64,000 bases of DNA from positions 7,795 through 71,794 of IMG/VR virus record IMGVR_UViG_3300009712_000884. The stretch is one strand, 5' to 3'. The position numbers and the translations under genes were made by a program. The notes beneath the pieces were generated by a model, which was given only the letters and a program-made list of their open reading frames with translations, did not search any database and had not been told where the DNA came from. This DNA is from a virus. Lineage: Duplodnaviria; Caudoviricetes. This document shows positions 1 through 64,000 of this stretch, piece after piece (within the stretch, counting starts at the first letter, position 1; each line of letters opens with the position of its first letter).

Positions 1-1767
1 GTCTTTAGACCTGAGTACAGAAGAGATATTATAACTAATAAATCTTTGATAAATAGAGATTTTAGTTGTTACACAGGGATAATATCTGGTGTTGTTATTG
101 ATGTGTTTTCTGATTTACCTGTTGAAGGAGTTAAAGTAGAAGCAATAGGTGGTGAATATGAATATGAACCAGTAGAAACAGAGAGTGGAGGTGTTGTCTA
201 TCAACCAAAACCAAAGCAACAAGTTACTGATGTTTCCGGTGTGTTTTTGTTTGAGTTACAAAAACCAGAAGAGTTTTATCAAGTACATCTGTTTAAGGAA
301 ACAACAGCATTGAAATATTATCAGTATGATCAGAATGATGCGACGAAAAGAACAAGTTTAGAAGATCCGAATTTTATATTATTTATTTCTGGTATTGAGT
401 ATCCAATTTATCATATATCAGGTCAAGTTGTTGATGAAAGTGGTTTGCCTATTCAAACAGAAGTAGTAGCACAAAATGGTATACAAGAAGCCCCGAGTAT
501 TATAAATGGTTGGGGAAAGGTAGAGGAAATTCCACATTATGTGTTTACTAGTGGTGTTACTTCTACAGGTGATTACTGTGTTGATGTTCGGTTACCAGGT
601 GATTATACAATATATCCTCGTTCATATGGTTATGAATATACACCAGAAATATATAGGATAAACGATGTTAATGAAAACCACAGTGGTCTGGACTTTGTTG
701 GAGAGCTTATAGATGAAGAGACAGAAGAAGGTAATGCGTATGATTTAGACTATTGGATAAAAGGTTGTGTTAGAGACGCATGGACTCAGTGTGGTGTAAG
801 TGGAATAGAAGTAGTTGCAATAGCAAAGTCAGATTCAGAAGAAGAGTATGTAGTATCAACAGATATTGAAGGTGTGTTTACTTTTAATGAAATACCAAGA
901 GATGTGTATTATGTATATCCTAGATCAAGTTCAAACTTGTATTATCCACGAGTTCCTCGTGTTGTAAATACATGTTATAATAATATATCAGGTGTAGATT
1001 TTGATTGTGTTCCTCTTCGAAAGATTAAGGGTACAGTGCGTTATAGCACAGGTGAACCTGTTGTAGATTTGCCTATATTAATAAACGCAGCACATTCAAA
1101 AGTAAGTTTATTTGATTTTTCAGGTCTTGAGGTTTGGTCTTATGATAAAGATTTATATATTCCAATTGCAAAAGACTTAGGGAATGGTGTAAAAATTATT
1201 GTTAATGAAGGTAAACACAACTTTATTATACTTTCGGGTATTGAAATTATTGACTGTTTTGGTGTTTTAACATCAGGTAACAGTATTCCTGGAATATCTA
1301 TATCAGGCTTAAGTTTTCCTACTGATGTTGATTTTACAATGAGAGGAAGGAATAAAGTTGTATCATTTGGAAATAGTACAGTTTTTGAAGGTAGTGGTAC
1401 AGTGTTGTATGAAACTTATTATCGCGAAGACGAGCGTGTGATGTTTGATGAAGAAGACGTGTTTATGGTTTTCGGTGTGCCGAATTACACCGGTGTTTAT
1501 AATTTACCTGTGTTTCCTGATGAAGAAAATCAGCAGTTTATAACACAGTTTGTTTACGAGAAAGTTTATGGAAGAAAAGATAATAATACACTTTTTACAT
1601 TGAATTTAAGTCCAGCTATTACACCACTTGATTTTGAGGCGATTAATGTAGTTGATTTATGGAGAGAGTTTGGAGATGTTGATGTAACTGTTCATGATAT
1701 AAGACCAGTAATAAGAAATATGCAGCAGATTACTGTTGATAAAGATGGTACTATGATATTGGAGTAA
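1..1767 (+). CDS. 5'-truncated protein with repeated carboxypeptidase-regulatory-like/Ig-type beta-sandwich units; probable virion structural or adhesion protein
   Basis: Frame is open from base 1 (VFRPEYRRDIITNKSLINRDF...), so the TTG start at 46 is not required; about four repeats of I[SK]GxVxD...PV.G..V.A. Confidence 0.5.
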   Translation, partial: VFRPEYRRDIITNKSLINRDFSCYTGIISGVVIDVFSDLPVEGVKVEAIGGEYEYEPVETESGGVVYQPKPKQQVTDVSGVFLFELQKPEEFYQVHLFKETTALKYYQYDQNDATKRTSLEDPNFILFISGIEYPIYHISGQVVDESGLPIQTEVVAQNGIQEAPSIINGWGKVEEIPHYVFTSGVTSTGDYCVDVRLPGDYTIYPRSYGYEYTPEIYRINDVNENHSGLDFVGELIDEETEEGNAYDLDYWIKGCVRDAWTQCGVSGIEVVAIAKSDSEEEYVVSTDIEGVFTFNEIPRDVYYVYPRSSSNLYYPRVPRVVNTCYNNISGVDFDCVPLRKIKGTVRYSTGEPVVDLPILINAAHSKVSLFDFSGLEVWSYDKDLYIPIAKDLGNGVKIIVNEGKHNFIILSGIEIIDCFGVLTSGNSIPGISISGLSFPTDVDFTMRGRNKVVSFGNSTVFEGSGTVLYETYYREDERVMFDEEDVFMVFGVPNYTGVYNLPVFPDEENQQFITQFVYEKVYGRKDNNTLFTLNLSPAITPLDFEAINVVDLWREFGDVDVTVHDIRPVIRNMQQITVDKDGTMILE

Positions 1768-1772
1768 AATAA

Positions 1773-3653
1773 ATGGCCTGGAAAGATTCTACATGGAAAA
1801 TTGCGTGGGATGGTCGTATGGAAAACCCTGTGGGTCATATTTCAGACGACCAGTTACCTTGTACTGCGTTTGTATACAAGTATGTTGTACACAAGGGAAT
1901 ATATCTAGGTGGTTGGCTTGTAGAGGGATCTCCTGTAAATGATTATAAAGGGGTATTAACTCATCATATTGGTACTTATTTCAAAGAAACAATTTATCCT
2001 ACCTGGCGAAGTACAATTTTTTCTTTTGGTTTTGGCTTGGTATTTTGGACTCTTCAATATATGGATAATAAAGAATTACGAGTTTTTTACAAATGGTTAT
2101 TACTAGAAGATTTACCCGAGGTTTATCAAGATAAAATTCAAGATAGACAGACGCTGGTTTTTAATTTAGAAATAGGTGAAAATTGTGAAATTAAAGATGC
2201 TTATACTTTATATTCGGGGTCCTTTAATGCTTCTCCAAGTAATCAAAATGTTTATCCAGATTTACTTGTTGGTGAAAAGATATACTGTATGTATCAAGGT
2301 AAGGAGATATGTTTTACAGTTTCTAGTAATGATGGAAAAGGAAATGTTATATGTCGAGGTTATAAAACAGACGATAATGAAGAAATTGTGTTAACAGATT
2401 TATCTGTGGGTACTGAGTTAACACTGGAAGTATCACATGCTTGGGTTGAAATTGGTATTTATGGTGAAAGACGAAAAGATGATGGCACAGTGGAAGGTGT
2501 ACCTGGAGAATACACATGGTGGGGTGATGAACGTTACTCATTTAATGGTGTTCCTTATTTTAACATGACTTCATCAATTTATGGAATGTATACTGCAGGT
2601 GATTATGTTATGCTTGATGGTGAACTGGGTTCACCAATTATAAATGCATCACTACCTGAAAACTCTACAGTTTGTATAGTCGAACATTCAATAGGTATTC
2701 CATTTATAGGTCCAAGATGGGCGGTGTATTGGTTCAAAACATTAGCTGAAACACCTGGAATTAGTATAACACGAAAGAAAGATTGTCATACATTTATTAT
2801 TGCATACACAGAAGAAGGTAAACTTTTTGCACGTGAGGTTGGTTTTTCAGCGTTGGAGAATACTTATGTTTATAAAGATATACAGATTTCGTCTAATGAT
2901 GATACAACACAGTATACACAACCGTTAGTATTCCAAGATTATACATTAAATATACATTTTATTTGTCAAGGTGAAGGTAATAAGATTTTTGGTTTTTGTA
3001 CAAACACACAGCTGGATTTGGTTCATAAGTATGAAATTTGTACTGGCAAAAAACCTGCAATTGTGTTTGACGATATTTTATCAGTAGTTTATCTTATGGT
3101 CGAAAGAAGTGCATATGTTGATTCCAATGGTGTACAGTGTCTCGCTGGTTTGTATATGTTAAAAGGAACACGGAGTGAAGATAATGAATATGAATTTGAG
3201 GAATATGGTAGACTTCAAGATAAAGGTAATATTGATCTAGGTTATTCTTTTTATACATTGGAATATAATCATAATACAAACCAGCTAGCTGTTGTTTTTA
3301 CATATTCTGACAGAATTGTACAATACACACTAGATAAAAATTTTAAACCAATGGAAACTGAAACCATAGAGTTAGCTGATGTAAAGTCTTATTCTGTTCA
3401 GTATAATATATACAAAGAGTATGTGTCATACAGAGATAGAACTCTGTATTATAAAAGAGAAGATCAAAGAGAGGTGAAAATAAAAGAGAACATAGATTTA
3501 CCATTCGGTTTTTGTATTGCACCAACAATTAATGCATCATATGTTTGTTTTTATGATAAACCAACTGAAAACGATGAGAAAGATATATGTATGTATGAGT
3601 ACAGAGGTTTCTGGAAAAAACTTGATATAAAAAAGCAAGAAGAAACAGTTTGA
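1773..3653 (+). CDS. Large hypothetical protein, possibly virion structural (beta-rich)
   Basis: 626-aa ORF rich in Y/V/G/T, directly after the Ig-repeat gene; no recognised catalytic motif. Confidence 0.4.
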   Translation: MAWKDSTWKIAWDGRMENPVGHISDDQLPCTAFVYKYVVHKGIYLGGWLVEGSPVNDYKGVLTHHIGTYFKETIYPTWRSTIFSFGFGLVFWTLQYMDNKELRVFYKWLLLEDLPEVYQDKIQDRQTLVFNLEIGENCEIKDAYTLYSGSFNASPSNQNVYPDLLVGEKIYCMYQGKEICFTVSSNDGKGNVICRGYKTDDNEEIVLTDLSVGTELTLEVSHAWVEIGIYGERRKDDGTVEGVPGEYTWWGDERYSFNGVPYFNMTSSIYGMYTAGDYVMLDGELGSPIINASLPENSTVCIVEHSIGIPFIGPRWAVYWFKTLAETPGISITRKKDCHTFIIAYTEEGKLFAREVGFSALENTYVYKDIQISSNDDTTQYTQPLVFQDYTLNIHFICQGEGNKIFGFCTNTQLDLVHKYEICTGKKPAIVFDDILSVVYLMVERSAYVDSNGVQCLAGLYMLKGTRSEDNEYEFEEYGRLQDKGNIDLGYSFYTLEYNHNTNQLAVVFTYSDRIVQYTLDKNFKPMETETIELADVKSYSVQYNIYKEYVSYRDRTLYYKREDQREVKIKENIDLPFGFCIAPTINASYVCFYDKPTENDEKDICMYEYRGFWKKLDIKKQEETV

Positions 3654-3665
3654 CAAGGAGTTGTT

Positions 3666-4064
3666 GTGAAATTTATAAAAAGAATTAAACAAAGATTTAG
3701 ACGGATGTTCAAAGAAGAGAGAAGATTTTTTGTTAAACTTGAGCCTGTGTGTGATATAAGAGAAGTATATAAAAGAAAAAATCTTGTACTGGACCCTGAT
3801 CTTATGTTTACAACAAAGCTTTCCTTTGATTTAGATAGTTTGGATAATTTATATAGTATAGATGAGAAGAAGTTACTTGAATTGTTTCTCAATGGTGAAA
3901 TATGTAGAAGACCTGTGGTTGGAATAATTTGGCAGTTAAATGAAAATTGTGTAAGTATACTTTATCCAGAAGTTCCATATCTGGTTATGTATGCATTACC
4001 TGGAAACGAAAAATGGAGTTTCTTACCTTCAGTAACCAGACTTTATGAAATAAAACTTATTTAA
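3666..4064 (+). CDS. Hypothetical protein
   Basis: GTG start with AAGGAG RBS; 132 aa. Confidence 0.55.
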   Translation: MKFIKRIKQRFRRMFKEERRFFVKLEPVCDIREVYKRKNLVLDPDLMFTTKLSFDLDSLDNLYSIDEKKLLELFLNGEICRRPVVGIIWQLNENCVSILYPEVPYLVMYALPGNEKWSFLPSVTRLYEIKLI

Positions 4065-4085
4065 ACAGTGAACTAAGGTGCACAG

Positions 4086-5753
4086 ATGAAACTTGAATAT
4101 GATGGATCGGTTATAAGATTATATCCAGGATATCAAAGCCTTAAACACATTCTTAGAACTTTACCTATGTGGAGTTATTATGATGCTACAAGAAGATGTT
4201 ATGTATATCCTGAATCTGCAGTATTAACATTGTGTACTGTGTTTCCCGACGCTACAACAAACGAGGCATTTATTGAACTTTTAAAAAAGCACGAAAGATT
4301 TTATCGTGATGTAGTACATATAAAAGAAGGAAAAAGAACACTTGAAGATTTTGGAATAACACTAAAAGGTTTGAAAAACAAACATTTACTTAGAGAGTAT
4401 CAGGTTACAGGTGTGTTATTTGCTTTTCATGGTAAAAAAGTTTTACTGGCTGACGATATGGGCTTAGGTAAAGCATTAATGGCGATTTCAACATTTCTTG
4501 CACTTAAGGAGAAACATAATATAAGAAAAGTGTTAATTGTATGTCCAAATTCAATTAAATATAGTGTTTGGGCACATGAGATAAAAAAGTGGACAAAGTT
4601 GCATTCTACAGTAGTTGATGGTAATAAAAAGCAAAGAATTTCACTTTTACAGAACATTAAATCTACGTTTGTAATAATAAACTATGAAGCAATAAGAGTT
4701 TTAAGCAAATACATAAAGGAATGGCAACCTGACATGGTTGTACTTGATGAATGTCATGCAATAAAAAACAGAAAAGCAAAACAAACATTAGCAATCAAAG
4801 AAATAAAAGCTCCTTATAGATTGTTGTTAACAGGAACACCAGTGTTAAATCGTGTTGAAGAACTGTGGAGTCAATTAAATTATTTAGATGAACGTTACTG
4901 GTTTTCATACGGTAAGTTTGTACAAAGGTACTGTACATTTAAAGAACAATGGTTACCACATGTTAGAAGAACGGTGAAGATAATTTCTGGTTATCAGAAT
5001 CTTGATGAGTTAAAAGAGCATCTGTATTGTTATTATTTTAGAAGGACTAAGAATGAGGTTTTAACCGAGTTACCTGATCGTGTGTATGAAACACGTTTAT
5101 TAGATTTGACATTACAACAGAAGCAGAAGTATAATGAATTAGTAGACGAATGTGTGTGTGAATTAGATAAAACGACGTCATTTACAACATTTGCTGCAAG
5201 ATTACAAAAGTTATTGCAGGTATGTGATTTCGAAGAAGGGAGTTGTGAGTCATCAAAGTTTGATGAATGTGAAAAGATTTACAATGAGTTAAAAGAAGAG
5301 CATAAAATTGTATATTTTACGTGGTATGTAAAGACAGCTCAAATGTTGAAAAAAAGATTGGAGTTGTTAGCAAAGAAAGATGGATATACAGTAGTTGAAA
5401 TTGATGGCACAACACCAGTGGAAGAAAGAACAAAGAGTGTTGATAAGTTTACAAACGATAGTAATTGTAAAGTTTTTATTGCTACGATTGCTACTTGTGG
5501 TTTGGGTCTTAATTTAACAGCGAGCGATGTATGTGTTTTTGTTTCACGTTCATTTACACCAGCAATTAATGACCAGGCTGAATCAAGATTACACAGACAA
5601 GGACAAAAGAAAACGGTTAATATAGTTATATTGAAAACAAGAAACACAGTAGAAGAGCGTGTAGAACATATATTAAGAAAAAAGGAGATACTTTTTGAAG
5701 ATTTATTTAAAGACAGTGAAAATCTGGAACAGATTTTTAAGAAGGTGGAGTAA
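4086..5753 (+). CDS. SNF2-family (SF2) helicase/ATPase
   Basis: LADDMGLGK, VVLDECHAIKN, LLLTGTPVLN, GLGLNLT, QAESRLHRQGQ. Confidence 0.92.
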   Translation: MKLEYDGSVIRLYPGYQSLKHILRTLPMWSYYDATRRCYVYPESAVLTLCTVFPDATTNEAFIELLKKHERFYRDVVHIKEGKRTLEDFGITLKGLKNKHLLREYQVTGVLFAFHGKKVLLADDMGLGKALMAISTFLALKEKHNIRKVLIVCPNSIKYSVWAHEIKKWTKLHSTVVDGNKKQRISLLQNIKSTFVIINYEAIRVLSKYIKEWQPDMVVLDECHAIKNRKAKQTLAIKEIKAPYRLLLTGTPVLNRVEELWSQLNYLDERYWFSYGKFVQRYCTFKEQWLPHVRRTVKIISGYQNLDELKEHLYCYYFRRTKNEVLTELPDRVYETRLLDLTLQQKQKYNELVDECVCELDKTTSFTTFAARLQKLLQVCDFEEGSCESSKFDECEKIYNELKEEHKIVYFTWYVKTAQMLKKRLELLAKKDGYTVVEIDGTTPVEERTKSVDKFTNDSNCKVFIATIATCGLGLNLTASDVCVFVSRSFTPAINDQAESRLHRQGQKKTVNIVILKTRNTVEERVEHILRKKEILFEDLFKDSENLEQIFKKVE

Positions 5754-5757
5754 GACG

Positions 5758-6591
5758 ATGAATAAAGTACAGTTTGCATATGATTTATATGGTTATATGA
5801 ATTGGAAAGCAGTATCAGCTAAGGAGATTTATACATTTTTAAAGTTTTTAAAAGAAGATTTTGTAATTAGAAAAGATGTAAAAACAGAGTTAGTAGAATT
5901 ACCTGCTCTAAAAGGGATAAATAAATATTGTTTATCAGTAAGAACAGATGAATTTGCACCTTGGATTCTTGTACATGTTGATAGAATACCTGTATCAGAA
6001 GTATACTTTTCAATTTCTGAAGAGCATGTATCTGGACAGTTAGATAATGTTCTTGGTATAGCAATTGTAAAACAGCTTATAGCAGCCGGAGTTCGAGTTA
6101 ACATACTTTTTACAACTTCAGAAGAACATTGTTTATCATACAAGCAGATTGACATGTATTTTCGTTGTTTTTATCCTAATAAAAATCCAGTATTGATTGA
6201 CCTGGATATTGATGTTTTTCATGATTTAACAGAATTTGCTGGAGGAGAAATTACGATAAGGGATAGAGATGAGCGTGCAATGTTTAACAGAATGTTGGTA
6301 GAGAAACTTAGAAGTATAGCAACAGAGAATTCAATACCATGGTTAAATTTGAATACTTGGACATTGGTGCAAATGGGTTTACTTTGTTTTTATACGAATT
6401 ACACTGGAGCTTATGTTGGTATACCTGTTGTAAATTATCACACAGGTTATGAAGAAACGTATTTGACATGTGTCAACAATGTTTTTAAACTGTTATATTT
6501 ATTTCTTAACAACAACGAGTATAAAGGAGAACAAAAGAACAAAGAAGATACGGAAGAAATATACGGAGAATCATTAGTTTTAGCGATATAA
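5758..6591 (+). CDS. M42/M28-like zinc metallopeptidase/hydrolase
   Basis: LVHVD, GQLDNVLG, LFTTSEE, DLD and NYHT match the metal-ligand pattern of M28/M42 peptidases; start moved to ATG 5758 (GGAG RBS). Confidence 0.55.
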   Translation: MNKVQFAYDLYGYMNWKAVSAKEIYTFLKFLKEDFVIRKDVKTELVELPALKGINKYCLSVRTDEFAPWILVHVDRIPVSEVYFSISEEHVSGQLDNVLGIAIVKQLIAAGVRVNILFTTSEEHCLSYKQIDMYFRCFYPNKNPVLIDLDIDVFHDLTEFAGGEITIRDRDERAMFNRMLVEKLRSIATENSIPWLNLNTWTLVQMGLLCFYTNYTGAYVGIPVVNYHTGYEETYLTCVNNVFKLLYLFLNNNEYKGEQKNKEDTEEIYGESLVLAI

Positions 6592-6645
6592 TAGTTTTTG
6601 AAATGATTTTAAATGGTGTAACATAGAAACAGAGAAAGACTAAAA

Positions 6646-7419
6646 ATGGGAAGTTTAAAAGAGAGAATAGAAGCAGTTGTCAAAGAGTTACAGAGTAAAG
6701 GAGAAGAACCTACTAGTTATCGTGTTGCTCGGATTCTAGGGTTATCAGAAAGTACGGTTTATTACTATTGGCGAACAGGTCAAATATCAATTTCTTCAAA
6801 AGTTCTGTTGGAAGAGAAGCTGCATTCATTGAGACGAATTATGAAAGATTTAGGTAAGAAACTTCGTGAATTTCAAGACATACTTGCAGAAGTAGATTGT
6901 ATTCTTGAAGATAAGATAACTGAAAAAAAGTTGCAAAACACACCGGTAGATGTATCAACAAAGAAATCTGAGAGTATGGTTACCATAAATCCAGTTAAGT
7001 CTTCTTCTGAGACGCAAGGACAAAGAACTGATGTAGAAAGAGATTTGAGTATGGTAACCACAAAAACACGATCATCTTTGGAGTTACAAAAAAAGGGAGT
7101 TGACGAAATACATAAGCAAGTGAGTGAGTTCTTACAGTTGTTTCGTCAGTTTTATAAGGCAAAGTATAATAGTATATATGCGCAAGGTGGTTACAGTGCT
7201 AAGGAAAAAAGTCAGGTTTATAGATTAATAAAGACCTTGAATAAAGAAGAGTTGTCATGGAAAAAGTATTTACAGTGGTGTTTTCAAAAAGCACAGAAAA
7301 CTAGAGATTTGGTATTAACAATTGGACTTATATCTTGTCGTGAGTTTTTACAAGAATTCATAGTGACACAAAAAAACAAAGAGATTCCCGAATGGATAAA
7401 AAAGAAAGAAAATGTTTAA
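6646..7419 (+). CDS. HTH protein, possible replication initiator
   Basis: N-terminal HTH (SYRVARILGLSESTVYYY); overlaps the DnaC-like gene. Confidence 0.4.
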   Translation: MGSLKERIEAVVKELQSKGEEPTSYRVARILGLSESTVYYYWRTGQISISSKVLLEEKLHSLRRIMKDLGKKLREFQDILAEVDCILEDKITEKKLQNTPVDVSTKKSESMVTINPVKSSSETQGQRTDVERDLSMVTTKTRSSLELQKKGVDEIHKQVSEFLQLFRQFYKAKYNSIYAQGGYSAKEKSQVYRLIKTLNKEELSWKKYLQWCFQKAQKTRDLVLTIGLISCREFLQEFIVTQKNKEIPEWIKKKENV

Positions 7420-8081
7420 GATGTGATGGTAATGGTGTGATTAAAGTTCCTGATAGTCAATATCTTGAAGGTTTTAGACTTGAATTGTGTGGTTGTAAAT
7501 GGACAGAAAAAGATTTTAATATTCCTACAAGATATATTGATAAAGGATTAAGTAATTTTGAAGGACACGAGAAATTACTAAAATTCTTAGAGTCATATGT
7601 TGAAGAATATAAAGAAGGTCAACAAGGTCTGTATTTTCATGGCCCAAACGGTGTTGGTAAAACGCATTTAGCTGTTGCGTTAATAAAGGAATTTGCACAG
7701 GTTAAGGGTATAAGAGGTCGATATATTTCCTATGTAGATTTACTAGCATTGAAAAGAGAAAAGTATGCACAGAATAATGTAGCAAACATTATAGAGAGTT
7801 TTGAAAAAGCAGAACTTTTAGTTCTAGATGACCTTGGTGTTGAAAAGGAATCTTCATGGGTTATGGAGCAGACTACAAGTTTGATTGATTTTAGATATCG
7901 TTCTTGTTTAACAACAATTATAACATCAAACTATTCACTTGAGAATTTGAAGTATCGTTTTGAGGATATTGTTGTTGGTTATCGTATTGTAAGTCGTCTA
8001 ACAGAAATGTGTGTAGTAATTGAATTGGGTGGTAAGGATTATAGATTTAGGAGTTTCAGGGAGAAAAAGTATGAAGGGTAA
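7392..8081 (+). CDS. DnaC/IstB-like AAA+ helicase loader
   Basis: N-terminal CxxC..CxC; Walker A GPNGVGKT; Walker B LVLDDLG; TIITSN. Confidence 0.86.
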   Translation: MDKKERKCLRCDGNGVIKVPDSQYLEGFRLELCGCKWTEKDFNIPTRYIDKGLSNFEGHEKLLKFLESYVEEYKEGQQGLYFHGPNGVGKTHLAVALIKEFAQVKGIRGRYISYVDLLALKREKYAQNNVANIIESFEKAELLVLDDLGVEKESSWVMEQTTSLIDFRYRSCLTTIITSNYSLENLKYRFEDIVVGYRIVSRLTEMCVVIELGGKDYRFRSFREKKYEG

Positions 8082-9429
8082 TCAAGAGTATATAGAAGAA
8101 AGATTGTTAGCGTTGCTTCTGAAAGACATATCAGTAATAATAACAGCTGTTGATGTTGTACAAGAAAAATGGTTTACTTCTTCCGAGCACAAATTTCTAT
8201 ATAGTTTGATTACTAAACATTTCAAAGAATATGGTGCACTTTTATCTTTTGAAAGTGTATTGAAGTATATGAAGGAATACAAGGCCACGGAGGCAGAGAT
8301 TGAAAACTTACGTAATGTGTATCTTTATATTACAGGTTTTAAGGTTGATAAGAGTGAATTTGACTTTTTAAAAACTAGATTATTTGAAACATGGCAAACT
8401 CGTGAGATATTAAAAGAAATTGATAGGTTTGTTACAGAATATGAAAAAGGTAATTACAGTGTATTAAAGCAATTTGTTAATAAGCTTGTGCTGGTTGACA
8501 TGGAAAATGTAAGTCATACATATGTTAACAGAGGTGAATTTATTGAGAGTTTTGTAGAGAGAAAGAATTTACTGGAAGAAAAAAGAAAGAATCCTACGAA
8601 ATACAAAGGTATTTTAACAGGAATAGAGAAACTTGATGAGTTGACGGGAGGTTTATGGAAAGGAGAAGTAGGATGTGTTTTTGGTAAAACAATGATAGGA
8701 AAAAGTACTCTTGTTTTATCTTTTGCTAAAGAAGCTTTTTTTAACAGTTATCGTGTTTTATATATTGTTGAGGAAATGCCTTTACAACAAGTGATGTCTA
8801 GATTTGATGCAAGTTTTTCTCGACTTGAGTACAGGAAATTTAAGGAACCATGGTTTTTGAGTGAAGGAGAGCAGAAAAGATGGGAATATAGAATAGAAGA
8901 GTTAAAGAAATATTATGAACAAGGTGCTCGTCTTTATATACATCATATTCCAGTGAATTGTAGTATTGATGTAATTCAAAGAGAAATTGAATATGTAAAA
9001 ACGAAAGAAGGTCGACCACCAGATCTAGTGATAGTTGATGATCTTGATATGATGACATATTCATCAAAGTATAGTAGAGAAGAAGGTATGGTAATGAATG
9101 CAAGAGGTCTTAAAAGTATTGCTGGTAAACATAATGTAGCTATATGGTTTACTAAACAATTAGCAATGTCGGCTTATGAGAAAGAGATACTTGAGATTCA
9201 AGACCTGGCGTTTGCAAAAGGTGTTGTACATCAGTCTGATATGGTGGTTGGTTTACAACAAACTGCAGAGGATAAAAACATTGGACGTGTAACACTTCAA
9301 ATAGTAAAGTTTAGAGACGGTCCAGTTGGAAAACTGATTTATTTATCTCCCGATTTAAGTCGTGCATTAATTCATGTTGAAGAATTTTCAATACAAGAGG
9401 TGGGAGAACAGAAGGAAAATTCAGTATAA
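8071..9429 (+). CDS. dnaB: DnaB-like replicative helicase
   Basis: TGIEKLDELTGGL, GKTMIGKST, VIVDDL, IVKFRDGPVG; start moved to ATG 8071. Confidence 0.85.
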   Translation: MKGNQEYIEERLLALLLKDISVIITAVDVVQEKWFTSSEHKFLYSLITKHFKEYGALLSFESVLKYMKEYKATEAEIENLRNVYLYITGFKVDKSEFDFLKTRLFETWQTREILKEIDRFVTEYEKGNYSVLKQFVNKLVLVDMENVSHTYVNRGEFIESFVERKNLLEEKRKNPTKYKGILTGIEKLDELTGGLWKGEVGCVFGKTMIGKSTLVLSFAKEAFFNSYRVLYIVEEMPLQQVMSRFDASFSRLEYRKFKEPWFLSEGEQKRWEYRIEELKKYYEQGARLYIHHIPVNCSIDVIQREIEYVKTKEGRPPDLVIVDDLDMMTYSSKYSREEGMVMNARGLKSIAGKHNVAIWFTKQLAMSAYEKEILEIQDLAFAKGVVHQSDMVVGLQQTAEDKNIGRVTLQIVKFRDGPVGKLIYLSPDLSRALIHVEEFSIQEVGEQKENSV

Positions 9430-9495
9430 TAACAAGTCGGTACTTGGGTCAGAGAACGTATATATAAGATCGGTTAACAGAGGAGAAAAAGATAT

Positions 9496-10332
9496 ATGGT
9501 AAACTTATATTTAGGAGATGCATTAGATTTGCTTGATACGACACCCGATGAGTCGGTTGATTTGGTAGTGACTGATCCTCCGTATAATTCAAGTGCAATT
9601 GAATGGGATGGTAAAGACGATGAGTGGCAGTTTAAATGGCTAGAGAAAGTGAAAATAAAGATGAAAGAAGGTGCGAGTTTTTATATGTTTTTTGCGCCTA
9701 TGAACATGTATGGTGTAGAGAGATGGATTCGACAGAATTTAACTTTGAAAAACTTAATAGTTTGGCATCACTCTAATTTATACAGTGCTGGTTTAAGTTA
9801 TGGTAAAGACAGGTACAAATCAACCTGGGATGTTATATTTTATGCAACGAAAGGCAATAAAGCAAAGCATGGAAAGAATGTAAGTCAAACTGCATATTTA
9901 GAAACGGGTAGGGGGTTTGATGTAATTATTACACCACAGCCTCGTCCTTTATTACACCGGGCACAAAAGCCTTTTGGTGTTATTGAAAGGTTTATTAGAT
10001 GTAGTTCCAACGAAGGAGATGTAGTATTTGATCCATTTATGGGTGTAGGTACAACTGGGATTGTAGCAAGATTTCTAGGTAGACATTTTATTGGTTTTGA
10101 GAAAAACAAGTTATATTTTAATATTTCAAAAGCCAGAATTTCCTGTATTGAGACAAACAAAGATTACAGAATTTTAAGTACATTTGATAAGCAATTATGG
10201 TTGTTATTAAAGCAAAAGAAAGAAAACAAGATTAACGATAAAGAATTAGAGATTAAGTTAAGAGAATTGGGAGTACATTTTACCAAGTCTGTTTTACCGC
10301 CAGATTTATTTACCAAGCAACAGGAGAACTAA
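9496..10332 (+). CDS. DNA N6-adenine/N4-cytosine methyltransferase (beta class)
   Basis: VTDPPYN (motif IV) precedes VFDPFMGVGTT (motif I). Confidence 0.92.
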   Translation: MVNLYLGDALDLLDTTPDESVDLVVTDPPYNSSAIEWDGKDDEWQFKWLEKVKIKMKEGASFYMFFAPMNMYGVERWIRQNLTLKNLIVWHHSNLYSAGLSYGKDRYKSTWDVIFYATKGNKAKHGKNVSQTAYLETGRGFDVIITPQPRPLLHRAQKPFGVIERFIRCSSNEGDVVFDPFMGVGTTGIVARFLGRHFIGFEKNKLYFNISKARISCIETNKDYRILSTFDKQLWLLLKQKKENKINDKELEIKLRELGVHFTKSVLPPDLFTKQQEN

Positions 10333-12666
10333 ATGAATTGTGATAACTGTACATTAAAAGGAAATTGTCAAGTTTTTGGAGAAGGTCCTCAGGATGCAAA
10401 GCTTATAATTGTAGGAGAAGCACCTGGTGTAACAGAAGTTAAAGAAGGTAAGCCATTTGTTGGTGCAGCCGGGCAAGTATTAAACAGTGTATTAGAAAGG
10501 GTAGGCATTAAGAGAGAAGAATGTTACATTACAAACGCAGTAATTTGCCATCCGTTTTCAAATCAAACACCGACATTAAAAGAAATAAAGTGTTGCCGAG
10601 AGAGATTAAAGAAAAGTATTTTACAAAGGAATCCCAAGTTAATAATTGCAATGGGTAATGCTGCATATTGTTCATTATTAAACAAGAGCCATGTAAGTGG
10701 TGTAATGGAAAAGCGAGGTTTATTTTTCCAGAGTGATGAATTTGGTTGTAAGATACTAGTAACAATTCATCCAGCAGCAATATTAAGAGACAGAACTTTA
10801 TACAGTATATTTATTGAAGATATGTTAAGAGGAGCTCGTTATTTTAAAGCTGACATTACTGCATTACAGTCAAAGAGAGAGTATGTAGCACTAGAGACAG
10901 TTGTAGAAGTACAGACTTTGTTAAAAGAATTAAAAGAAAGACAGGTTTTTGCATTTGATATTGAAACAACAGGGTTAAATCCATGGGAAGATCAAGTATT
11001 AAGTTATGCATTTTGTTTCCAAGAGAAAAAAGCTTATTGTATTTTTACTGACGTAAGAGACAACACATGGGAAAAAGATGAATGGCAAGTTCTCGAAAGC
11101 GAGATAAAGCAAGTACTTGAGTCATCAAAGCTTATAATTCAGAATGCATTATTTGAATTACCATTTCTAAAAGTAAGTAAGGGTTGGAATCTTCGTTGTT
11201 ATTTTGACACTATGTTAGCTCACCATTTACTTGACGAGAACGCAAAAGGACAACATGGTTTAAAAAAGCTTGCAACCAGATTTCCTGATTTAATAGATTA
11301 TGCACATGAAGTTGATATTACACAATTAAGGTATCTTGATAATGTAAGATTTGTAAATTACACATGTAGTGATGTTGATGCAACCTGGAGGTTATATAAC
11401 ATGTTTAGTAAGCAACTCGAGGAAGAAGGATTGACATGGTTATTTAACAATATTACAATGCCTCTTACATATGTACTTACTAATATGCATGTGTATGGTA
11501 TAAAAGTTGATGTTGATTTACTATTGCAATTAAAGACAGCTTATGAAAGTGAACTCAATGAACTTATTAATTGGGTCAAGGATACATATGGTGATTACAA
11601 TTTAGCATCACCCATGCAACTCAGTGAATTACTTTATGTAAAGCTAGGGTTACCAATGATAGATAAAACAACAGCAGGTAAACCTTCTACAAACGATAAA
11701 ACATTAAAGAAACTGTTAGAGCAAGTAACAAGTGAACAAGAGAAAGAATTATTACAAAAGGTATTAAGATTTAGAAAGGTATTAAAGTTATACAAAACAT
11801 ATGTAGTTGGTATTGCAAAGAGAGTCAACAGAAAAACTGGGAGATTGCACACTGAGTTTTTAATTCATGGTACAAAGACCGGGCGTTTATCATCAATAAA
11901 TCCGAATTTACAGAATACCGCCGGTGAAAAAGAGATAAAGAATTTATTTATTGCAGAAAAAGGTTGGAAATTAATTGAAGCAGATTACAAACAGCTGGAA
12001 TTTAGGATATTCATGAATTATGTAAAAGACGAAAAAGCATTTGAAGATTTAAGAAGAGGATTTGATGTACACCGTGTGGTTGCAGCACGTGTATTAAATA
12101 AATCTTATGAACAAGTAACTGACGAAGAAAGAACAACTGCAAAAGGTGTTGTATTTGGTTTATTATATGGTATGTCGACTGAAACTTTGGCAGAGGTATA
12201 TAATTTACCTTTTAACAAAGCTGAAGAATTTGTACGAAGTTTTTGGCGAATGTATCCGAAAGCAAAAAAGTGGTGGATTGATTTACGAGAAAGTTTAAGA
12301 AAGAAAGGATTTGTAGTTAACTTGTATGGAAGAAAAAGAAGGTTACCTGAGATATTTAGTAACAATACTACAGTAGTTGCTACTGCATTAAGACGAGGTA
12401 TTAATGCACCTGTACAAGGTGGTGCAGTTGACGTTGCAAACTATGCACTTATACAAATTTACCAGTATTTGATAAAGAATAAGTATCAAGCACATCCTTT
12501 GTTACAGATACATGATAGTATAATACTTGAAGCGCCGGATGAAGAAGTAGAAGAAGTAGTTAAGATAGTAAGACAATTAATGACTCAGAATATTCCAGGT
12601 ATTAAAGTGCCTCTGGAAGTTGATATAAATGTAGTTGAAAGATGGGGTGAAGAAAACACAGTATAA
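10333..12666 (+). CDS. polA: Family-4 uracil-DNA glycosylase-like domain fused to family A DNA polymerase with 3'-5' exonuclease
   Basis: CDNC..GEAPG..PFVGAAG..HPAA (UDG-4); FDIETTG and DTMLAHH (exonuclease); TGRLSS..PNLQN, ADYKQLEFRI, AKGVVFGLLYG, QIHDS (PolA motifs). Confidence 0.95.
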   Translation: MNCDNCTLKGNCQVFGEGPQDAKLIIVGEAPGVTEVKEGKPFVGAAGQVLNSVLERVGIKREECYITNAVICHPFSNQTPTLKEIKCCRERLKKSILQRNPKLIIAMGNAAYCSLLNKSHVSGVMEKRGLFFQSDEFGCKILVTIHPAAILRDRTLYSIFIEDMLRGARYFKADITALQSKREYVALETVVEVQTLLKELKERQVFAFDIETTGLNPWEDQVLSYAFCFQEKKAYCIFTDVRDNTWEKDEWQVLESEIKQVLESSKLIIQNALFELPFLKVSKGWNLRCYFDTMLAHHLLDENAKGQHGLKKLATRFPDLIDYAHEVDITQLRYLDNVRFVNYTCSDVDATWRLYNMFSKQLEEEGLTWLFNNITMPLTYVLTNMHVYGIKVDVDLLLQLKTAYESELNELINWVKDTYGDYNLASPMQLSELLYVKLGLPMIDKTTAGKPSTNDKTLKKLLEQVTSEQEKELLQKVLRFRKVLKLYKTYVVGIAKRVNRKTGRLHTEFLIHGTKTGRLSSINPNLQNTAGEKEIKNLFIAEKGWKLIEADYKQLEFRIFMNYVKDEKAFEDLRRGFDVHRVVAARVLNKSYEQVTDEERTTAKGVVFGLLYGMSTETLAEVYNLPFNKAEEFVRSFWRMYPKAKKWWIDLRESLRKKGFVVNLYGRKRRLPEIFSNNTTVVATALRRGINAPVQGGAVDVANYALIQIYQYLIKNKYQAHPLLQIHDSIILEAPDEEVEEVVKIVRQLMTQNIPGIKVPLEVDINVVERWGEENTV

Positions 12667-12721
12667 TATATAAAAAGAGTAGGTAAAATTTCACAATTAA
12701 GAATGAAGGGAGGGAAAAAGT

Positions 12722-13015
12722 ATGCCTTATATAACTCAAGAACAGAGAAAAGAGCTTGATCCTTTTATCAACTGTTTAGCAAGTAAAGTAAGTAGTTCGG
12801 GAGGTTTGAACTATGCTATTACAAGACTTTGTGTACTTGTTGCAAAAGAAGGGTTAAAAGTTGAGCGTTCAAAATATCTTGTTTTTAACACAATTGTAGG
12901 TGTGTTATCATGTGTAATGTTAGAGTTTTATAGAAGAGTAGTAGCTTCGTATGAGGACAAGAAAAAGAAACAGAATGGAGATGTATTTGAAGAAGTTTTA
13001 GAAGAACTAGAATGA
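12722..13015 (+). CDS. Conserved phage hypothetical protein (DUF6899-like)
   Basis: MPYI..., GGLNYAITRL, LEFYRRVVASYED...NGDV pattern recalled from phage proteins. Confidence 0.5.
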   Translation: MPYITQEQRKELDPFINCLASKVSSSGGLNYAITRLCVLVAKEGLKVERSKYLVFNTIVGVLSCVMLEFYRRVVASYEDKKKKQNGDVFEEVLEELE

Positions 13016-13037
13016 AGTACAGAAAAAGGGGGAAAAA

Positions 13038-13238
13038 ATGATAAAAAAGTTATTTTCTAGATGGTTATACGAAAAAGTTTGTAAATGGCATTTAAAGAGA
13101 TACATAAGAAAACAAAGACAAGCATTAAAAAGAGAGTTGGTTGGTCAGTTGAATGAAGCGTTAAGAGAATTTGATGTTAAAACAAAAGAAGTGTTTTCTG
13201 AGATGTTTACTTGTGATAATAAAAAGGAGATAGAATGA
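13038..13238 (+). CDS. Hypothetical protein
   Basis: RBS upstream; ATGA overlap with queD. Confidence 0.5.
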   Translation: MIKKLFSRWLYEKVCKWHLKRYIRKQRQALKRELVGQLNEALREFDVKTKEVFSEMFTCDNKKEIE

Positions 13239-13579
13239 AGATAAGAACTGAAAGAACTATTGCAGTTGCACATTATTTACCTGACTACAATGGTCCATGT
13301 CAAAATTTACACGGGCATAACATTAGAGTAGTAGTTGAAGTTGAAGGAGAACTTGATAATGAAACACATATGATAGTTGATTTTGCAGCAATAAAATCTA
13401 TTATAAATCAGTATGATCATAGGTGTTTAAATGATTTCGGGTTATATCCTACCGCCGAAGAACTTGCAATTAAAATAGCGAGAGAAGTTAAAGAACTAGG
13501 AAGTAAGATTGAGTATGTAAAAGTACGTGTATATGAAAGCAAGGATTCTTATGCTGAATATGTATGTGCTAATAGTTAA
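13235..13579 (+). CDS. queD: 6-carboxy-5,6,7,8-tetrahydropterin synthase
   Basis: AHYLP...CQNLHGHN, VDF, DHRCLN, PTAE, VYES. Confidence 0.9.
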   Translation: MKIRTERTIAVAHYLPDYNGPCQNLHGHNIRVVVEVEGELDNETHMIVDFAAIKSIINQYDHRCLNDFGLYPTAEELAIKIAREVKELGSKIEYVKVRVYESKDSYAEYVCANS

Positions 13580-13588
13580 GGAGGGAAT

Positions 13589-14065
13589 ATGTATATAAGC
13601 CAAAGAAAGTTTTTCAAGGATTTACGGAGTTTTGCAAAGTATTTCAAAGATATAATTAAGGATAGTGATTGTATTTGTTGTATAAGTAGGGGTGGTTTAA
13701 TAATGGGTGTATATTTATCACACAAGTTTAATAAACCTCTTATAATTGCTGCAAAAGAAAAGAACAGGTGGCAGTTTCTTGGTGATATAAACAACTATAG
13801 AAAGTTTTTAATTGTTGATGAAATATGTGACAGTGGTGTAACGATTGAGGAAGTTTGTTGTAGTTTAAGTACAAGAGTATCAAAACCAGCTTTAATGATA
13901 CCTTGTGTTTTATATGCAAAGTTAACAGATGCATTAGTTTTTGATGAAGGACGTTTTTGGTCAAGTATATTTAATATGAAAGCTTTTCGTTTAGTTTCTA
14001 ATAGATGGATAACATTTTGGTATGAAGGAAAACAGAAAAGAGAAAAAGGAGGGAAAAACGGCTGA
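13589..14065 (+). CDS. Type I phosphoribosyltransferase (purine PRTase-like)
   Basis: ISRGGL and the PRPP-binding loop LIVDEICDSGVT; WITFWYE near the C-terminus. Confidence 0.8.
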   Translation: MYISQRKFFKDLRSFAKYFKDIIKDSDCICCISRGGLIMGVYLSHKFNKPLIIAAKEKNRWQFLGDINNYRKFLIVDEICDSGVTIEEVCCSLSTRVSKPALMIPCVLYAKLTDALVFDEGRFWSSIFNMKAFRLVSNRWITFWYEGKQKREKGGKNG

Positions 14066-14147
14066 CGTATTTGAGGTTTTGAACGTAAAGATTAAGTAGT
14101 GTGTGAGGTTTATGAACAATAGTTTTCAGTGATAAAAGAGAGGAAAG

Positions 14148-14513
14148 ATGCTGCTTAAAATTATAGAAAGGAATGGCTTATATTATTGTGAAATACAAAT
14201 TGCTGAAATACTTGATAGAAAGAAATTAAACAGGTTAATTAAGAGATATAAGTTTAAGGAAACAAGTGATCCTACTGTTTATTTTAGCGAAGGTGATGTA
14301 GAAATAAAGAGAATAAAAAGAAGGAGAAAGAAAAAAGTAAAGGTGACAAATAAAAACAAGACAATAAGTAAGTGTGAGCACTGTGGATCTTTTAGTATTA
14401 AAAGAAAAGAGATAAAAGTAAGAAGTTGGATTTCTCTTTGGAAATGCAAAGAGTGTGGATGGGAAACATTATATGTAATACCAGAAAGAGAAAGAGTAGA
14501 AGAAATAAAATGA
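14148..14513 (+). CDS. Hypothetical protein with C-terminal Zn ribbon
   Basis: CEHCG...WKCKECG. Confidence 0.55.
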   Translation: MLLKIIERNGLYYCEIQIAEILDRKKLNRLIKRYKFKETSDPTVYFSEGDVEIKRIKRRRKKKVKVTNKNKTISKCEHCGSFSIKRKEIKVRSWISLWKCKECGWETLYVIPERERVEEIK

Positions 14514-15232
14514 AAATAAGAGCGTATTGGCATCCAGGTGAGAATTTTGGTGATAGATTAACACCGATTATAGTAAGTTATATTACAAATAGAGAGGTTG
14601 TAAGAAGATTAGATTCTCCAAGATTGTTTTGTGTTGGAAGTATTATAAGTAATGCAAAACCAGGAGATGTTGTTTGGGGAGCGGGAGTAATTGTTCCTGA
14701 ACAGTTGGAGAATATTGATAAGGGAGTAAGATTTGCAATGGTCCGTGGTCCTAAAACAAGAGAAATTTTAGTCAAGAAAGGTTTTGATGTACCGGAGTTT
14801 ACAGCAGATCCCGCAATGTTGTTATGTGAAATATATAAAAATTTCAGTGTGGAAAAAAGATATAAGGAAGGTCTGATTCCACATGTTCTTGCATATGAAA
14901 GTGTAAGGAGAGATAATCTTAATGCATTTGTCATAAATCTTTCCAAGCCTATAGAGGAAGTTATCAGGGATATTTTGTCTTGTGAAAGGATATACTCAGA
15001 ATCTTTACATGGTCTTGTCTGTGCGGAGGTGTTCGGAATACCTGTTGTTTTGAAAACATTTTGGAATCATAAATTTGATTTCGAGTGGAAGTTTGAGGAT
15101 TACTATTTGTCAACGGATAGAAAAATAGTTCGTTCTTTTGAGGAATGGGAAAAACCAAGAGTGGATATGGAAAAAATAAAGAGTAGTTTTCCGTGGGAAG
15201 TCTTACCCGTCGAGGACGAATGGATATGGTAA
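14510..15232 (+). CDS. Polysaccharide pyruvyltransferase family protein
   Basis: NFGDRLTP, VGSI, VRGPKT, ADPA, SESLHGLVCAEVFGIP; start moved to ATG 14510. Confidence 0.8.
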   Translation: MKIRAYWHPGENFGDRLTPIIVSYITNREVVRRLDSPRLFCVGSIISNAKPGDVVWGAGVIVPEQLENIDKGVRFAMVRGPKTREILVKKGFDVPEFTADPAMLLCEIYKNFSVEKRYKEGLIPHVLAYESVRRDNLNAFVINLSKPIEEVIRDILSCERIYSESLHGLVCAEVFGIPVVLKTFWNHKFDFEWKFEDYYLSTDRKIVRSFEEWEKPRVDMEKIKSSFPWEVLPVEDEWIW

Positions 15233-15277
15233 ACTAAAGAAAAAACGAGAACAGAGAGTTCTTAATAGGAGGTAAAA

Positions 15278-16111
15278 ATGAAAACTGGTTTTATTGTACC
15301 AGTAAAATATCTAGAAAAGTTTGCAGTGCAAAGTGATTTTCATTTGATTTTACCACATATTGTTGAGCAGAGTGAAAAATATAAAAAATTTTATATGGAA
15401 AGAATTAAAGAAGGTGATTTTGTAATGCTAGATAATAGTATTTTTGAGCTTGAGGTAGCTTATCCGAAGGAGAAGTTACTTGATACAGCTCTTGAAATAG
15501 GGGTACAAGAGATGGTTGTTCCCGAGGTTTTAAGGTCAAGTCATGGAAGTTTAGAAAAAGTTGAGGATTTTTTTGATTATATAGCGAACAGTCATTTACC
15601 AAAACATTTAAGATTTGCTATTACTGTACAAGGTAAATCATTTAGAGAGATGATAGCATATGTTTCTGCACTTTTGACATCTTTTGAATTTCATACATTA
15701 TGTGTACCTTTTGATATAGATTGTGAGATTCCAGGCGCACCTTGTTTTCAATCATCAACATTACAGAGAGTAGTAAATCGTATATATTTTTGTGAGCATT
15801 TGAGAGAAAAGTTTCCTTCATTATGTTCAACAAAACAAGTACATTTACTGGGTTTAGCTGACGGTGTAGAGTTGCAACATTACACATTAAATTGTGCCGG
15901 ATTTTCTTTTATTAGAAGTAATGATTCATCTTCTGCTTTTGTACATGGTTTACATGGGATTAAGTATACAGAAAGAGGATTACCTTGTGAAAAGATTGTA
16001 GAAAAGCTTGACTTTTTTATGGATACAGATTTAACTTGCGACAGAGTTGAGTGTATTCAGTATAATATTATAATGCTGAAGAAATTTACTACTGGAGTAA
16101 ACAATGGATAG
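15278..16111 (+). CDS. TGT-fold base-exchange enzyme, DpdA-like (7-deazaguanine DNA transglycosylase candidate)
   Basis: MLDNSIFEL, VVPEV, TVQG, HLLGL and RSNDSSSA align with TGT/DpdA motifs (DSG, PD, VQG, HxLG, DSS); lies among que genes. Confidence 0.6.
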   Translation: MKTGFIVPVKYLEKFAVQSDFHLILPHIVEQSEKYKKFYMERIKEGDFVMLDNSIFELEVAYPKEKLLDTALEIGVQEMVVPEVLRSSHGSLEKVEDFFDYIANSHLPKHLRFAITVQGKSFREMIAYVSALLTSFEFHTLCVPFDIDCEIPGAPCFQSSTLQRVVNRIYFCEHLREKFPSLCSTKQVHLLGLADGVELQHYTLNCAGFSFIRSNDSSSAFVHGLHGIKYTERGLPCEKIVEKLDFFMDTDLTCDRVECIQYNIIMLKKFTTGVNNG

Positions 16112-16409
16112 AACGAATGACGACGAAAGGAAATTTTTATTAGAGCTAGGTAAACAGATTGGTAAGTTTATTTGTAAGTATTTTGATAAACATGGTGCTG
16201 AAAGAGCATATTATGAGTTTGTTGTTGTTTGTCATGTGTTGGATAATGATTTTCAAAAGGTTAGAGAGGTTGTGTTATTTAACGATAGTGAATCAGGTTA
16301 TTGTATTTTTTGTAGGGGATTAACATATTATTATGACACACAGTTTTCGGGTTATTTGTGTGCTGAATGTTATAAAAAGTTAAAAGGAGGTAAAAATGAG
16401 AAGGAGTAA
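16104..16409 (+). CDS. Hypothetical protein with Zn finger
   Basis: CIFC...CAEC; overlaps both neighbours. Confidence 0.55.
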   Translation: MDRTNDDERKFLLELGKQIGKFICKYFDKHGAERAYYEFVVVCHVLDNDFQKVREVVLFNDSESGYCIFCRGLTYYYDTQFSGYLCAECYKKLKGGKNEKE

Positions 16410-16863
16410 AAGATATGATTTAAGATTGTTAGGTCAAGGTAAGAAGACACAGTACAGGTTTACTGAACCTATGTATGAAATTATTGAAACTTTTGAAAAT
16501 CCTGCTCCGGAAAGGAATTATACAATTAAAGCAGTTACAGATGAAGTAACAGCTCTATGCCCTGTTACTTCTCAACCTGATTATTACACTGTTGTTATTA
16601 AATATGTTCCCGACGAGAGATGTGTTGAATCAAAGTCACTTAAACTGTATTTATTTGCTTACAGACAGTATGGAACTTTTATTGAGACAATGGCAAACAA
16701 GATTCTTAGTGATCTGGTAAAGGCTTGTGAACCACGGTGGATGCGTGTATCATTAACAATGAAACCTCGTGGTGGTATTTTACTAACTACTACGGTTGTA
16801 CATGCAAAGAAGGGTTATGAAACAGTTGGTAAACAAATTTATCAATACAAAGTTAAAGTATGA
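16396..16863 (+). CDS. queF: NADPH-dependent preQ0 reductase (type I)
   Basis: Catalytic LCPVTSQPD plus the QueF signature VESKSLKLYL; PRGG. Confidence 0.9.
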   Translation: MRRSKRYDLRLLGQGKKTQYRFTEPMYEIIETFENPAPERNYTIKAVTDEVTALCPVTSQPDYYTVVIKYVPDERCVESKSLKLYLFAYRQYGTFIETMANKILSDLVKACEPRWMRVSLTMKPRGGILLTTTVVHAKKGYETVGKQIYQYKVKV

Positions 16864-16872
16864 GGAGATAAG

Positions 16873-17103
16873 ATGATTTGTTCTAGATGTCAGATTTGTA
16901 AAAGAAGAAACTTTGACTTGTTTCTTGTTGACGGGGAGTGTGTTTGTTCATATTGTATGAAAATCGAAAGTTTAGTTAAAAATAGAGAAAAATTCATAAT
17001 CAGTCTGTTTTTATTCTTTTTGGAAAAAAGAAAGGTAGTTTTAATGAATGTTGTTTGTGCTTGTAAGTCTTTTTTATTCGGAAGAAAACATAGAAGGAGG
17101 TAG
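16873..17103 (+). CDS. Small Cys-rich hypothetical protein
   Basis: GAGGAG RBS; CxxCxxC...CxCxxC. Confidence 0.45.
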   Translation: MICSRCQICKRRNFDLFLVDGECVCSYCMKIESLVKNREKFIISLFLFFLEKRKVVLMNVVCACKSFLFGRKHRRR

Positions 17104-17104
17104 A

Positions 17105-17554
17105 ATGAGAATTTATTTAGCTCATCCTATTTCGGGTACAAGTTTTTCTACTACAGCACGGTATTTTTTGAAAACAGCGAAGGTTTTACGAAAGATGGGG
17201 TATAAAGTTTTACATCCTTTAACGGGAAAAAAAGAATTGAGGTGTGAATTAGAGTTGAAAGCCGAGGGTTATCAACATCCTGTAGCTACAAATCATGCAA
17301 TTGTTAGAAGAGACAAGTGGTCGGTTGAGCATTCTGATGTCTTTTTCTTGAATTTGGAAAATGCTACTGATATTTCTGTAGGTTGTGTAGCAGAACTGGC
17401 GTGGGCATATGCTAAGAATATTCATTCTGTAGTGGTGTTACCAAAACAAAGTAAAATGCGTCATGCTTTTGTGTTAGAGATGTCAGATGTTATATTTGAG
17501 ACAACTTCTGAAGCACTGAAATATTTGAGACGGTTGATAAAACAGCGGTTATAA
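17105..17554 (+). CDS. Nucleoside 2-deoxyribosyltransferase / nucleotide N-hydrolase (NDT/Rcl-like)
   Basis: IYLAHPI, IVRRDKWSVEHSD, SVGCVAELAWAYA; start at ATG 17105. Confidence 0.7.
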   Translation: MRIYLAHPISGTSFSTTARYFLKTAKVLRKMGYKVLHPLTGKKELRCELELKAEGYQHPVATNHAIVRRDKWSVEHSDVFFLNLENATDISVGCVAELAWAYAKNIHSVVVLPKQSKMRHAFVLEMSDVIFETTSEALKYLRRLIKQRL

Positions 17555-17577
17555 TGATTAATTACAAGGAGAGCAAA

Positions 17578-18204
17578 ATGAACATAGAAAGACACAAAAG
17601 AGCACAGTTGATAGAAAGTATAGAAGGATTGTTTGAAATGGTTGCTAAAAACAATATAGATAAGATTAAGGAACTGCTTGATAAAGGTGTTGATGTAAAT
17701 GTACAGGATCCATACGGTTATACACTACTTCATACAGCTATGTATTGGTGTCTTACGGACATGATCAAACTTTTACTCGATTATGGGATAAAGGTGGATA
17801 GAAGAGACGAGTATGGTCGTACGCTACTTTATTTTGTTGTACACAATGAATACACGAGCATAGCTAAACTTTTACTTGACTACGGAGCTGATGTAAATAT
17901 AAGGGACGCTTTTGGCTGGACACCACTTCATGAAGCTGCATATTATGTCAGTCCAAATACAGCCAAACTTCTACTTGAGTATGGGGCTAATCCTAACACA
18001 AAGAATGATGAAGGTAAGACACCGATAGACCTAGCAAAAGAAAACGGTTGTGACAATATAGTTCAGTTATTAGAAGAATACAATAAACCTTGGAACCAGA
18101 TAGAAAGAGAATTCGGTAAAATAGAGTTGTCAGAGTATGAAAGACAAAGCTTAAAGTTAAGTCGAATTTCACAGAAAAAGTTAAAAAAGAGGAGGATGCT
18201 ATGA
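17578..18204 (+). CDS. Ankyrin-repeat protein with KRAQ leader
   Basis: Repeats GYTLLH, GRTLLY, GWTPLHEAA, GKTPIDLA with LLLDYGADVN; start at ATG 17578 (AAGGAG RBS). Confidence 0.93.
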   Translation: MNIERHKRAQLIESIEGLFEMVAKNNIDKIKELLDKGVDVNVQDPYGYTLLHTAMYWCLTDMIKLLLDYGIKVDRRDEYGRTLLYFVVHNEYTSIAKLLLDYGADVNIRDAFGWTPLHEAAYYVSPNTAKLLLEYGANPNTKNDEGKTPIDLAKENGCDNIVQLLEEYNKPWNQIEREFGKIELSEYERQSLKLSRISQKKLKKRRML

Positions 18205-18653
18205 GACCAGAACTGGATATGAAGTTGGTTAGAAGTTTTCCTAAGATATTTAGGGATAGACACGAATCACCCACGAAGACAGCTATGTGCTGGGGTTTTA
18301 TGTGTGGCGATGGATGGTATGCTTTGATTTACACTCTTTGTAGTCTTATACAGGAATATATTGATAAGAATAATTTATCACAAGTTGTAGCTGTTGAAGT
18401 TAAGGAAAAATATGGTGGTTTAAGATTTTATACAGACTATGAAGATGATGTAATTGGAAGTTATATATGGTTTGCAGAAGAAATGTCGTGTAGAATTTGT
18501 GAGGTGTGCGGAACAACAGTAAATGTTAAACAACGTTTACTGGGTAGGTGGATTTATACACGTTGTAATAAATGCTGGCAAAAAGAAACTCGGCGAAAAA
18601 AGTCAAAAAACAGTTGTTTAAATTCTAAGAGTAAGAAGCGAAGTAAAAAGTAA
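18201..18653 (+). CDS. Conserved phage hypothetical protein
   Basis: CGDGWYALI, VKEKYGGLRFY and CEVCG pattern familiar from large phages. Confidence 0.55.
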   Translation: MRPELDMKLVRSFPKIFRDRHESPTKTAMCWGFMCGDGWYALIYTLCSLIQEYIDKNNLSQVVAVEVKEKYGGLRFYTDYEDDVIGSYIWFAEEMSCRICEVCGTTVNVKQRLLGRWIYTRCNKCWQKETRRKKSKNSCLNSKSKKRSKK

Positions 18654-18666
18654 AAAAGGAAGAGTT

Positions 18667-19152
18667 ATGAAACGGTTTGTAAATGCAAGAATAAAGCGAG
18701 TTATTGCAACTAATAATGAAATGTTTTTTAAGCAAATAAAAGAGATTGCAGACGAAGCTTATAAGGAAGGTAAATTAACATCTGTTTTAACAAGTGAAAG
18801 TATAATAAGAAAGGAATATGAAAAAAAGAGATTGTTTGTAGGAGTCTTTGATGATCATGTCATTGGTTTTGTTCATTTTCGTGTTAGACGAGACGGTGTG
18901 TTAAGAATTTATGAGATTGCAATTAAAAAATGTTTTAGATATTCGGGTAAAGGTTTCGGAAGTCTTCTTATTACTGAATTACTAGCGAAAGCCGATGTTT
19001 CACGAGCCATGCTTTTATGTAGTCTAAGAAACCATGAAGGTATTTGTTTTTGGTTGTCATTAGGTTTTATTCCATGTAGAATAATTCAAAGGTGGAATAA
19101 ACGAAAACAGCGTTACAGTTATTTTGTTCTTTTTGAAAAAAGAAAGGAATAA
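18667..19152 (+). CDS. GNAT-family N-acetyltransferase
   Basis: IGFVHFRVRRDG..IYEIAI..SGKGFGSLL..FWLSLGF. Confidence 0.75.
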   Translation: MKRFVNARIKRVIATNNEMFFKQIKEIADEAYKEGKLTSVLTSESIIRKEYEKKRLFVGVFDDHVIGFVHFRVRRDGVLRIYEIAIKKCFRYSGKGFGSLLITELLAKADVSRAMLLCSLRNHEGICFWLSLGFIPCRIIQRWNKRKQRYSYFVLFEKRKE

Positions 19153-19157
19153 GAAGT

Positions 19158-19979
19158 ATGAGACTGGATACTCATTGTCATCTTGGACATAGTTATGAAG
19201 GTAAAGTAAAGAGATCACAACCATGTAGTACTCCTGAGGATGTAATGGCGTTTTTTGAAAAAGAACAGATTACACATGCATGTGTAATCTATTTACCAAA
19301 CGAAGTTTATTTACTTGAATCTTTGTTGAAGTTAGCCGAAGAAAAAAAAGTTAAAATATATCCTTTTCAATGGATAGATACTTATAAGGAGAAGATATAC
19401 GAGTGGGATGCGGGTGTAAAATTACATCCTGTACGTGGAAGTAAGATAAGTCCATTGTCAAGTGTTGCGGGGAGATTTTTTAGAAAACTACCATCTGGTT
19501 TCAAAGTTTTAATACACACACAAGGTAGTTCTTCTTTGAAGAATATTAGTCGACCTCAAATGGTATTATCATTGTCTTTAAGACATCCAGATAAGATTTT
19601 TATTGTTGGTCATTCAGGAGCATATGGTTTTCGGTCATTTAGACCTTCTCAAACATCTAATGTTGAACTGTGGGAAAGATATTATCATTCAAAATTGTTA
19701 ATAAATGAAGCCGAGTTTGTTGCGTTGGTGAGAGATAATGTATGGTTGGAGAGTTCATATGTAAAGAAATATTTAATGTTCAAGATAAAGTCATTGTGTT
19801 ATAGTTATCGGATACATGGAAGAGTATTACTGGGAAGTGATTTTCCTTATTTAAAAGAAATAAGTAGTATTGTTGATCAAGAAAGGTGTTTGATGGAGGA
19901 TGGTGGATTAACGGAGGAAGAAATTAAGCAGATGCACTTAAATGGTATAAAGTTAATAGAAGGTGGAGGTGTGTTGTGA
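19158..19979 (+). CDS. Metal-dependent amidohydrolase (amidohydrolase_2/TatD-like)
   Basis: DTHCHLG, VKLHP, VLIHT, VGHSG, LLGSDFPY. Confidence 0.8.
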   Translation: MRLDTHCHLGHSYEGKVKRSQPCSTPEDVMAFFEKEQITHACVIYLPNEVYLLESLLKLAEEKKVKIYPFQWIDTYKEKIYEWDAGVKLHPVRGSKISPLSSVAGRFFRKLPSGFKVLIHTQGSSSLKNISRPQMVLSLSLRHPDKIFIVGHSGAYGFRSFRPSQTSNVELWERYYHSKLLINEAEFVALVRDNVWLESSYVKKYLMFKIKSLCYSYRIHGRVLLGSDFPYLKEISSIVDQERCLMEDGGLTEEEIKQMHLNGIKLIEGGGVL

Positions 19980-20740
19980 TACAGAGTCGAGATTACGGTT
20001 CGTTTTGGAAGGCAATGAATTTGGTAGGACGGTTAACAACAGTACCACTGGAAGTTGAGTTTGGTAAACAAAAGGTGATTTATACACCACCACAAGACAT
20101 ACAGATATCTAAACAGCTTTTTAGATCAGCAAAATGTCAATGTTGTGGTAAGTGCTGTTCTGGTTATTCAACAAATAGATATAATTTGGTGTTTTTTAAT
20201 CCACCGGCATTTTTAGACGGAGAATACAGAAAGAGAGTATTTGAGGAGGTTTTTAAGATAAACGGTGTTGTTTATCCGGTATGGATTTATCGTCAGTCTG
20301 GTAATGTGTGTGACTTTTCAGTATACAGGTGGATTTATCGACAAGTTGGTAATGTATACAACCATTTTTCATATATGGACAACGGACATGTTTATTGTTA
20401 CATACATTCTTTTAAACCAGTACACTGTTTGTTTCCACCAATTTTTATTGATAGTCGAAAAGACAAGTCAATTGTTTTAAAAAGACCATTTTCAAGAAAT
20501 TGGCAATTTGGTTGTAAAGTACAGTTTTTACCATTTGATTATCAAGAATTTGTAGAATGGGATCTCCATGTGTTTGAAGAGTTAAAAAAGTTGGTTGATA
20601 TACTAGGTTTGTCATCTTTTTCAGACTGTGAACTACTTTATGATTTTTTATGTAAATTGAAGCTTACTAACAAACAGACTACACAGATTATTTTGGCGAA
20701 AAACATACATTTGAAAGACGAGAATAACAATCTTTTTTAG
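19976..20740 (+). CDS. YkgJ-like CxxCxxCC Fe/Zn-chelating protein
   Basis: CQCCGKCC...CDF...CYIHSFKPVHCLFPP. Confidence 0.65.
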   Translation: MIQSRDYGSFWKAMNLVGRLTTVPLEVEFGKQKVIYTPPQDIQISKQLFRSAKCQCCGKCCSGYSTNRYNLVFFNPPAFLDGEYRKRVFEEVFKINGVVYPVWIYRQSGNVCDFSVYRWIYRQVGNVYNHFSYMDNGHVYCYIHSFKPVHCLFPPIFIDSRKDKSIVLKRPFSRNWQFGCKVQFLPFDYQEFVEWDLHVFEELKKLVDILGLSSFSDCELLYDFLCKLKLTNKQTTQIILAKNIHLKDENNNLF

Positions 20741-20757
20741 TATAATATTTATAGGAG

Positions 20758-21447
20758 GTGTTAATGAAGATACACTCAATTTTTCAAGCATGTGAAGGAG
20801 AAGGTCAAGAAGTAGGAATAATAAAGACTTTTATTAGAACACAGGGTTGTTCTGTTGGTTGTCGTAATTGTGATACTCCTACTGCAGTAAATTTTAATCA
20901 AGGACAGTTAGTGGATACAAGCTGGATTGTTAAAGAAGTGGAGAGTTATCCTTGGAAAAGAGTAACGATAACAGGCGGTGAGCCGCTTGAACAACCTGAT
21001 ATATTAAATCTTTGTCATGAGCTTAGAAGCAAGGGATATTTTGTTACACTTGAAACTTCGGGACAGATTTATAACGAAGATGTATTTGATTGTTGTTCAT
21101 TTTTAAGTGTGGATGTAAAAACACCTTCAACTGGTGTTGGAATTGATTGGGATATTCATCGTCGAATTTTGAGTAGATATGGCGAGAAAACACAGATAAA
21201 AGGAGTTGTTGAGATTTTAGAGGATTTTAAGTTTATAAAGAAATATTATGATAGGTTTTTTACAATGGAAAGAATTCTTACTCCTTATCAGTTGGTTATT
21301 ACTCCATGTTGGAAAGTAAACCAGAATATGGTTGATGTAGATTTTATACAATATCTTTTATCATTGATTTTTCAGAAGAAGATATTTGTTCGTGTGATTA
21401 TTCAACAGCATAAGTTAGTTTATGGTAGTCAAAAGGAGAATGTATGA
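20758..21447 (+). CDS. queE: 7-carboxy-7-deazaguanine synthase (radical SAM)
   Basis: IF..EGEG, FIRTQGCSVGCRNCDT, TGGEPL, LETSG, DVKTPS. Confidence 0.88.
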   Translation: MLMKIHSIFQACEGEGQEVGIIKTFIRTQGCSVGCRNCDTPTAVNFNQGQLVDTSWIVKEVESYPWKRVTITGGEPLEQPDILNLCHELRSKGYFVTLETSGQIYNEDVFDCCSFLSVDVKTPSTGVGIDWDIHRRILSRYGEKTQIKGVVEILEDFKFIKKYYDRFFTMERILTPYQLVITPCWKVNQNMVDVDFIQYLLSLIFQKKIFVRVIIQQHKLVYGSQKENV

Positions 21448-21650
21448 AAGGTTTATTTGCTAGAGTACTTGTATCATGTGTGTTGACGTTTTTATTTGGT
21501 TTTCCTTTGTGGTTTTATTTTTTAACTAGAGTTGAAATTCCTGCGTGGATGTGGCCGGTAAGTATATATTTTATATGGCTTGTGTTTTTTCTATTTACAT
21601 CTCAGGTAGTGTATAATGACGATGATGGAAAGAAGGAAAACAAAATGTAA
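21444..21650 (+). CDS. Small two-TM membrane protein
   Basis: Two hydrophobic stretches; ATGA overlap. Confidence 0.55.
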   Translation: MKGLFARVLVSCVLTFLFGFPLWFYFLTRVEIPAWMWPVSIYFIWLVFFLFTSQVVYNDDDGKKENKM

Positions 21651-21769
21651 TTGGAGGTGAAAACAATGAAAAAAAAAAGAAAAAGAAAAAACGGCAGGGT
21701 ATATTTTATTCGACGGAAGTGGATTTTTTGTAATGACTATTGAGAGACGTAAGAAAAAAGGAGATAAAA

Positions 21770-22249
21770 ATGAAAATGATAAATTGTGTAATATGTAATA
21801 AAGAAATGAGAGTGTCAGAAAATACACGAGCAGGTGTTTGTAGTAGTTGTATACAAAGTGGTCGTTTTTCAAAGTGGTATCGCGAAAGATATGCAAAAGG
21901 TGAATATTTGTTGAGTAAAATGGCAGAAATGCAAATTGATGACCCGGAAAAAGCTTCGACGACATATAAAGAACCTGAAGCTGAAAAGATTAAGACGAAA
22001 AAGAAAGTCATATTACAACAAGGAAAATCACGTTCAAAGAGAATAAAAGAATTGTTGTTACAAGGTTATACAGATGTGGAAGTGTTAGCTACTGTTAAAC
22101 AAGAGTACTCAAGTGTTGATGAGCGAAGGTTAAAAGATCATATTTCAGCTGAAAAAAGTGAATTGAAGAAGAAAGGGTTGTTAAATGTAAATGTTGTATT
22201 GAGTCAAAAGGAGATAAAAAATGAAGGACGTGCAGAGTCGGCAACCTGA
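21770..22249 (+). CDS. Hypothetical protein with N-terminal Zn finger
   Basis: CVIC...CSSC; start at ATG 21770 (AAGGAG RBS). Confidence 0.5.
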   Translation: MKMINCVICNKEMRVSENTRAGVCSSCIQSGRFSKWYRERYAKGEYLLSKMAEMQIDDPEKASTTYKEPEAEKIKTKKKVILQQGKSRSKRIKELLLQGYTDVEVLATVKQEYSSVDERRLKDHISAEKSELKKKGLLNVNVVLSQKEIKNEGRAESAT

Positions 22250-23012
22250 TATTTCAAAGAATGTTGACAAGGTTGGTATAAGGGAATTGTTACTTCCTTA
22301 TACAGTTTCAATGAAAGGTGGAGGAATACAGCATACAATTGCTAATGTTTCTGCGTACGTTACTCTTACATCTTCATTCAGAGGTACCCACATGTCCCGT
22401 ATTGTACAAATATTACATAGTTACATTGATAAATCAATAAGTTCAGATTTTATTGACAGAGTGTTACAAGACTTGTGTAATAGATTATCAGCTCCCTCTA
22501 GTTATGTGAAAATGCGATTTCCTTATTTGTTAAAAAAGAAAGCACCTGTATCAAATACCGAAGGTTATATGACATATACATGTTGTTTTGAGGGTGAAAG
22601 GGTAGATGGTGCTGTAAAGCATTTATTGACCGTCGAAGTACCATATATGTCTTTGTGTGAGTGTAGTAAAGAGATCTCTGATTATAATGCACATAATCAG
22701 AGATCAACAGCAAAAATAACCGTGATGTACAGAAAAGAAAATACTGTGTGGATTGAGGATTTGATTGAATTGGTCGAAAAACACGCGAGTTCTCCTGTGT
22801 ATTCGATATTAAAAAGAGAAGATGAAAAGTATGTAACTGAGCACAGCTATAAACATCCTAGATTTGTTGAAACCATGGCAAGACGATTGTATAAGGATTT
22901 ACAGAATGATAGTCGTGTTTTAGGTTTTGTAGTTGTTGTTAATCATTGTGAATCAATACATCAACATGATGCTGTGGCTGTGATTCATGGTGGTTATGTA
23001 TATATTCCATAA
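22221..23012 (+). CDS. folE2: GTP cyclohydrolase IB
   Basis: VGI, RGTHMSR, SLCECSK, AHNQRS, KREDEK, PRFVE, ESIHQHDA. Confidence 0.92.
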   Translation: MKDVQSRQPDISKNVDKVGIRELLLPYTVSMKGGGIQHTIANVSAYVTLTSSFRGTHMSRIVQILHSYIDKSISSDFIDRVLQDLCNRLSAPSSYVKMRFPYLLKKKAPVSNTEGYMTYTCCFEGERVDGAVKHLLTVEVPYMSLCECSKEISDYNAHNQRSTAKITVMYRKENTVWIEDLIELVEKHASSPVYSILKREDEKYVTEHSYKHPRFVETMARRLYKDLQNDSRVLGFVVVVNHCESIHQHDAVAVIHGGYVYIP

Positions 23013-23027
23013 AAGGAGAAGAAGTCG

Positions 23028-23513
23028 GTGATTATTAATCCACAAGTTGTAGTAGAAAAAGGTTGGATAAGAAATTATATTGAAGAATGTATTCAACCTA
23101 ATAGTATTGATGTTCGTTTAGACCGTTTGTTTCGAATTGATGTAGCCGAAGAGTCTTTTAAAGGCCTTGTTTTGGGTCGGGATACACGAGAGCTTCCTGC
23201 ATACATAGAGGAGTTTCCCGATGAAAAAGGGTTCTTTTATATTAAACCTTTTGTTCCATACCAGTTTCTAGCTTGTGAGTTTGTTTCATTACCTGAAGGT
23301 GTTGCAGCTCGTTTACATGTAAGAAGTACTTTAAATAGAGCTGGTGTGTTTATTAGTGCAGGATGGTGGGATTCAGGTTTTAAAAATTATGTTGGTGCAA
23401 GTTTTTGTTCTTTCGCACCGGCGAAGATAGAAAGAGGTGCAAGGATTGCACAGATCGTTTTTATAGAAGCAGGTTGTGTAAAGTTGTACGACGGAATATA
23501 CAATGTTAAGTAG
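23028..23513 (+). CDS. Trimeric dCTP deaminase/dUTPase family protein
   Basis: IQPNSIDVRL, RSTLNRAG, WDSGF, RIAQIVF. Confidence 0.8.
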   Translation: MIINPQVVVEKGWIRNYIEECIQPNSIDVRLDRLFRIDVAEESFKGLVLGRDTRELPAYIEEFPDEKGFFYIKPFVPYQFLACEFVSLPEGVAARLHVRSTLNRAGVFISAGWWDSGFKNYVGASFCSFAPAKIERGARIAQIVFIEAGCVKLYDGIYNVK

Positions 23514-24567
23514 AGATTTCCTTGAACGAGTATTGTTACTGGAGAATGTAAAAGAATTATCGGATAATTGGATGTGTTCATGTCCTTTTGCATATTTACA
23601 CCTTGATGGCGATGATAAAACACCGTCGTTTGCAATTCATAAAGAAACAGGTGTTTGGCATTGTTTTACATGTGGTGAAAAGGGCACACTTGTATCTTTG
23701 ATTAAGAAATTAAAGAATGTTTCTGATTCAGTCGCACAGCAGATAATACAAGGTTATGAGGATGTATCTTTCCAGCGAATTAAAAAGAAACTTTCTAATT
23801 TAAGAGAACAACATTCGGAGAGGAAAGCAGAAGTTAAAGTAATTACATTGCCTGGTTTGGTTGAAGTGGAAACTTGTAAAAAAGCGTTACAATATTTACA
23901 GAACAGAGGTTTGTATTTGAATGTTATAAGAAAATTTAATATACAGTTTTGTCAGCGAGGTTTATATAAAGACAGATTAATTATACCAATTTTTTATGAA
24001 AGAAAATGTGTTGGTTTTATTGCAAGAGATATTACAGATCAAGCAGAAAGTAAATATCTGTTACCGTCCGAGTTTAAGAAAAGTAAATACCTGTTTAATA
24101 TTGATACGATAAACAGTAATAAACCTGTATGGTTGGTTGAAGGTGTTTTTGATGTACTTAAGTTATTTCAATTTGGTCTAAGAAATGTAGTTGCTGTGTT
24201 TGGTTCCGAGGTCTCTGATACTCAAGTTGCGTTGCTTCTTAGAAAAAATGTAAGAGAGGTGGTTTTGTGTTTTGATAGCGACCAAGCAGGTACAAAGGTT
24301 ATGAAAAATTTTATACGAAAATATAATCAATTTTTCAAGGTATGTGTAACACAGTTACCGGATTTGAAGGATCCTGGTGATTTATCAACAATTGATGAAT
24401 TTAAAAAATTATTATCCAGTGTAAAAGAGATTGGAGTAAATACAGATATAGAAAATGATGTAAGTGTAAAATTAAAAAGGATAAACATACGGTTGAAGAA
24501 TTTAGGGTTTGAGGTTTTATCTTCAAAAAATAATAACAGGGATTTGCTTGTAACTCAAGGGTTTTAA
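23503..24567 (+). CDS. dnaG: DnaG-type DNA primase
   Basis: CPF..H..D..PSF, HCFTCG Zn finger; TOPRIM LVEGVFD, LCFDSDQAG, KDPGD. Confidence 0.9.
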   Translation: MLSRDFLERVLLLENVKELSDNWMCSCPFAYLHLDGDDKTPSFAIHKETGVWHCFTCGEKGTLVSLIKKLKNVSDSVAQQIIQGYEDVSFQRIKKKLSNLREQHSERKAEVKVITLPGLVEVETCKKALQYLQNRGLYLNVIRKFNIQFCQRGLYKDRLIIPIFYERKCVGFIARDITDQAESKYLLPSEFKKSKYLFNIDTINSNKPVWLVEGVFDVLKLFQFGLRNVVAVFGSEVSDTQVALLLRKNVREVVLCFDSDQAGTKVMKNFIRKYNQFFKVCVTQLPDLKDPGDLSTIDEFKKLLSSVKEIGVNTDIENDVSVKLKRINIRLKNLGFEVLSSKNNNRDLLVTQGF

Positions 24568-24835
24568 AAAGGGTTGATTTTTTTAAAAATTTATACTATA
24601 ATATATAAAAATGAAAACACTACGATTTACAAGGGTTTTAAAAAGGGTTGATTTTTAAAAAAATTATGCTATAATAAAAAAATAAAAAGTTGATTTTTTT
24701 AAAAAATTATGCTATAATATATAAAAGTGGAGATACTACAATTCACAAGGGTTTTAAAAAGGGTTGATTTTTTTAAAAATTTATACTATAATAAAAAAAT
24801 AAAAAGTTGATTTTTTAAAAAAATTATGCTAAAAT
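24556..24835 (+). repeat. Imperfect direct-repeat array (A, A-B, A-B) in an AT-rich intergenic region
   Basis: CAAGGGTTTTAAAAAGGGTTGATTTTT at 24556, 24630 and 24746; AAAAAATAAAAAGTTGATTTTT at about 24677 and 24794; each followed by AAAAA(T/A)TTAT(A/G)CTA(T/A)AAT. Confidence 0.92.
24574..24835 (+). promoter_or_regulatory. Five tandem sigma70/sigmaA-type promoters
   Basis: TTGATT at 24574, 24648, 24690, 24764, 24807 paired with TATAAT at 24597, 24670, 24713, 24787 and TAAAAT at 24830; spacers 17,16,17,17,17; three have an extended -10 TGn. Confidence 0.8.
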
Positions 24836-24894
24836 ATGAAAACAAAAAGAAGAGGAACAATAATAGAATTTGAATAAATAAAAAGGAGGAAAAG

Positions 24895-25497
24895 ATGGAA
24901 AGAGTTCAAATGATTAGGGAGCATGAGATTGTGAATGTAGAGTTTGAAGAATTGTCGAAGGAATTTGAAGGAACAATGGTAAATACAATCAGGAGGATTT
25001 TTCCCGAGAAGGTCGCAACAACAAAATCAGGGGTATTGAGTTTTGAAGATTTAATGCAAGAAGCAAGGCTTGCATTGTTGGAAGCAAAACAGCGATATAG
25101 GCCAGATAAAAATATGAGTTTTAAAAGTTATTTTATATTAGTTCTGAGATCAACTTTGTTGATGATTTATGCAAGGAGACCGAAAGAGCAAGAAAAGTGG
25201 ATTAAACAGAGATTTGAGTATACAAAATCCGACGAAGCATTACCTGTGGATGTGGAAGATCCAAACTGTTTTGTTAATGATGTAGCTTGTGAGTTGTTGC
25301 GAGAAAGAATTGGCAAGATTTTACATAAACATTTAGTATATAAGGACGCGTGTTATGCAGAATATATAATTATGTTAAAGGAAAGAGGCTATACTTTCGA
25401 GGAAATTGGAGAAATTCTTGATGTATCTGTATATTCATTATGGGAAAAAGCAAAAAAAGTTTTGAAGAAATATTTACCTTTGCAGTATAATGTGTAG
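24895..25497 (+). CDS. Phage sigma70-family factor
   Basis: Region 2-like EDLMQEARLALLEAKQRY...SFKSY; region 4-like GYTFEEIGEILDVS. Confidence 0.7.
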   Translation: MERVQMIREHEIVNVEFEELSKEFEGTMVNTIRRIFPEKVATTKSGVLSFEDLMQEARLALLEAKQRYRPDKNMSFKSYFILVLRSTLLMIYARRPKEQEKWIKQRFEYTKSDEALPVDVEDPNCFVNDVACELLRERIGKILHKHLVYKDACYAEYIIMLKERGYTFEEIGEILDVSVYSLWEKAKKVLKKYLPLQYNV

Positions 25498-25509
25498 AAA
25501 GGAGCTAAG

Positions 25510-26085
25510 ATGAAAATTTTGAAATCTCTTGATGAAGCGTGTTTGGAATATGGTAAGGAAGAATTGGAAGGCCTGGTTGTTGATGAGTGTCCTAAAGTTG
25601 TGTTATTACCATCAGATCTTACACATGTTGAAGAACATCTTTTAAAACAAAGTGCTCTTTATGCGTTTTTCTCTGAGTTGTATAGACAAGCACGCGAGCA
25701 GTTAAGTATATTGACCGAACAGTTTGAAAATTGGAAAGCAGTTACACGAAGAGTGGTTGCTGAAGATCTTGAAGTACAGAAAGGAAGAAGAGTTACGCTT
25801 GAAGATATAAATTCGGAGATGCGGGTTAGATATGAAAAGGAGTTTCAAGAGTGGAGTAACAAAATCAGAGAGGCAACACAGGTTGTTGATAAGTTGAAAA
25901 ACTGGCTGGATGCTTTAAAGATGAAACACGATTCATTGAACTCGTTGGCGTATTTAGTATCAAAAGAAAGATCTGCTGAGTTTATTGTATATCAAAGAAA
26001 AGTAGAAGAGTTGATTGCAAAAGCAGGTCTTGAAAAAATCGAAGAGATAATTAGTAAACTTGAAGTTGCTGGCGAAAATAAATAG
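25510..26085 (+). CDS. Helical protein, possible UvsY-like recombination mediator
   Basis: Coiled-coil character; position just before the SSB and recA genes. Confidence 0.4.
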   Translation: MKILKSLDEACLEYGKEELEGLVVDECPKVVLLPSDLTHVEEHLLKQSALYAFFSELYRQAREQLSILTEQFENWKAVTRRVVAEDLEVQKGRRVTLEDINSEMRVRYEKEFQEWSNKIREATQVVDKLKNWLDALKMKHDSLNSLAYLVSKERSAEFIVYQRKVEELIAKAGLEKIEEIISKLEVAGENK

Positions 26086-26120
26086 AACAGAGAAGTATAA
26101 TTTGATAAAAGGAGGAAAAG

Positions 26121-27080
26121 ATGGATAAGGAAAATTTGTTAAGAAACACTCTTGATTCATTAGATGACGATTTATCTGTAACTGGTTTTTCAACAAACAT
26201 ATTGCAGTTAAAAGAAGGTGTAAATAGGATACGTCTTGTTATGACAAAAGGGTATGTGAAGTATAGAGCTCATTTTATTCCACCGGAGGTAAGAGGCGAG
26301 GATGATACATCTGTAGGTGGAATGGTTGTTTGTTTAAAGGAGTTTGGGTGTAATTGTCCAATTTGTGAGTATGTGACGTTGTTGTTTCAATCAACTTCTG
26401 AGTTGAATCAAATGCGTGCTAAGAAGTTGTATGCAAGAAACAGATTTAGATTTCTTGTGATTGATAGAGAAGAAAAACGAGAAGGTGTATCTCCAATGAA
26501 GATTTTGAGTTGTGGTAGTGTGATTGCTGAAGGTATAAAGGAATGTAATAAGAATTATGGAGATCCGGCAGATCCTGAAAGAGGATATGATTTACAGATT
26601 GAGTTAAAGAAGGTTGAAGGCTGGAATAAATATAAGATTTCACCTGTAATGAAACTTGTAATGAAAGATGGTAAAAGAACTTTTGAAATCGTGGAAACAC
26701 CTTTAACAGAAGCGGAAAAAAACTATTCTTTTCCTTCACTGGAGAAGACTTTATCTTATGATGTTGATGTGCTTGAAGAGGATTTGTTAAAGTTGTTTGG
26801 ACCAAAGATTCAGGAGATCACAGAGGTGTTAAGTAAAGAGAAGACGATGATAAAGGAAGTAAGTGAGTTAGATTCAGAGCTTGATGTGGATCTCGAGACG
26901 GGTGAAAATGGTGAAAAAGATGTGAATTTGTTTATAGATAAGCAAAAACAAGAAGTTCAGGTGTCTGGTGTAAAATCAGAGACGCATCCGAAGTGTTTTG
27001 GTATGTATGATCCTGAAGATGCTGAGAACTGCTTGAGATGTACGTTTCAAAAAGAGTGTAAGGTTGAAAGAGGATTATAA
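26121..27080 (+). CDS. gp32-like single-stranded DNA-binding protein
   Basis: NRIRL, HF, CPICE Zn site, DPERGYDLQI, acidic C-terminal half; precedes recA. Confidence 0.65.
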   Translation: MDKENLLRNTLDSLDDDLSVTGFSTNILQLKEGVNRIRLVMTKGYVKYRAHFIPPEVRGEDDTSVGGMVVCLKEFGCNCPICEYVTLLFQSTSELNQMRAKKLYARNRFRFLVIDREEKREGVSPMKILSCGSVIAEGIKECNKNYGDPADPERGYDLQIELKKVEGWNKYKISPVMKLVMKDGKRTFEIVETPLTEAEKNYSFPSLEKTLSYDVDVLEEDLLKLFGPKIQEITEVLSKEKTMIKEVSELDSELDVDLETGENGEKDVNLFIDKQKQEVQVSGVKSETHPKCFGMYDPEDAENCLRCTFQKECKVERGL

Positions 27081-28081
27081 TGTCAAAGGATAGATTAAAA
27101 AAAATTGTTACTTCATTACAAAAAGCGTTTGGTGAGGAAACTGTTGTAACATTGAATGTTAAACCTCAAAAAGTTGAAGTAATTTCAACCGGTAGTATTT
27201 TAATTGATAATGTGATTGGTGTAGGTGGTTTTCCTCGCGGGCGTATAATTGAGTTGTTTGGCGAAGAAGGTTCCGGTAAAAGTACGATTGCGTTGTTAAC
27301 TGTTGCAGAGCTACAAAGAAAAGGTGGTATTGCAGGATATGTTGATATGGAGAATGCACTTGATGGAGAGTATGCACAGAAGCTGGGTGTTGATGTATCA
27401 AGTTTATTAATATCTCAACCTTCTTCGGGTGAAGAAGGTTTAGCTGTTGCGGAAAAAATGCTTGAAGAAGGTGTAGATTTTGTTGTTGTGGATTCAGTTG
27501 CTGCACTTGTTCCAAAAGCCGAGCTTGAAGGTGAAATGGGAGCGCCAAATATTGCTTTACAAGCTCGACTGTTGTCGCAGGCGTTGAGAAGACTATCGAC
27601 CAAGGTTAGTCGAAGTAATGCATGTCTTGTATTTATAAACCAAATCCGAGAGATACCAGGTGTGATTTTTGGTAATACAGAAACAACTCCTGGAGGAAGA
27701 GCATTGAAGTTTTACGCGTCTGTTAGACTTCGAGTTAAACGTAAAACTGCTGTAAAAGATGAAAAAGGAGTTATAATTGGCGATGTGGTTGAAATAAAAG
27801 TTGTTAAAAACAAAGTTGCATTTCCTTTTAGATCTTGTGTGTTAAAAATCATATGGGGAGAAGGTTATGATGAATCGGAGGGTTTGGTTAATATTGCAGT
27901 AGAAAGAGGTTTAGTAAAAAATCCAAAGCCAGGTGTATATATTGTATTTGATAAAGAGCTTAAAGGTAAAGAAGAACTTGTTGAGTTTTTTAAGACTAAT
28001 CCTGATGCTGTGTTAAAGTTGTTTACAGAGACAAGTAAGGATAATGTGGAGATAAAAAATGAAGTTAATTCACACAGCTGA
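27080..28081 (+). CDS. recA: RecA recombinase
   Basis: GGFPRGRIIELFGEEGSGKST, VVVDSVAAL, FINQIR, TTPGGRALKFYASVR, KNKVA. Confidence 0.97.
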   Translation: MSKDRLKKIVTSLQKAFGEETVVTLNVKPQKVEVISTGSILIDNVIGVGGFPRGRIIELFGEEGSGKSTIALLTVAELQRKGGIAGYVDMENALDGEYAQKLGVDVSSLLISQPSSGEEGLAVAEKMLEEGVDFVVVDSVAALVPKAELEGEMGAPNIALQARLLSQALRRLSTKVSRSNACLVFINQIREIPGVIFGNTETTPGGRALKFYASVRLRVKRKTAVKDEKGVIIGDVVEIKVVKNKVAFPFRSCVLKIIWGEGYDESEGLVNIAVERGLVKNPKPGVYIVFDKELKGKEELVEFFKTNPDAVLKLFTETSKDNVEIKNEVNSHS

Positions 28082-29150
28082 TTTTCATCTTTCAAAAAAA
28101 CTAAGACTTGATGATTTTACAAAATCATTGTCTAAAATAAAAGATTGTGCATTTGAATATTCAGTGTCTACAGTGGTTGTTGCCGGTGATGTGTTTGATA
28201 AGAACACACCTGATAACGAAGCACGTGCAGTGTTTTATGAGTGGTTGTCAAGTTTGTTAAACACTAATATACATGTATTGATTTTAACTGGAACACATGA
28301 TGCACAGCAACTAGCACATGGTTTGTTACCTTTGAAAAGATTAAATCTGGAGTACTTGCATATATATGACAGTTTGTGTGTTGATGTAATATCTGAATTA
28401 AAGTTGTATGTTTTAACAATTCCTCATTTGATAAGACCTGATTTTGGTATGATTAAGAAAAAACTAGATGAATTTGATAGTTTGGAAAAAAGTGATGGTT
28501 GGTTAAAGATTGTTATTGGACATTTTGCTATAATTGGTACAGAAGTAAGAAATGGATTTGAAATACTTGAAAAATCAGAAGATTTTGTTTTACCTCTTAC
28601 ATGGTTTCAACAATTAAAATCCGTGGATTACATTGCACTTGGTCATATTCATAGACATCAACAGTTACTTAAAAACATGGTTTATGCAGGCTCAATTGAA
28701 AGAGTGAATTTTGGTGAAAAAGAAAATAAACCTTGTTTTGTTGAAGTTGATATTGATGGTAAGGAATGTAAAATTCAGACAGTTCCTTTCGATGTACGTC
28801 CCATGGTTGATATTAGAGCAACTAATGATTTAGAAGAGCAGTTAAAGTCTCTTCAATCAGGTACATTGGTTAGATTAAAGGTAACTGAAGATCAAGGTAT
28901 TAATTTTAGACAGATAAGAAAGTTAATTGATGATACAGGTTTGTTGTTTTATGGTATACAACGTGAGAGTATTGAAGTTACACCGATAACAAACATGTCA
29001 GTAGAAGAAAGACAGGGTTGGGTAGATATTGTGTTAAGAAAAATAGACGAGATGAAGGATTACAACAAAGAGTTGTTAAAATCATTATTTTATTCAGCAT
29101 ATCAAAAGACAGAAGGAAGTATAGATGAAAATACAGAGATTAAGTTTTGA
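28059..29150 (+). CDS. sbcD: SbcD/Mre11-like nuclease
   Basis: HTADFH, AGDVFD, GTHD, GHF, ALGHIH, YAGS. Confidence 0.9.
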   Translation: MKLIHTADFHLSKKLRLDDFTKSLSKIKDCAFEYSVSTVVVAGDVFDKNTPDNEARAVFYEWLSSLLNTNIHVLILTGTHDAQQLAHGLLPLKRLNLEYLHIYDSLCVDVISELKLYVLTIPHLIRPDFGMIKKKLDEFDSLEKSDGWLKIVIGHFAIIGTEVRNGFEILEKSEDFVLPLTWFQQLKSVDYIALGHIHRHQQLLKNMVYAGSIERVNFGEKENKPCFVEVDIDGKECKIQTVPFDVRPMVDIRATNDLEEQLKSLQSGTLVRLKVTEDQGINFRQIRKLIDDTGLLFYGIQRESIEVTPITNMSVEERQGWVDIVLRKIDEMKDYNKELLKSLFYSAYQKTEGSIDENTEIKF

Positions 29151-31131
29151 AGGATTAGGTGGTTATCAAAAGAAAGCAGAACTTGACTTCAGTAATCTAG
29201 GTCTTGTGTTGCTGGACGGAGAAAATGGTTCTGGAAAAAGTTCGATTCTTGATAGTTTAACATGGATTTTGTTTGATAAGACTGTTAGAGGTGTAAGTAA
29301 AGATGGCTGGTTAAATGAGACAACACAAAAAGGATGGGGAACTGTTGTTTTAACAGGTGATAAGATATATGAGATTACAAGAATAAGAGATAGAAGTGGT
29401 GTAAAGTTGATTTTGAAAGAAGACGGACAGGAGATACAGTTAAGGAGAACACAGGATAGTCAAGAGTATGTAGAGGAAAAGATCGGTTCATATGATCTTT
29501 TTGTGAACAGTGTGATGTTCGGTCAGGGTGATCTTCTTGAACTTGCATTTGCAACAGATAGTAGAAGAAAAGAGATAGTTGGTGAATTGCTAGGTTTTGA
29601 TGAAATCGATCATGTTCTTGATGTATTAAAAGAACAGTATCGTTTGGTTGAGCTTGCTATTTCATCCTTAGATACTATTTTGTTTCAGTATAAACATCAG
29701 CTAGAAGAGTTAAAATATGTTACTGAAGAGTCTTGGTCAAAGGTTGATAAAGATATTGCTGATGTAGTGTTACAACTTGAACAAGTAAAAGCTACAAGAG
29801 AAACGATAGAAAAGAAAAGTTTACTTTTAAAGGAATGTAAAAGATATACAGATAAAATTGAGCAGCTAGAGAAACAGTTGTTACAAAAATCTGAGTTAAG
29901 TCAAAGGTTGGAAGAACTTAAATCACAGTTGTCTGTGTTTGCAGAGTGTGAAGCAAAGCGTGTTGTAGTTGAGAAACAGTTGGAGCAGATAACAGATGAA
30001 CTTAATGCGTTGTCTTTTGAGAAAGGACAGTTTGTTTTTTTACAGGATTCGTTGCAAGAGAAGATACAGCAATTGACAAAGATTGAAGGTCAGTGCCCAA
30101 CATGTTTACAAACATTATCAGAGGTAAAGAGACAAGAAATTCTCACTAAGTTACAGGGTGAGTTAAATAAAATATATGTAGACATGGAAAAAATAAATGA
30201 GAATTTTGTTATAAAGAAGAATACACAGGATGAGTTGAAGAAAACTGTACAGATGTTAAAAAATCAGTTAAAAGTTGTTAAACAGCTTGAAGCAGAACAT
30301 GCTGTTATTGAAGAAAAACTTAAGGTGTTAAATCAGTGTGAAGATGAATTAAATAGACTTAAAGAAGAAATTACACAACTAGTTATACAGGTTCCTGAAT
30401 TGTTACAAGAGAAGCTAGTTGAGCAGATACAAGATATGTTATTACAGTTGGAATGTGAATTACAGAAATCACAATTACAAGAGACAGAGTTGCAGGAGAG
30501 AAGATTAAATCTAGAAAAAACGAAGGCACGAATTGAAAGTCGGCTTACTATGAAAAACGAATTTAGTAAGAAAGTAAGCAATGTAGAGGTTGAATATACC
30601 AAACGGAAAGAGCAGCTACGACATTTAGAGTTTTTGGTTGATTTACTTGGTTTAAAAGGTGTGAAAAATATTGTACTGGGGAATGTAATTCCTTTTCTTG
30701 AGAAGGAGATGAACATTTATCTAGGTTTTTTGTTACCACAGGTTAGAGTCGAGTTTTCAACACAAAGACAAGGTAAAAATAAAGCTTATAATGAATTTAC
30801 AATAAACTTGTTTGAATATGGTAATGAAAATAGCCGTGATTTTAGATTATGGTCTGGTGGTGAAAAAATGCTGATTTGTCTCGCTCTTAGGTTTGCGTTG
30901 TGGAGAATGTTACATTTGTTTGGAAGAAGACCTCTTGATATCTTGTTTCTTGACGAGGTATTTGGATGTCTTGATGATATACATAGAGACAAGGTTTTTG
31001 AGTTTCTTGAATGGCAGCAACATGAATTACAGATTCCAATAATTGTAGTTGAGCATATACCAGAAATAAAAGAGAGGTTTGGTTTTGTTTTAAGTGTAAG
31101 AAAGGGGTTAAATGGCAGCGAAATCGGTTGA
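29125..31131 (+). CDS. sbcC: SbcC/Rad50-like ATPase
   Basis: GENGSGKS, coiled coil with CPTC hook, signature WSGGE, LFLDEVFGCLD, VEH. Confidence 0.92.
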   Translation: MKIQRLSFEGLGGYQKKAELDFSNLGLVLLDGENGSGKSSILDSLTWILFDKTVRGVSKDGWLNETTQKGWGTVVLTGDKIYEITRIRDRSGVKLILKEDGQEIQLRRTQDSQEYVEEKIGSYDLFVNSVMFGQGDLLELAFATDSRRKEIVGELLGFDEIDHVLDVLKEQYRLVELAISSLDTILFQYKHQLEELKYVTEESWSKVDKDIADVVLQLEQVKATRETIEKKSLLLKECKRYTDKIEQLEKQLLQKSELSQRLEELKSQLSVFAECEAKRVVVEKQLEQITDELNALSFEKGQFVFLQDSLQEKIQQLTKIEGQCPTCLQTLSEVKRQEILTKLQGELNKIYVDMEKINENFVIKKNTQDELKKTVQMLKNQLKVVKQLEAEHAVIEEKLKVLNQCEDELNRLKEEITQLVIQVPELLQEKLVEQIQDMLLQLECELQKSQLQETELQERRLNLEKTKARIESRLTMKNEFSKKVSNVEVEYTKRKEQLRHLEFLVDLLGLKGVKNIVLGNVIPFLEKEMNIYLGFLLPQVRVEFSTQRQGKNKAYNEFTINLFEYGNENSRDFRLWSGGEKMLICLALRFALWRMLHLFGRRPLDILFLDEVFGCLDDIHRDKVFEFLEWQQHELQIPIIVVEHIPEIKERFGFVLSVRKGLNGSEIG

Positions 31132-32365
31132 TAATAAAGCGAAGCTTTTATTTGTTGGTAATTCTCCTACTATTTTACACAGTGGACAGTCAGTTGTTTC
31201 AAGAGCTTTGTGTGCTCGTTTATCTCAGGTTTTTGAACTAGCTGTAGCAGGTTGGGGTTATAATGGAGAGGTACATGGTTTTCCATTTCATATTTATCCA
31301 TCAAACTATGAATGGTGGCGAGTTATCAAAGATTTTAAACCAGATGTATTGTTTTTATCTCATGATGTATGGAGATTTGCACAGTTAGTCTCTGTTAGAA
31401 AAGAATATCCAGATTTGAAGATTGTTGGATATTTTACTATTGACGGTGATCCATTACCTGGTTCGTGGATTCCAATTCTTAATTGTTGTGATCTAGTTTT
31501 AGTTCCTTCGCGTTTTGGGAAAGAAGTTATTGAGGAAAGATGGACAGTAAAACCAGTACTTGTTGTACCTCAAGGTGTTGAACCTTTTTTCTTTGTTGAC
31601 GCCGGCGAAGATAAAGAAAACTTAAAAAAGGAAGTTGACGAGAAAACATTTAAAATGGCTTCAGAGTTAAATAGAAGTGAGAAAGACATGATTTTGTATA
31701 GTAATAAGTTTGTTGTATTTTTTTGTGGCATGAATCAAACAAAGAAAAATATTGGTACAATTCTTGATGGTTTTACTGAGTTTGCACATGGTAAGAATGA
31801 TGTATGTTTGAATTTAATTTTACATAGCCATGTTTTTTCACAGTTTGGTCTGGAGACAGTTGGTGATTATGATGTTCGTGATATGTATTCTTGGATGTCG
31901 GAGAGAGATAAAATATATCTTGTTGATGCAGCAGTTAATGATGATACTTTGAAGAGTTTTTATGGTGTTGCTGATGTGTTGTTGTCGCCTTCTATTGGTG
32001 AAGGATTTGGACTGTTTGTTCTTGAAGCAATGGCAGCAAAGGTTATACCTATTTTAACAGAGTATTCTGCTTTTATTGAGTGGCCAGATAGAAATGCAAT
32101 GTTTTTAATGAAACCTGATGCTCTTTTTCGTTCATACTGGAATGTAAATAGAGCGATTGTAAGTAGTGATACAGTTGCTAGAACATTGGAAAGAGCTTAT
32201 ACAGTTTGGAAGTATGCTCCTGAACGCTGGAGGAAGATGCAGGAATTGAATCAACAGCGAGTATTAATGTTTACTTGGGATGTGTGTGTGCAGAAAATTG
32301 TACCAGTACTTGTAAAGTTGATAAATGGTGAAATTTTTATAAAAACCGGAGTAAAAAGATTATGA
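31112..32365 (+). CDS. Glycosyltransferase, GT4-like (GT-B)
   Basis: ADVLLSPSIGEGFGLFVLEAMA; NQTKKN. Confidence 0.88.
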   Translation: MAAKSVDNKAKLLFVGNSPTILHSGQSVVSRALCARLSQVFELAVAGWGYNGEVHGFPFHIYPSNYEWWRVIKDFKPDVLFLSHDVWRFAQLVSVRKEYPDLKIVGYFTIDGDPLPGSWIPILNCCDLVLVPSRFGKEVIEERWTVKPVLVVPQGVEPFFFVDAGEDKENLKKEVDEKTFKMASELNRSEKDMILYSNKFVVFFCGMNQTKKNIGTILDGFTEFAHGKNDVCLNLILHSHVFSQFGLETVGDYDVRDMYSWMSERDKIYLVDAAVNDDTLKSFYGVADVLLSPSIGEGFGLFVLEAMAAKVIPILTEYSAFIEWPDRNAMFLMKPDALFRSYWNVNRAIVSSDTVARTLERAYTVWKYAPERWRKMQELNQQRVLMFTWDVCVQKIVPVLVKLINGEIFIKTGVKRL

Positions 32366-33495
32366 AAGAGCTATTATTTGTTGGTCATTGTAGTGGTCCA
32401 GGTGGCTATGAAAGACATGGTAGGTTGATTTTAAAAGGTTTAGTAGAGAATCAAGTAAAAGTACAGATAATAGAGTTACCTTATACTCGCTACAGTGTGT
32501 ATTTACCTGAAGATCATCGTGTTTTGATTACACAAGCGAAAGCAACTCAGGTGTCTTTAACAGCTCCGGTAATGTTCTTATGTGTACCAAATCTTATTTA
32601 TAAAAAAAGAGAAGATGGACAAGGACCATACTTTGGTAGAAAAAATATTAGTTATACAACATTTGAAGCAGATAGGATTTGTGATGAGTGGGTGCGGATT
32701 GGTAATACACTGGATTTAACAATTGTAACAAATAAGTTTATAAAACAGGTGTGGATTGAAAGTGGTGTTAAAGAAAAAAAGGTAGAAGTCGTTGGTGAAG
32801 GTACATTTCCTGAATTGTTTTATCCGGAAGTTGAACCATTAGAATTGGTTGATGAAAATGGTGTATCTTTGATGCAAAAACATAAGAACAGATTTATTGC
32901 TGTTATGGAGTATTCACCAAGAAAGAATTTTGAAGGGTTGTTAAAAGCATTTGTAAAAGCATTTGAAGGCGATGAAGAAACTTGTTTGATCATAAAGTTA
33001 TCTAAACTTGAAAATTGGATGAGAAGATTACCGGTACTTGATGTAAATACAAGAAAAGCATATGTTTATATTTATGATTTTCTTTTACCTGATTTTGTAA
33101 TGCCACGTTTTTTAGCAGTTGGTACTCATTATTTTTCATTATCACATGGTGAAGGATGGGATTTAACATGTAATGATATGGCAGCAATGAAAAAAGTTCT
33201 TGTTGTACCAGCTCATACTGCATATTTATCTTATTTGAATTCTGATATAGCTTATTTAGTTAAAGCTGATAAGAAAGTACCTGCATATCAGCCACCTCCA
33301 CTAGATGTGTTTTTTAAAGGTGCACACTGGTGGGAACCTGATATCGATGATGCTGTAGATAAGTTAAGGGCTTCAGTAAACAAAGATAATACAGTGATGA
33401 TAGAACATTTATATACACACATTATGAAGTATTATACATGGAAAAATGTGGGGAAAAATCTAGTTAAGGTGTTAACACAAAGAGGTATTTTATGA
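32362..33495 (+). CDS. Glycosyltransferase, GT4-like (GT-B)
   Basis: GYERHGR, YTTFEA, PRKNFEGLLKAF, SHGEGWDL. Confidence 0.82.
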   Translation: MKELLFVGHCSGPGGYERHGRLILKGLVENQVKVQIIELPYTRYSVYLPEDHRVLITQAKATQVSLTAPVMFLCVPNLIYKKREDGQGPYFGRKNISYTTFEADRICDEWVRIGNTLDLTIVTNKFIKQVWIESGVKEKKVEVVGEGTFPELFYPEVEPLELVDENGVSLMQKHKNRFIAVMEYSPRKNFEGLLKAFVKAFEGDEETCLIIKLSKLENWMRRLPVLDVNTRKAYVYIYDFLLPDFVMPRFLAVGTHYFSLSHGEGWDLTCNDMAAMKKVLVVPAHTAYLSYLNSDIAYLVKADKKVPAYQPPPLDVFFKGAHWWEPDIDDAVDKLRASVNKDNTVMIEHLYTHIMKYYTWKNVGKNLVKVLTQRGIL

Positions 33496-34079
33496 AAGGA
33501 GTTAGTTTTGTTACAATAGTTCAAAACGAGGAGAAATATATTGGTCGGCTGCTGGATTCTGTTATACCGCGTTTTAAAGAAGGATTGTTAAAAGAGATTA
33601 TTGTTATTGATGGTGTTTCTAGAGATAATACTGTTCAAGTATGTCTGGAGAAGGGTGTAACAGTAGTTTCACATTCTTTTAATCTTCATTTTGGTGATCA
33701 AAGGAATTTTGCAATTTCATTGGCACACTATGAGTGGATTTTAATGCTTGATGCAGATGAGGTTCTTGAGGAAAAATTTTGGAGTATATTACCGTCACTT
33801 GTTGAACAACAAGAATTTGATGTTTATGCATTTCCGAGAAAAAATTATATAGACGATGTTTTTGATGAAAAAAGTTATCCAGATTACCAATATAGACTTT
33901 TTCGACGTTTTTGTAGATGGATTTATCCAGTGCACGAGGAGCTGGTCGGATGGCGAAATGCTAAAAAACTTGATGTACATATTATTCATGCAAAAGACAC
34001 AGCAAAATTGAATTGGTGTAATGAAACGCTGTATCCTTTGATTGAGAAACTTTGGAAAGTTGATACAAGGGGAAATTAA
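33492..34079 (+). CDS. Glycosyltransferase, GT2-like
   Basis: NEEKYI, VIDGVSRDNT, QRNFAI, LDADE, YPDYQYRLF, VHE. Confidence 0.88.
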   Translation: MKGVSFVTIVQNEEKYIGRLLDSVIPRFKEGLLKEIIVIDGVSRDNTVQVCLEKGVTVVSHSFNLHFGDQRNFAISLAHYEWILMLDADEVLEEKFWSILPSLVEQQEFDVYAFPRKNYIDDVFDEKSYPDYQYRLFRRFCRWIYPVHEELVGWRNAKKLDVHIIHAKDTAKLNWCNETLYPLIEKLWKVDTRGN

Positions 34080-34798
34080 TGATAAAAGTTTTGATTCTTG
34101 ATGGTGGAAAGTCGTTGAGAATGGGTGGTAAACCGAAATGTTTGACTTTTGTAGGTGGTAAAACAGTCCTTACACGCCAGCTAGATTGGTTGTCAAAATA
34201 TGGTATACAAAAGTCTAGTGTTGTTATTTCAGTTGGTGTAAACAAGGAGTTGGTTGATGTATGTCATACATTGGGTTTGAAATGTTTTAGTGAGTCAACC
34301 CCTCTTGGTGATGGTGGTGCTATTAGATATACTGTTGAAAAGTATATAAGCAAGGAAGATTGTTTGTTGGTGTTGAATGGAGATTTGCTGTTGAATTTTG
34401 ATCTACAATCATTTCTGTCTGAAGCATATTTGTTGAAAGACAAAAACCTTGTTGGTATTGTAGCAGCAACTCAAATACGATTACAGGTTGGTGTGTTGTC
34501 TCCTGGTGCTGTGTACAATGAAAGCACTACTACGAGAAAGCTTGTTCGTTTTGTTGAAAAACCTATATTACATGATATGTTCTGCAGTTGTGGTGTGTAT
34601 TTACTTAGTTCAAGAGTAAAAGAATGTATAACTAGTGAGAATCCTGTAGATTTCGCTCGTGATGTTATTCAGCAAAATATTGAGAAATTTGGTGTGCATG
34701 TAGTTGATGTTACACAATGGTTTCCAGTAGAAACTGAGAAAGACGTACTTTTGGCAAGAGATCTGGTCTATACATGGAGTAAAGGAGGTAATACATGA
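34079..34798 (+). CDS. Sugar-phosphate nucleotidyltransferase
   Basis: ILDGGKSLRM..KPK, PLGDGGA, VLNGD, FVEKP, GVYL. Confidence 0.85.
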   Translation: MIKVLILDGGKSLRMGGKPKCLTFVGGKTVLTRQLDWLSKYGIQKSSVVISVGVNKELVDVCHTLGLKCFSESTPLGDGGAIRYTVEKYISKEDCLLVLNGDLLLNFDLQSFLSEAYLLKDKNLVGIVAATQIRLQVGVLSPGAVYNESTTTRKLVRFVEKPILHDMFCSCGVYLLSSRVKECITSENPVDFARDVIQQNIEKFGVHVVDVTQWFPVETEKDVLLARDLVYTWSKGGNT

Positions 34799-35787
34799 AA
34801 TTTTTAGTAACTGGTGCATCAGGTTTTGTTGGTTCATATTTTTGTAAAAGATTGGTTGAAGATGGACATTCGGTAGTTGGTTGGGTAAAAAACAGAGGGA
34901 GTTATTCAAATTTAGATTATTATAGGATAAAAGATAAGATCGACTTAGTTGAAGGAGATCTTAGTGATTTTAGTTGTGTGAGTTTTAATTTATCAGGATA
35001 TGAGTTTGACATGGTTTTACATTTTGGCGCTCAAGCCATTGTGAAAAAAGCACAGGAAAATCCGTTTTATACATTGAAAACAAATATAATGAGCACTACG
35101 AATCTTCTTGAGTATGTAAGGCTGTGTAATAAGGATTTAAAATGTTTTGTACAAATGTCAACTGATAAAGTCTATGGTAATAAAGCATTTGCTGTCGAAG
35201 ACTCGGTTTATGAAGTTACAGACCCTTATTCGGCATCAAAGATTGCTGCAGAACAGGTGTGTTTTACATATAGAGATGTTTATCATGTTCCTTTGTTGAT
35301 GATCAGGGCTTGTAATATATATGGTGCAGGAGATTATAATAAACGTGTAATTCCAAACACAATAAAATCCCTTTTAGAAACTAATTCAGCTGTGTTGTTT
35401 GAAGGGGACGATAAAATGTATAGAGAGTATATTTATATTGAAGATTTATACAGTGCAATGATCTATCTCTTGAGAAATATTTCACATTTTGACAGCAATC
35501 AAACAGGTGTATTTAATATTGCACCTACGGAGAGAAAGTGTATAGTGTCAACTCGGGATATTGTTCAATGTTTGTGTGATATTCATTATGTTCAGACTGG
35601 ATGTGAAGTATCTATAGTAAAGAAACCAGGAAAAACATTTGTTGAAATACAAAAGCAAGGATTAGTAACTGATAAAATAAGAGAGTTAGGTTGGAAATCA
35701 CAAAATACTTTGGAGCAAGGATTACTGTTGACATATAAATGGTATAAGGAGCACCAAGATTTTTTTGATATGGTGAAAAAAAGATGA
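34795..35787 (+). CDS. NAD-dependent NDP-sugar 4,6-dehydratase/epimerase (RfbG-like)
   Basis: LVTGASGFVG, STDKVYG, DPYSASK (YxxxK), RACNIYG. Confidence 0.9.
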   Translation: MKFLVTGASGFVGSYFCKRLVEDGHSVVGWVKNRGSYSNLDYYRIKDKIDLVEGDLSDFSCVSFNLSGYEFDMVLHFGAQAIVKKAQENPFYTLKTNIMSTTNLLEYVRLCNKDLKCFVQMSTDKVYGNKAFAVEDSVYEVTDPYSASKIAAEQVCFTYRDVYHVPLLMIRACNIYGAGDYNKRVIPNTIKSLLETNSAVLFEGDDKMYREYIYIEDLYSAMIYLLRNISHFDSNQTGVFNIAPTERKCIVSTRDIVQCLCDIHYVQTGCEVSIVKKPGKTFVEIQKQGLVTDKIRELGWKSQNTLEQGLLLTYKWYKEHQDFFDMVKKR

Positions 35788-36872
35788 GTAATAAAAGAGA
35801 AAAAGTGAGAATTTGTATAAATTTACCGGGTACAATTAAGAATGGTTATTATTCTCCTGAAAGAGGCGAGAGTCGTTGGGCACAAAATCTTTTATGTATA
35901 TTAGGTCGAAGAGATTATGATGTAATTGGTTGTAGTGTTGCTAGACCGGAATGGGGTGACTGTGAGATTCTTTCGTCGGTCAAATTTTGTAGTTTGACAG
36001 AAGCAAAACAGGAATCACATAGAAAAATGTTTGATATACTCTTTGATTCTTCTTGGTTTCATCCAGGTATGACCGAGTTTTACAGTGATTTTAATGCTGA
36101 CGTGTTTTTGCATGGACACTGGGGTGGTTGTTGTCTAGAAGAACCTGGTCGTTTTCCTGACGAGAGACATTATATTGTATATCCGAATTTACAGGTAAGT
36201 CAAAGTATGCTTTCTTGTGCATTTATACATAGAAACAGACATTTGTTTCTTCCTATGCCTTTGATTTTTAGAGTTGAAAACTGGGTAAAAAAGAAAGAAA
36301 AAGTATTAACTTGGTGTATTAAAGAGGCGTTTTACAAGAGAAAAGAACAGAATTTACGTGAGCGAGCATTAAGGTTATGGAGAGTATGTGATGAGCTGTA
36401 TGAGAAACATGATGTGATGTTACATGTTTTGCAGGGAGATCAGTTAGTAGAGGAAACTTCAGAAAACGACTTGAGTTATGTTGAAAATTTAAGAAATACT
36501 CGGTTAATGTCAAAAGCTGTGTTTTATGGTAACTATACAGCATATGATATTGTTCAAAGAATACTATTTAATTCATCAGTATTGTTTAGAACAGGTGAAC
36601 CACCTGGTGCACCTATGGAGTATGAAGCTGTAGCAATGGGTTGTTTACCTTTAATTTGGAAGTCACAGCAACATCCATTTAGTAAGTATTATGATTGTTT
36701 TGGTTTAACATTAAGTGATGAGTTGTCGTTTGGTGAGTTAAAAGAAAGAATTGAAGTGCTTATGTTTGACGAAAGAGTTAGAAAACAACTTTGGGAAATG
36801 TGTAAAGTAGAACTGAGTTTACATTTTGATTATAAGTTTATTGAAGATCAGTTGTTTTCAGTGTTAAAGTAA
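35784..36872 (+). CDS. Hypothetical protein, possibly a divergent GT-B glycosyltransferase
   Basis: Inside the GT cluster; GAPMEYEAVAMGCLP resembles the GT4 E-A-x-A-x-G motif. Confidence 0.45.
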   Translation: MSNKREKVRICINLPGTIKNGYYSPERGESRWAQNLLCILGRRDYDVIGCSVARPEWGDCEILSSVKFCSLTEAKQESHRKMFDILFDSSWFHPGMTEFYSDFNADVFLHGHWGGCCLEEPGRFPDERHYIVYPNLQVSQSMLSCAFIHRNRHLFLPMPLIFRVENWVKKKEKVLTWCIKEAFYKRKEQNLRERALRLWRVCDELYEKHDVMLHVLQGDQLVEETSENDLSYVENLRNTRLMSKAVFYGNYTAYDIVQRILFNSSVLFRTGEPPGAPMEYEAVAMGCLPLIWKSQQHPFSKYYDCFGLTLSDELSFGELKERIEVLMFDERVRKQLWEMCKVELSLHFDYKFIEDQLFSVLK

Positions 36873-36873
36873 G

Positions 36874-37749
36874 ATGAAAAAGCCAAGAATTTCTGTTTAT
36901 ACAACATGCAGAGATGCTATTGATAACGAGTTTACTTTGTTTGAAGGGTTAATACAAGCGCTGAAATTTTGTGATGAGTTTGTGTATGTTGATGGTGGTT
37001 CGGTTGATGGTACACTTGAGTATATGAATATGCTAATGAAACGTTTTCCACAAATTCGTGCGTATAGATATAATGAGTGTTTTGATGATACTCGGTTGTA
37101 TGCGGAGATGAAGAACAAAGCACTTGAATGTTGTACAGGTGATTGGGTTTTTTTAATGGATGCAGATGAAGTTTATGACGATTATTTGGTGTCACAGTTG
37201 TTGGAAAATAATAATTTTAATGAAAACGTAAAATTTCTTAAGTTTAATACAATTCATGTGTATGGTTATTATTATTTACAGTGTTACAAAGATCCTGTAA
37301 AAGGTCATACATATTACACATCCAGAGTCTATGGTTTCCAGAAAGGTCTGTGTAAACACGGACAGTGGAAGGATAATCCCGATGAACTCGTTAGGATTGA
37401 TACAGGTAAATCAGTTGATTTAAATGTTACAGAGGGATTACATTTACCTTTTAATGTGTGTCACTATGGACATTTGAGGAGTAATGAAGTTTATTTGCAG
37501 AGAAAAAATTTGATTGAAAAACGATTTGATAAGAATTGGAAGGATCTTGATAATTGGGATTTTAGCAGAATTGTTTCAAAGAATTCTGAATGTTTTAGTT
37601 TATTACCTTATTGTATGCATCCACAAATTATGCATCAGCGTTTTATATACACATTGGATGTTGATGGTCAAGTAAATAGAGAGAAGTTTTTGGGGCTTTA
37701 CAAAAGTTGGCTTGAAAATCTATGTAAAGAAGGAGAGTACAATGAGTAA
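36874..37749 (+). CDS. Glycosyltransferase, GT2-like
   Basis: YVDGGSVDGT, KNKALECCTGDW, MDADE, HYGH. Confidence 0.85.
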   Translation: MKKPRISVYTTCRDAIDNEFTLFEGLIQALKFCDEFVYVDGGSVDGTLEYMNMLMKRFPQIRAYRYNECFDDTRLYAEMKNKALECCTGDWVFLMDADEVYDDYLVSQLLENNNFNENVKFLKFNTIHVYGYYYLQCYKDPVKGHTYYTSRVYGFQKGLCKHGQWKDNPDELVRIDTGKSVDLNVTEGLHLPFNVCHYGHLRSNEVYLQRKNLIEKRFDKNWKDLDNWDFSRIVSKNSECFSLLPYCMHPQIMHQRFIYTLDVDGQVNREKFLGLYKSWLENLCKEGEYNE

Positions 37750-37909
37750 GGGAAGAGGAGACAGGTGTATTATAAGACCGAGAATGAGAATGCATTGTTT
37801 TATTGAAAAAAACATGGCAACAAGAATTGAGAAGGATAAAAGAAGAAAATGTCGAAAGAGAATTAAACAGGAATTTCAAAAGGAAATAGCTGAGTATGTT
37901 TGTAAATAG
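37742..37909 (+). CDS. Small basic hypothetical protein
   Basis: AGGAGAG RBS before ATG 37742; K/R-rich. Confidence 0.45.
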   Translation: MSKGRGDRCIIRPRMRMHCFIEKNMATRIEKDKRRKCRKRIKQEFQKEIAEYVCK

Positions 37910-37918
37910 GAGGAAATT

Positions 37919-39103
37919 ATGTTATCATTGGATAATTATATTGTGCGTGAAAAAATACCGATTGTAAACATTGTTTACAGGGAGGATACAGTAAGGGATT
38001 TGATGAATTTATATAAAGAGGTTTTAAGCGTAACGTGTATGCCGAAGGATGTTTTATCTACATGTACAGTAGCTGTAGAAGACATGAAAATATATCGTCT
38101 TTTAACTTTGTATAACTCTATAAAAGACAAAGGCTTTATATCATGTATGAGAGATCAGTTAGCTTTGGTTATGCGTGAACAAAAGTCAATTAAATCATAT
38201 TTTACATTGACCGAGATTGAAAATAATAAATATCAATTAGGTTGGGGTTATCATAGATTTGTTTGTGCTTTGTTACTAGGATTAAATGAGATAGATGCGT
38301 TTGTTGTAAAAAAGTTTGATAGAGCTAAATTTCCTTTGTTACAAAGATTTGTTGAAGAATTACAGAAGTCAGAATATAATTCTTTTTATCAAACAATATT
38401 TACACCAGGTGGTTTTATTAGAAAAGGTAGAGACGAGACACAAGAGGTGTTAGAGAGATTTGATGTACTGGGGTTTGAACAATATTTTGGAGAGTCGGTG
38501 TTAGATATAGCTTGTAGTACAGGAATGTTTGCTGTTGAGGCGAAGAGGCAAGGTGCGGATGAAGTCGTAGGTTTTGATGTTAGTGAATGTGCAATTTCAA
38601 AAGCACAGGAGTTATCCACACTGTTGGATTTAAAAGTTGATTTTTGTAATAGGAGTTTCAAAGATTTTTACAATGAGACGAGTAAAACAGATAAACAATA
38701 TGATTTCGTGTTTTGTAATCAATGTATTTATTCAATTGGTGAGTCGGGTGAGTCTGGTGAGTCGGTGTTAACGAAAGTTTGTTCATTGACAAAGAAAATA
38801 CTTTTTATGTACACATTTGTTGATCATCAGTCAGATTTACCTGGTTATAGACCTGTGAGAAAAAAGTTGTATAAAGATTTAAAGGAAAGAGGTTTTAAAG
38901 TTGTTGTTATAAGAGAAGCAGGTCATTGGCCCGCAAAGAAGAATGTTATTGCAATAAAAGACAACATGTATAGTGCTTATGTTTGCTGGAGGTATCCAGA
39001 TGAAGCTGTTGTTCTTTCTGATATTCAAACTTCTATATATGAATTTGATAGAGTAAAAAAGGTTTATAAACGACGTGTTTTTAAACAGAATGTTGAGTTG
39101 TAG
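37919..39103 (+). CDS. ParB/Srx-like domain fused to a class I SAM methyltransferase
   Basis: GYHRFVCALLLG (ParB GxHR motif); VLDIACSTGMF..GFD..YDFVF (SAM-binding). Confidence 0.7.
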   Translation: MLSLDNYIVREKIPIVNIVYREDTVRDLMNLYKEVLSVTCMPKDVLSTCTVAVEDMKIYRLLTLYNSIKDKGFISCMRDQLALVMREQKSIKSYFTLTEIENNKYQLGWGYHRFVCALLLGLNEIDAFVVKKFDRAKFPLLQRFVEELQKSEYNSFYQTIFTPGGFIRKGRDETQEVLERFDVLGFEQYFGESVLDIACSTGMFAVEAKRQGADEVVGFDVSECAISKAQELSTLLDLKVDFCNRSFKDFYNETSKTDKQYDFVFCNQCIYSIGESGESGESVLTKVCSLTKKILFMYTFVDHQSDLPGYRPVRKKLYKDLKERGFKVVVIREAGHWPAKKNVIAIKDNMYSAYVCWRYPDEAVVLSDIQTSIYEFDRVKKVYKRRVFKQNVEL

Positions 39104-39165
39104 AATTGATATTAAGATTCAGTATAATATATAAAAAGTGTAAAATAAAAACAGAGAGGTGTTAA

Positions 39166-39474
39166 ATGTTTAGATTAAAAAGAGAAGATTATACAAAGAA
39201 AGGAGTAGTTACAACGATATGATTGTTAATGGGTTTGGCGATGATTTGTATAATATTTACCATGGGATTTTTATCAGGAAGAATTTATGGATTTTTGAAA
39301 GAGCCGAAGATAATTAAGGATTGGGGACTTGTTTATGTAGATGGTTCAATACAGTGTGCTGATGGAGTCAGTACATTTTCAACAGCGGGAGTTGTTGGTG
39401 TTGTAAACATGAAGCGCTTAAGTCGTTTTTTAGGTGTGAGTAATAACTATTCTAAATTAATAGAGGAGAGATAA
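39166..39474 (+). pseudogene. Membrane protein reading frame interrupted by an in-frame TGA at 39220-39222
   Basis: GAGAGGT RBS before ATG 39166; the same frame continues as track ORF 39223-39474, which has no well-spaced RBS. Confidence 0.4.
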
Positions 39475-39475
39475 T

Positions 39476-40393
39476 ATGAAAAGCGATACAAAACTTGTTT
39501 ATTGTCTGATGACTTGGAATAGACACTGTGAAGTTATACAGTGTGTACAAAATGTACGTCCACATGTGGATAGAGTTGTTGTAGTTGATGCAGGCAGTGA
39601 GGATGATACAATAATTTATTTACGCAACAGAGGTGATGTAGAACTGTATATTACCGAATGGAAAGATAATTTTTCTGAATTACGAAATAAGTATCTGGAA
39701 AAAGTAGATACAGGTGATTGGGTATTGGTGTCTGATCCCGATGAGTGGTTTTTACCTGCTACTTTGCAAGCGTTAAGACAGCTGGTGGAAAAAGGAGAAA
39801 AAGAAAATATACACATGTTTGGATTTCAATGTGTGAGTGTAACATTAAGAGGTGATGTTGTCGTATCTAGAAATCTTGATACATATTGGAAAGGTTTGTT
39901 ATTCAAAAAGTTTGAAGATACAAAATATGTTAATTCACCTCACGAAACACTTGTTTATCAAAATGGCAGAGGTTATGAGTTGGCTAGGACACCTTATCTG
40001 TATACACATGTAAAACAAGAGAATGTAATTTGGAAAAGAGGAGCGAGAAACTTTTTTATCGGTGGTGGAGGGCCTAATCTTGGTGAGAGAAATGCAATTT
40101 GGAAACCTTTTAGAGAATTGGTAAAACAGAAAACAGGGATTAATACATGGGATGAGTTTAATAAGTATTTATTAAGAGGTAATATTGACGAAGAAATAAA
40201 GAAATGGATAATGGAACACGCCGCCGAGGGATTAAAAAAGGGTGAGCAAAACTATGATGGTAGTAGTGAAGTTCGAGAGGTTGCAAAACTTTACTATTTG
40301 ATTTATCATCCCGAAGAGCTTGAGCTGGATAAAATACCTGAAGAAGTAAAAGAGGAGTATAAAAATGTTTTAAAAATAGAAGGAGGTGAATGA
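39476..40393 (+). CDS. Glycosyltransferase, GT2-like
   Basis: VVVVDAGSEDDT, NFSELRN, SDPDE, PHE. Confidence 0.82.
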   Translation: MKSDTKLVYCLMTWNRHCEVIQCVQNVRPHVDRVVVVDAGSEDDTIIYLRNRGDVELYITEWKDNFSELRNKYLEKVDTGDWVLVSDPDEWFLPATLQALRQLVEKGEKENIHMFGFQCVSVTLRGDVVVSRNLDTYWKGLLFKKFEDTKYVNSPHETLVYQNGRGYELARTPYLYTHVKQENVIWKRGARNFFIGGGGPNLGERNAIWKPFRELVKQKTGINTWDEFNKYLLRGNIDEEIKKWIMEHAAEGLKKGEQNYDGSSEVREVAKLYYLIYHPEELELDKIPEEVKEEYKNVLKIEGGE

Positions 40394-40610
40394 AATGTCG
40401 GGAAGTGAAAGACTTAGTTCGGGAATAGATCGGATACTGTCTAGGCGTTACAGAGGAGGGCTGGGAAGAAATAGAGGAAATAAACCAGGAGCAGGTCCTT
40501 TTGGAAAATGTGTTTGTCCAGATTGTGGAGCAACAGTTTCACATAGAACAGGTGTACCTTGTTATACAATAGAGTGTCCTAAATGTGGAACTCGAATGAG
40601 AAGAGAATGA
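40386..40610 (+). CDS. Small Gly/Arg-rich Zn-ribbon protein
   Basis: GPFGKCVCPDCG...GVPC..IECPKCG, a pattern common in anaerobes. Confidence 0.6.
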   Translation: MNEMSGSERLSSGIDRILSRRYRGGLGRNRGNKPGAGPFGKCVCPDCGATVSHRTGVPCYTIECPKCGTRMRRE

Positions 40611-40656
40611 ATATAATTGTGTTGCTATCTTTTCTTTTTGAGATTGGAGGAGTGAA

Positions 40657-42756
40657 ATGGTAAAGAGTGTTCGAAAAAGAGATGGAAGGATTGTTAGATT
40701 TGATGTAAGTAATGTTGAAAATGCAATATACAAAGCTGGTTGTGTAACAGGTGAATTTGATAGATCAGTAGCTGCAAAGCTTGCATTGAAGGTTGTTGGT
40801 GTACTTGAAACAGTGTATAGTGATAAAGAAGTAGTTGTACCTACTGTTGAACAGGTTCAAGATATAGTAGAAGAAGTTTTGTTATTATCACCATATAGAA
40901 AGACAGCTAAAGCATATATTGTTTACAGAGAACAGCATAAAAAACTTAGAGAAATAACTACAAAAGCAAGTGTAGATTTGATTGACAGGTATTTGAAGAA
41001 GGAAGATTGGCAAGTAAATGAAAATAGTAACATGAGTTTTGCGTTACAGGGTTTGAATAATTATGTATCATCGGAGTTGATGAAAACATATTGGCTTTAT
41101 TCAATTTATCCTGCTGAGATTCGAGAAGCGTATTTGAATGGTGATTTTCACATTCATGATCTCGGGTTTTTAGGTGTTTACTGTGTGGGGTGGGATTTAC
41201 AAGATTTACTTTTGAGAGGTTTTGGCGGTGTAAGTAATAAGGTTGAGAGCAAACCTGTAAAACATTTTCGAACTGCATTAGGTCATATTATTAACTTTTT
41301 TTATACATTACAAGGTGAAGCAGCAGGTGCTCAGGCGTTCAGTAACTTTGATACATTGCTTGCTCCTTTTGTTAGATATGATAAGTTGAGTTATAAAGAA
41401 GTAAAACAAGCGATACAGGAGTTTGTGTTTAATATGAATATTCCTACTCGTGTGGGTTTTCAAAGTCCTTTTACAAATTTGACTTTTGATTTAAAAGTGC
41501 CGGAGATTTATAAAAACCAGCCAGTTGTTGTTGGAGGAGAGACACAGAATGTAACTTATGGTGAATTTCAGAAAGAAATGGATATGGTAAATAAAGCATT
41601 CTTTGAGATTATGCTTGAAGGAGATGCAAAAGGACGAGTTTTTACGTTTCCAATACCTACATATAATATAACAAAAGATTTTGATTGGAATAATGAAGTT
41701 CTAGATTTGCTCTGGGAAATGACTGGTAAATATGGTATTCCTTATTTTTCTAATTTTGTAAATTCTGATATGAAACCAAGTGATGTAAGGAGTATGTGTT
41801 GTAGATTAAGATTACAGATAAATGAATTAAAGAGAAGAGGAGGAGGACTTTTTGGGGCGAATCCTTTAACTGGAAGTGTCGGAGTTGTTACCATTAATTT
41901 ACCAAGAATCGGATATTTATCAAAAACAAAGGAAGAATTTAAGACTGGACTGAATGATGTAATGGAACTTGCAAAAGAGAGTTTGGAGATAAAAAGGAAA
42001 GTTCTTGAAAGATTTACAGAAATAGATCTTTATCCGTATTCAAAATTTTATTTAAGAAGTATTAAAGAAAGATTTGGAAGGTATTGGGTTAATCATTTTT
42101 CTACTATCGGAATTATTGGAATGAATGAAGCGTGTTTAAATCTTCTAGGTAAAGATCTAGGAACTGAAGAAGGAATTGAGTTTGCGGTTGAGATTATGAA
42201 GTTTATGAGAGAAAAGTTGATTAAGTTTCAGGAGGAAACAGGTAATTTCTATAATCTTGAAGCGACCCCGGCGGAAGGAACAAGTTATCGTCTTGCAAAA
42301 ATAGATAAAAATAAATATCCGGATATAATTGTTGCAAACGAAAGTCAAGTAAAAGATGGAGCAGAGCCGTTTTATACGAATTCTACATATTTACCTGTGG
42401 ATTATACAGATGATGTGTTTGAATTGCTTGAAAAACAGGATAAACTCCAGTCACTTTATACAGGTGGTACAGTTGTTCATGTTTTTGTTGGAGAAAGGAT
42501 AGAGTCGAGGGAAAGTGTTAAAAAACTTGTAAAGACAATTTGTGAGAATTTTACTTTACCTTATTTTACAATAACTCCTACATTTAGTGTTTGTTCTAAA
42601 GATGGATATTTAAGTGGTGAGTATAACAATTGTCCTAAATGTGGGACGATAACAGAGATTTATTCAAGAGTTGTTGGATATTTGAGACCTGTAAGCCAGT
42701 GGAATAAAGGTAAGCAAGAGGAGTTTAGTATAAGAAAGAAACTAAGGATAACTTGA
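40657..42756 (+). CDS. nrdD: Anaerobic (class III) ribonucleoside-triphosphate reductase with ATP cone
   Basis: VRKRDGR ATP cone; HIHDL; SMCCRL; EATPAEG; CPKCG; glycyl-radical loop YSRVVGYLRP. Confidence 0.96.
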   Translation: MVKSVRKRDGRIVRFDVSNVENAIYKAGCVTGEFDRSVAAKLALKVVGVLETVYSDKEVVVPTVEQVQDIVEEVLLLSPYRKTAKAYIVYREQHKKLREITTKASVDLIDRYLKKEDWQVNENSNMSFALQGLNNYVSSELMKTYWLYSIYPAEIREAYLNGDFHIHDLGFLGVYCVGWDLQDLLLRGFGGVSNKVESKPVKHFRTALGHIINFFYTLQGEAAGAQAFSNFDTLLAPFVRYDKLSYKEVKQAIQEFVFNMNIPTRVGFQSPFTNLTFDLKVPEIYKNQPVVVGGETQNVTYGEFQKEMDMVNKAFFEIMLEGDAKGRVFTFPIPTYNITKDFDWNNEVLDLLWEMTGKYGIPYFSNFVNSDMKPSDVRSMCCRLRLQINELKRRGGGLFGANPLTGSVGVVTINLPRIGYLSKTKEEFKTGLNDVMELAKESLEIKRKVLERFTEIDLYPYSKFYLRSIKERFGRYWVNHFSTIGIIGMNEACLNLLGKDLGTEEGIEFAVEIMKFMREKLIKFQEETGNFYNLEATPAEGTSYRLAKIDKNKYPDIIVANESQVKDGAEPFYTNSTYLPVDYTDDVFELLEKQDKLQSLYTGGTVVHVFVGERIESRESVKKLVKTICENFTLPYFTITPTFSVCSKDGYLSGEYNNCPKCGTITEIYSRVVGYLRPVSQWNKGKQEEFSIRKKLRIT

Positions 42757-42769
42757 GTCAGTTATTAAG

Positions 42770-43075
42770 ATGTGTTCAGAAACATGGGGATACATGTTAA
42801 CTAAAAGAATAGTTACAAAGTTACGAAAAGATTTAGAGCTTGAAGTTTGCTGTTTACGTAGAAGTGATGGTCTTTTTGAATATTCTGAAAAAACTGGAAG
42901 TTTTGTGATTAAGATTTCAAAGAGATTATCATTTCAGAGAAAACTTTCGGTTTTGGTACACGAGATTATTCATTATTTAACAGAAAAAGGTTATGTAAAG
43001 GAAGATGACGAAAAAATAGCTTCAATAGCGGAGACAATAGTCGAGAAAGCTGTAATAAAATTAATGAAGGAGTAA
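42770..43075 (+). CDS. Small HExxH protein (IrrE/ImmA-like metallopeptidase fold)
   Basis: VLVHEIIH. Confidence 0.5.
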   Translation: MCSETWGYMLTKRIVTKLRKDLELEVCCLRRSDGLFEYSEKTGSFVIKISKRLSFQRKLSVLVHEIIHYLTEKGYVKEDDEKIASIAETIVEKAVIKLMKE

Positions 43076-43083
43076 AGGAGGAT

Positions 43084-43305
43084 GTGGTAAAAAGGGTAAT
43101 GAGATTTTTGGATTGTATAGCAGAGAGTTTGTGTTCTTGTGAAACAAGAGATAATATAGTTTTTCAAGGTTTAGATATTATTATTCAATGTGGAGAGTTT
43201 ATTTTTTCAATTTTTGACGAGTATTGTTCAATACTCAAAGAGTGTTCTTCGATGTTTAAGAAGTGTTTTTTGGTATTCAAAGAGTATCTTTCAAAATTTA
43301 AGTAG
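43084..43305 (+). CDS. Hypothetical protein
   Basis: AAGGAGG RBS; 73 aa. Confidence 0.4.
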   Translation: MVKRVMRFLDCIAESLCSCETRDNIVFQGLDIIIQCGEFIFSIFDEYCSILKECSSMFKKCFLVFKEYLSKFK

Positions 43306-43360
43306 TGGTTGCAGTGCTGGGATAGTCCTAGTATACTATTACAGAGAAAAGGAGGAGGAT

Positions 43361-44092
43361 ATGGCAAAGAAAGCGATTGTTTTACATAGTGGTGGGCTTG
43401 ATTCAACTGTTTTGTTGTTTCATGTGTTAAAAAATCTTGGTTTTGATGTGTCAGAGGTCGTTACATTGTCGGTGTATTATGGACAAAGGCATGCACGTGA
43501 GCTTAAGGCAGCACAGGAGTTAAACCGTATACTGGGTGTAGAGCATTTTGAAATACAAATACCTACTGAAAAGATATTCTCTACTTCAGCATTGGTGGAT
43601 AAGAGCAAGGAATTACCTAATCAACATTATACACATGAAAATCAGAAAGTTACAGTTGTTCCGAATAGAAATATGATTTTGTTAAGCTTTGCGATAGCGT
43701 ATGCGGAGAACATCGGTGCCAAGTTTGTGTATTATGCAGCTCATAAGAATGATTACACTATTTATCCTGATTGTAGACCTGAGTTTGTTGAAGTAATAGA
43801 TAAAGCGTCACAGGTAGGTACATATAATCAAGTTAATGTATGTGCACCTTTTGTTGATTTATACAAGGCAGATATTGTTTCAATAGGTTTGAAACTTGAT
43901 GTGCCTTTCGAGTTGACATGGTCTTGCTACAATGGTGGTGAATTTCCATGTAGTTTTAAGAACACGAAATCGTTTGAAGAAGTTCTAGGTAAAGGATGTG
44001 CAACGTGCCAGGAAAGGAATGAGGCATTTTTTGTTAATAAAGTAGTAGATCCTCTTTATAATAAGTATTTATCGACAGTGAGTGTATTATGA
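43361..44092 (+). CDS. queC: 7-cyano-7-deazaguanine (preQ0) synthase
   Basis: SGGLDS, YGQRH, VPNRN, YPDCRPEF, TWSCY...CATC.ER; start at ATG 43361 (GGAGGAGG RBS). Confidence 0.94.
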   Translation: MAKKAIVLHSGGLDSTVLLFHVLKNLGFDVSEVVTLSVYYGQRHARELKAAQELNRILGVEHFEIQIPTEKIFSTSALVDKSKELPNQHYTHENQKVTVVPNRNMILLSFAIAYAENIGAKFVYYAAHKNDYTIYPDCRPEFVEVIDKASQVGTYNQVNVCAPFVDLYKADIVSIGLKLDVPFELTWSCYNGGEFPCSFKNTKSFEEVLGKGCATCQERNEAFFVNKVVDPLYNKYLSTVSVL

Positions 44093-44706
44093 GACGAACT
44101 GACGAAGAACTACAAGAATTAGTTAAACAAGTAAAACGAGGTTCAGAGGAAGCGTTTGGTATACTGTTGGAAGAATTTATATATTTGATTTATGCAGTAA
44201 TAGTAAGACAGGCGCGTGGTTGGCCGGATTCGTTTGAACATTTAAAATGTGATGTTGTAAGAGTTTTTTATGAGTTGATTATGAGGTATGATCCAGAGTT
44301 AACAGATTCATTTAGAAAATATATTAGTTCAGCAATATTCTGGTATGTCGATAATTACAAGAAACAAGCGTTTTCTTTAACATTAAGGAGTTCAACAGGA
44401 GATTTGGAAAGCAATAAAAGAAGTAAACGAAGACCGAAAATATCTACCAAGACGTCATTTTGGTTTGACGAACTTCAAGATGTGTTGAAAAGAAAGTTTC
44501 CTGAACATTTAAAAAAGAAATATCCTAATTATTTTAAGATGTTTTGTTTGTATTATGTTGAAGGATATACACAACAACAGATTGCTTATGAGTGTGGTTG
44601 TAGTCAGACTTTAGTAAGTTTAACATTGACAGAGGTTGTAAGATGGTTACGCAGATCTCGTTTTTGTAAGAAGTTGTTCAAAGGAGCATACTATGCCAAC
44701 ATATGA
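44089..44706 (+). CDS. Second phage sigma70-family factor
   Basis: LQELVKQVKRGSEEAFGILL, FRKYI, YYVEGYTQQQIA. Confidence 0.65.
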   Translation: MRRTDEELQELVKQVKRGSEEAFGILLEEFIYLIYAVIVRQARGWPDSFEHLKCDVVRVFYELIMRYDPELTDSFRKYISSAIFWYVDNYKKQAFSLTLRSSTGDLESNKRSKRRPKISTKTSFWFDELQDVLKRKFPEHLKKKYPNYFKMFCLYYVEGYTQQQIAYECGCSQTLVSLTLTEVVRWLRRSRFCKKLFKGAYYANI

Positions 44707-45115
44707 ATACGAATGTAAAGTTTGTGGTCATAAGTTTGAATGTTTTCAGAAGATGTCAGACGAGACTCTAAAGGAATGCCCTAGATGTAAAGGTGAGTTA
44801 AGGCGTTTGATTTTCGGCGGTACAGGTATTATATATAAGAGTAAGGGTTTTAAAAAGGTTGACTTTCGTGTTGAAGATGAAATGAAGTTAGTTAAGAAAG
44901 CTTTGTTGGATGAAAGACCAATTACTGAAACTGAGCATGAAGTAGCAATGGAACAATTGGAGAAGAGATGTGATAGACTGGGTTTAGATAAGGAAACAGT
45001 GATGGCTGAAATGCATGGTGCCCAAAGGAAAAAGTTAACAGAGAAAGATAAAGAAGAACGAAGAAAGAAAGCTTTAGAACAGAGAAAACTTATTGAAAAA
45101 CAAGGGAGGAGTTAG
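44693..45115 (+). CDS. FmdB-family Zn-ribbon protein
   Basis: MPTYEYECKVCGHKFE...CPRCKGELRRLI. Confidence 0.8.
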   Translation: MPTYEYECKVCGHKFECFQKMSDETLKECPRCKGELRRLIFGGTGIIYKSKGFKKVDFRVEDEMKLVKKALLDERPITETEHEVAMEQLEKRCDRLGLDKETVMAEMHGAQRKKLTEKDKEERRKKALEQRKLIEKQGRS

Positions 45116-45116
45116 A

Positions 45117-45716
45117 ATGCCACGTCCAAGACCTGATTTACCTGAAGAAGAAGTACAAAAACTGGTTGAGGAAGCACAGAAGCAAAAGGAATATCCAATA
45201 TGCGGCTATGTATCATTAAAATCTGATGGTGCAATTACAGTATGTAAGATGAAAGCAGGTTGGGGTACACAACATCCTGGTGTGGGATATTGTAGAAAAC
45301 ATGGTGGTGTAGGTCGACCTATTGTAACAGGTTTATACTTAAAGTACAAACCCGGTAAAGAATTGAAAACACTTTATCAGAAAGCTCAGGAGTTACATGT
45401 AAAACAGATCCAGGATCACTTGGAGACTTTGCGTTTAATAAAAGTCGTCGTAACAGAATTATCACAGACGGTTGATTTAAATCCTGTTCGAGTTGATGAG
45501 TTGTTGAAATCATTAACTGTGCTGTTGAAAGCCGAAGAACTGCAGTTGAAAGCACAGGAAAAAAACATGTTTACAGTGGAGCAGGTTCTAAGTTTTGTAG
45601 GTCAGATTATACGTATTATTGAGGAAACAGTTGAAGAACCCGCGTTGATTACAAAGCTTTTAATGAAGATAAAAGAAAAGGTTGTTTTGTTTGAACGCGG
45701 AGAGGTGAATGAGTAA
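45117..45716 (+). CDS. Terminase small subunit (probable)
   Basis: CG...C...AG.GT.HPG.GYCRKHGG motif, immediately upstream of TerL; start at ATG 45117. Confidence 0.65.
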   Translation: MPRPRPDLPEEEVQKLVEEAQKQKEYPICGYVSLKSDGAITVCKMKAGWGTQHPGVGYCRKHGGVGRPIVTGLYLKYKPGKELKTLYQKAQELHVKQIQDHLETLRLIKVVVTELSQTVDLNPVRVDELLKSLTVLLKAEELQLKAQEKNMFTVEQVLSFVGQIIRIIEETVEEPALITKLLMKIKEKVVLFERGEVNE

Positions 45717-47502
45717 AAAGACGAAGAATTTACAGCTTGTTGAAGCATTGACTGGTTTGATTGATCAGGAGATATCAAAGTATCAGTCGGGTAATAAAAT
45801 ATGGGAGGAAAAACCAGTTGATGTTGAAGAGTTTGTGTATTCACCCGGTTTTCTTAACTGGAAAAATCAAGTATATCCTGGTGTAATAGAGGATTTAAAG
45901 AATGTTTTTGTGTTTGATGACGAGGGAAAGTTAAAACACAATGAGGTTGTGTTGATTGAAGGTTTGGGTAGCGGAAAATCACAGTTTGCTGCAATTGTGT
46001 TGATATATTGTGTTTACAGACTTTTGTGTTTACGTAAGCCTCAAACTTTTTATGGTTTAGCAGAAGGTGACAGAATACAGTTGATAAATTGTTCACCGTC
46101 TGCAGATCAGGCAAGAAAAGTTGTATTTACATATGTTGCTAATCATGTTAAAAGATGTGAGTGGTTTAAAAAGAAAGGTTATTTACCCGATCCAAATGTT
46201 GAGTCAGAACTGAGATTTCCAAAAGGTGTGTATATAACTCCTGGTAGCAGTACAGCTCGTACAATTATTGGTTCAAATCTTTTAGTAGCTGTTGTTGATG
46301 AGATGGCGTTTTTTGATCGAACAAAAGAGCACGACCAAGCAGAAGAGTTGTATACAACATTATCAGGTAGAATGAAAAGTAGATTTGGGTTGCAATATTT
46401 GTTTATTGGTGTTTCTTCTGCACAATATATTGATGATTTCATTGAAGAACTGTTTAAAAAGAATCAGTTGAATGAAAGAGGCTATGTTAAAAGAAGAGCT
46501 GTGTGGGAAGCAAAACCTGTTTCAGCATACCAAGGTCAAAAATTTCCTTTTAATGTTATTGGTAGTGATGGTACAGTTGTTGAAACATTGGAGGTACCAG
46601 TTGAGTATGAAACAGAATTCAAGCTCAACCCTTCACTGGCTTTGAGAGATCTAGCAGCAAGACCTTCATTAACAATACAACCATTTTTAAAAGAGTTTGA
46701 TAAAGTATTAATTAGTATAAATAAAGCACGTGTAAATCCGTTGCCTGAATGTGTTGACGCGTATGGTAATCCCGAACCTATCTCTCCTTTACAAGCTTAT
46801 TTACGATTACCAGATTGGTTTAAAGGTAAGGAAGATGTAAAATATGTGATTGGTCTTGACCTTGCGAAAGGTGTAAAGGATAAATGTGGTTTTGCTTTGG
46901 TGCGTTTGGATAGATATGACGACAGAGTGAGATTTGATGCCGAAGGAAGACAAGTAGTAGTGAAGTTACCAGTTGTGTACGTTGATCTTGTAACACGGTT
47001 TGTTGCACAACCGGATAGTGAGATTGACTTTTCAGAAATCAGAGAGTTTATTCATAAATTAAATATTGAAAAAGGGTTTCGTGTTCACCTTATAGTTTCC
47101 GATACTTATCAAAGTCTTGATTTTAAGCAAATTATGTTAAGCATGGGATATAGGTTTGAGGAGTTTAGTGTTGATTCACATCGGATTGCATATGACACAT
47201 TTCAAAGTCTGGTTTATGATAGTAGACTTGATTGGTATGACCATACACCTTTGTTGTGGGAGTTACAGCGATTAGAAGACCAAGGAACAAAAGTAGATCA
47301 CAGTCGTACTTCTACAAAGGATATGGCTGATGCACTTGTTATTGCATGTTATTTTGCCGTGGGTGAAAAAACAATAAAACTTTCAGGCGATTCATTAAAA
47401 CGAAGAAGTATAAAAGGCGCGACAGCGAGAGGTGTATTTTCAGTAGATACGCCTTTTAGTAGTAATCCTAACGGCATGAATATTAGAAAAATTTTACCGT
47501 GA
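45709..47502 (+). CDS. terL: Terminase large subunit
   Basis: Walker A GLGSGKS, Walker B VVDE, nuclease IGLDLA and KDMADA. Confidence 0.88.
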   Translation: MSKKTKNLQLVEALTGLIDQEISKYQSGNKIWEEKPVDVEEFVYSPGFLNWKNQVYPGVIEDLKNVFVFDDEGKLKHNEVVLIEGLGSGKSQFAAIVLIYCVYRLLCLRKPQTFYGLAEGDRIQLINCSPSADQARKVVFTYVANHVKRCEWFKKKGYLPDPNVESELRFPKGVYITPGSSTARTIIGSNLLVAVVDEMAFFDRTKEHDQAEELYTTLSGRMKSRFGLQYLFIGVSSAQYIDDFIEELFKKNQLNERGYVKRRAVWEAKPVSAYQGQKFPFNVIGSDGTVVETLEVPVEYETEFKLNPSLALRDLAARPSLTIQPFLKEFDKVLISINKARVNPLPECVDAYGNPEPISPLQAYLRLPDWFKGKEDVKYVIGLDLAKGVKDKCGFALVRLDRYDDRVRFDAEGRQVVVKLPVVYVDLVTRFVAQPDSEIDFSEIREFIHKLNIEKGFRVHLIVSDTYQSLDFKQIMLSMGYRFEEFSVDSHRIAYDTFQSLVYDSRLDWYDHTPLLWELQRLEDQGTKVDHSRTSTKDMADALVIACYFAVGEKTIKLSGDSLKRRSIKGATARGVFSVDTPFSSNPNGMNIRKILP

Positions 47503-47534
47503 TACAGTATAATAATATAACAAAGGAGTGAAAC

Positions 47535-48569
47535 ATGAGAACAAATACAGTTTTCGGTAAGTTAGCAGTTGCGGTAAACGAACAGTATGGAAGAATCGGT
47601 GATATGAATAAGTTTGTGGAATCATCACAGAAGGTTATAACTCACGACATGATACTAAAGGATGTTAAAGTAAGTGTGAATGGTTGTTTAGCAGTACAAG
47701 GTGTGAGTGATAATGGTGTGAAGTACGATAATTTGAAAGTAACAGGTATGGGTCTGAGAAGCTTGTGTGTTTATCTAGGAATTCCGTTTTCATATATTGT
47801 AAGAATAAGTGAATCGTTAGCTCTTTTGAATGTTGAGAGTTTGTTAAACGAAAGAATGGCAGGTGGAATGGTAAAGGTGTTTACATTACAGGAAGATGGC
47901 GAAAAATATGTTGTTGGTTTTACAAATCCCGAGTATGAACCTGTAAGACTTTCTTCAATAATTCAGTTGATTGAAAGATCAGAGATTTTAAGGTTTAAAG
48001 AAGCACGAGTGTCAGATTGTGCTGTTGATGTTGATCTAGTTGTTACCGAGCAGTTACAAGATATGCAAAAAGACGAGTATAGTTATGGTGTATCAATGGT
48101 TATATCGGAACCTGGTTTCTATCCTACATTTATGGTAAGACCTTATTTTATGAGAATGATGTGTACGAATGGTATTGTTGTACCAATCAGAGTTGGTGGT
48201 TTTAAGAGAGGTCGATTTTCGGCTGATACAGCATTAAACGTTTTACAGAGTTTTGTAGAGGATAGAGATAGGTTTCAGAATATGCTGGGTGGTTTGGATA
48301 GACCTTTGAAAAAGGGTGAGTTGTATGAAGGTGCAGTGCTGGTGAAAAAAGTTAACAAAGATTTAATTTCAAGTAAGTGTGGTATTTCATATGAAGAGTT
48401 TTTGAAATTAGTACATGACACAAAGGAGTATAAGCACGGTGAGGAAGTACAAAAACCTACACGGAAAGAGTTGTTTAACAATATGTCTGAACTAGGAAGA
48501 GATATTAAAGAAGTTGAGTTAGCAAGAGAATTTAGGGTTTTTGCAGGTAAATTAATACAGATGAATTAA
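47535..48569 (+). CDS. DUF932-like phage protein
   Basis: RMMCTNG motif. Confidence 0.5.
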   Translation: MRTNTVFGKLAVAVNEQYGRIGDMNKFVESSQKVITHDMILKDVKVSVNGCLAVQGVSDNGVKYDNLKVTGMGLRSLCVYLGIPFSYIVRISESLALLNVESLLNERMAGGMVKVFTLQEDGEKYVVGFTNPEYEPVRLSSIIQLIERSEILRFKEARVSDCAVDVDLVVTEQLQDMQKDEYSYGVSMVISEPGFYPTFMVRPYFMRMMCTNGIVVPIRVGGFKRGRFSADTALNVLQSFVEDRDRFQNMLGGLDRPLKKGELYEGAVLVKKVNKDLISSKCGISYEEFLKLVHDTKEYKHGEEVQKPTRKELFNNMSELGRDIKEVELAREFRVFAGKLIQMN

Positions 48570-48589
48570 CAAACAAAGAGGAGAAGATA

Positions 48590-49222
48590 ATGAAACTTAC
48601 TCGCGAGATGTTTCCTAATTTGAAATATTATGATAACGATTTTGAGTTACAGGTAATGTGCGATAATTTAGAGATAGAAAAAGGGATGAGAGTTTTGGAT
48701 CTAGGTTGTTGTGATTCCAATTTGTCAGAGGTTCTTCAGAAGCAAGGATGTGAAGCCTGGGGTGTAGATTTACGTCCTTATACTAATGCTCCTTTTAAGT
48801 TTTTTCAAGAAGACTTTCTTAAGTGTAAACTTCCGGAAAATTATTTTGATATTGTTGTTGATGTTAGTACTTTACATCACTTGGGAGTTGGTTATTTGGA
48901 TTCTCCCGGTGCGGTGGAGGATTTTGACGCTGATATTAAAGCCGTAAGAAAGATATTCGAGATTTTGAAACCAGGAGGTTTGTTTTATGTAAGTACCAAT
49001 CATTTCTCTTTTTCATACCAGATTTTAAAAGGATTATGTCGTCTGTACAGTATAGACTCTTTTTTAGAACGGGTAGCTAAACCTTTTAAGATTCTTGAGA
49101 TTAAATACTATGTTGCTCGTCAGTATCCTTTAACTTTTTATAGAACTTTAGATGAATTTAAACTTGACGAGGTAAAAAGAATACAGTTTTTTGCAAAGTT
49201 AGAGAAGGAGCAAACAGGATGA
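48590..49222 (+). CDS. Class I SAM-dependent methyltransferase
   Basis: VLDLGC, GVDLR, FDIVV..STLHH, ILKPGG. Confidence 0.85.
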   Translation: MKLTREMFPNLKYYDNDFELQVMCDNLEIEKGMRVLDLGCCDSNLSEVLQKQGCEAWGVDLRPYTNAPFKFFQEDFLKCKLPENYFDIVVDVSTLHHLGVGYLDSPGAVEDFDADIKAVRKIFEILKPGGLFYVSTNHFSFSYQILKGLCRLYSIDSFLERVAKPFKILEIKYYVARQYPLTFYRTLDEFKLDEVKRIQFFAKLEKEQTG

Positions 49223-49716
49223 AGACAGCGAAAAGAGGTAAGGGTAGTAAAGACAAGGGAGCAGGATTTGAAAATACAGTAGCAAAACTGTTGACTAATG
49301 CTACTGGCTGGAAATGGGTAAGAACACCTTTGAGCGGTGGTTGGTTACATAATAAAGAGTTCAATGTTGCAGGAGATCTTATGTGTGAAAAAAAGGTGAA
49401 GTTGTTTGTTGAGTGTAAAAAAGAAGAAGCACCGTTACCTGGTTTACATGTTCTTTTTGAATCTGATAATATTTTACACAGATGGTATGATTATCATGCA
49501 CGTAAATGTGACGAATCTAGTATTCCTATTTTGGTTTTTTCAAAAAACTATTTTCCTATTTTGTTTTACATGAAGTATATACATTTTAAAAGTTTTTCTT
49601 ATGAAGGAATATATTTAAGGTGTGTTGATAAAACTAGTACATTTGTTGTTGGTGATTTTAGACGATTAGTGGAAAGTAAAAATTTTAAAGAGGTTATACA
49701 AGGAGGTGGTGTGTGA
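49219..49716 (+). CDS. Hjc-like PD-(D/E)xK Holliday junction resolvase
   Basis: KGAGFE..VA, GDL, FVECKK. Confidence 0.75.
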   Translation: MKTAKRGKGSKDKGAGFENTVAKLLTNATGWKWVRTPLSGGWLHNKEFNVAGDLMCEKKVKLFVECKKEEAPLPGLHVLFESDNILHRWYDYHARKCDESSIPILVFSKNYFPILFYMKYIHFKSFSYEGIYLRCVDKTSTFVVGDFRRLVESKNFKEVIQGGGV

Positions 49717-49848
49717 AACAATCACACACCAGAAGTAGTAAATGTGATGTTTTGTATGATGGATATGAGGCTTTACTGTGTAGGTTGTTTGGATTTAAGA
49801 CGCTAGTAAAAGGTCAGAGAATTTTTGTAAAACATAGGGAGGTAAAGT

Positions 49849-50190
49849 GTGACAGAAAAAGAACTCAAAAGTTTAATTGATAAAACAATTTTACCTGCTT
49901 GTAAAGGAGTATTATATGGTAAGGGAAGAGCTTATTCGGGAGTAAGGAAAGCGAAGGATTGTCTTGCAAATTTTAAAAGAGGTGCTTTGTTAACTGGATT
50001 GAAAGTTGAACAGGTGTGTTTTATTTACTTGGCAAAGCATTTTGATGCAATTGCTTCTTGGACAAGAGGTGAGTATAAAGATGATACAGAGGGTATTGAG
50101 AGTCGAATTATTGATGCAATAAACTATTTGTTTTTGTTGTATGCTATCAAGATTGAGAAGGATAAAGAAAATAAGAAAGAGAAGATGTAA
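49849..50190 (+). CDS. Nucleotide-modification-associated all-alpha protein (DUF1599/MazG-like)
   Basis: KGRAYS..LANF...IESRIIDAINYL. Confidence 0.55.
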   Translation: MTEKELKSLIDKTILPACKGVLYGKGRAYSGVRKAKDCLANFKRGALLTGLKVEQVCFIYLAKHFDAIASWTRGEYKDDTEGIESRIIDAINYLFLLYAIKIEKDKENKKEKM

Positions 50191-50233
50191 TAATTTGAGT
50201 GGTACAAAAAATTATTCTAAACAAGGTGATATA

Positions 50234-50581
50234 ATGACAACACATGCGGTTGAAGATTATAGGAGTTTGGGGGATTGTGAAGAAAGGCCTGTTGAACAAC
50301 AAGAAGAGCCAAGGGTTTACTATTATACAGTTGATGGTGTAGAGAAAGCGTATGTTGACCAGCCGGTTTCTGTACAGTTTGCACGAGCAATAAACTCAGT
50401 TGTTAAGAAGATAGTAAACTTAGATCTTGAAAAAGGTGCTATGGTAACAGGAGATGTATTAGAACCTGTTTTTGGAGTAATAGGAGGGTTTCTTGTAGCT
50501 TATATACTAGGTGTACTCTTTGTAGCGTTTTTTCCTCTATCACTTATAGTAGTCGCATTATTCGGAAGGAATAATTATTAA
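50234..50581 (+). CDS. Hypothetical protein with C-terminal TM segment
   Basis: Hydrophobic C-terminus; start at ATG 50234. Confidence 0.45.
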   Translation: MTTHAVEDYRSLGDCEERPVEQQEEPRVYYYTVDGVEKAYVDQPVSVQFARAINSVVKKIVNLDLEKGAMVTGDVLEPVFGVIGGFLVAYILGVLFVAFFPLSLIVVALFGRNNY

Positions 50582-50942
50582 ATGAAAGAAATAATTAAAA
50601 GAGGAGATTTGGTATTCTGGTATCCTTGTAATTGGATTACTAAGATAATTGCATATTTTTCAGGGAGATATAGCCATGTTGGAATTTATCTTGGTGATAA
50701 TCAAGTTTTATCGTGTCGAGCGGAAGGTGTAGTAATAGATGAGTATTATGAAATATGATTTTTTAGGTCTTTTGAAATATTTGTTTAAAAGGATGTCTAA
50801 TCCAAGAAAATTTTGGTGTTCGGAATTTATTGCTTGGGGTTGTTACTACATTGAGTTACTTCCGGAAAGTCTTGAGCTTTCGCCGGTTGAATTGGCAAAT
50901 CAATGTTTTGTTAGTTTTATTACAAGTGTTGGAGGTAAATAA
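50582..50942 (+). pseudogene. Split permuted papain-like NlpC/P60 (YiiX/YebB-type) amidase
   Basis: 50582-50758 (not in the ORF track) encodes RGDLVF..YSHVGIYLG..GV; a different frame (50739-50942) encodes KYDF..FWCSEFI..SPVEL. Confidence 0.7.
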
Positions 50943-50955
50943 AAAAGAAAAGGAG

Positions 50956-51282
50956 ATGATAGAAATGAAAGAAATAGTAGGAAAAAGAACAGCTCAGAAT
51001 GACGCTGAAGAAGCACAGAGAGAACTGAAATATCATATTGAACGAATTGAAATACTTCTTGGAAAGCTTGAAAGAAATATAAATGTTGTGAGTGAGATAA
51101 AAAATGAATTAGAGAAAATAGAAGAGATATTTGCAGAGTATGGAGATCAATTTTCAGAGATTTCAGCGGAGGATTATCTGATTAGAAAATTAGAAAGACA
51201 GAGTAGGAGGAAGACTGATTCTGGAACAAAGAAGATTACAAGTGTAATTGCAGCCAGGATAAAACAGCCTTTGGTAAAGTAG
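50956..51282 (+). CDS. Hypothetical coiled-coil protein with RTAQ leader
   Basis: AGGAG RBS before ATG 50956; MIEMKEIVGKRTAQ. Confidence 0.55.
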   Translation: MIEMKEIVGKRTAQNDAEEAQRELKYHIERIEILLGKLERNINVVSEIKNELEKIEEIFAEYGDQFSEISAEDYLIRKLERQSRRKTDSGTKKITSVIAARIKQPLVK

Positions 51283-51336
51283 TTAAAGTTTTGAGTAAAT
51301 AAATATGTGAAAAAAAAAATTCAAAGAGGAGGAAGA

Positions 51337-52122
51337 ATGAGATTGATAGATGTAGTTGATTATTCAACACCTGTTTATCTTGTACCACTTGGCGATGTTC
51401 ATCTTGGTGCTTTTAACGTGGATTTTCAGAAGTTTGAGGGTTATGTAAAGTGGATAAAGGAGAATAATGCTTACACTGTTTTGATGGGTGATTTATTTGA
51501 TGTTGCAACACTGGATAGTGAAACTAGTCCATTTGAGCAAAGTATGTCACTGAATGAAGCAATGCGTTATTTGAAGAATATTTTGTATCCTGTAAAGGAC
51601 AAAATTTTGTGTGCGATCGAGGGAAATCATGAATTGAGATTAAGAAAGAAGGCAGGTTTTTCGGTGACGGAAAGTTTTTGTGACCAACTTGGTATAACAT
51701 ATGCAAAGTTTTCCGCTGTGTTGAGATTTAGAATCGGTCGTAAACGAAGATCTTTTCCTGAAATGACGTCTCCAAGGATAGAATATATGCTTTTTTGTCA
51801 TCATTCTACAGGAGGAGGTCGTACAATAGGAGGTCGATTGAACAGAGCTGAACAGTTGAAGTTTATATTTGAAGGCGCTGATGCTTATATAATAGGGCAT
51901 AATCATGCGAAAGCACTGGGCGAGGAAGATGTGTTTCGTGTTGTAAAATCGGGTAATGGTAAAGCAAAGGTTGTAAACTGTCGAGTTTATTATATTGACA
52001 GCGGTTCGTTTTTGATTTATGAGGGTTCCTACGCGGAAGCAAGTATGTTACGACCAACAAATACAGGTGCTGTTCGAATACGAATGAATGGAGTAAGAAA
52101 AGATTTGCATGTATCTTATTGA
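51337..52122 (+). CDS. Calcineurin-like metallophosphoesterase
   Basis: GDVH, GDLFD, GNHE, HH, GHNH; start at ATG 51337. Confidence 0.88.
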   Translation: MRLIDVVDYSTPVYLVPLGDVHLGAFNVDFQKFEGYVKWIKENNAYTVLMGDLFDVATLDSETSPFEQSMSLNEAMRYLKNILYPVKDKILCAIEGNHELRLRKKAGFSVTESFCDQLGITYAKFSAVLRFRIGRKRRSFPEMTSPRIEYMLFCHHSTGGGRTIGGRLNRAEQLKFIFEGADAYIIGHNHAKALGEEDVFRVVKSGNGKAKVVNCRVYYIDSGSFLIYEGSYAEASMLRPTNTGAVRIRMNGVRKDLHVSY

Positions 52123-52202
52123 AAACAGAAGCAGAAAGTCCAGTAGGTTGATGGAGTAATAAAGTTTTTTGTTTATACAATAATTTTGTAAAGGAGGATA
52201 AA

Positions 52203-52784
52203 ATGTTGGTAAAGAGGTCACAGTTGAGTGAAATTCCTTCGTACATTGATGTTACAAAGGTAGCAGAGAGATGTAAAGAATCAGAACGAGAGTTTAAATC
52301 AGTGTGGAAAAGCGAAGGAGATCATATTTGTAGAACTGTTGACGACGAGGTTGTTACACTTGTTAATGATGAAAAGAAAGCACAGTTGATGGAAAACAAG
52401 GAAGAATCGTTTGAAACAGGTGTTTACTATCCGGCAGTAACTAGAAGTGGAGACAGGTTGTTGACAACGATGTTACTTTCTGGTTTACAAAAAGACTTGG
52501 TAAAAACTGATTTTGTGAAGGGTTTGTGGACATTGCCGATTGAGATTTTATATGGTCTGAAGAGTAAAGAGATTATCAAGGGTTTTTCAAGTAAGACTCC
52601 TGGTTTAATGGAAACTGCTACTTTCTTTCTTTCATTATTTGGTGAGTCAAAGTTACTTTCTGATGGTAAAACTCGAGTAATTGATGTTCCGGCTCATAGA
52701 TGGTGGGAAGCGTTACATGCATTGCTTGAGAATGAATATGTAGAGTTATTTTCTGAGAGGAAAATAGAAAAGTTGAAGGTGTAA
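52203..52784 (+). CDS. Hypothetical protein with KRSQ/KKAQ motifs
   Basis: AAGGAGG RBS; MLVKRSQ; KKAQ at 52374. Confidence 0.55.
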   Translation: MLVKRSQLSEIPSYIDVTKVAERCKESEREFKSVWKSEGDHICRTVDDEVVTLVNDEKKAQLMENKEESFETGVYYPAVTRSGDRLLTTMLLSGLQKDLVKTDFVKGLWTLPIEILYGLKSKEIIKGFSSKTPGLMETATFFLSLFGESKLLSDGKTRVIDVPAHRWWEALHALLENEYVELFSERKIEKLKV

Positions 52785-52785
52785 G

Positions 52786-53025
52786 ATGGCAGTTTGGGAT
52801 GAAATTGTTAACGCTGCACATAACCAAAAGACTGTGGAGATAACTTACATGAAGAAATCAGGCGAAGTAGTAATACACGAAGTAGAGCCGTATTCAGTTA
52901 GAGGAAATCTGTTTTATGGTTATCGTGTTGATGTAGGTGAAATAAGAGCTTTTTTGATTGATAATTTAATAGACGCGCGTTCAACAGGTAATCATTTTGA
53001 ACCACGTTGGCCGATAGAACTGTAA
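52786..53025 (+). CDS. Stand-alone WYL-domain protein
   Basis: VEITY....G.....VEPY.......YGY......RAF..D.I. Confidence 0.7.
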   Translation: MAVWDEIVNAAHNQKTVEITYMKKSGEVVIHEVEPYSVRGNLFYGYRVDVGEIRAFLIDNLIDARSTGNHFEPRWPIEL

Positions 53026-53043
53026 CAGAAACAGGAGGAAATT

Positions 53044-54453
53044 ATGCTATTTAATAGAATTACACATGCAAAACTGAGACCATTGGAAGCCTCGGATGTT
53101 TATTCAGATTTCAAGCAGTTGTTACAGGAAGCTACATTTCATGTAAAGAAGACAGCTAGAAGATTTGGTGTTAATTTACATAAGGTAGAATATGTAGACG
53201 ACGAGCCCGGTGAGGTTGATTATCCACGTTTTAGTAACGGGCTTATAGTGTTGAAGGGATACTATGTACATAAAGGTAGAAGACGTTATTTTTATGCAGG
53301 TTTTCAGGTTGAGAATGGTAAAGTAAAACCGCTGGATATTGTGTATGACGAACAGAAGCAGCCTTATGAATTTACACGAGAAGGAATAAAGCGTTTACTT
53401 GGTGATTGGAAAACAAGTACAAAAGGTGGTTTAACTTTTTTTCGAAAGTTTGAAAAAGCGTTATTACAGAGAGATATTGAAAAGCCGAATGAAAAGGAGG
53501 GAGTAGTAGTCGACGAAGAGACCAAAGGTAAAGAGATTGTTGCGATTGTAAATAGCAAAGGAGAAAGAGAATATGTACCTGTTGTATGTTTAAGTAAAAT
53601 ACCAACCGTGTTGAAAACAGCACAAAAAGAGGAAGAAGATATAGAAGAGTTACCTTTACGTGTACACAGAGTAAAAAAATTTCCCGAATCTACTCAATTT
53701 CCTATTGAAACTAAAACTCCTGAGTCATTACAACAGTATGTTGATATGATAGATAAGTTACTAGATTTACAAGAATCATTAAAGGAGGATGCGAGAAAGA
53801 TTTTACAGCAGTATGAAGAAAGAAAAGAATCGGTAAGTGAAGAAGTAGTTGCTCTGGCAAAAAAAATCCTAGGAGATGCAGAGATACAAGATAACAGAAT
53901 TTATGATATAGGTGATAAACTTGTTTTAATACAAAGAGCATGGATTAGTTCACGCATAAAGAAAAGACCTGATGCAGAACAGGTTTACAATCTTGCACTA
54001 GCAGAGTTAGACGAAGAGTTGAAGGAAAAAGTATTAAGGAAAGTTGAAGAGCTAAAGAAAGCCTTGACTGTTGAGGTTGGTGTAATTGGTCCAAAAATTG
54101 AGTACAAGTATAAAGCTCCTGAGATACAAGAATCAAAACCTTCAGCAGAAGTAGTTGAGAAAAAAGGACAATTTAGTGATTTGTTTGATGTGTATGAGGA
54201 GTATACTGAGGGATTACTAAAGGTACAATCAATTCTTGATACACTTTTTTACAAAGTGAAAGAACAGTCATTACCTAAAATACCGTTAGGCAAAGAAGCA
54301 CAACTAGAGTGGTCAGAATCTTCTACACATGCATATTTGAAACCAAGACGTACGTATGCACAGGTGCAAAAGAGAATATCTGTAAGTCAGATAATAGAAG
54401 AGTGGAACAAAGGTAATATTTCAGAAAAGAGAGTTCTTGAGTTAATGAAGTGA
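53044..54453 (+). CDS. Multi-segment hypothetical protein (KTAQ, KKGQ, KEAQ motifs)
   Basis: AGGAGG RBS; motifs at 53614, 54160 and 54292. Confidence 0.55.
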   Translation: MLFNRITHAKLRPLEASDVYSDFKQLLQEATFHVKKTARRFGVNLHKVEYVDDEPGEVDYPRFSNGLIVLKGYYVHKGRRRYFYAGFQVENGKVKPLDIVYDEQKQPYEFTREGIKRLLGDWKTSTKGGLTFFRKFEKALLQRDIEKPNEKEGVVVDEETKGKEIVAIVNSKGEREYVPVVCLSKIPTVLKTAQKEEEDIEELPLRVHRVKKFPESTQFPIETKTPESLQQYVDMIDKLLDLQESLKEDARKILQQYEERKESVSEEVVALAKKILGDAEIQDNRIYDIGDKLVLIQRAWISSRIKKRPDAEQVYNLALAELDEELKEKVLRKVEELKKALTVEVGVIGPKIEYKYKAPEIQESKPSAEVVEKKGQFSDLFDVYEEYTEGLLKVQSILDTLFYKVKEQSLPKIPLGKEAQLEWSESSTHAYLKPRRTYAQVQKRISVSQIIEEWNKGNISEKRVLELMK

Positions 54454-54483
54454 TATTTTTCTTTTGACATAGGAGGTAAGAAG

Positions 54484-54843
54484 ATGAAAATAACGTCGGT
54501 TGAAATTAGTTTAGTGTCTGAAAAAGCAAACAGTCGACTGAGAGGCTATGCAAAAGTAGTTTTTGATGATGTTTTTGCGGTAAGTAATATTAGAATTATC
54601 GAAGGCAGAGGAGGTTTGTTTGTCGCAATGCCGAGTAGGGAAAAAACGAGACCTTGTCCTTCATGTAATACTACTGTTGCTTTTAGAGATGCGTTTTGTA
54701 AAAAGTGTGGAAGTTCATTAACTGTTGTAAGGTCGGCGGCTTGGTATAAAGATGTTGCTTATCCTGTTACAAGTACGTTTGCAAAACAGCTTTCAGATAG
54801 AATACTGATGGAGTATGAAAAGTATTTGAAAAGTAAAAGTTAG
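54484..54843 (+). CDS. spoVG: SpoVG-family protein with inserted Zn ribbon
   Basis: MKITSV..LRGYAKVVFDDVFAV..IRIIEG..GLFVAMPSR [CPSC..FCKKCG] YKDVAYPV. Confidence 0.85.
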   Translation: MKITSVEISLVSEKANSRLRGYAKVVFDDVFAVSNIRIIEGRGGLFVAMPSREKTRPCPSCNTTVAFRDAFCKKCGSSLTVVRSAAWYKDVAYPVTSTFAKQLSDRILMEYEKYLKSKS

Positions 54844-54860
54844 AAAAATACAAATAAGAA

Positions 54861-55160
54861 ATGATTACACTTTATCGTTCAACAGGTGAAAGAGTAGGTT
54901 TTGTTAAGAATAATATTTTGTTTTCAAACGACGGTGTAAGTATCGGCTATGTTAAAGGTAATGACGTCTTTTTAAATGATGGTGTTTACATGGGTCGTTT
55001 ATTACATTTCGGCGATAGATATATGGTTTTAAGACAAAAAGCAGTGATCGGTGTAAAGGGTGTATCAAAGATATCAGAAGTCAGTTTTTTACCTGTTTTA
55101 CCGAATACTGTAAAATTAACAAAAGTTATTTTACCTGTGGGTTGGCAGGATGCATTATAA
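54861..55160 (+). CDS. Repetitive beta-strand protein (4-fold beta-flower-like)
   Basis: Repeated G..[VIM]G[FYR][VL]....[LV]F..DG units. Confidence 0.5.
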   Translation: MITLYRSTGERVGFVKNNILFSNDGVSIGYVKGNDVFLNDGVYMGRLLHFGDRYMVLRQKAVIGVKGVSKISEVSFLPVLPNTVKLTKVILPVGWQDAL

Positions 55161-55183
55161 TTATAAAAAGTATAGGAGGTAAA

Positions 55184-56122
55184 GTGAATGGGTGTGAAAA
55201 GAAAGACAGGTTTGTCAAGAGCAAGAATAAAATCAGTAGTCAGAAGAAACAAGCGATTAATACAAAAGCTCAAACATCTGTGATTTATCCTACTGCTGAT
55301 GATGTTTTTTATATTGCTGATTTGATAGCCAAACAGTCAAATCAACAGGTTATTCCTTTAAAAGATTGTAGAGGAAAAATTGAAGCAGCTATTGCAAGAG
55401 CACAGGGAGTTTATTTTGGCCGTGAGTTGTTTCCTACATTATTTAGTAAAGCTGCAGTATTATTAACATCTCTTGCACTTGCACATCCTTTTTCCGACGG
55501 TAATAAAAGAATTGCGTCAGCTGTAGCACTGGCTTTTCTTGAAGAAAATCTTGGTGTATCAATTACTCTAGCATTTCAATTGGTTGATGAGTTTGTTGAA
55601 CTGGTTTTAGGTGCGGTTCAACGTCATGTAACTGTTGAAGAAGTTGAGAAATGGTTTGAAAAGAATATTGGCACAATAAAAAAGCAGGGTTGGTATGTGG
55701 GTTTGATTGATAGTTGTTTAATGAAACTTGCACAGAATGAGAGAGAGGAAGAACTCGATCTCAATTCTGTTATTCCAAATTTTGAATACATATTAAGAGA
55801 TTGTGTTCGTAAACAAGTAAAAAGAAATTTGTCTTATGTTGTTAGGTTCTTTAACGATGATGTATATACACAGCTGTGTGATACAGTTTGGCGTTATCAG
55901 TTAGATACTATTGATATTTGTGATGTTGATGCTGATCAATTAGACTTTATGTGGGATTCGTTTGAGGATCTTCTAGAGGATTTAGAAAATTATATTCCTG
56001 ATATAGAGGAAAGAGTTTATGAGGGAGATTCGGGTGAACTTACACCTTTTGGTGAAGTATTAAAAGCATGGTATGAAAACGATGCTCCAGAAATATTTGA
56101 GGATTTTGTGTATGACATATAA
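55184..56122 (+). CDS. Doc-type Fic domain plus an acidic C-terminal domain
   Basis: LFSKAA..L..AHPFSDGNKR; start moved to GTG 55184 (AGGAGGT RBS). Confidence 0.85.
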   Translation: MNGCEKKDRFVKSKNKISSQKKQAINTKAQTSVIYPTADDVFYIADLIAKQSNQQVIPLKDCRGKIEAAIARAQGVYFGRELFPTLFSKAAVLLTSLALAHPFSDGNKRIASAVALAFLEENLGVSITLAFQLVDEFVELVLGAVQRHVTVEEVEKWFEKNIGTIKKQGWYVGLIDSCLMKLAQNEREEELDLNSVIPNFEYILRDCVRKQVKRNLSYVVRFFNDDVYTQLCDTVWRYQLDTIDICDVDADQLDFMWDSFEDLLEDLENYIPDIEERVYEGDSGELTPFGEVLKAWYENDAPEIFEDFVYDI

Positions 56123-56383
56123 ACACGATATGTTGAATATGTAAACGGAATTGTGAAGCAGTGGGATGATAAGGTGGAAAAAGAGGTAAAGAAGTATAAA
56201 AGAAATCATGGTGGAGAAGAACCGCCAGATGAGTTTTATATACAGTTGGATAATACATTTCGGACATCTAATTCACTTGACGTGACTGAAGAGGTTTTTT
56301 CTGATCTATTTGAAGAGTATCCTTGGGAGCGAATGAAGCTTGAGCCCGGTGGTGATATAAAATTATCGATACATTATACATAA
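56123..56383 (+). other. In-frame continuation of the Doc-domain gene past TAA 56120-56122
   Basis: Same frame, open immediately after the stop (TRYVEYVNGIVKQWDD...); no RBS for GTG 56153. Confidence 0.55.
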
Positions 56384-56425
56384 TAAACACTGTGTTTAAA
56401 AAAATAATTTTAAACGGAGGTAAGA

Positions 56426-57019
56426 ATGAAAAAGATGAAAAGGATAGCAGTAGAGGATATTTTTGGATTTTTTTATGGATTAAAAGATTTGATTACTGAA
56501 AAATCGGAAGAATTACAAGAATTACTTGAATCACAACATCTGTTAAATGAAGCACGAGAGTTTACTGGTGCATACTATGGATTACTAAGTGATGTTGATC
56601 ACTTTCTTGATGTTGTTAACCGTGTGGAGGGAAAACTTGGTCCAGTAAAGGAGATATCTGAAGAAATACCAGGTGAGGAAATTACAATACCGATTACAAG
56701 AGAAGCTTTGGTTTCCGGCGAGGATGAGCACGAGGAGCTGCTTGATAAAAAACTTGGTTCAAACGAGAAAATTAAACCCGGTGATAGAATAACAACTCTA
56801 CCTCCTCTCGATAGGAAAGATAGCGTTGGTTCACAGTATGATCCAGAATTCTTAGCCGAAGAATGTGTTAGACTTGTTTCACATGGAGAAAGAATTGGTG
56901 GTGTGTATACATCAGTGAAAGAAGCGTTTGAGGAACTTGTAAAAAAAGATGTGAATTTAAATAAAAGTCAAATTGAAAAGACACGTGCAATATTGAAAAG
57001 CTGGGGCTTTACAGTGTAA
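56426..57019 (+). CDS. Acidic hypothetical protein
   Basis: GGAGGT RBS; 197 aa. Confidence 0.55.
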   Translation: MKKMKRIAVEDIFGFFYGLKDLITEKSEELQELLESQHLLNEAREFTGAYYGLLSDVDHFLDVVNRVEGKLGPVKEISEEIPGEEITIPITREALVSGEDEHEELLDKKLGSNEKIKPGDRITTLPPLDRKDSVGSQYDPEFLAEECVRLVSHGERIGGVYTSVKEAFEELVKKDVNLNKSQIEKTRAILKSWGFTV

Positions 57020-57051
57020 ATTTGTGCGGAGTTAAGCGAAAGGAGTTGTGA

Positions 57052-57345
57052 ATGAGACGAGAATTACGAAGAAAAGATGAGTATGTAGAAGAAATTGTAC
57101 TGACTAACGAGGAGTTGGAGAGAATAAAAGAACAAGCTGTCGATGAAAGTGTTTTTCGAAATACAGTACTTCAAGATCTATCACTTGTAAAGAAGAGAAT
57201 TGAACAGATGAACGGCTGTGTTAGAGAACACGAGAAACAACTGGCAGCTAATACAGTTGCACATAGGCTTTTTCTGTGGATTTTTGGAGTGCTTTTTTCG
57301 ATTATGATTGCATTGGCATCGTTATGGTGTAGCGGTTTAAAATAG
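57052..57345 (+). CDS. Coiled-coil protein with C-terminal TM helix
   Basis: AAGGAG RBS; LFLWIFGVLFSIMIALASLW. Confidence 0.55.
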   Translation: MRRELRRKDEYVEEIVLTNEELERIKEQAVDESVFRNTVLQDLSLVKKRIEQMNGCVREHEKQLAANTVAHRLFLWIFGVLFSIMIALASLWCSGLK

Positions 57346-57380
57346 AGTTTTTGAGTTATATATTGTAAAGGGAGTAAAAT

Positions 57381-58454
57381 ATGAAAAGAAAGGAGCAAAA
57401 TCAACAGGTGATTGATTGCACTGGTAAAACATGTCCTAAGTGTGGTGCTCCATTGATACCGATGACTGCTAAATCAGGTTCAATGTTTTGTGGTTGTCCA
57501 AACTGTGATGCACAGTTAAGAGGAGCACAAACAACACTCGAGCCATTTAAGAAGGGTGTAGACTATACAGAGCAGATTGATAAGGTTGAAAGGTTAAAGC
57601 TTGGTGATGGTGTGGTTGTTGACAATTCAGCATCAGAGTATTATGGTAGAGAAGGGAAAATAACAGGTTTTGATCCAACCGACAACACTAAAGCACTTGT
57701 TGAATGGCGAAACCCCGAAGGAAGTGAGCTTGTATGTTATATTGACATACATGATTTAAAGAAATTATACACTGCAAATTCTGAGTTAAGGGACATTTAT
57801 GAAAAAGAAGCTATTATAAAGAGATACATGTTTGACGATGAATCTAGAACTAGTAGTTTTAAAAAAGTTGCACCTTTTAAATCACCGCAGCAAGAAGCAT
57901 GGATGTGGATAAACGAGCCAGAAATTGCAAAGAAATGGTATAAAGAACACGGACATCATCTAGGTTATAAGAGTTGGTTAAAGAATAAAAAAAGAAAGAA
58001 AAAAGGTAAATTATTAAAAGTAGGTATGGGGTTGTATACAGTCGTTGTATTCAAGAGAGGTGTGACCAAGGATAGTCTTTATGGATGTGTATTTAATTTT
58101 GTTTATACATTTGATAAAGAGCATTACAGTAGAGTTATAAACAAGTTATTATCAATACCATTTTTCGCAGTTACAAATATTGTGGATAGAAACGGAAGAA
58201 GATACTGTGAACTTCAGCCTTACAATGAAAACCAGCATGTTATAGCAGAAGATTTAGATTTACAAGGTGTATTTGTTGACAGTGAATTACTTACTCCTTT
58301 TTTTCCATCCGCCGAAGGGGTGATGTATGTAGAAAGAAAGTCACAACTCAGGAATGACGTCTTATTAGAAGAACATGATAAACCTTGGAAACAGATAGAA
58401 AAAGAATTCGGTAAGATAGAGTTGTCAAGATACAAAAAAGCACAGTTTAGTTAA
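57381..58454 (+). CDS. Mosaic multi-module protein (C4 Zn ribbon, SH3/KOW-like, PFKS module, ankyrin-gene tail remnant)
   Basis: CPKCG..CGCPNC; LKLGDGVVV..GREGKI; PFKSPQQEAWMW..PEIAKKW; C-terminus shared with the 17578 ankyrin gene. Confidence 0.6.
   Translation: MKRKEQNQQVIDCTGKTCPKCGAPLIPMTAKSGSMFCGCPNCDAQLRGAQTTLEPFKKGVDYTEQIDKVERLKLGDGVVVDNSASEYYGREGKITGFDPTDNTKALVEWRNPEGSELVCYIDIHDLKKLYTANSELRDIYEKEAIIKRYMFDDESRTSSFKKVAPFKSPQQEAWMWINEPEIAKKWYKEHGHHLGYKSWLKNKKRKKKGKLLKVGMGLYTVVVFKRGVTKDSLYGCVFNFVYTFDKEHYSRVINKLLSIPFFAVTNIVDRNGRRYCELQPYNENQHVIAEDLDLQGVFVDSELLTPFFPSAEGVMYVERKSQLRNDVLLEEHDKPWKQIEKEFGKIELSRYKKAQFS
58362..58427 (+). repeat. 66-bp dispersed repeat; second copy at 18067-18132
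   Basis: 60/66 nt identical; both copies encode LLEExxKPWxQIExEFGKIELS. Confidence 0.95.
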
Positions 58455-58477
58455 AAGATGTAAAGGAGGTAAAATAA

Positions 58478-58918
58478 ATGAGTTATAGAAATCAAGTAAA
58501 ACAAGCACAGACGAGTAATCAGAAGACAGGTGATATGGTAAAAGATGTTGATGTGAAGATAGAGCCTGTTAAAGAAATACCTGAAACAGAAGAGCAGGAA
58601 GCTGTCGATATACTTAGTGAAGAACTTGGTGATAAAAACAAACCAGAAGGAGAAACAGTTGTTGATACTGAGAAAAAATCTGAGACAAGTGATGTAACAA
58701 AAAGAATAAAGCAAGTAGTTGAAGATGTAAAGAAGTTAAAGATAGCAATTCAGAACTATTTAATGAGTTCATATAAATTGAAATTATCTGAAGATGAACT
58801 TGACGAGCTTATGAGAAAGATATTATCTGCATTATCAAGTATAGTAGCAGATATTACAAGTGAGCGTGTTGAAAGTTTAGCAGAGAATGCAAATATATTA
58901 TTACCTTCAAAAAAATGA
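58478..58918 (+). CDS. Hypothetical protein with KQAQ leader
   Basis: AAGGAGGT RBS; MSYRNQVKQAQ. Confidence 0.6.
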   Translation: MSYRNQVKQAQTSNQKTGDMVKDVDVKIEPVKEIPETEEQEAVDILSEELGDKNKPEGETVVDTEKKSETSDVTKRIKQVVEDVKKLKIAIQNYLMSSYKLKLSEDELDELMRKILSALSSIVADITSERVESLAENANILLPSKK

Positions 58919-59199
58919 AAGAAAAAGAGAAAGAGTTTATTAAAAAAATACAACAATCAAAATCGATTGACGAATTAAAAGATTTAGTAGATAATTTTGT
59001 ACATACTGGTGCTGTGGAAAACGAGGAAAAGATTGATGCATTACTTGGTATATTGGATCAGGTACAGGTATTACGGAATGCTATAATTTATTTACAGAAT
59101 TATAGCATTGATAATGTGCGTTTACTTTCAAAAGTTCAGGAGTTGGTTGATGAAGTAAATGAGTTGCTTGATGAAACTCGGGTTACAGGAGGTGAATAA
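58915..59199 (+). CDS. Small helical hypothetical protein
   Basis: ATGA overlap; abuts the portal gene. Confidence 0.55.
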   Translation: MKEKEKEFIKKIQQSKSIDELKDLVDNFVHTGAVENEEKIDALLGILDQVQVLRNAIIYLQNYSIDNVRLLSKVQELVDEVNELLDETRVTGGE

Positions 59200-59201
59200 A
59201 G

Positions 59202-60848
59202 ATGCGGATAATAACAAGCAACCTAGACGACGAGTTTAGTAAAGCACGTGTGCAGAAATCATATGTTGTAACCGGTGAAGAAGAACTTTTAAAAAGAGCA
59301 AGTCGTGCACGTGTTGTTAGAGGTTCTCTTGCACCTTCTACAACACGAGTTGTTGAACCATTTTATTCGCCGTTTCTTGAGCGAACAACAATTGAACTTC
59401 CAACGAGTTATAAAGACAGAGTAAAATGGAGAAGGTATTTCTTTGAAAACGAACCTATAGTAGGAGCAGCACTCGAGCTTCATGCTGTATTTCCACTTTC
59501 AACATTTTGGATTGCACACGAGGATTCTATAATAAAACAAGATTTTGAAGATATGTGTGAAGAACTGGAGTTATTTGAATTTTTACTTGATATGTTGTTA
59601 GAGTATTGGATTTGTGGTGAGTGCTTTACATATGGGCTTTTTGACGATGCAGAAGATCCAACGATGTGGACTGAGTTTATACTTCTTGATCCTATGAAGA
59701 TTGATGTTAAGTGGGAACCTCTTGTTAGAAGTAAGAGAAAAGAAATAATTAGTCTTGAGCCATCAGATATGTTGAAAACAATTGTACAGAATGGACCGTC
59801 ACACGAGGAAACAGGTGAGCTTTATCAGATGTTGTCTCAAGATATAATCGATGTAGTAAGAAAAGGACAGCATCTTGTTTTAAATAATTTACAAGTTTCT
59901 CATATAAAGAGAAAAGGGAATTATTTTAATCCTCGAGGAACATCAATTATTGACAGATGTTTTAAACTATTAATGTATCGTGATAAGCTAAGGTCTGCAC
60001 AATATGCAATTGCTGATAGACATATTACACCACGTGAGTTTTATTTTCTCGGGGAGACAGGGGATCCAGCTTCACAAGATGAAATTAATGATTTTAGAGA
60101 TCTTCTAGCACAGCAATGGTCACAGCCAAACCAAGCTATAGTTTATCACCATGCAGTACGTGTTCAATGGGAAGGAGCAGCAGGACGTGTATTACCATTG
60201 CAACCTGAATTTGATTATATTGATAAACAGTTATTTGTTGCATTGCTAATAAACGAAGGGGTATTAACAGCTGAACGTCAACCTTATGCATCAACATCAG
60301 TTGCTCTTGATGTTATGATACAACGGTATTTAAATGTAAGAATGAGAATACAGAATTGGATTGAAAACAGAGTATTTAAGCCTATTTGTAAAATACATAA
60401 AATTTACAGAAGAACAGAAAACGAGTTGAAACATAGAATACGTTTGTCGGTAGATGAGGAGCGGTTGTGGATACCGAAAGTAAAGTGGGATAAGGAAGAT
60501 TTAAGAAATGATTTAAACAAAATAAGATTACTTGTTGAACTAGCAGATAAAGGTTGGATTCCGAGGGACATGGTATTGCCATATCTTAATGTTGATCCTG
60601 AAATAGCGAGAAAAGGAATAAAAGAACAGAAGATAAGAGATGCACGTGAGGGAATTACACCTTCTTCGGCTACAGGCGGTGGAATGATGGGTATGCCTGG
60701 TGTAATACCTGAAGTACCTCCGGAAGGTGAAATAGGTGAAGAAGCAAATTTACCTGAAATACCTGAAACTCCTGCACAAGGATATGGAGAAGCAGTACCT
60801 CCAGAAGCACACGAAGGTGAAGAAGGAACATTACCAACTGCTATATAA
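59202..60848 (+). CDS. Portal protein (probable)
   Basis: YFFENEPIVGAALELHAVFPL, L..LLEYW..GE, RGTSII.R, acidic Pro/Gly-rich tail; size and head-region context. Confidence 0.72.
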   Translation: MRIITSNLDDEFSKARVQKSYVVTGEEELLKRASRARVVRGSLAPSTTRVVEPFYSPFLERTTIELPTSYKDRVKWRRYFFENEPIVGAALELHAVFPLSTFWIAHEDSIIKQDFEDMCEELELFEFLLDMLLEYWICGECFTYGLFDDAEDPTMWTEFILLDPMKIDVKWEPLVRSKRKEIISLEPSDMLKTIVQNGPSHEETGELYQMLSQDIIDVVRKGQHLVLNNLQVSHIKRKGNYFNPRGTSIIDRCFKLLMYRDKLRSAQYAIADRHITPREFYFLGETGDPASQDEINDFRDLLAQQWSQPNQAIVYHHAVRVQWEGAAGRVLPLQPEFDYIDKQLFVALLINEGVLTAERQPYASTSVALDVMIQRYLNVRMRIQNWIENRVFKPICKIHKIYRRTENELKHRIRLSVDEERLWIPKVKWDKEDLRNDLNKIRLLVELADKGWIPRDMVLPYLNVDPEIARKGIKEQKIRDAREGITPSSATGGGMMGMPGVIPEVPPEGEIGEEANLPEIPETPAQGYGEAVPPEAHEGEEGTLPTAI

Positions 60849-60869
60849 ATAAAATAACAAGGAGTAAAA

Positions 60870-62114
60870 ATGTTTGATGCATTATTAAGAAAGTTAAAAT
60901 TAGTAAAAGGACAGAAACAAGAAGGTGAACAAGAGCAGGATGTAACAAGAAAGCAAAGGACAGAGAATAAGCTAGAGTTACTTTTTCAGGATACAGTTTC
61001 TTTGGATAAGAAGATACAGTTGTTAAATAAGGTAATTGGGGATGCAAATCAATTAGCTGCATTAAAGGAATATTTTTATTCAAATCCGCAACCTGTTGTT
61101 AAGTTGTGGACAGATGTGATTAATAATGCTATACAAAATGGTAAAAAAGATTTGTGGAACAAATATGTTTATTTTTTTGAAGCAACACTTGGAGTTGAGC
61201 CTGAGTTTTTAGTTACTGTGTTAACTCCAAAACAGATACTATGGAAATTCGCTTCTTATAATGTGCTTTTAAAGAATGAGATTTCTGCGTCTTGGGATGT
61301 CAAAAAGTATTTTCTTACATTTTTTACACAGAAACCTGAACTTTTTGACATGTTGTTGGAAGGTTATGATGACGAGGCACGATGTGAGATAGTAAAGCAG
61401 ATTGTAGATACATTATTTGCTTATTTTGGTACAGAAGGTCGTGAGTTGATAGGAAAGTTAATAAGGAATTCGCGGTTTATTACACCTGATAAACTATGTC
61501 GGTATTATGTAAGTAAAAAGTATAATACATCGATTCTTGAAGAGTTATTTACAGGAAAAGAATTAAAGTTAAAGAAAACAGAGTTGACTTTGCACGAGAA
61601 AACAGTTGATGAAGAGATGAAGCAAAAAACTTATGTTTTACCTACTTATATATTACAAACTTTTCTTGGAATTCCCGAAGCAGAGCAAATAATATCTCGT
61701 TTACTGTTGTTTTTCAAATCAATTTTAACAGGCGAGCAAACTAATGATAAAATAACAGGGTTTGGTGTGCATTTGCACGAGAAACTACAAAGCGATGGTG
61801 ATATACCTGTTGCTGATATTGCGAAAGTATTAAAAAGGTTTGGACTTTTACCTGCTTCGTTACAAAAGCAAACACCGTTAAGCGAGGATTCAGCTGATAG
61901 TTGGACAGGTGAGGAGTTGTATGCATTTGTTGGGCAGCTTTCATTAGTAGTGCATAGTTGGCTTGATTTAAGTAAAAAGTATAGAGAAAAAGGTATAAAG
62001 TTGTTTCCATATAAGCTTGGTGTACAAAAACCAAATCAGGTGTATGATGGTTTTTCAAAAGGTTTTGCTTTTGTACTTTATTTGCCAGATATTCTGCCTG
62101 CTAATGTTTCATGA
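60870..62114 (+). CDS. Helical hypothetical protein; probably the N-terminal part of a roughly 920-aa frame continuing to 63632
   Basis: AAGGAG RBS; KLVKGQ leader; ends at TGA 62112 in frame with the next ORF. Confidence 0.55.
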   Translation: MFDALLRKLKLVKGQKQEGEQEQDVTRKQRTENKLELLFQDTVSLDKKIQLLNKVIGDANQLAALKEYFYSNPQPVVKLWTDVINNAIQNGKKDLWNKYVYFFEATLGVEPEFLVTVLTPKQILWKFASYNVLLKNEISASWDVKKYFLTFFTQKPELFDMLLEGYDDEARCEIVKQIVDTLFAYFGTEGRELIGKLIRNSRFITPDKLCRYYVSKKYNTSILEELFTGKELKLKKTELTLHEKTVDEEMKQKTYVLPTYILQTFLGIPEAEQIISRLLLFFKSILTGEQTNDKITGFGVHLHEKLQSDGDIPVADIAKVLKRFGLLPASLQKQTPLSEDSADSWTGEELYAFVGQLSLVVHSWLDLSKKYREKGIKLFPYKLGVQKPNQVYDGFSKGFAFVLYLPDILPANVS

Positions 62115-62120
62115 AAGATA

Positions 62121-63632
62121 TTGAGTCAGTTACACAGTGCATTTCCTCACGCAAGGGAAAAACGTTCAGTTCCAGGATTAGGTCAAGTTGAGGTACCTGT
62201 TATTGGATGGGTAAGGATTTTGCCTTATTATATAAAGAAGATTGACTATGAGACGACGGAGAGTAAATATATTTGGTTAATAAACGAAATTCAGTCAGAT
62301 TTGTTACAGAATACACATGATTTACCTAAGAAGTTTCCTGACGCGCCAGAGGGTATGAGAGGTACATTGGAAAACATGTTTAAAGATTATCCAAAGGTAT
62401 TTATGAATATAGTTATAAAGAAAGCAAAAAGAGCAGGTGTTTCTGAAATCTGGATTCCTACCAGTGGTGAACTGAAACGTTGTTGGAGTGTCGGAGGTGA
62501 GAAAGTATTACAGTTGTTTCAAAGAGTTTATGATGGTCTTGCTGATTTCTATGGTGCGAAATTGATTGATGTAAAAAAGGAGCATGGTAAAGAGGTAATT
62601 GGTGATTTTGGTAATAGTTCTAAGGGTATACGTCAAGTATGGGTATTGGATGTTAATCAAGCAATGAGCAAAGTCGCAATGACGGTGTTGGATAATGAAG
62701 ACGAGAGAATGGAGGAAGATTTTAGTAAAACAGAAGAATTATTTAGCTGTAAAAAAGCACAGTTAACAGAAGAACCCGATTTCAGAGATAATTCTGTTTT
62801 AATACAGCAAGTAATGAGTTATATTGAAACTTATGTTAAAACTTGGTTTAGACAAATGAGAGGACAGATAGGTGAAGATTATGCAGGTTTTTCGGACGAA
62901 GAACTTGTGAGAGATGGTTTAATTAGTGCAATACAGATGTTAAGTGAAGGAGCATTACCAGCAATACCCGAGAATTTAAGATCAGAAGAGGAATTTTATG
63001 TATATGTGTTGAATAAGTTAAGAGAAAAACATTTTGAATATCCCGAAGATGTTGAATCTGTTGTTGGTCAAGCTTTATCGACTTTTACAAGTCAAGTGAC
63101 ACCAACAACCAGACAAATTGAATTACCCAGGGAAGATGTAATAGAGTTAGGCCCAGAGAGGGAGAATGAAATTCTTGATAAGTTGGTTGAGTTAACAAAG
63201 AAAAAGAGAGAACAAGGTTTAACCGAAGAAGAAGAAATGTGGTACGAGCTATATACATCGTTGCTTCACGGAAGAAAAGCACAATTTGACGATGCTACAA
63301 GAAATCAAGATGTTTTACAGTATGTGAGTGTTGTTGCAGCTGCTGTAGCTGCTTTTATAACAACATATACTCAAGTGATTGAGAGTGCACAAGAACAAGA
63401 TGAGTTAAATCAGCGATTTTCACACGAAGAGTTAATAAATTATGCATTTACTGAGTTTATAAAGAGAGTACGTGGAGGTGAAATTCTAGTATTACCATAT
63501 TTTCTTATGGACAATAAGAGATTTTTCAAAGAAGTGTTAAAATATCTAGAAACAGAGTATTCATTTCCATTAAAAGAATCCTCGGTTGACGACGCTTTCG
63601 TTGTTAGTTTTGAATATCCGATTGAGAGGTAA
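62121..63632 (+). CDS. Multi-module protein with an EIQSD-type domain and KKAQ/RKAQ-delimited acidic modules
   Basis: H...GWVR..INEIQSD..KAKRAG..IWIPT..YD; KKAQ at 62751, RKAQ at 63273; TTG start lacks an RBS. Confidence 0.55.
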   Translation: MSQLHSAFPHAREKRSVPGLGQVEVPVIGWVRILPYYIKKIDYETTESKYIWLINEIQSDLLQNTHDLPKKFPDAPEGMRGTLENMFKDYPKVFMNIVIKKAKRAGVSEIWIPTSGELKRCWSVGGEKVLQLFQRVYDGLADFYGAKLIDVKKEHGKEVIGDFGNSSKGIRQVWVLDVNQAMSKVAMTVLDNEDERMEEDFSKTEELFSCKKAQLTEEPDFRDNSVLIQQVMSYIETYVKTWFRQMRGQIGEDYAGFSDEELVRDGLISAIQMLSEGALPAIPENLRSEEEFYVYVLNKLREKHFEYPEDVESVVGQALSTFTSQVTPTTRQIELPREDVIELGPERENEILDKLVELTKKKREQGLTEEEEMWYELYTSLLHGRKAQFDDATRNQDVLQYVSVVAAAVAAFITTYTQVIESAQEQDELNQRFSHEELINYAFTEFIKRVRGGEILVLPYFLMDNKRFFKEVLKYLETEYSFPLKESSVDDAFVVSFEYPIER

Positions 63633-64000
63633 ATGATGACTTTTTTTACAAAATCATTTAAATACAAAAAAGCACAGTTAACAGAAGACGAAGAAGAATT
63701 ATTTGAAGCTGTTAAACAAGGTAATATAGACAAAGCCAAAGAATTACTTGATAAAGGTGTTAGTGTAAATGTAGTGACTAATGCTAGCTGGTCACTACTT
63801 TATTTAGCTGCGTGGGAAGGATATGTAGACATAGTCAAACTTCTACTTGACCATGGAGCTGATATAAATGTACAAAGTATGAGTGGTCGAACACCACTTC
63901 ATTACGCTGTGTGGAACAGGTACACAGACATAGTCAAACTTCTACTTAACCATGGAGCTAATGTAGATGTAAGAGACAACGAAGGTTGGACACCACTTCA
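63633..64000 (+). CDS. Ankyrin-repeat protein with KKAQ leader (3'-truncated by window; absent from the ORF track)
   Basis: MMTFFTKSFKYKKAQLTEDEEELFEAVKQGNIDKAKELLDKG..LLYLAA..GRTPLHYA..GWTPL. Confidence 0.92.
   Translation, partial: MMTFFTKSFKYKKAQLTEDEEELFEAVKQGNIDKAKELLDKGVSVNVVTNASWSLLYLAAWEGYVDIVKLLLDHGADINVQSMSGRTPLHYAVWNRYTDIVKLLLNHGANVDVRDNEGWTPL

Follow-up and report, generated by a model that had tools for sequence, protein, structure and literature searches.

The 64,000-nucleotide stretch of DNA analysed here (the window) comes from an uncultured phage and carries genes for synthesis of preQ1 and for its insertion into DNA, interspersed with genes for several further enzymes. The question raised by this locus is which of these enzymes tailor the inserted base, and whether the product is one that has been described before. 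An earlier note had predicted an undescribed, possibly acetylated, preQ1 derivative from four co-oriented genes, for a pyruvyltransferase, a GNAT acetyltransferase, an amidohydrolase and a CxxCxxCC Fe/Zn protein. The starts of all four ORFs were confirmed, as were their shared orientation on the + strand and their location between QueD and QueE. From the gene content, the window probably encodes a DpdA3-type 7-deazaguanine DNA-modification system that is tailored by a homolog of DpdM.

All the genes named below by coordinates, other than those of a glycosylation island, lie on the + strand. The preQ1 pathway is complete in the window. GTP would be converted to the free base preQ1 by FolE2 (GTP cyclohydrolase IB; 22221-23012; PF02649, 7.5e-84), QueD (6-carboxytetrahydropterin synthase; 13235-13579; PF01242, 4.5e-28), QueE (radical-SAM CDG synthase; 20758-21447; PF04055, 1e-10, and PF13353, 6.5e-9), QueC (preQ0 synthase; 43190-44092; PF06508, 2e-62) and a unimodular QueF (preQ0 reductase; 16396-16863; PF14489, 6.4e-27). 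QueC is encoded about 22 kb away from the cluster, with its PF06508 match at G000:51164-51823, which is 43370-44029 of the window. The predicted DpdA3-type 7-deazaguanine DNA transglycosylase (P0003; 15278-16111), which would place the 7-deazaguanine in phage DNA in exchange for guanine, was identified by tblastn matches to the founding DpdA3 sequences of CP220 (2e-14), immuto_2-6A (annotated 'DNA guanine transglycosylase', 6e-12) and phiST (CGPG_00065, 9e-6) over 87-92% of its length. In alignment A4 it retains the LDNS.FE, HLLG and DxS blocks. It has no Pfam TGT match, an absence already described for DpdA3 (PMC10516641). Two other genes of the cluster are recurrent neighbours of DpdA3 among 162 DpdA3 loci that we surveyed in IMG/VR: homologs of the phosphoribosyltransferase (PRTase; 13589-14065; PF00156, 9.6e-8) occur in 45 loci, including immuto_2-6A gp211, and homologs of the dCTP deaminase/dUTPase-like protein (23028-23513; PF22769, 9.3e-19) in 34.

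The protein encoded at 19976-20740 (P0002) belongs by sequence to the DpdM family and is a predicted dPreQ1 N-methyltransferase, the activity of the YkgJ/DUF3109-like DpdM (Cui et al. 2023, PMC10516641). The CxxCxxCC motif by which the earlier note had recognized it is indeed present, as C54-x2-C57-x2-C60-C61 (read directly as C54-Q-C-C57-G-K-C60-C61), but its DpdM-family identity had been missed. BLASTP aligned the protein with phiSM DpdM (gp53) over the full length (E 3e-7), and hhalign matched a profile of 49 homologs to phiSM DpdM with 99.6% probability (E 3.8e-24, 193 columns); the homology extends past the 85-aa CxxCxxCC domain. In the alignment of the 49 homologs the conserved cysteines are C54, C57, C60, C61, C112, C141, C151 and C180, those of the motif being invariant or nearly so. 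The last four align with C92, C102, C112 and C150 of phiSM and complete two metal sites; C34/38/41/42/92/102/112/150 of phiSM are the cysteines given for DpdM (PMC10516641). PF03692 was matched by 33 of the 49 homologs, and no Pfam family by the window protein itself at threshold. The AF2 model (pLDDT 85.9) gave three best Foldseek matches in BFVD with probability 1.00, TM 0.54-0.74 and lengths of 214-304 aa; confidence is lower at a 16-residue tandem duplication between Cys112 and Cys141. The spacing CxxCxxCC fits the Cx(2-4)Cx(1-2)CC pattern of the N-terminal DpdM metal-binding motif; it is one residue apart from the CxxxCxxCC of phiSM, and spacing of this motif differs among published DpdMs too (PMC10516641). 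A DpdM-family HMM found phiSM DpdM (1.9e-30) and proteins of the DpdA-encoding loci L004 and L041, each of which adjoins QueF/QueC and is encoded with a QueF-containing preQ1 pathway. For this protein, then, co-occurrence with que and dpdA genes was borne out in phiSM, L004 and L041.

No DpdN, TMK-like kinase or AAA_28 kinase was found in the 64-kb window, which leaves DpdM as the sole recognizable tailoring enzyme there; because completeness of the record is only some 53%, further tailoring genes may lie outside it. Of the 162 surveyed loci, 124 pair DpdA3 with DpdN, a formyltransferase, and only one other than the window pairs it with DpdM. These loci show that the slot beside DpdA3 is a variable tailoring position, taken by DpdN, DpdM, GNATs or an amidohydrolase-like protein. 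We infer the activities and the order of steps from homology and gene content: after insertion of the base by DpdA3, the DpdM-family protein, with its two Cys-ligated metal sites, would methylate the 7-aminomethyl nitrogen to give mdPreQ1. Because a DpdM homolog is encoded together with FolE2, QueD, QueE, QueC, QueF and DpdA3, mdPreQ1 is the expected product. A tailored preQ1 derivative is thus predicted, as the earlier note had proposed, but by way of DpdM, and the base is one already described.

Several other genes of the block appear to be bystanders to this pathway. Promoter and terminator signals that would divide the block between 12.5 and 24.5 kb do not rise above chance, so the co-orientation of its genes demonstrates only a shared transcription class. 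The GNAT (P0125; 18667-19152; PF00583, 2.2e-7, and PF13508, 6.4e-7), the polysaccharide pyruvyltransferase-like protein (14510-15232; PF04230, 5.5e-15), the nucleoside 2-deoxyribosyltransferase-like (NDT-like) protein (17048-17554; PF05014, 3.2e-8) and an unrelated ankyrin-repeat protein that breaks up the cluster (17554-18204; PF12796, 4.9e-30) lie together in a single long co-directional transcription unit, and nothing ties them to the pathway. Upstream of the pyruvyltransferase-like gene is a small Zn-ribbon protein (14148-14513) with a weak PF07282 match (2.4e-4) below the curated cut-off. Homologs of the NDT-like, ankyrin-repeat and pyruvyltransferase-like proteins were absent from all 162 DpdA3 loci. 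The pyruvyltransferase-like protein matches PF04230 with 56.5 bits (cut-off 25.3) over profile positions 63-274 of 280, and has homologs in Lak megaphages, Cobetia phage Carin-5 and Tunturi_5; the complete genomes of the latter two lack QueC and DpdA3. By the earlier note's own test of co-occurrence, the proposed link of this gene to the que genes is thereby refuted.

The chances are about even that the GNAT and the pyruvyltransferase-like protein serve another process, either host takeover or the 9-kb glycosylation island at 31112-40393 (one GT4, three GT2, a sugar nucleotidyltransferase, a 4,6-dehydratase and a methyltransferase), to which they would contribute sugar N-acetylation and addition of pyruvyl ketals. 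By the Pfam family definition PS_pyruv_trans enzymes use sugars, and the Tunturi_5 homolog, one of those in que-less phages, adjoins a second glycosyltransferase. A single early/middle transcription unit spanning the 12-24 kb block, in which unrelated genes such as the ankyrin gene are interspersed and no operon boundary lies, would explain the location of both genes in the que region. However, they lie 12-17 kb from the island, and the Carin-5 homolog is found among nucleotide-metabolism rather than glycan genes.

The amidohydrolase-like protein (P0001; 19158-19979) is a different case. Searches of Pfam, NCBIfam, PHROGs and PDB sequences gave no significant match to it, and its label derives from a ligand pattern, HxH...K...H...H...D (H6, H8, K88, H120, H152 and D228), from ESM Atlas feature neighbours in PF04909 clusters (score 0.94), from a weak TatD match (E 0.24) and from the alternating beta/alpha pattern of a low-confidence AF2 model (pLDDT 48.5). 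With the Amidohydro_2 (PF04909) and TatD (PF01026) branches of the amidohydrolase superfamily it shares, in the expected order, the N-terminal D-x-H-x-H, the K, H and H, and the aspartate of a C-terminal GSDFP, as well as the predicted alternation of beta and alpha elements; it differs in falling below every family threshold, and its sequence points to no substrate. The superfamily signature has HxH on strand 1, K/E on strand 4, H on strands 5 and 6 and D on strand 8 of a TIM barrel. The ligands are conserved in its single relative (P0009), which is encoded directly after DpdA3 in locus L007, between DpdA3 and an AAA_28 kinase. In the window its stop codon and the start of dpdM overlap in the sequence GTGA, a GGAGG Shine-Dalgarno sequence lies just upstream, and the gene is translationally coupled to dpdM. 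Given this coupling and the position of its single relative after a DpdA3 gene, the protein probably has a role in the pathway, either on a 7-deazapurine intermediate or as an aid to DpdM. It is a real candidate for an accessory enzyme of DpdA3 systems, and the predicted co-occurrence with que/dpdA genes held for it in one locus.

A more specific proposal is that this protein, as an Amidohydro_2-type decarboxylase or hydrolase, draws off a 7-deazapurine intermediate or edits it, for example by converting CDG to 7-deazaguanine as a non-orthologous counterpart of DpdL, or by amide or nitrile hydrolysis, giving a second DNA base besides (m)dPreQ1. PF04909 includes non-oxidative aromatic and nucleobase decarboxylases (ACMSD, IDCase), and the conserved metal ligands, the ESM neighbours and the position of the relative in L007 are in keeping with such an enzyme. 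We nevertheless consider both this proposal and the particular reactions named unlikely, given the lack of a significant family match, the poor structural model, a co-occurrence that amounts to one frame-broken gene on a 3-kb contig, and the presence of QueC, QueF and DpdM, all of which require that CDG flow to preQ1.

Improbable, too, is a three-enzyme module in which the GNAT, the amidohydrolase-like protein and DpdM all act on DpdA3-inserted preQ1 to make a new base such as N-acetyl- or N-acetyl-N-methyl-preQ1, with the amidohydrolase-like family as a new recurrent partner of DpdA3.

A further proposal, following the earlier note, has the aminomethyl nitrogen of preQ1, dPreQ1 or mdPreQ1 acetylated by the GNAT to give an undescribed N-acetyl base, with the amidohydrolase-like protein as the matching deacylase or editor; an acetyl-preQ1 in this phage is possible but unsupported, and we regard it as very doubtful. 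The three genes are tightly packed, with 5 nt between those for the GNAT and the amidohydrolase-like protein and -4 nt between the latter and dpdM, and the GNAT occupies the slot that DpdN takes in most of the surveyed loci. The window protein has the common features of GNAT N-acetyltransferases, with a GNAT fold in its ESM Atlas model (TM 0.75-0.80 to GNAT clusters) and an acetyl-CoA-binding motif A (R-x-x-G-x-G) read as RYSGKGFG. Its best NCBIfam matches, far under the cut-off and no more than a hint, are AAC(6') enzymes, which acetylate a CH2-NH2 group. No acetylated form is described in the papers that we consulted. GNATs also occur in three other DpdA3 operons: L027 (order DpdA3-QueF-GNAT-kinase), L065 (a kinase-GNAT fusion immediately downstream of DpdA3) and L107 (a 508-aa HAD-like+GNAT protein). 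These are unrelated to the window GNAT, however, whose likeness to those of L027, L065 and D479 is confined to motif A (E 5e-5 to 0.06). The protein is an orphan at the subfamily level, with no homolog in 5.8 billion proteins, in a phage database or in the 162 DpdA3 loci. At the domain level, PF00583 is no denser near dpdA3 than elsewhere on DpdA3-bearing contigs: the sequence up to 10 kb from dpdA3, at most 2.2 Mb in all, has it in 2 contigs, and the remainder of these contigs, at least 3.9 Mb, holds 6 matches. The suggested co-occurrence of the GNAT with que/dpdA genes thus has no ortholog to which it could apply, and domain-level enrichment is absent. The block between QueF and DpdM also contains the ankyrin gene and two ORFs of no assigned family, and is missing from L041, where QueF directly adjoins DpdM. 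Moreover, DpdM already gives the window a dedicated tailoring enzyme.

We return to DpdM tailoring of a DpdA3-inserted base as the preferred reading. The finding is mostly that of a known tailoring enzyme, in a combination with DpdA3 that is uncommon. DpdM methylates only 0.01-0.1% of G in phages studied so far (PMC10516641), so mdPreQ1 could be a minor species, with dPreQ1 as the bulk base. In known DpdA3 phages, by contrast, replacement of G is complete; by analogy with these, base occupancy may be high here as well, and this phage lineage is thus one in which mdPreQ1 may have replaced much or all of the guanine in the genome. An mdPreQ1-rich genome, if real, would be useful for studies of restriction evasion and of the DpdM methyl donor, and the amidohydrolase-like protein provides a new and concrete lead to an unassigned step in DpdA3 systems.

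Among known systems, the DpdM/mdPreQ1 system of Cellulophaga phage phiSM and Vibrio phages VH7D, phi-Grn1 and phi-ST2 (Cui, Hutinet et al., NAR 2023, PMC10516641) has in common with the window a full preQ1 pathway (FolE, QueD, QueE, QueC, QueF) with DpdA, and, beside the que genes, a YkgJ-like protein of about 220-250 aa with Cx2-3Cx2CC and four more conserved cysteines. The window differs in having a DpdA3-type DpdA where phiSM or VH7D has another type, in the CxxCxxCC spacing and the 16-aa internal duplication of its DpdM, and in having FolE2 as its FolE. Relative to the known DpdA3/DpdN-type system, the window lacks the DpdN formyltransferase and the TMK-like kinase, and has DpdM as the tailoring enzyme and a unimodular QueF. 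The two share a DpdA3 homolog (26% identical), QueD, QueE, QueF and a PRTase homolog in the cluster, and in both a family A DNA polymerase is encoded close to the que/DpdA3 genes.

By sequence, the CxxCxxCC protein of the window (P0002; 19976-20740, + strand, 254-aa ORF) is a homolog of DpdM, the dPreQ1 N-methyltransferase. This is the main correction to the earlier note, which had placed it with a GNAT, an amidohydrolase and a pyruvyltransferase among enzymes making an undescribed, possibly acetylated, preQ1 derivative. In its published description, DpdM resembles YkgJ/DUF3109 and contains a CxxxCxxCC motif; cysteines 42, 92, 102, 112 and 150 of the phiSM protein are listed (PMC10516641). phiSM gp53, located between QueF and DpdA, has cysteines at exactly these positions, and BLASTP aligned its residues 20-217 to residues 40-254 of P0002 (E 3e-7). 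P0002 has 114 homologs by an exhaustive HMMER search. In an alignment of 49 of the 114, C54, C57, C60, C61, C112, C141, C151 and C180 vary little or not at all, and 33 of the 49 matched PF03692. The profile of this family matched phiSM DpdM with 99.6% probability (E 3.8e-24, 193 columns), and the family HMM did so at 1.9e-30. An AF2 model built from the homolog alignment had a pLDDT of 85.9; in a Foldseek comparison with BFVD, this model matched three viral proteins, listed without names, with probability 1.00, and one of the three is as long as phiSM DpdM (217 aa). The CxxCxxCC motif can be read directly in P0002, which also carries a 16-residue tandem duplication at approximately residues 102-133 (20279-20374), WIYRQSGNVCDFSVYR / WIYRQVGNVYNHFSYM. 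The conserved Cys112 is kept in the first copy only, the confidence of the AF2 model falls at the duplication, and the homologs are without this insert.

The virus record is 71.8 kb long and an estimated 53% or so complete; the window (7795-71794) has a GC content of about 33%, and its + strand carries essentially all genes. Genes for DnaB, a DNA methyltransferase, a UDG-PolA fusion and a DUF6899 protein precede QueD (13235-13579, +). There follow, all on the + strand where coordinates are given, a PRTase (13589-14065), a Zn-ribbon ORF, the pyruvyltransferase-like gene (14510-15232), the transglycosylase P0003 (15278-16111, 277 aa), a 101-aa ORF, QueF (16396-16863), a 76-aa ORF, an NDT-like gene, an ankyrin gene, a 150-aa ORF, the GNAT (18667-19152), the amidohydrolase-like gene (AH, P0001; 19158-19979, 273 aa), the DpdM homolog, QueE (20758-21447), FolE2 (22221-23012) and a dCTP-deaminase/dUTPase-like gene (23028-23513), after which comes a primase. 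QueC (43190-44092, +) lies about 22 kb from the rest of the pathway and at its N terminus extends some 60 aa beyond the Pfam domain. All four genes singled out previously do exist; the GNAT and the pyruvyltransferase-like gene pass Pfam thresholds, and the amidohydrolase label is at the level of motifs only. No promoter- or terminator-like signals dividing 12.5-24.5 kb were found above the shuffled expectation, and adjacency in this region therefore indicates little beyond a common transcription class. A megablast search of phage genomes with the que cluster gave no match.

The TGT Pfam model matched nothing in the genome, P0003 included, as expected of a DpdA3. By tblastn, P0003 matched proteins of immuto_2-6A (a Flavobacterium phage, in which the match is an annotated DNA guanine transglycosylase), Campylobacter phages of the CP220 group and Cellulophaga phiST, with E values of 1e-14 to 1e-5 and coverage of 87-96%; these proteins are founding members of DpdA3 (Cui et al. 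2023, PMC10516641). Searches of IMG/VR for close relatives of P0001, P0002 and P0003 found none. We then collected 162 IMG/VR loci bearing DpdA3, with flanks of 8-10 kb, and searched their six-frame ORFs for homologs. DpdN was found at 124 loci, the TMK-like kinase at 111, QueF at 102, QueE at 83, QueC at 81, the AAA_28 kinase at 46, the PRTase at 45 and the dCTP-deaminase/dUTPase-like gene at 34. Most loci have P-loop kinases next to DpdA3, as do CP220, D479 and immuto. The recurrence of these kinases, the PRTase and the dCTP-deaminase/dUTPase-like gene near DpdA3 suggests that DpdA3 systems may include steps at the nucleotide level. Homologs of the window's NDT-like and ankyrin genes, as of its GNAT and pyruvyltransferase-like genes, occur at none of the 162 loci. 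PolA homologs are present in 53 of them; the family A polymerase of the window (10333-12666) has an N-terminal UDG-superfamily domain, and this UDG-like part is common only to the closest three (L013, L017 and L020).

Among the remaining flagged genes, AH is a real, unexplained lead. Comparison with Pfam, NCBIfam, PHROGs and PDB sequences gave nothing significant, and no close relatives were detected by an alignment-based scan, a scan for the DNA pattern of GHSGAYG or a scan of GTDB genomes. Its feature neighbours in the ESM Atlas are PF04909 clusters (0.94), and an AF2 model from a two-sequence alignment, of low confidence (pLDDT 48.5), has alternating strands and helices. The candidate ligands H6, H8, K88, H120, H152 and D228 are all kept in its single distant relative, P0009 (30% identity). 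The sole relative recoverable with context lies on a 3.1-kb metagenome contig, L007, in the order DpdA3, AH-like gene, AAA_28 kinase (L007:1131-3114). There the DpdA3 homolog is 25% identical to P0003 (E 2e-17), and the AH-like gene begins within its stop region, in the slot after DpdA3 that is held elsewhere by DpdN. A frame break at around position 2164 divides this AH-like gene in two; P0009, which represents the cluster, is whole and has 303 aa. In the window, the AH stop codon and the dpdM start codon share bases in GTGA, and 6 nt upstream lies a GGAGG Shine-Dalgarno sequence. Two independent associations with DpdA3 machinery, at 30% identity and with a co-occurrence of n=1, are suggestive. 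A 274-aa gene before the D479 GNAT was considered as an AH homolog and rejected, because its product has a signal peptide and lacks the ligand pattern.

Acetylation of preQ1 by the GNAT found no positive support and is very unlikely here: besides its absence from the surveyed loci, homologs of this GNAT were found neither in the phage database nor in an index of 5.8 billion proteins. We scanned 133 DpdA3 contigs with PF00583, at a sensitivity verified on the window itself. Two of them, L027 and L107, have GNATs no more than 10 kb from dpdA3, and six matches lie farther off. The density of GNATs is thus at least 0.9 per Mb in the vicinity of dpdA3 and no more than 1.5 per Mb farther away, which shows no enrichment near dpdA3. 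Where GNATs do lie close to DpdA3, the gene layout is striking. In L027 the genes overlap in the order DpdA3-QueF-GNAT-kinase, with a stand-alone GNAT at L027:8118-8615. An AAA_28 kinase-GNAT fusion directly follows DpdA3 at L065:6123-7079, and the DpdA3 operon of L107 encodes a 508-aa HAD/FkbH-like+GNAT protein (L107:3327-4853). These two were the long ORFs with a GNAT domain; no fusion of a GNAT with an amidohydrolase turned up in the 162 loci. The AAA_28 kinase of L007 shares 49% identity with the kinase portion of the fusion in L065 and is cut off at the contig end, where a similar GNAT fusion is possible. With GNATs inside their DpdA3 operons, the phages of L027, L065 and L107 may make acyl-preQ1. 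The likeness of the L027, L065 and D479 GNATs to that of the window is confined to motif A, and the GNATs of L027, L065 and L107 say little about acylation in the window phage.

The proposed link of the pyruvyltransferase to que and dpdA is refuted by the test that the earlier note itself set, co-occurrence of homologs with these genes. Homologs occur in Lak megaphages, Cobetia phage Carin-5 and Tunturiibacter phage Tunturi_5, and the last two, complete annotated genomes, lack both QueC and DpdA3. In Carin-5, which is without que genes, the homolog adjoins a dNMP kinase and a nucleotide 5'-monophosphate nucleosidase (L005:5690-8771). Proteins of this family may take part in modifying DNA or nucleotides in some other way. 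In the window, a plausible though unproven partner is a 9-kb glycosylation island (31112-40393) comprising one GT4 and three GT2 genes, a sugar nucleotidyltransferase, an NDP-sugar 4,6-dehydratase, a class I methyltransferase and two ORFs of no assigned function.

The P0002 family recurs beside other que genes. On one IMG/VR contig (L004) a homolog adjoins QueF within a que operon, and another (L041:6475-9604) has the compact operon DpdA3-QueF-DpdM-QueC, the only pairing of DpdA3 with DpdM besides the window among the 162 loci. QueF abuts DpdM in L041, and the block that intervenes in the window is absent there. That block also holds the ankyrin gene and two ORFs of no assigned function, which, together with its absence from L041, counts against reading it as a module.

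Homologs of DpdN, the TMK-like kinase and the AAA_28 kinase were found nowhere within the window, which leaves DpdM as the sole recognisable tailoring enzyme, and the product predicted from the gene content is mdPreQ1. The expectation of a tailored base is therefore retained, but the recognisable enzyme is the known DpdM and the predicted base has already been described. In known DpdM phages, which have other DpdA types, mdPreQ1 makes up only 0.01-0.1% of G, and DpdA3 phages are fully substituted (PMC10516641). The new aspect of this phage is the pairing of DpdA3 with DpdM.

Follow-up and report, generated by a model that had tools for sequence, protein, structure and literature searches.

A recurrent [KR]-x-A-Q motif in proteins encoded near the portal gene of a sludge phage related to phage G: candidate processing sites for a prohead protease

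The genes around the portal gene of an uncultured sludge phage, a relative of the giant Bacillus phage G, raise the question of why the tetrapeptide [KR]-x-A-Q recurs in their products. In the window, i.e., the whole stretch of 64,000 nucleotides that was analysed, about nine proteins near the portal gene carry this tag, among them a Doc toxin and ankyrin proteins. A preliminary description had counted about 11 strict matches in this part and about seven upstream of it. The ten that it listed outside the portal (50986, 52374, 53614, 54292, 55724, 58434, 58499, 62751, 63273 and 63666) are all in frame on the plus strand, as are the portal RSAQ (59991), TKAQ (55262) and KRAQ (17596); the upstream figure was confirmed, and the late count is 12, RGAQ at 57519 having been overlooked. 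The comparison by genome region that had been proposed as a check revealed that, in the plus-strand ORFs from 50830 to the window end, these 12 matches fall within 4,260 residues, where 1.19 are expected from composition (Poisson p 5e-9); none of 20,000 within-protein shuffles reached this number, which speaks against a mere composition background. Upstream there are 7 matches in 16,289 residues versus 3.1 expected, and these 46 kb are near background. The portal RSAQ, being a conserved core motif, has to be left out of the site count, which gives 11 versus 1.04 expected; likewise, the matches at 17596 and 63666 lie in paralogous ankyrin genes, therefore the raw count overstates the number of independent events. 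In the late proteins, an unbiased scan showed that AQ is the top enriched dipeptide (20 versus 8.4), although correction leaves it only a borderline result when taken by itself (p 4.6e-4 among 400 dipeptides), and that K.AQ ranks second among approx. 24,000 three-residue patterns, preceded only by the zinc-ribbon pattern CP.C.

Substitution of each position revealed enrichment of [KR].XQ only for X = A, of [KR].AX only for X = Q, and of X.AQ only for X = K, R or T. Given that [KR].A as a class is not enriched (34 versus 30.3 expected), the unit is the whole tetrapeptide. The variants KRSQ, KKGQ, VKGQ and RKSQ, noticed earlier, do not form enriched classes in the window ([KR].GQ, 2 versus 1.3; [KR].SQ, 2 versus 1.3), but KKGQ at 54160 aligns with strict matches in orthologues, and in the relative L007 [KR].GQ occurs 9 times versus 2.1 expected. 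Two flank preferences that were not used in picking the sites were also found: of 53 sites, 20 have a basic residue at x (7.7 expected), and 15–17 have an acidic one at each of the second to fourth places past Q (8 expected). The first 25 residues hold 17 of 73 non-portal matches versus 9% expected (p 2.5e-4), the leader ORFs of the window have good Shine-Dalgarno starts, and the motif lies at domain edges of the Doc, ankyrin and Zn-ribbon proteins, in agreement with the basic leaders and domain starts described previously.

The packaging and head block starts with the large terminase (45709..47502; phrog_2, 3e-13; this and all the following window genes are on the plus strand), and no window ORF between it and 50965 has a match. 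A 105-residue coiled-coil protein (50965..51282; ATG, with AGGAG 9 nt upstream) has the leader MKEIVGK followed by RTAQ (50986-50997, residues 8-11) and an acidic stretch. In a 193-residue protein (52203..52784), KKAQ (52374-52385, residues 58-61) precedes LMENKEE, and the C-terminal part is related to a 490-residue coiled-coil protein of L010 encoded between portal and protease. A 469-residue protein (53044..54453) contains KTAQ (53614-53625), KEAQ (54292-54303) and the variant KKGQ (54160-54171); the latter is aligned with KKAQ/KTAQ in the orthologues from L013 and L011, whereas the two strict sites are not kept in them, so that these 24%-identical orthologues agree in only part of their site positions. 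A 357-residue protein (57381..58454) has a Zn-ribbon (residues 16-43), RGAQ that begins four residues past it (57519-57530), and KKAQ (58434-58445) two residues from the stop; processing at the latter would achieve little so close to the C-terminus, which counts against reading it as a cut site. Finally, a 146-residue acidic, helical protein (58478..58918; AAGGAGG 8 nt upstream), conserved upstream of the portal, shows the leader MSYRNQV followed by KQAQ (58499-58510, residues 8-11); its orthologues have the leaders MATKKAQ (L025) and MVLAQ (L011), and in L007 its module is found inside an 853-residue protein, right behind SRAQ. The term head-region accessory proteins, used earlier for this set, is correct by position only, given that motif-free genes for SpoVG and WYL, both ordinary-looking regulators, and for a phosphoesterase are interspersed in the same interval, and the block is thus not purely structural.

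Several modules are combined in the Doc/Fic toxin-domain protein (55184..56122; GTG start, AGGAGG 4 nt upstream), in which a 30-residue basic leader with TKAQ (55262-55273) at its end is followed by the Doc domain (Pfam Fic, 1.1e-11; PHROG Doc-like toxin, 1.4e-23), KLAQ (55724-55735) and a 128-residue acidic domain. TKAQ directly precedes the Doc domain, and in a gap-free alignment it corresponds to REAQ of P0038, a 164-residue homologue that is 49% identical; KLAQ lies about 20 residues beyond the domain end. The protein shares with the Fic-fold kinase Doc of P1 the active-site motif HPFSDGNKR and the Fic and Doc-like profiles. In contrast with P1 Doc, it has a basic leader and a fused acidic domain, each bounded by the motif, and is encoded between terminase and portal; P1 Doc has the antitoxin Phd, and no Phd-like gene was noticed beside the window gene.

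The portal protein (59202..60848; phrog_16240, 1.5e-52; 33% identity to phage G gp14) was considered as a further substrate. Its RSAQ (59991-60002) was rejected as a cut site, because phage G and each of the 22 portals that were aligned have the core motif KLREAQYAIADRH; judged from this alignment, it is a conserved structural motif. On the other hand, 15 of 19 lineages have [KR]-x-A at a distance of 10-25 residues ahead of the conserved core of the portal; the window portal has KRA|S there (59292-59303, residues 31-34), a candidate site for processing of its N-terminus. The following multi-module protein of ~920 residues (60870..63632, interrupted by a TGA at 62112-62114) has the leader MFDALLRKLKL ahead of VKGQ (60903-60914), and the internal motifs KKAQ (62751-62762) and RKAQ (63273-63284). 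The last gene, which ends at the contig edge, encodes an ankyrin-repeat protein (63633..63998; Pfam Ank families, 1e-23 to 1e-27) with the leader MMTFFTKSFKY and KKAQ (63666-63677, residues 12-15); its repeats start at residue 17-20 and its PHROG matches at residue 10-17. A paralogue outside the head region (17554..18204) has a leader of the same kind, KRAQ (17596-17607, residues 15-18) and Ank_2 from residue 28; in these two proteins the repeats thus start 2-10 residues past the motif.

The pre-specified motif was then counted in nine related metagenomic head loci with portal identities of 25-61%, and 47 non-portal matches were found versus 13.0 expected (p 3e-13). These include six sites in one 706-residue protein and leaders such as MFYRTAQ, MNKLAQ, MKRGAQ and MMIKFAQ; the closest lineage, L010-L012, is weakly enriched (2-4 matches versus 0.6 expected). 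In phage G and its close kin [KR].AQ is not enriched (11 versus 12.3 expected), but [KR].AS is, in phage G and nearer kin (13 versus 4.3, 22 versus 3.1 and 15 versus 4.1), and so are [KR]-x-A-A/G/N in this lineage. Sites of this sister motif are conserved at the protease C-terminus (LEKVA|S) and the portal N-terminus (QRKMA|S), and the 931-residue gp7 has ten of them. The phage-G-type capsid proteins of the relatives are short and without a site. Across the clade, [KR]-x-A is constant and the next residue depends on the lineage, being Q in the window phage, S/A/G/N in phage G and W/S/N in another branch. From this comparison, the cut would probably fall between Ala and Gln and not, as had been supposed, after Q.

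It had also been suggested that the protease would be found beyond the window. No protease gene was found in the contig, including the 64 kb of the window; in the relatives it lies 2-7 kb downstream of the portal gene, a position that here would fall just beyond the contig end. The gene of L010 (12477-13238) matches the PHROG head maturation protease (1.5e-18), and its product shares 41% identity with phage G gp19 in a local alignment of 170 residues. The clade protease models as a T4 gp21/herpesvirus assemblin fold: the L010 model (pLDDT 79) retrieved T4 gp21 (5JBL) as its best Foldseek match, followed by six herpesvirus proteases. In L010-L012 the C-terminal site of the protease is EILA|S, without K/R at P3.

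With a probability of about 0.6, we propose that [KR]-x-A-Q marks processing sites of the prohead protease, in short leader tags and inside multi-module proteins. The enzyme would be the phage's own capsid-maturation protease, a serine protease of gp21/assemblin fold; the N-terminal leaders of 7-30 residues that end in the motif may act like the capsid-targeting sequences of T4 and be trimmed off within the prohead. Internal copies would split the Doc protein into leader, Doc and acidic domain, separate the Zn-ribbon of the 357-residue protein from the rest, and cut the ~920-residue post-portal protein; the products could be packaged and then delivered to the host. Against this reading speak the weak enrichment in L010-L012 and the missing K/R at P3 of their protease site, the capsid proteins without a site, the partial conservation of site positions, the motif next to a C-terminus at 58434, the GCA preference of the motif alanines and the mixed content of the block. 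The earlier idea of a processing signal is kept, on the basis of the recurrence in relatives at the amino-acid level, the leaders and domain edges, the sister motif and the fold of the clade protease, but does not extend to the structural portal RSAQ.

The T4 protease gp21, whose fold is common to the clade protease, cuts after Glu in (L/I)-x-E. The window motif has no Glu; instead, it has a basic residue two before Ala, and Gln after it. In T4, N-terminal leaders of ~10 residues (IPI-III, Alt) end in the protease motif, as the window leaders would, and the prohead is the place of their removal; the T4 head also contains enzymes and toxin-like proteins, for which the sequences suggest a counterpart here. 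For T4, both cleavage and packaging have been demonstrated, whereas for the window phage we infer them, together with the bond cut and delivery to the host. Precedents are the capsid targeting sequences in T4 and SPN3US gp245, which cuts past A-x-E in many head proteins (PMC10052503). The motif of phiKZ gp175 and SPN3US gp245 (A/S/G-x-E) occurs in the protease, in the portal and in many head proteins, as [KR]-x-A does here and in the clade; some propeptides have multiple sites, and cleavage extends to large internal or ejection proteins (PMC10052503). However, the motif is different, and so is the clade, in which portal, protease and capsid resemble those of phage G; for P1 we propose Ala instead of Glu. 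Herpesvirus assemblin (MEROPS S21) cuts (V/L/I)-x-A|S, and the EBV, KSHV, HCMV, PrV and VZV proteases rank behind gp21 in the fold search. The phage G lineage motif, K-(V/I/L/M)-A-S, resembles this in having Ala before a small or polar residue and a site at the protease's own C-terminus. Nevertheless, sequence similarity between assemblin and the phage family is undetectable, the latter has a CxxC...C zinc-ribbon-like insert, its motif needs a basic P3, and the window phage has Gln after Ala.

It is rather unlikely that the motif remains uncut and serves as a recognition or linker element, e.g., a tag for docking to the scaffold, the portal or the interior of the capsid, or a preferred helix cap or linker in K/E-rich helical proteins. 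The portal RSAQ/REAQ shows that the tetrapeptide can be purely structural, as the conserved LF[KR]RAQ[IV]EEY of the gp15 family of phage G seems to be, and in a low-confidence model the sites fall at predicted-helix ends; nevertheless, there is no enrichment of the helix-favouring neighbours [KR].AE, [KR].AK, [KR].LQ and [KR].EQ, a structural element would need more than the 3-12 residues of the N-terminal tags, and the sister motif occupies classic autoprocessing and propeptide positions in protease and portal. Cleavage by another host or phage peptidase outside head assembly, with the proteins acting as cytoplasmic early or late effectors instead of cargo, is improbable: the window and the relatives alike show the enrichment in the terminase-portal-protease block only, the relatives have sites in portal and head protease, and BLAST against L002 found no homologue beside the window terminase of the separate zinc peptidase that adjoins the terminase in phage G, an enzyme that could otherwise favour this explanation, as could the Doc toxin, the ankyrins and the paralogue in a metabolic gene block (17596).

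Quite improbable too is a signal at the DNA level, in which the A-rich GCACAR would be a recombination junction for module swapping and the peptide its by-product. Module swapping is real, given that in P0036 the C-terminal 186 residues encoded by the 62121 ORF follow an unrelated N-terminus, but this junction is away from any motif. Another contig matches the ankyrin gene only from the Gln codon (63675) onward, and 62751 and 63666 have 23 identical bases in common; otherwise the flanks of window sites are unrelated, with identity in no more than 32 of 60 bases. Although the motif alanine is encoded by GCA in 17 of 19 window sites, this is in part a general codon-pair effect, a genome-wide habit by which GCA has a 78% share before CA- codons. 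Moreover, 18 of 19 late GCACAR are in frame, they are rare on the other strand, and the relatives keep the peptide with varied codons (GCT/GCC/GCG/GCA; CAA/CAG). Chance is hardly credible: the motif was chosen after being seen in K-, A- and Q-containing proteins, and AQ alone is marginal, but the shuffles, the rank of K.AQ and the replication in independent loci all speak against it.

Another aspect of these proteins is that two of them are longer in other sludge strains. The two post-portal ORFs share one frame, with no Shine-Dalgarno sequence ahead of 62121, and in runs X3 and X5 a change of A to G at 62114 turns the TGA into TGG (Trp). Likewise, the TAA of the Doc gene (56120-56122) is followed by a same-frame extension of 76 residues (56120..56383); in run X5 a T to C change at 56120 gives CAA (Gln), so that another sludge population has lost this stop, and P0037 is the resulting 399-residue protein, with Q at residue 313. 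These changes from stop to sense produce longer multi-module proteins.

The [KR]-x-A-Q motif is concentrated in the late block, i.e., the plus-strand ORFs from position 50830 to the window end, where 12 matches occur in 4,260 residues versus 1.19 expected (p 5e-9). This count was reached in none of 20,000 within-protein shuffles, which bears out the regional enrichment proposed in the preliminary description; in the upstream part there are 7 matches in 16,289 residues, with 3.1 expected. The motif coordinates of that description proved correct and in frame throughout, although RGAQ at 57519 had been overlooked. The RSAQ of the portal, which it had also counted, has to be withdrawn as a site: it is part of the motif KLREAQYAIADRH, conserved in all the aligned portals and in phage G, and is therefore structural, which leaves 11 matches versus 1.04 expected. 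When no motif was preset, AQ was the top enriched dipeptide of the late proteins, and among three-residue patterns K.AQ ranked second, behind the zinc-ribbon pattern CP.C. Each position is selective, since an excess was found only for K, R and weakly T in X.AQ, only for Ala in [KR].XQ, and only for Gln in [KR].AX. The core [KR].A alone is not enriched (34 versus 30.3), [KR].AE is at or under expectation (1 versus 3.0), and the sites do not follow the pattern with Glu at P1, (L/I)-x-E or A-x-E.

Once the starts of the genes had been adjusted to the position of the Shine-Dalgarno sequence, a leader of 7–14 residues with a start supported in this way and ending in the motif opens four window proteins: the coiled-coil protein at 50965 (MKEIVGK-RTAQ), the acidic, helical protein at 58478 (MSYRNQV-KQAQ), and the ankyrin proteins at 63633 (MMTFFTKSFKY-KKAQ) and 17554 (KRAQ at residues 15–18). 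The Doc/Fic protein, with an equally supported GTG start at 55184, has a basic leader of 30 residues that ends in TKAQ. That recognisable domains start right after the motif, as had been noticed from the sequence, is confirmed by profile coordinates: the Doc domain starts directly after TKAQ, with KLAQ about 20 residues past its end, and the ankyrin repeats begin 2–10 residues past KKAQ or KRAQ. In the same kind of coordinates, the zinc ribbon ends four residues before RGAQ. When the window was pooled with 11 related loci, 17 of the 73 non-portal matches fell within residues 1–25, versus 9% expected (p 2.5e-4). The flanks of 53 sites from the window and its close relatives, which were not part of site selection, are non-random; 20 sites have a basic residue at x versus 7.7 expected, and residues 2–4 after Gln are acidic in 15–17 sites versus 8 expected.

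The window corresponds to bases 7795–71794 of an IMG/VR contig of 71.8 kb, whose end it reaches. Metagenomes from ten studies, of activated sludge and bioreactor sludge, contain its DNA. All the substantial ORFs are on the plus strand, most genes have a strong AGGAGG ribosome site 5' of the start, and a promoter and terminator scan of 44.1–64 kb stayed at background level. The large terminase is encoded at 45709–47502 and the portal at 59202–60848 (phrog_16240, 1.5e-52); the portal has 33% identity with its counterpart in Bacillus phage G, gp14, and the order of the genes parallels that of phage G, with a sigma factor and the terminase followed by approximately 12 kb of mostly unknown genes and then the portal. 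The interval of the tagged genes also holds motif-free genes for SpoVG, WYL and phosphoesterase proteins. The SpoVG-family protein (54484–54843; Pfam 4.8e-23) is interrupted midway by a zinc ribbon, and at least five related loci have likewise conserved its gene ahead of that of the portal. The WYL-domain protein (52786–53025) has 79 residues and a Pfam match barely above the cut-off (1.1e-4); a 56%-identical homologue lies between portal and protease in the related loci L010 and L011.

Queried as a single protein against viral contigs, the portal gave no match; an alignment of 22 portals used as query retrieved 6 viral and 45 metagenomic loci. In nine non-redundant head loci, with portal identities of 25–61%, the enrichment recurs, with 47 non-portal [KR]-x-A-Q matches versus 13.0 expected (p 3e-13). 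Among the proteins of these loci is one of 706 residues that has six sites, and there are leaders such as MFYRTAQ, MNKLAQ, MKRGAQ, VDRKAQ, MMIKFAQ and VKMFFKKAQ. The modular behaviour that had been suspected is seen in the 58478 protein (146 residues), which is free-standing with its leader in the window and embedded in locus L007, where a protein of 853 residues contains its homologue immediately past SRAQ; in L025 the homologue has the leader MATKKAQ, followed by a zinc ribbon. Conservation is imperfect, however: only one of the three sites of a 469-residue protein aligns with its orthologues (21–28% identical), with KKGQ in the window versus KKAQ or KTAQ in the others, and in L007 Gly may stand for Ala before Gln ([KR].GQ, 9 versus 2.1). 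A shared segment of another kind covers residues 158–200 of the zinc-ribbon protein at 57381 (57852–57980), 43 residues that are 67% identical to L010:14750–14878, the C-terminal part of a 348-residue protein encoded just past the protease; the two proteins are otherwise unrelated. Loci L044 and L046 contain, in three or four different proteins, a module starting KKA|WFQG(S/N/A)(T/D)E(A/P)T, which from its sequence looks like a paralogous domain, always directly after a candidate cut site.

In phage G and its nearer kin, [KR].AQ is not in excess (11 versus 12.3), whereas [KR].AS clearly is, with 13 versus 4.3 in phage G, and 22 versus 3.1 and 15 versus 4.1 in nearer kin; Ala, Gly and Asn after the Ala are also in excess in these phages. 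The C-terminus of the protease and the N-terminus of the portal are among the places where prohead proteases of other phages are known to cut. In the phage G lineage, the proteases have K-x-A-S at two conserved places near their own C-terminus (LEKVA|S and LLKIA|S) and the portal N-terminus reads QRKMA|S, while gp7 of phage G (931 residues) holds ten sites of this sister motif. Another branch has KKA|W and KFA|W. Of 19 lineages, 15 have a [KR]-x-A situated 10–25 residues ahead of the conserved core of the portal, followed, depending on the lineage, by S, N, Q, G, T, D or L; the portal of the window has KRA|S at this site (residues 31–34). The short capsid proteins have no motif site. Across lineages, [KR]-x-A stays constant and the residue after it is Q, S, A, G, N or W.

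The relatives encode a protease 2–7 kb past the portal, and KFAQ or RTAQ is present at protease N-termini among them. A search of the contig of the window, which stops 3.1 kb past the portal, gave no protease. The representative at L010:12477–13238 matches the PHROG head maturation protease (1.5e-18) and is 41% identical to gp19, the phage G head protease, over a 170-residue local alignment. Sequence searches with this protease against Pfam and the PDB gave no match, whether the query was the single sequence or a profile, so it was placed by fold search only. A model built from a 14-sequence alignment (pLDDT 79) retrieved T4 gp21 (5JBL) as the best match, followed by the EBV, KSHV, HCMV, PrV and VZV proteases, with modest E-values (1e-3 to 5e-2) and a consistent list. 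Of the candidate residues for a Ser-His-His triad of the assemblin kind, His88 and Ser138 (L010 numbering) are invariant in the 14 sequences; His164, which lies inside a Cys-rich insert, is invariant in 10 sequences but not in all 14. This insert has an invariant CxxC...C with a mostly conserved adjoining His across the family (alignments A2 and A5; L010, L017, L015, L025, L003, L031, L030 and others), and to judge by its pattern resembles a zinc ribbon placed after the catalytic Ser. Three lineages have the protease as N-terminal domain, followed by a very long extension, in a protein of 1,160–1,450 residues (L007:13415–17566, L004:12363–15851 and L052:13664–18019); the domain in L007, with BLAST segments at residues 49–184 and 487–575, appears to be interrupted or duplicated.

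We consider that the [KR]-x-A-Q motifs are sites of the phage's own prohead protease, of the gp21/assemblin fold, with a probability of about 0.6. The leaders that end in the motif would be tags in the manner of the T4 capsid-targeting sequences, and the internal copies would be cuts that part modules. Given that basic-x-Ala is constant and the following residue variable, the simplest explanation is that the cut probably occurs after Ala, as in the herpesvirus assemblin; nevertheless, Gln is strongly required after Ala in the window phage despite the variation across lineages. The proposed system resembles in its working those of T4 and phiKZ/SPN3US (PMC10052503). Glu at P1, the defining feature of those systems, is absent from the window motif, so that this would be a system of their kind with another specificity.

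Other explanations have to be weighed against processing by this protease. The motif could be a recognition or linker element that is left uncut. This is unlikely, and the sister-motif sites at the ends of the protease and the portal have to be set against it. It is improbable that the sites are cut, but by another peptidase. In a poor single-sequence AlphaFold model of the post-portal ORF at 62121 (pLDDT 39) both motifs lie in predicted coil between helices, an observation of little weight. For this ORF, the ESM Atlas had no usable match and a homologue search returned only itself and one mosaic relative. With the TOP-IDP disorder proxy the late sites are at the 74th percentile within their own proteins versus the 61st for the early matches; the difference is weak, and K and Q of the motif itself bias it by pushing the score up.

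At the DNA level, the motif could mark a recombination junction. One other contig has the ankyrin gene in common only from the Gln codon at 63675 onwards. GCACAR is almost restricted to frame 0 of the plus strand and the motif Ala codon is GCA in 17 of 19 cases in the window; however, 78% of all the Ala codons of the genome that stand ahead of a CA- codon are GCA, and the bias is therefore in large part a codon-pair habit. The relatives use GCT, GCC, GCG and GCA for Ala and CAA and CAG for Gln, which shows that the constraint acts on the peptide. Module exchange itself is real: the database protein P0036 (609 residues) shares its last 186 residues, at 98% identity, with the end of the 62121 ORF (window 63072–63632) while its 423-residue N-terminus is unrelated, and this recent module swap has its junction away from any motif. 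A junction of this kind is thus a very doubtful origin for the motif, and chance is hardly credible beside the shuffles and the recurrence in related loci.

To our knowledge, the codes of prohead proteases are established by experiment in few phage groups (T4 and phiKZ/SPN3US), and all of these proteases cut after Glu. An Ala-type code was not described in the literature covered, which did not include the phage G mass-spectrometry paper, so an earlier publication for phage G is possible; a megaphage preprint, in its text and supplement, contains no cleavage or per-protein virion data. If the interpretation is correct, the phage G clade would have a basic-x-Ala code with a Gln-specific variant here, sequence would suffice to predict, for many large uncultured phages of the clade, which proteins are head-internal or ejected, and the cutting preference of a phage protease would be tied directly to that of the herpesvirus assemblin, which has the same fold. 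The claim at the level of the clade is testable now, since phage G has been brought into culture and its virions have been analysed by mass spectrometry.

Such a code would also point to the delivery of the Doc toxin and ankyrin proteins by the capsid. By analogy with the known systems, it is plausible that these and the other tagged proteins are packaged and ejected. The Doc domain is recognised by Pfam Fic (1.1e-11, above the cut-off) and the PHROG Doc-like toxin profile (1.4e-23), and its active-site motif HxFx(D/E)GNKR is present as HPFSDGNKR; in P0038, a 164-residue Doc homologue that is 49% identical, REAQ stands at the exact position of the window TKAQ. General Pfam and PHROG profile runs gave no Phd antitoxin match among the ORFs neighbouring the Doc gene. 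Much more tentatively, a clade-wide, assemblin-like code of the form basic-x-Ala|X, with P1' shifted from Ser to Gln here, might tag a set of injectable effectors. The Doc kinase would then be a zymogen whose basic leader and fused acidic domain, possibly a built-in antitoxin, are removed inside the capsid, and several ankyrin proteins would travel with it. A complex prediction for the Doc domain and the fused acidic domain scored 0.00 and is uninformative either way.

Contigs from other sludge runs, compared over 55000–64000, differ from the window at two in-frame stops. TGA at 62112–62114 reads TGG (Trp) in two other runs, where the post-portal ORFs 60870–62114 and 62121–63632 become a single protein of about 920 residues; the two ORFs share a frame, and the one at 62121 lacks a ribosome site. 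TAA at 56120–56122, the end of the Doc-fusion gene, reads CAA (Gln) in one other run and extends the Doc protein through the 76-residue ORF 56153–56383 to 399 residues, exactly the database protein P0037. An alternative genetic code, which in-frame stops could suggest, was rejected, because both are simple strain polymorphisms; moreover, TAA, TGA and TAG each end well-tiled ORFs. Assemblies of several sludge runs break or rejoin at 58.4 and 63.7 kb over ankyrin-gene repeats (58362–58447 and 63675–64000, a shared ankyrin-gene tail plus leader repeats); one joint, for instance, leads from 64000 back to 58379. These repeats are probably also why the contig ends at 64000. Read depth increases approximately two- to threefold over 63.4–64.0 kb, which suggests that the genome has several ankyrin paralogues.
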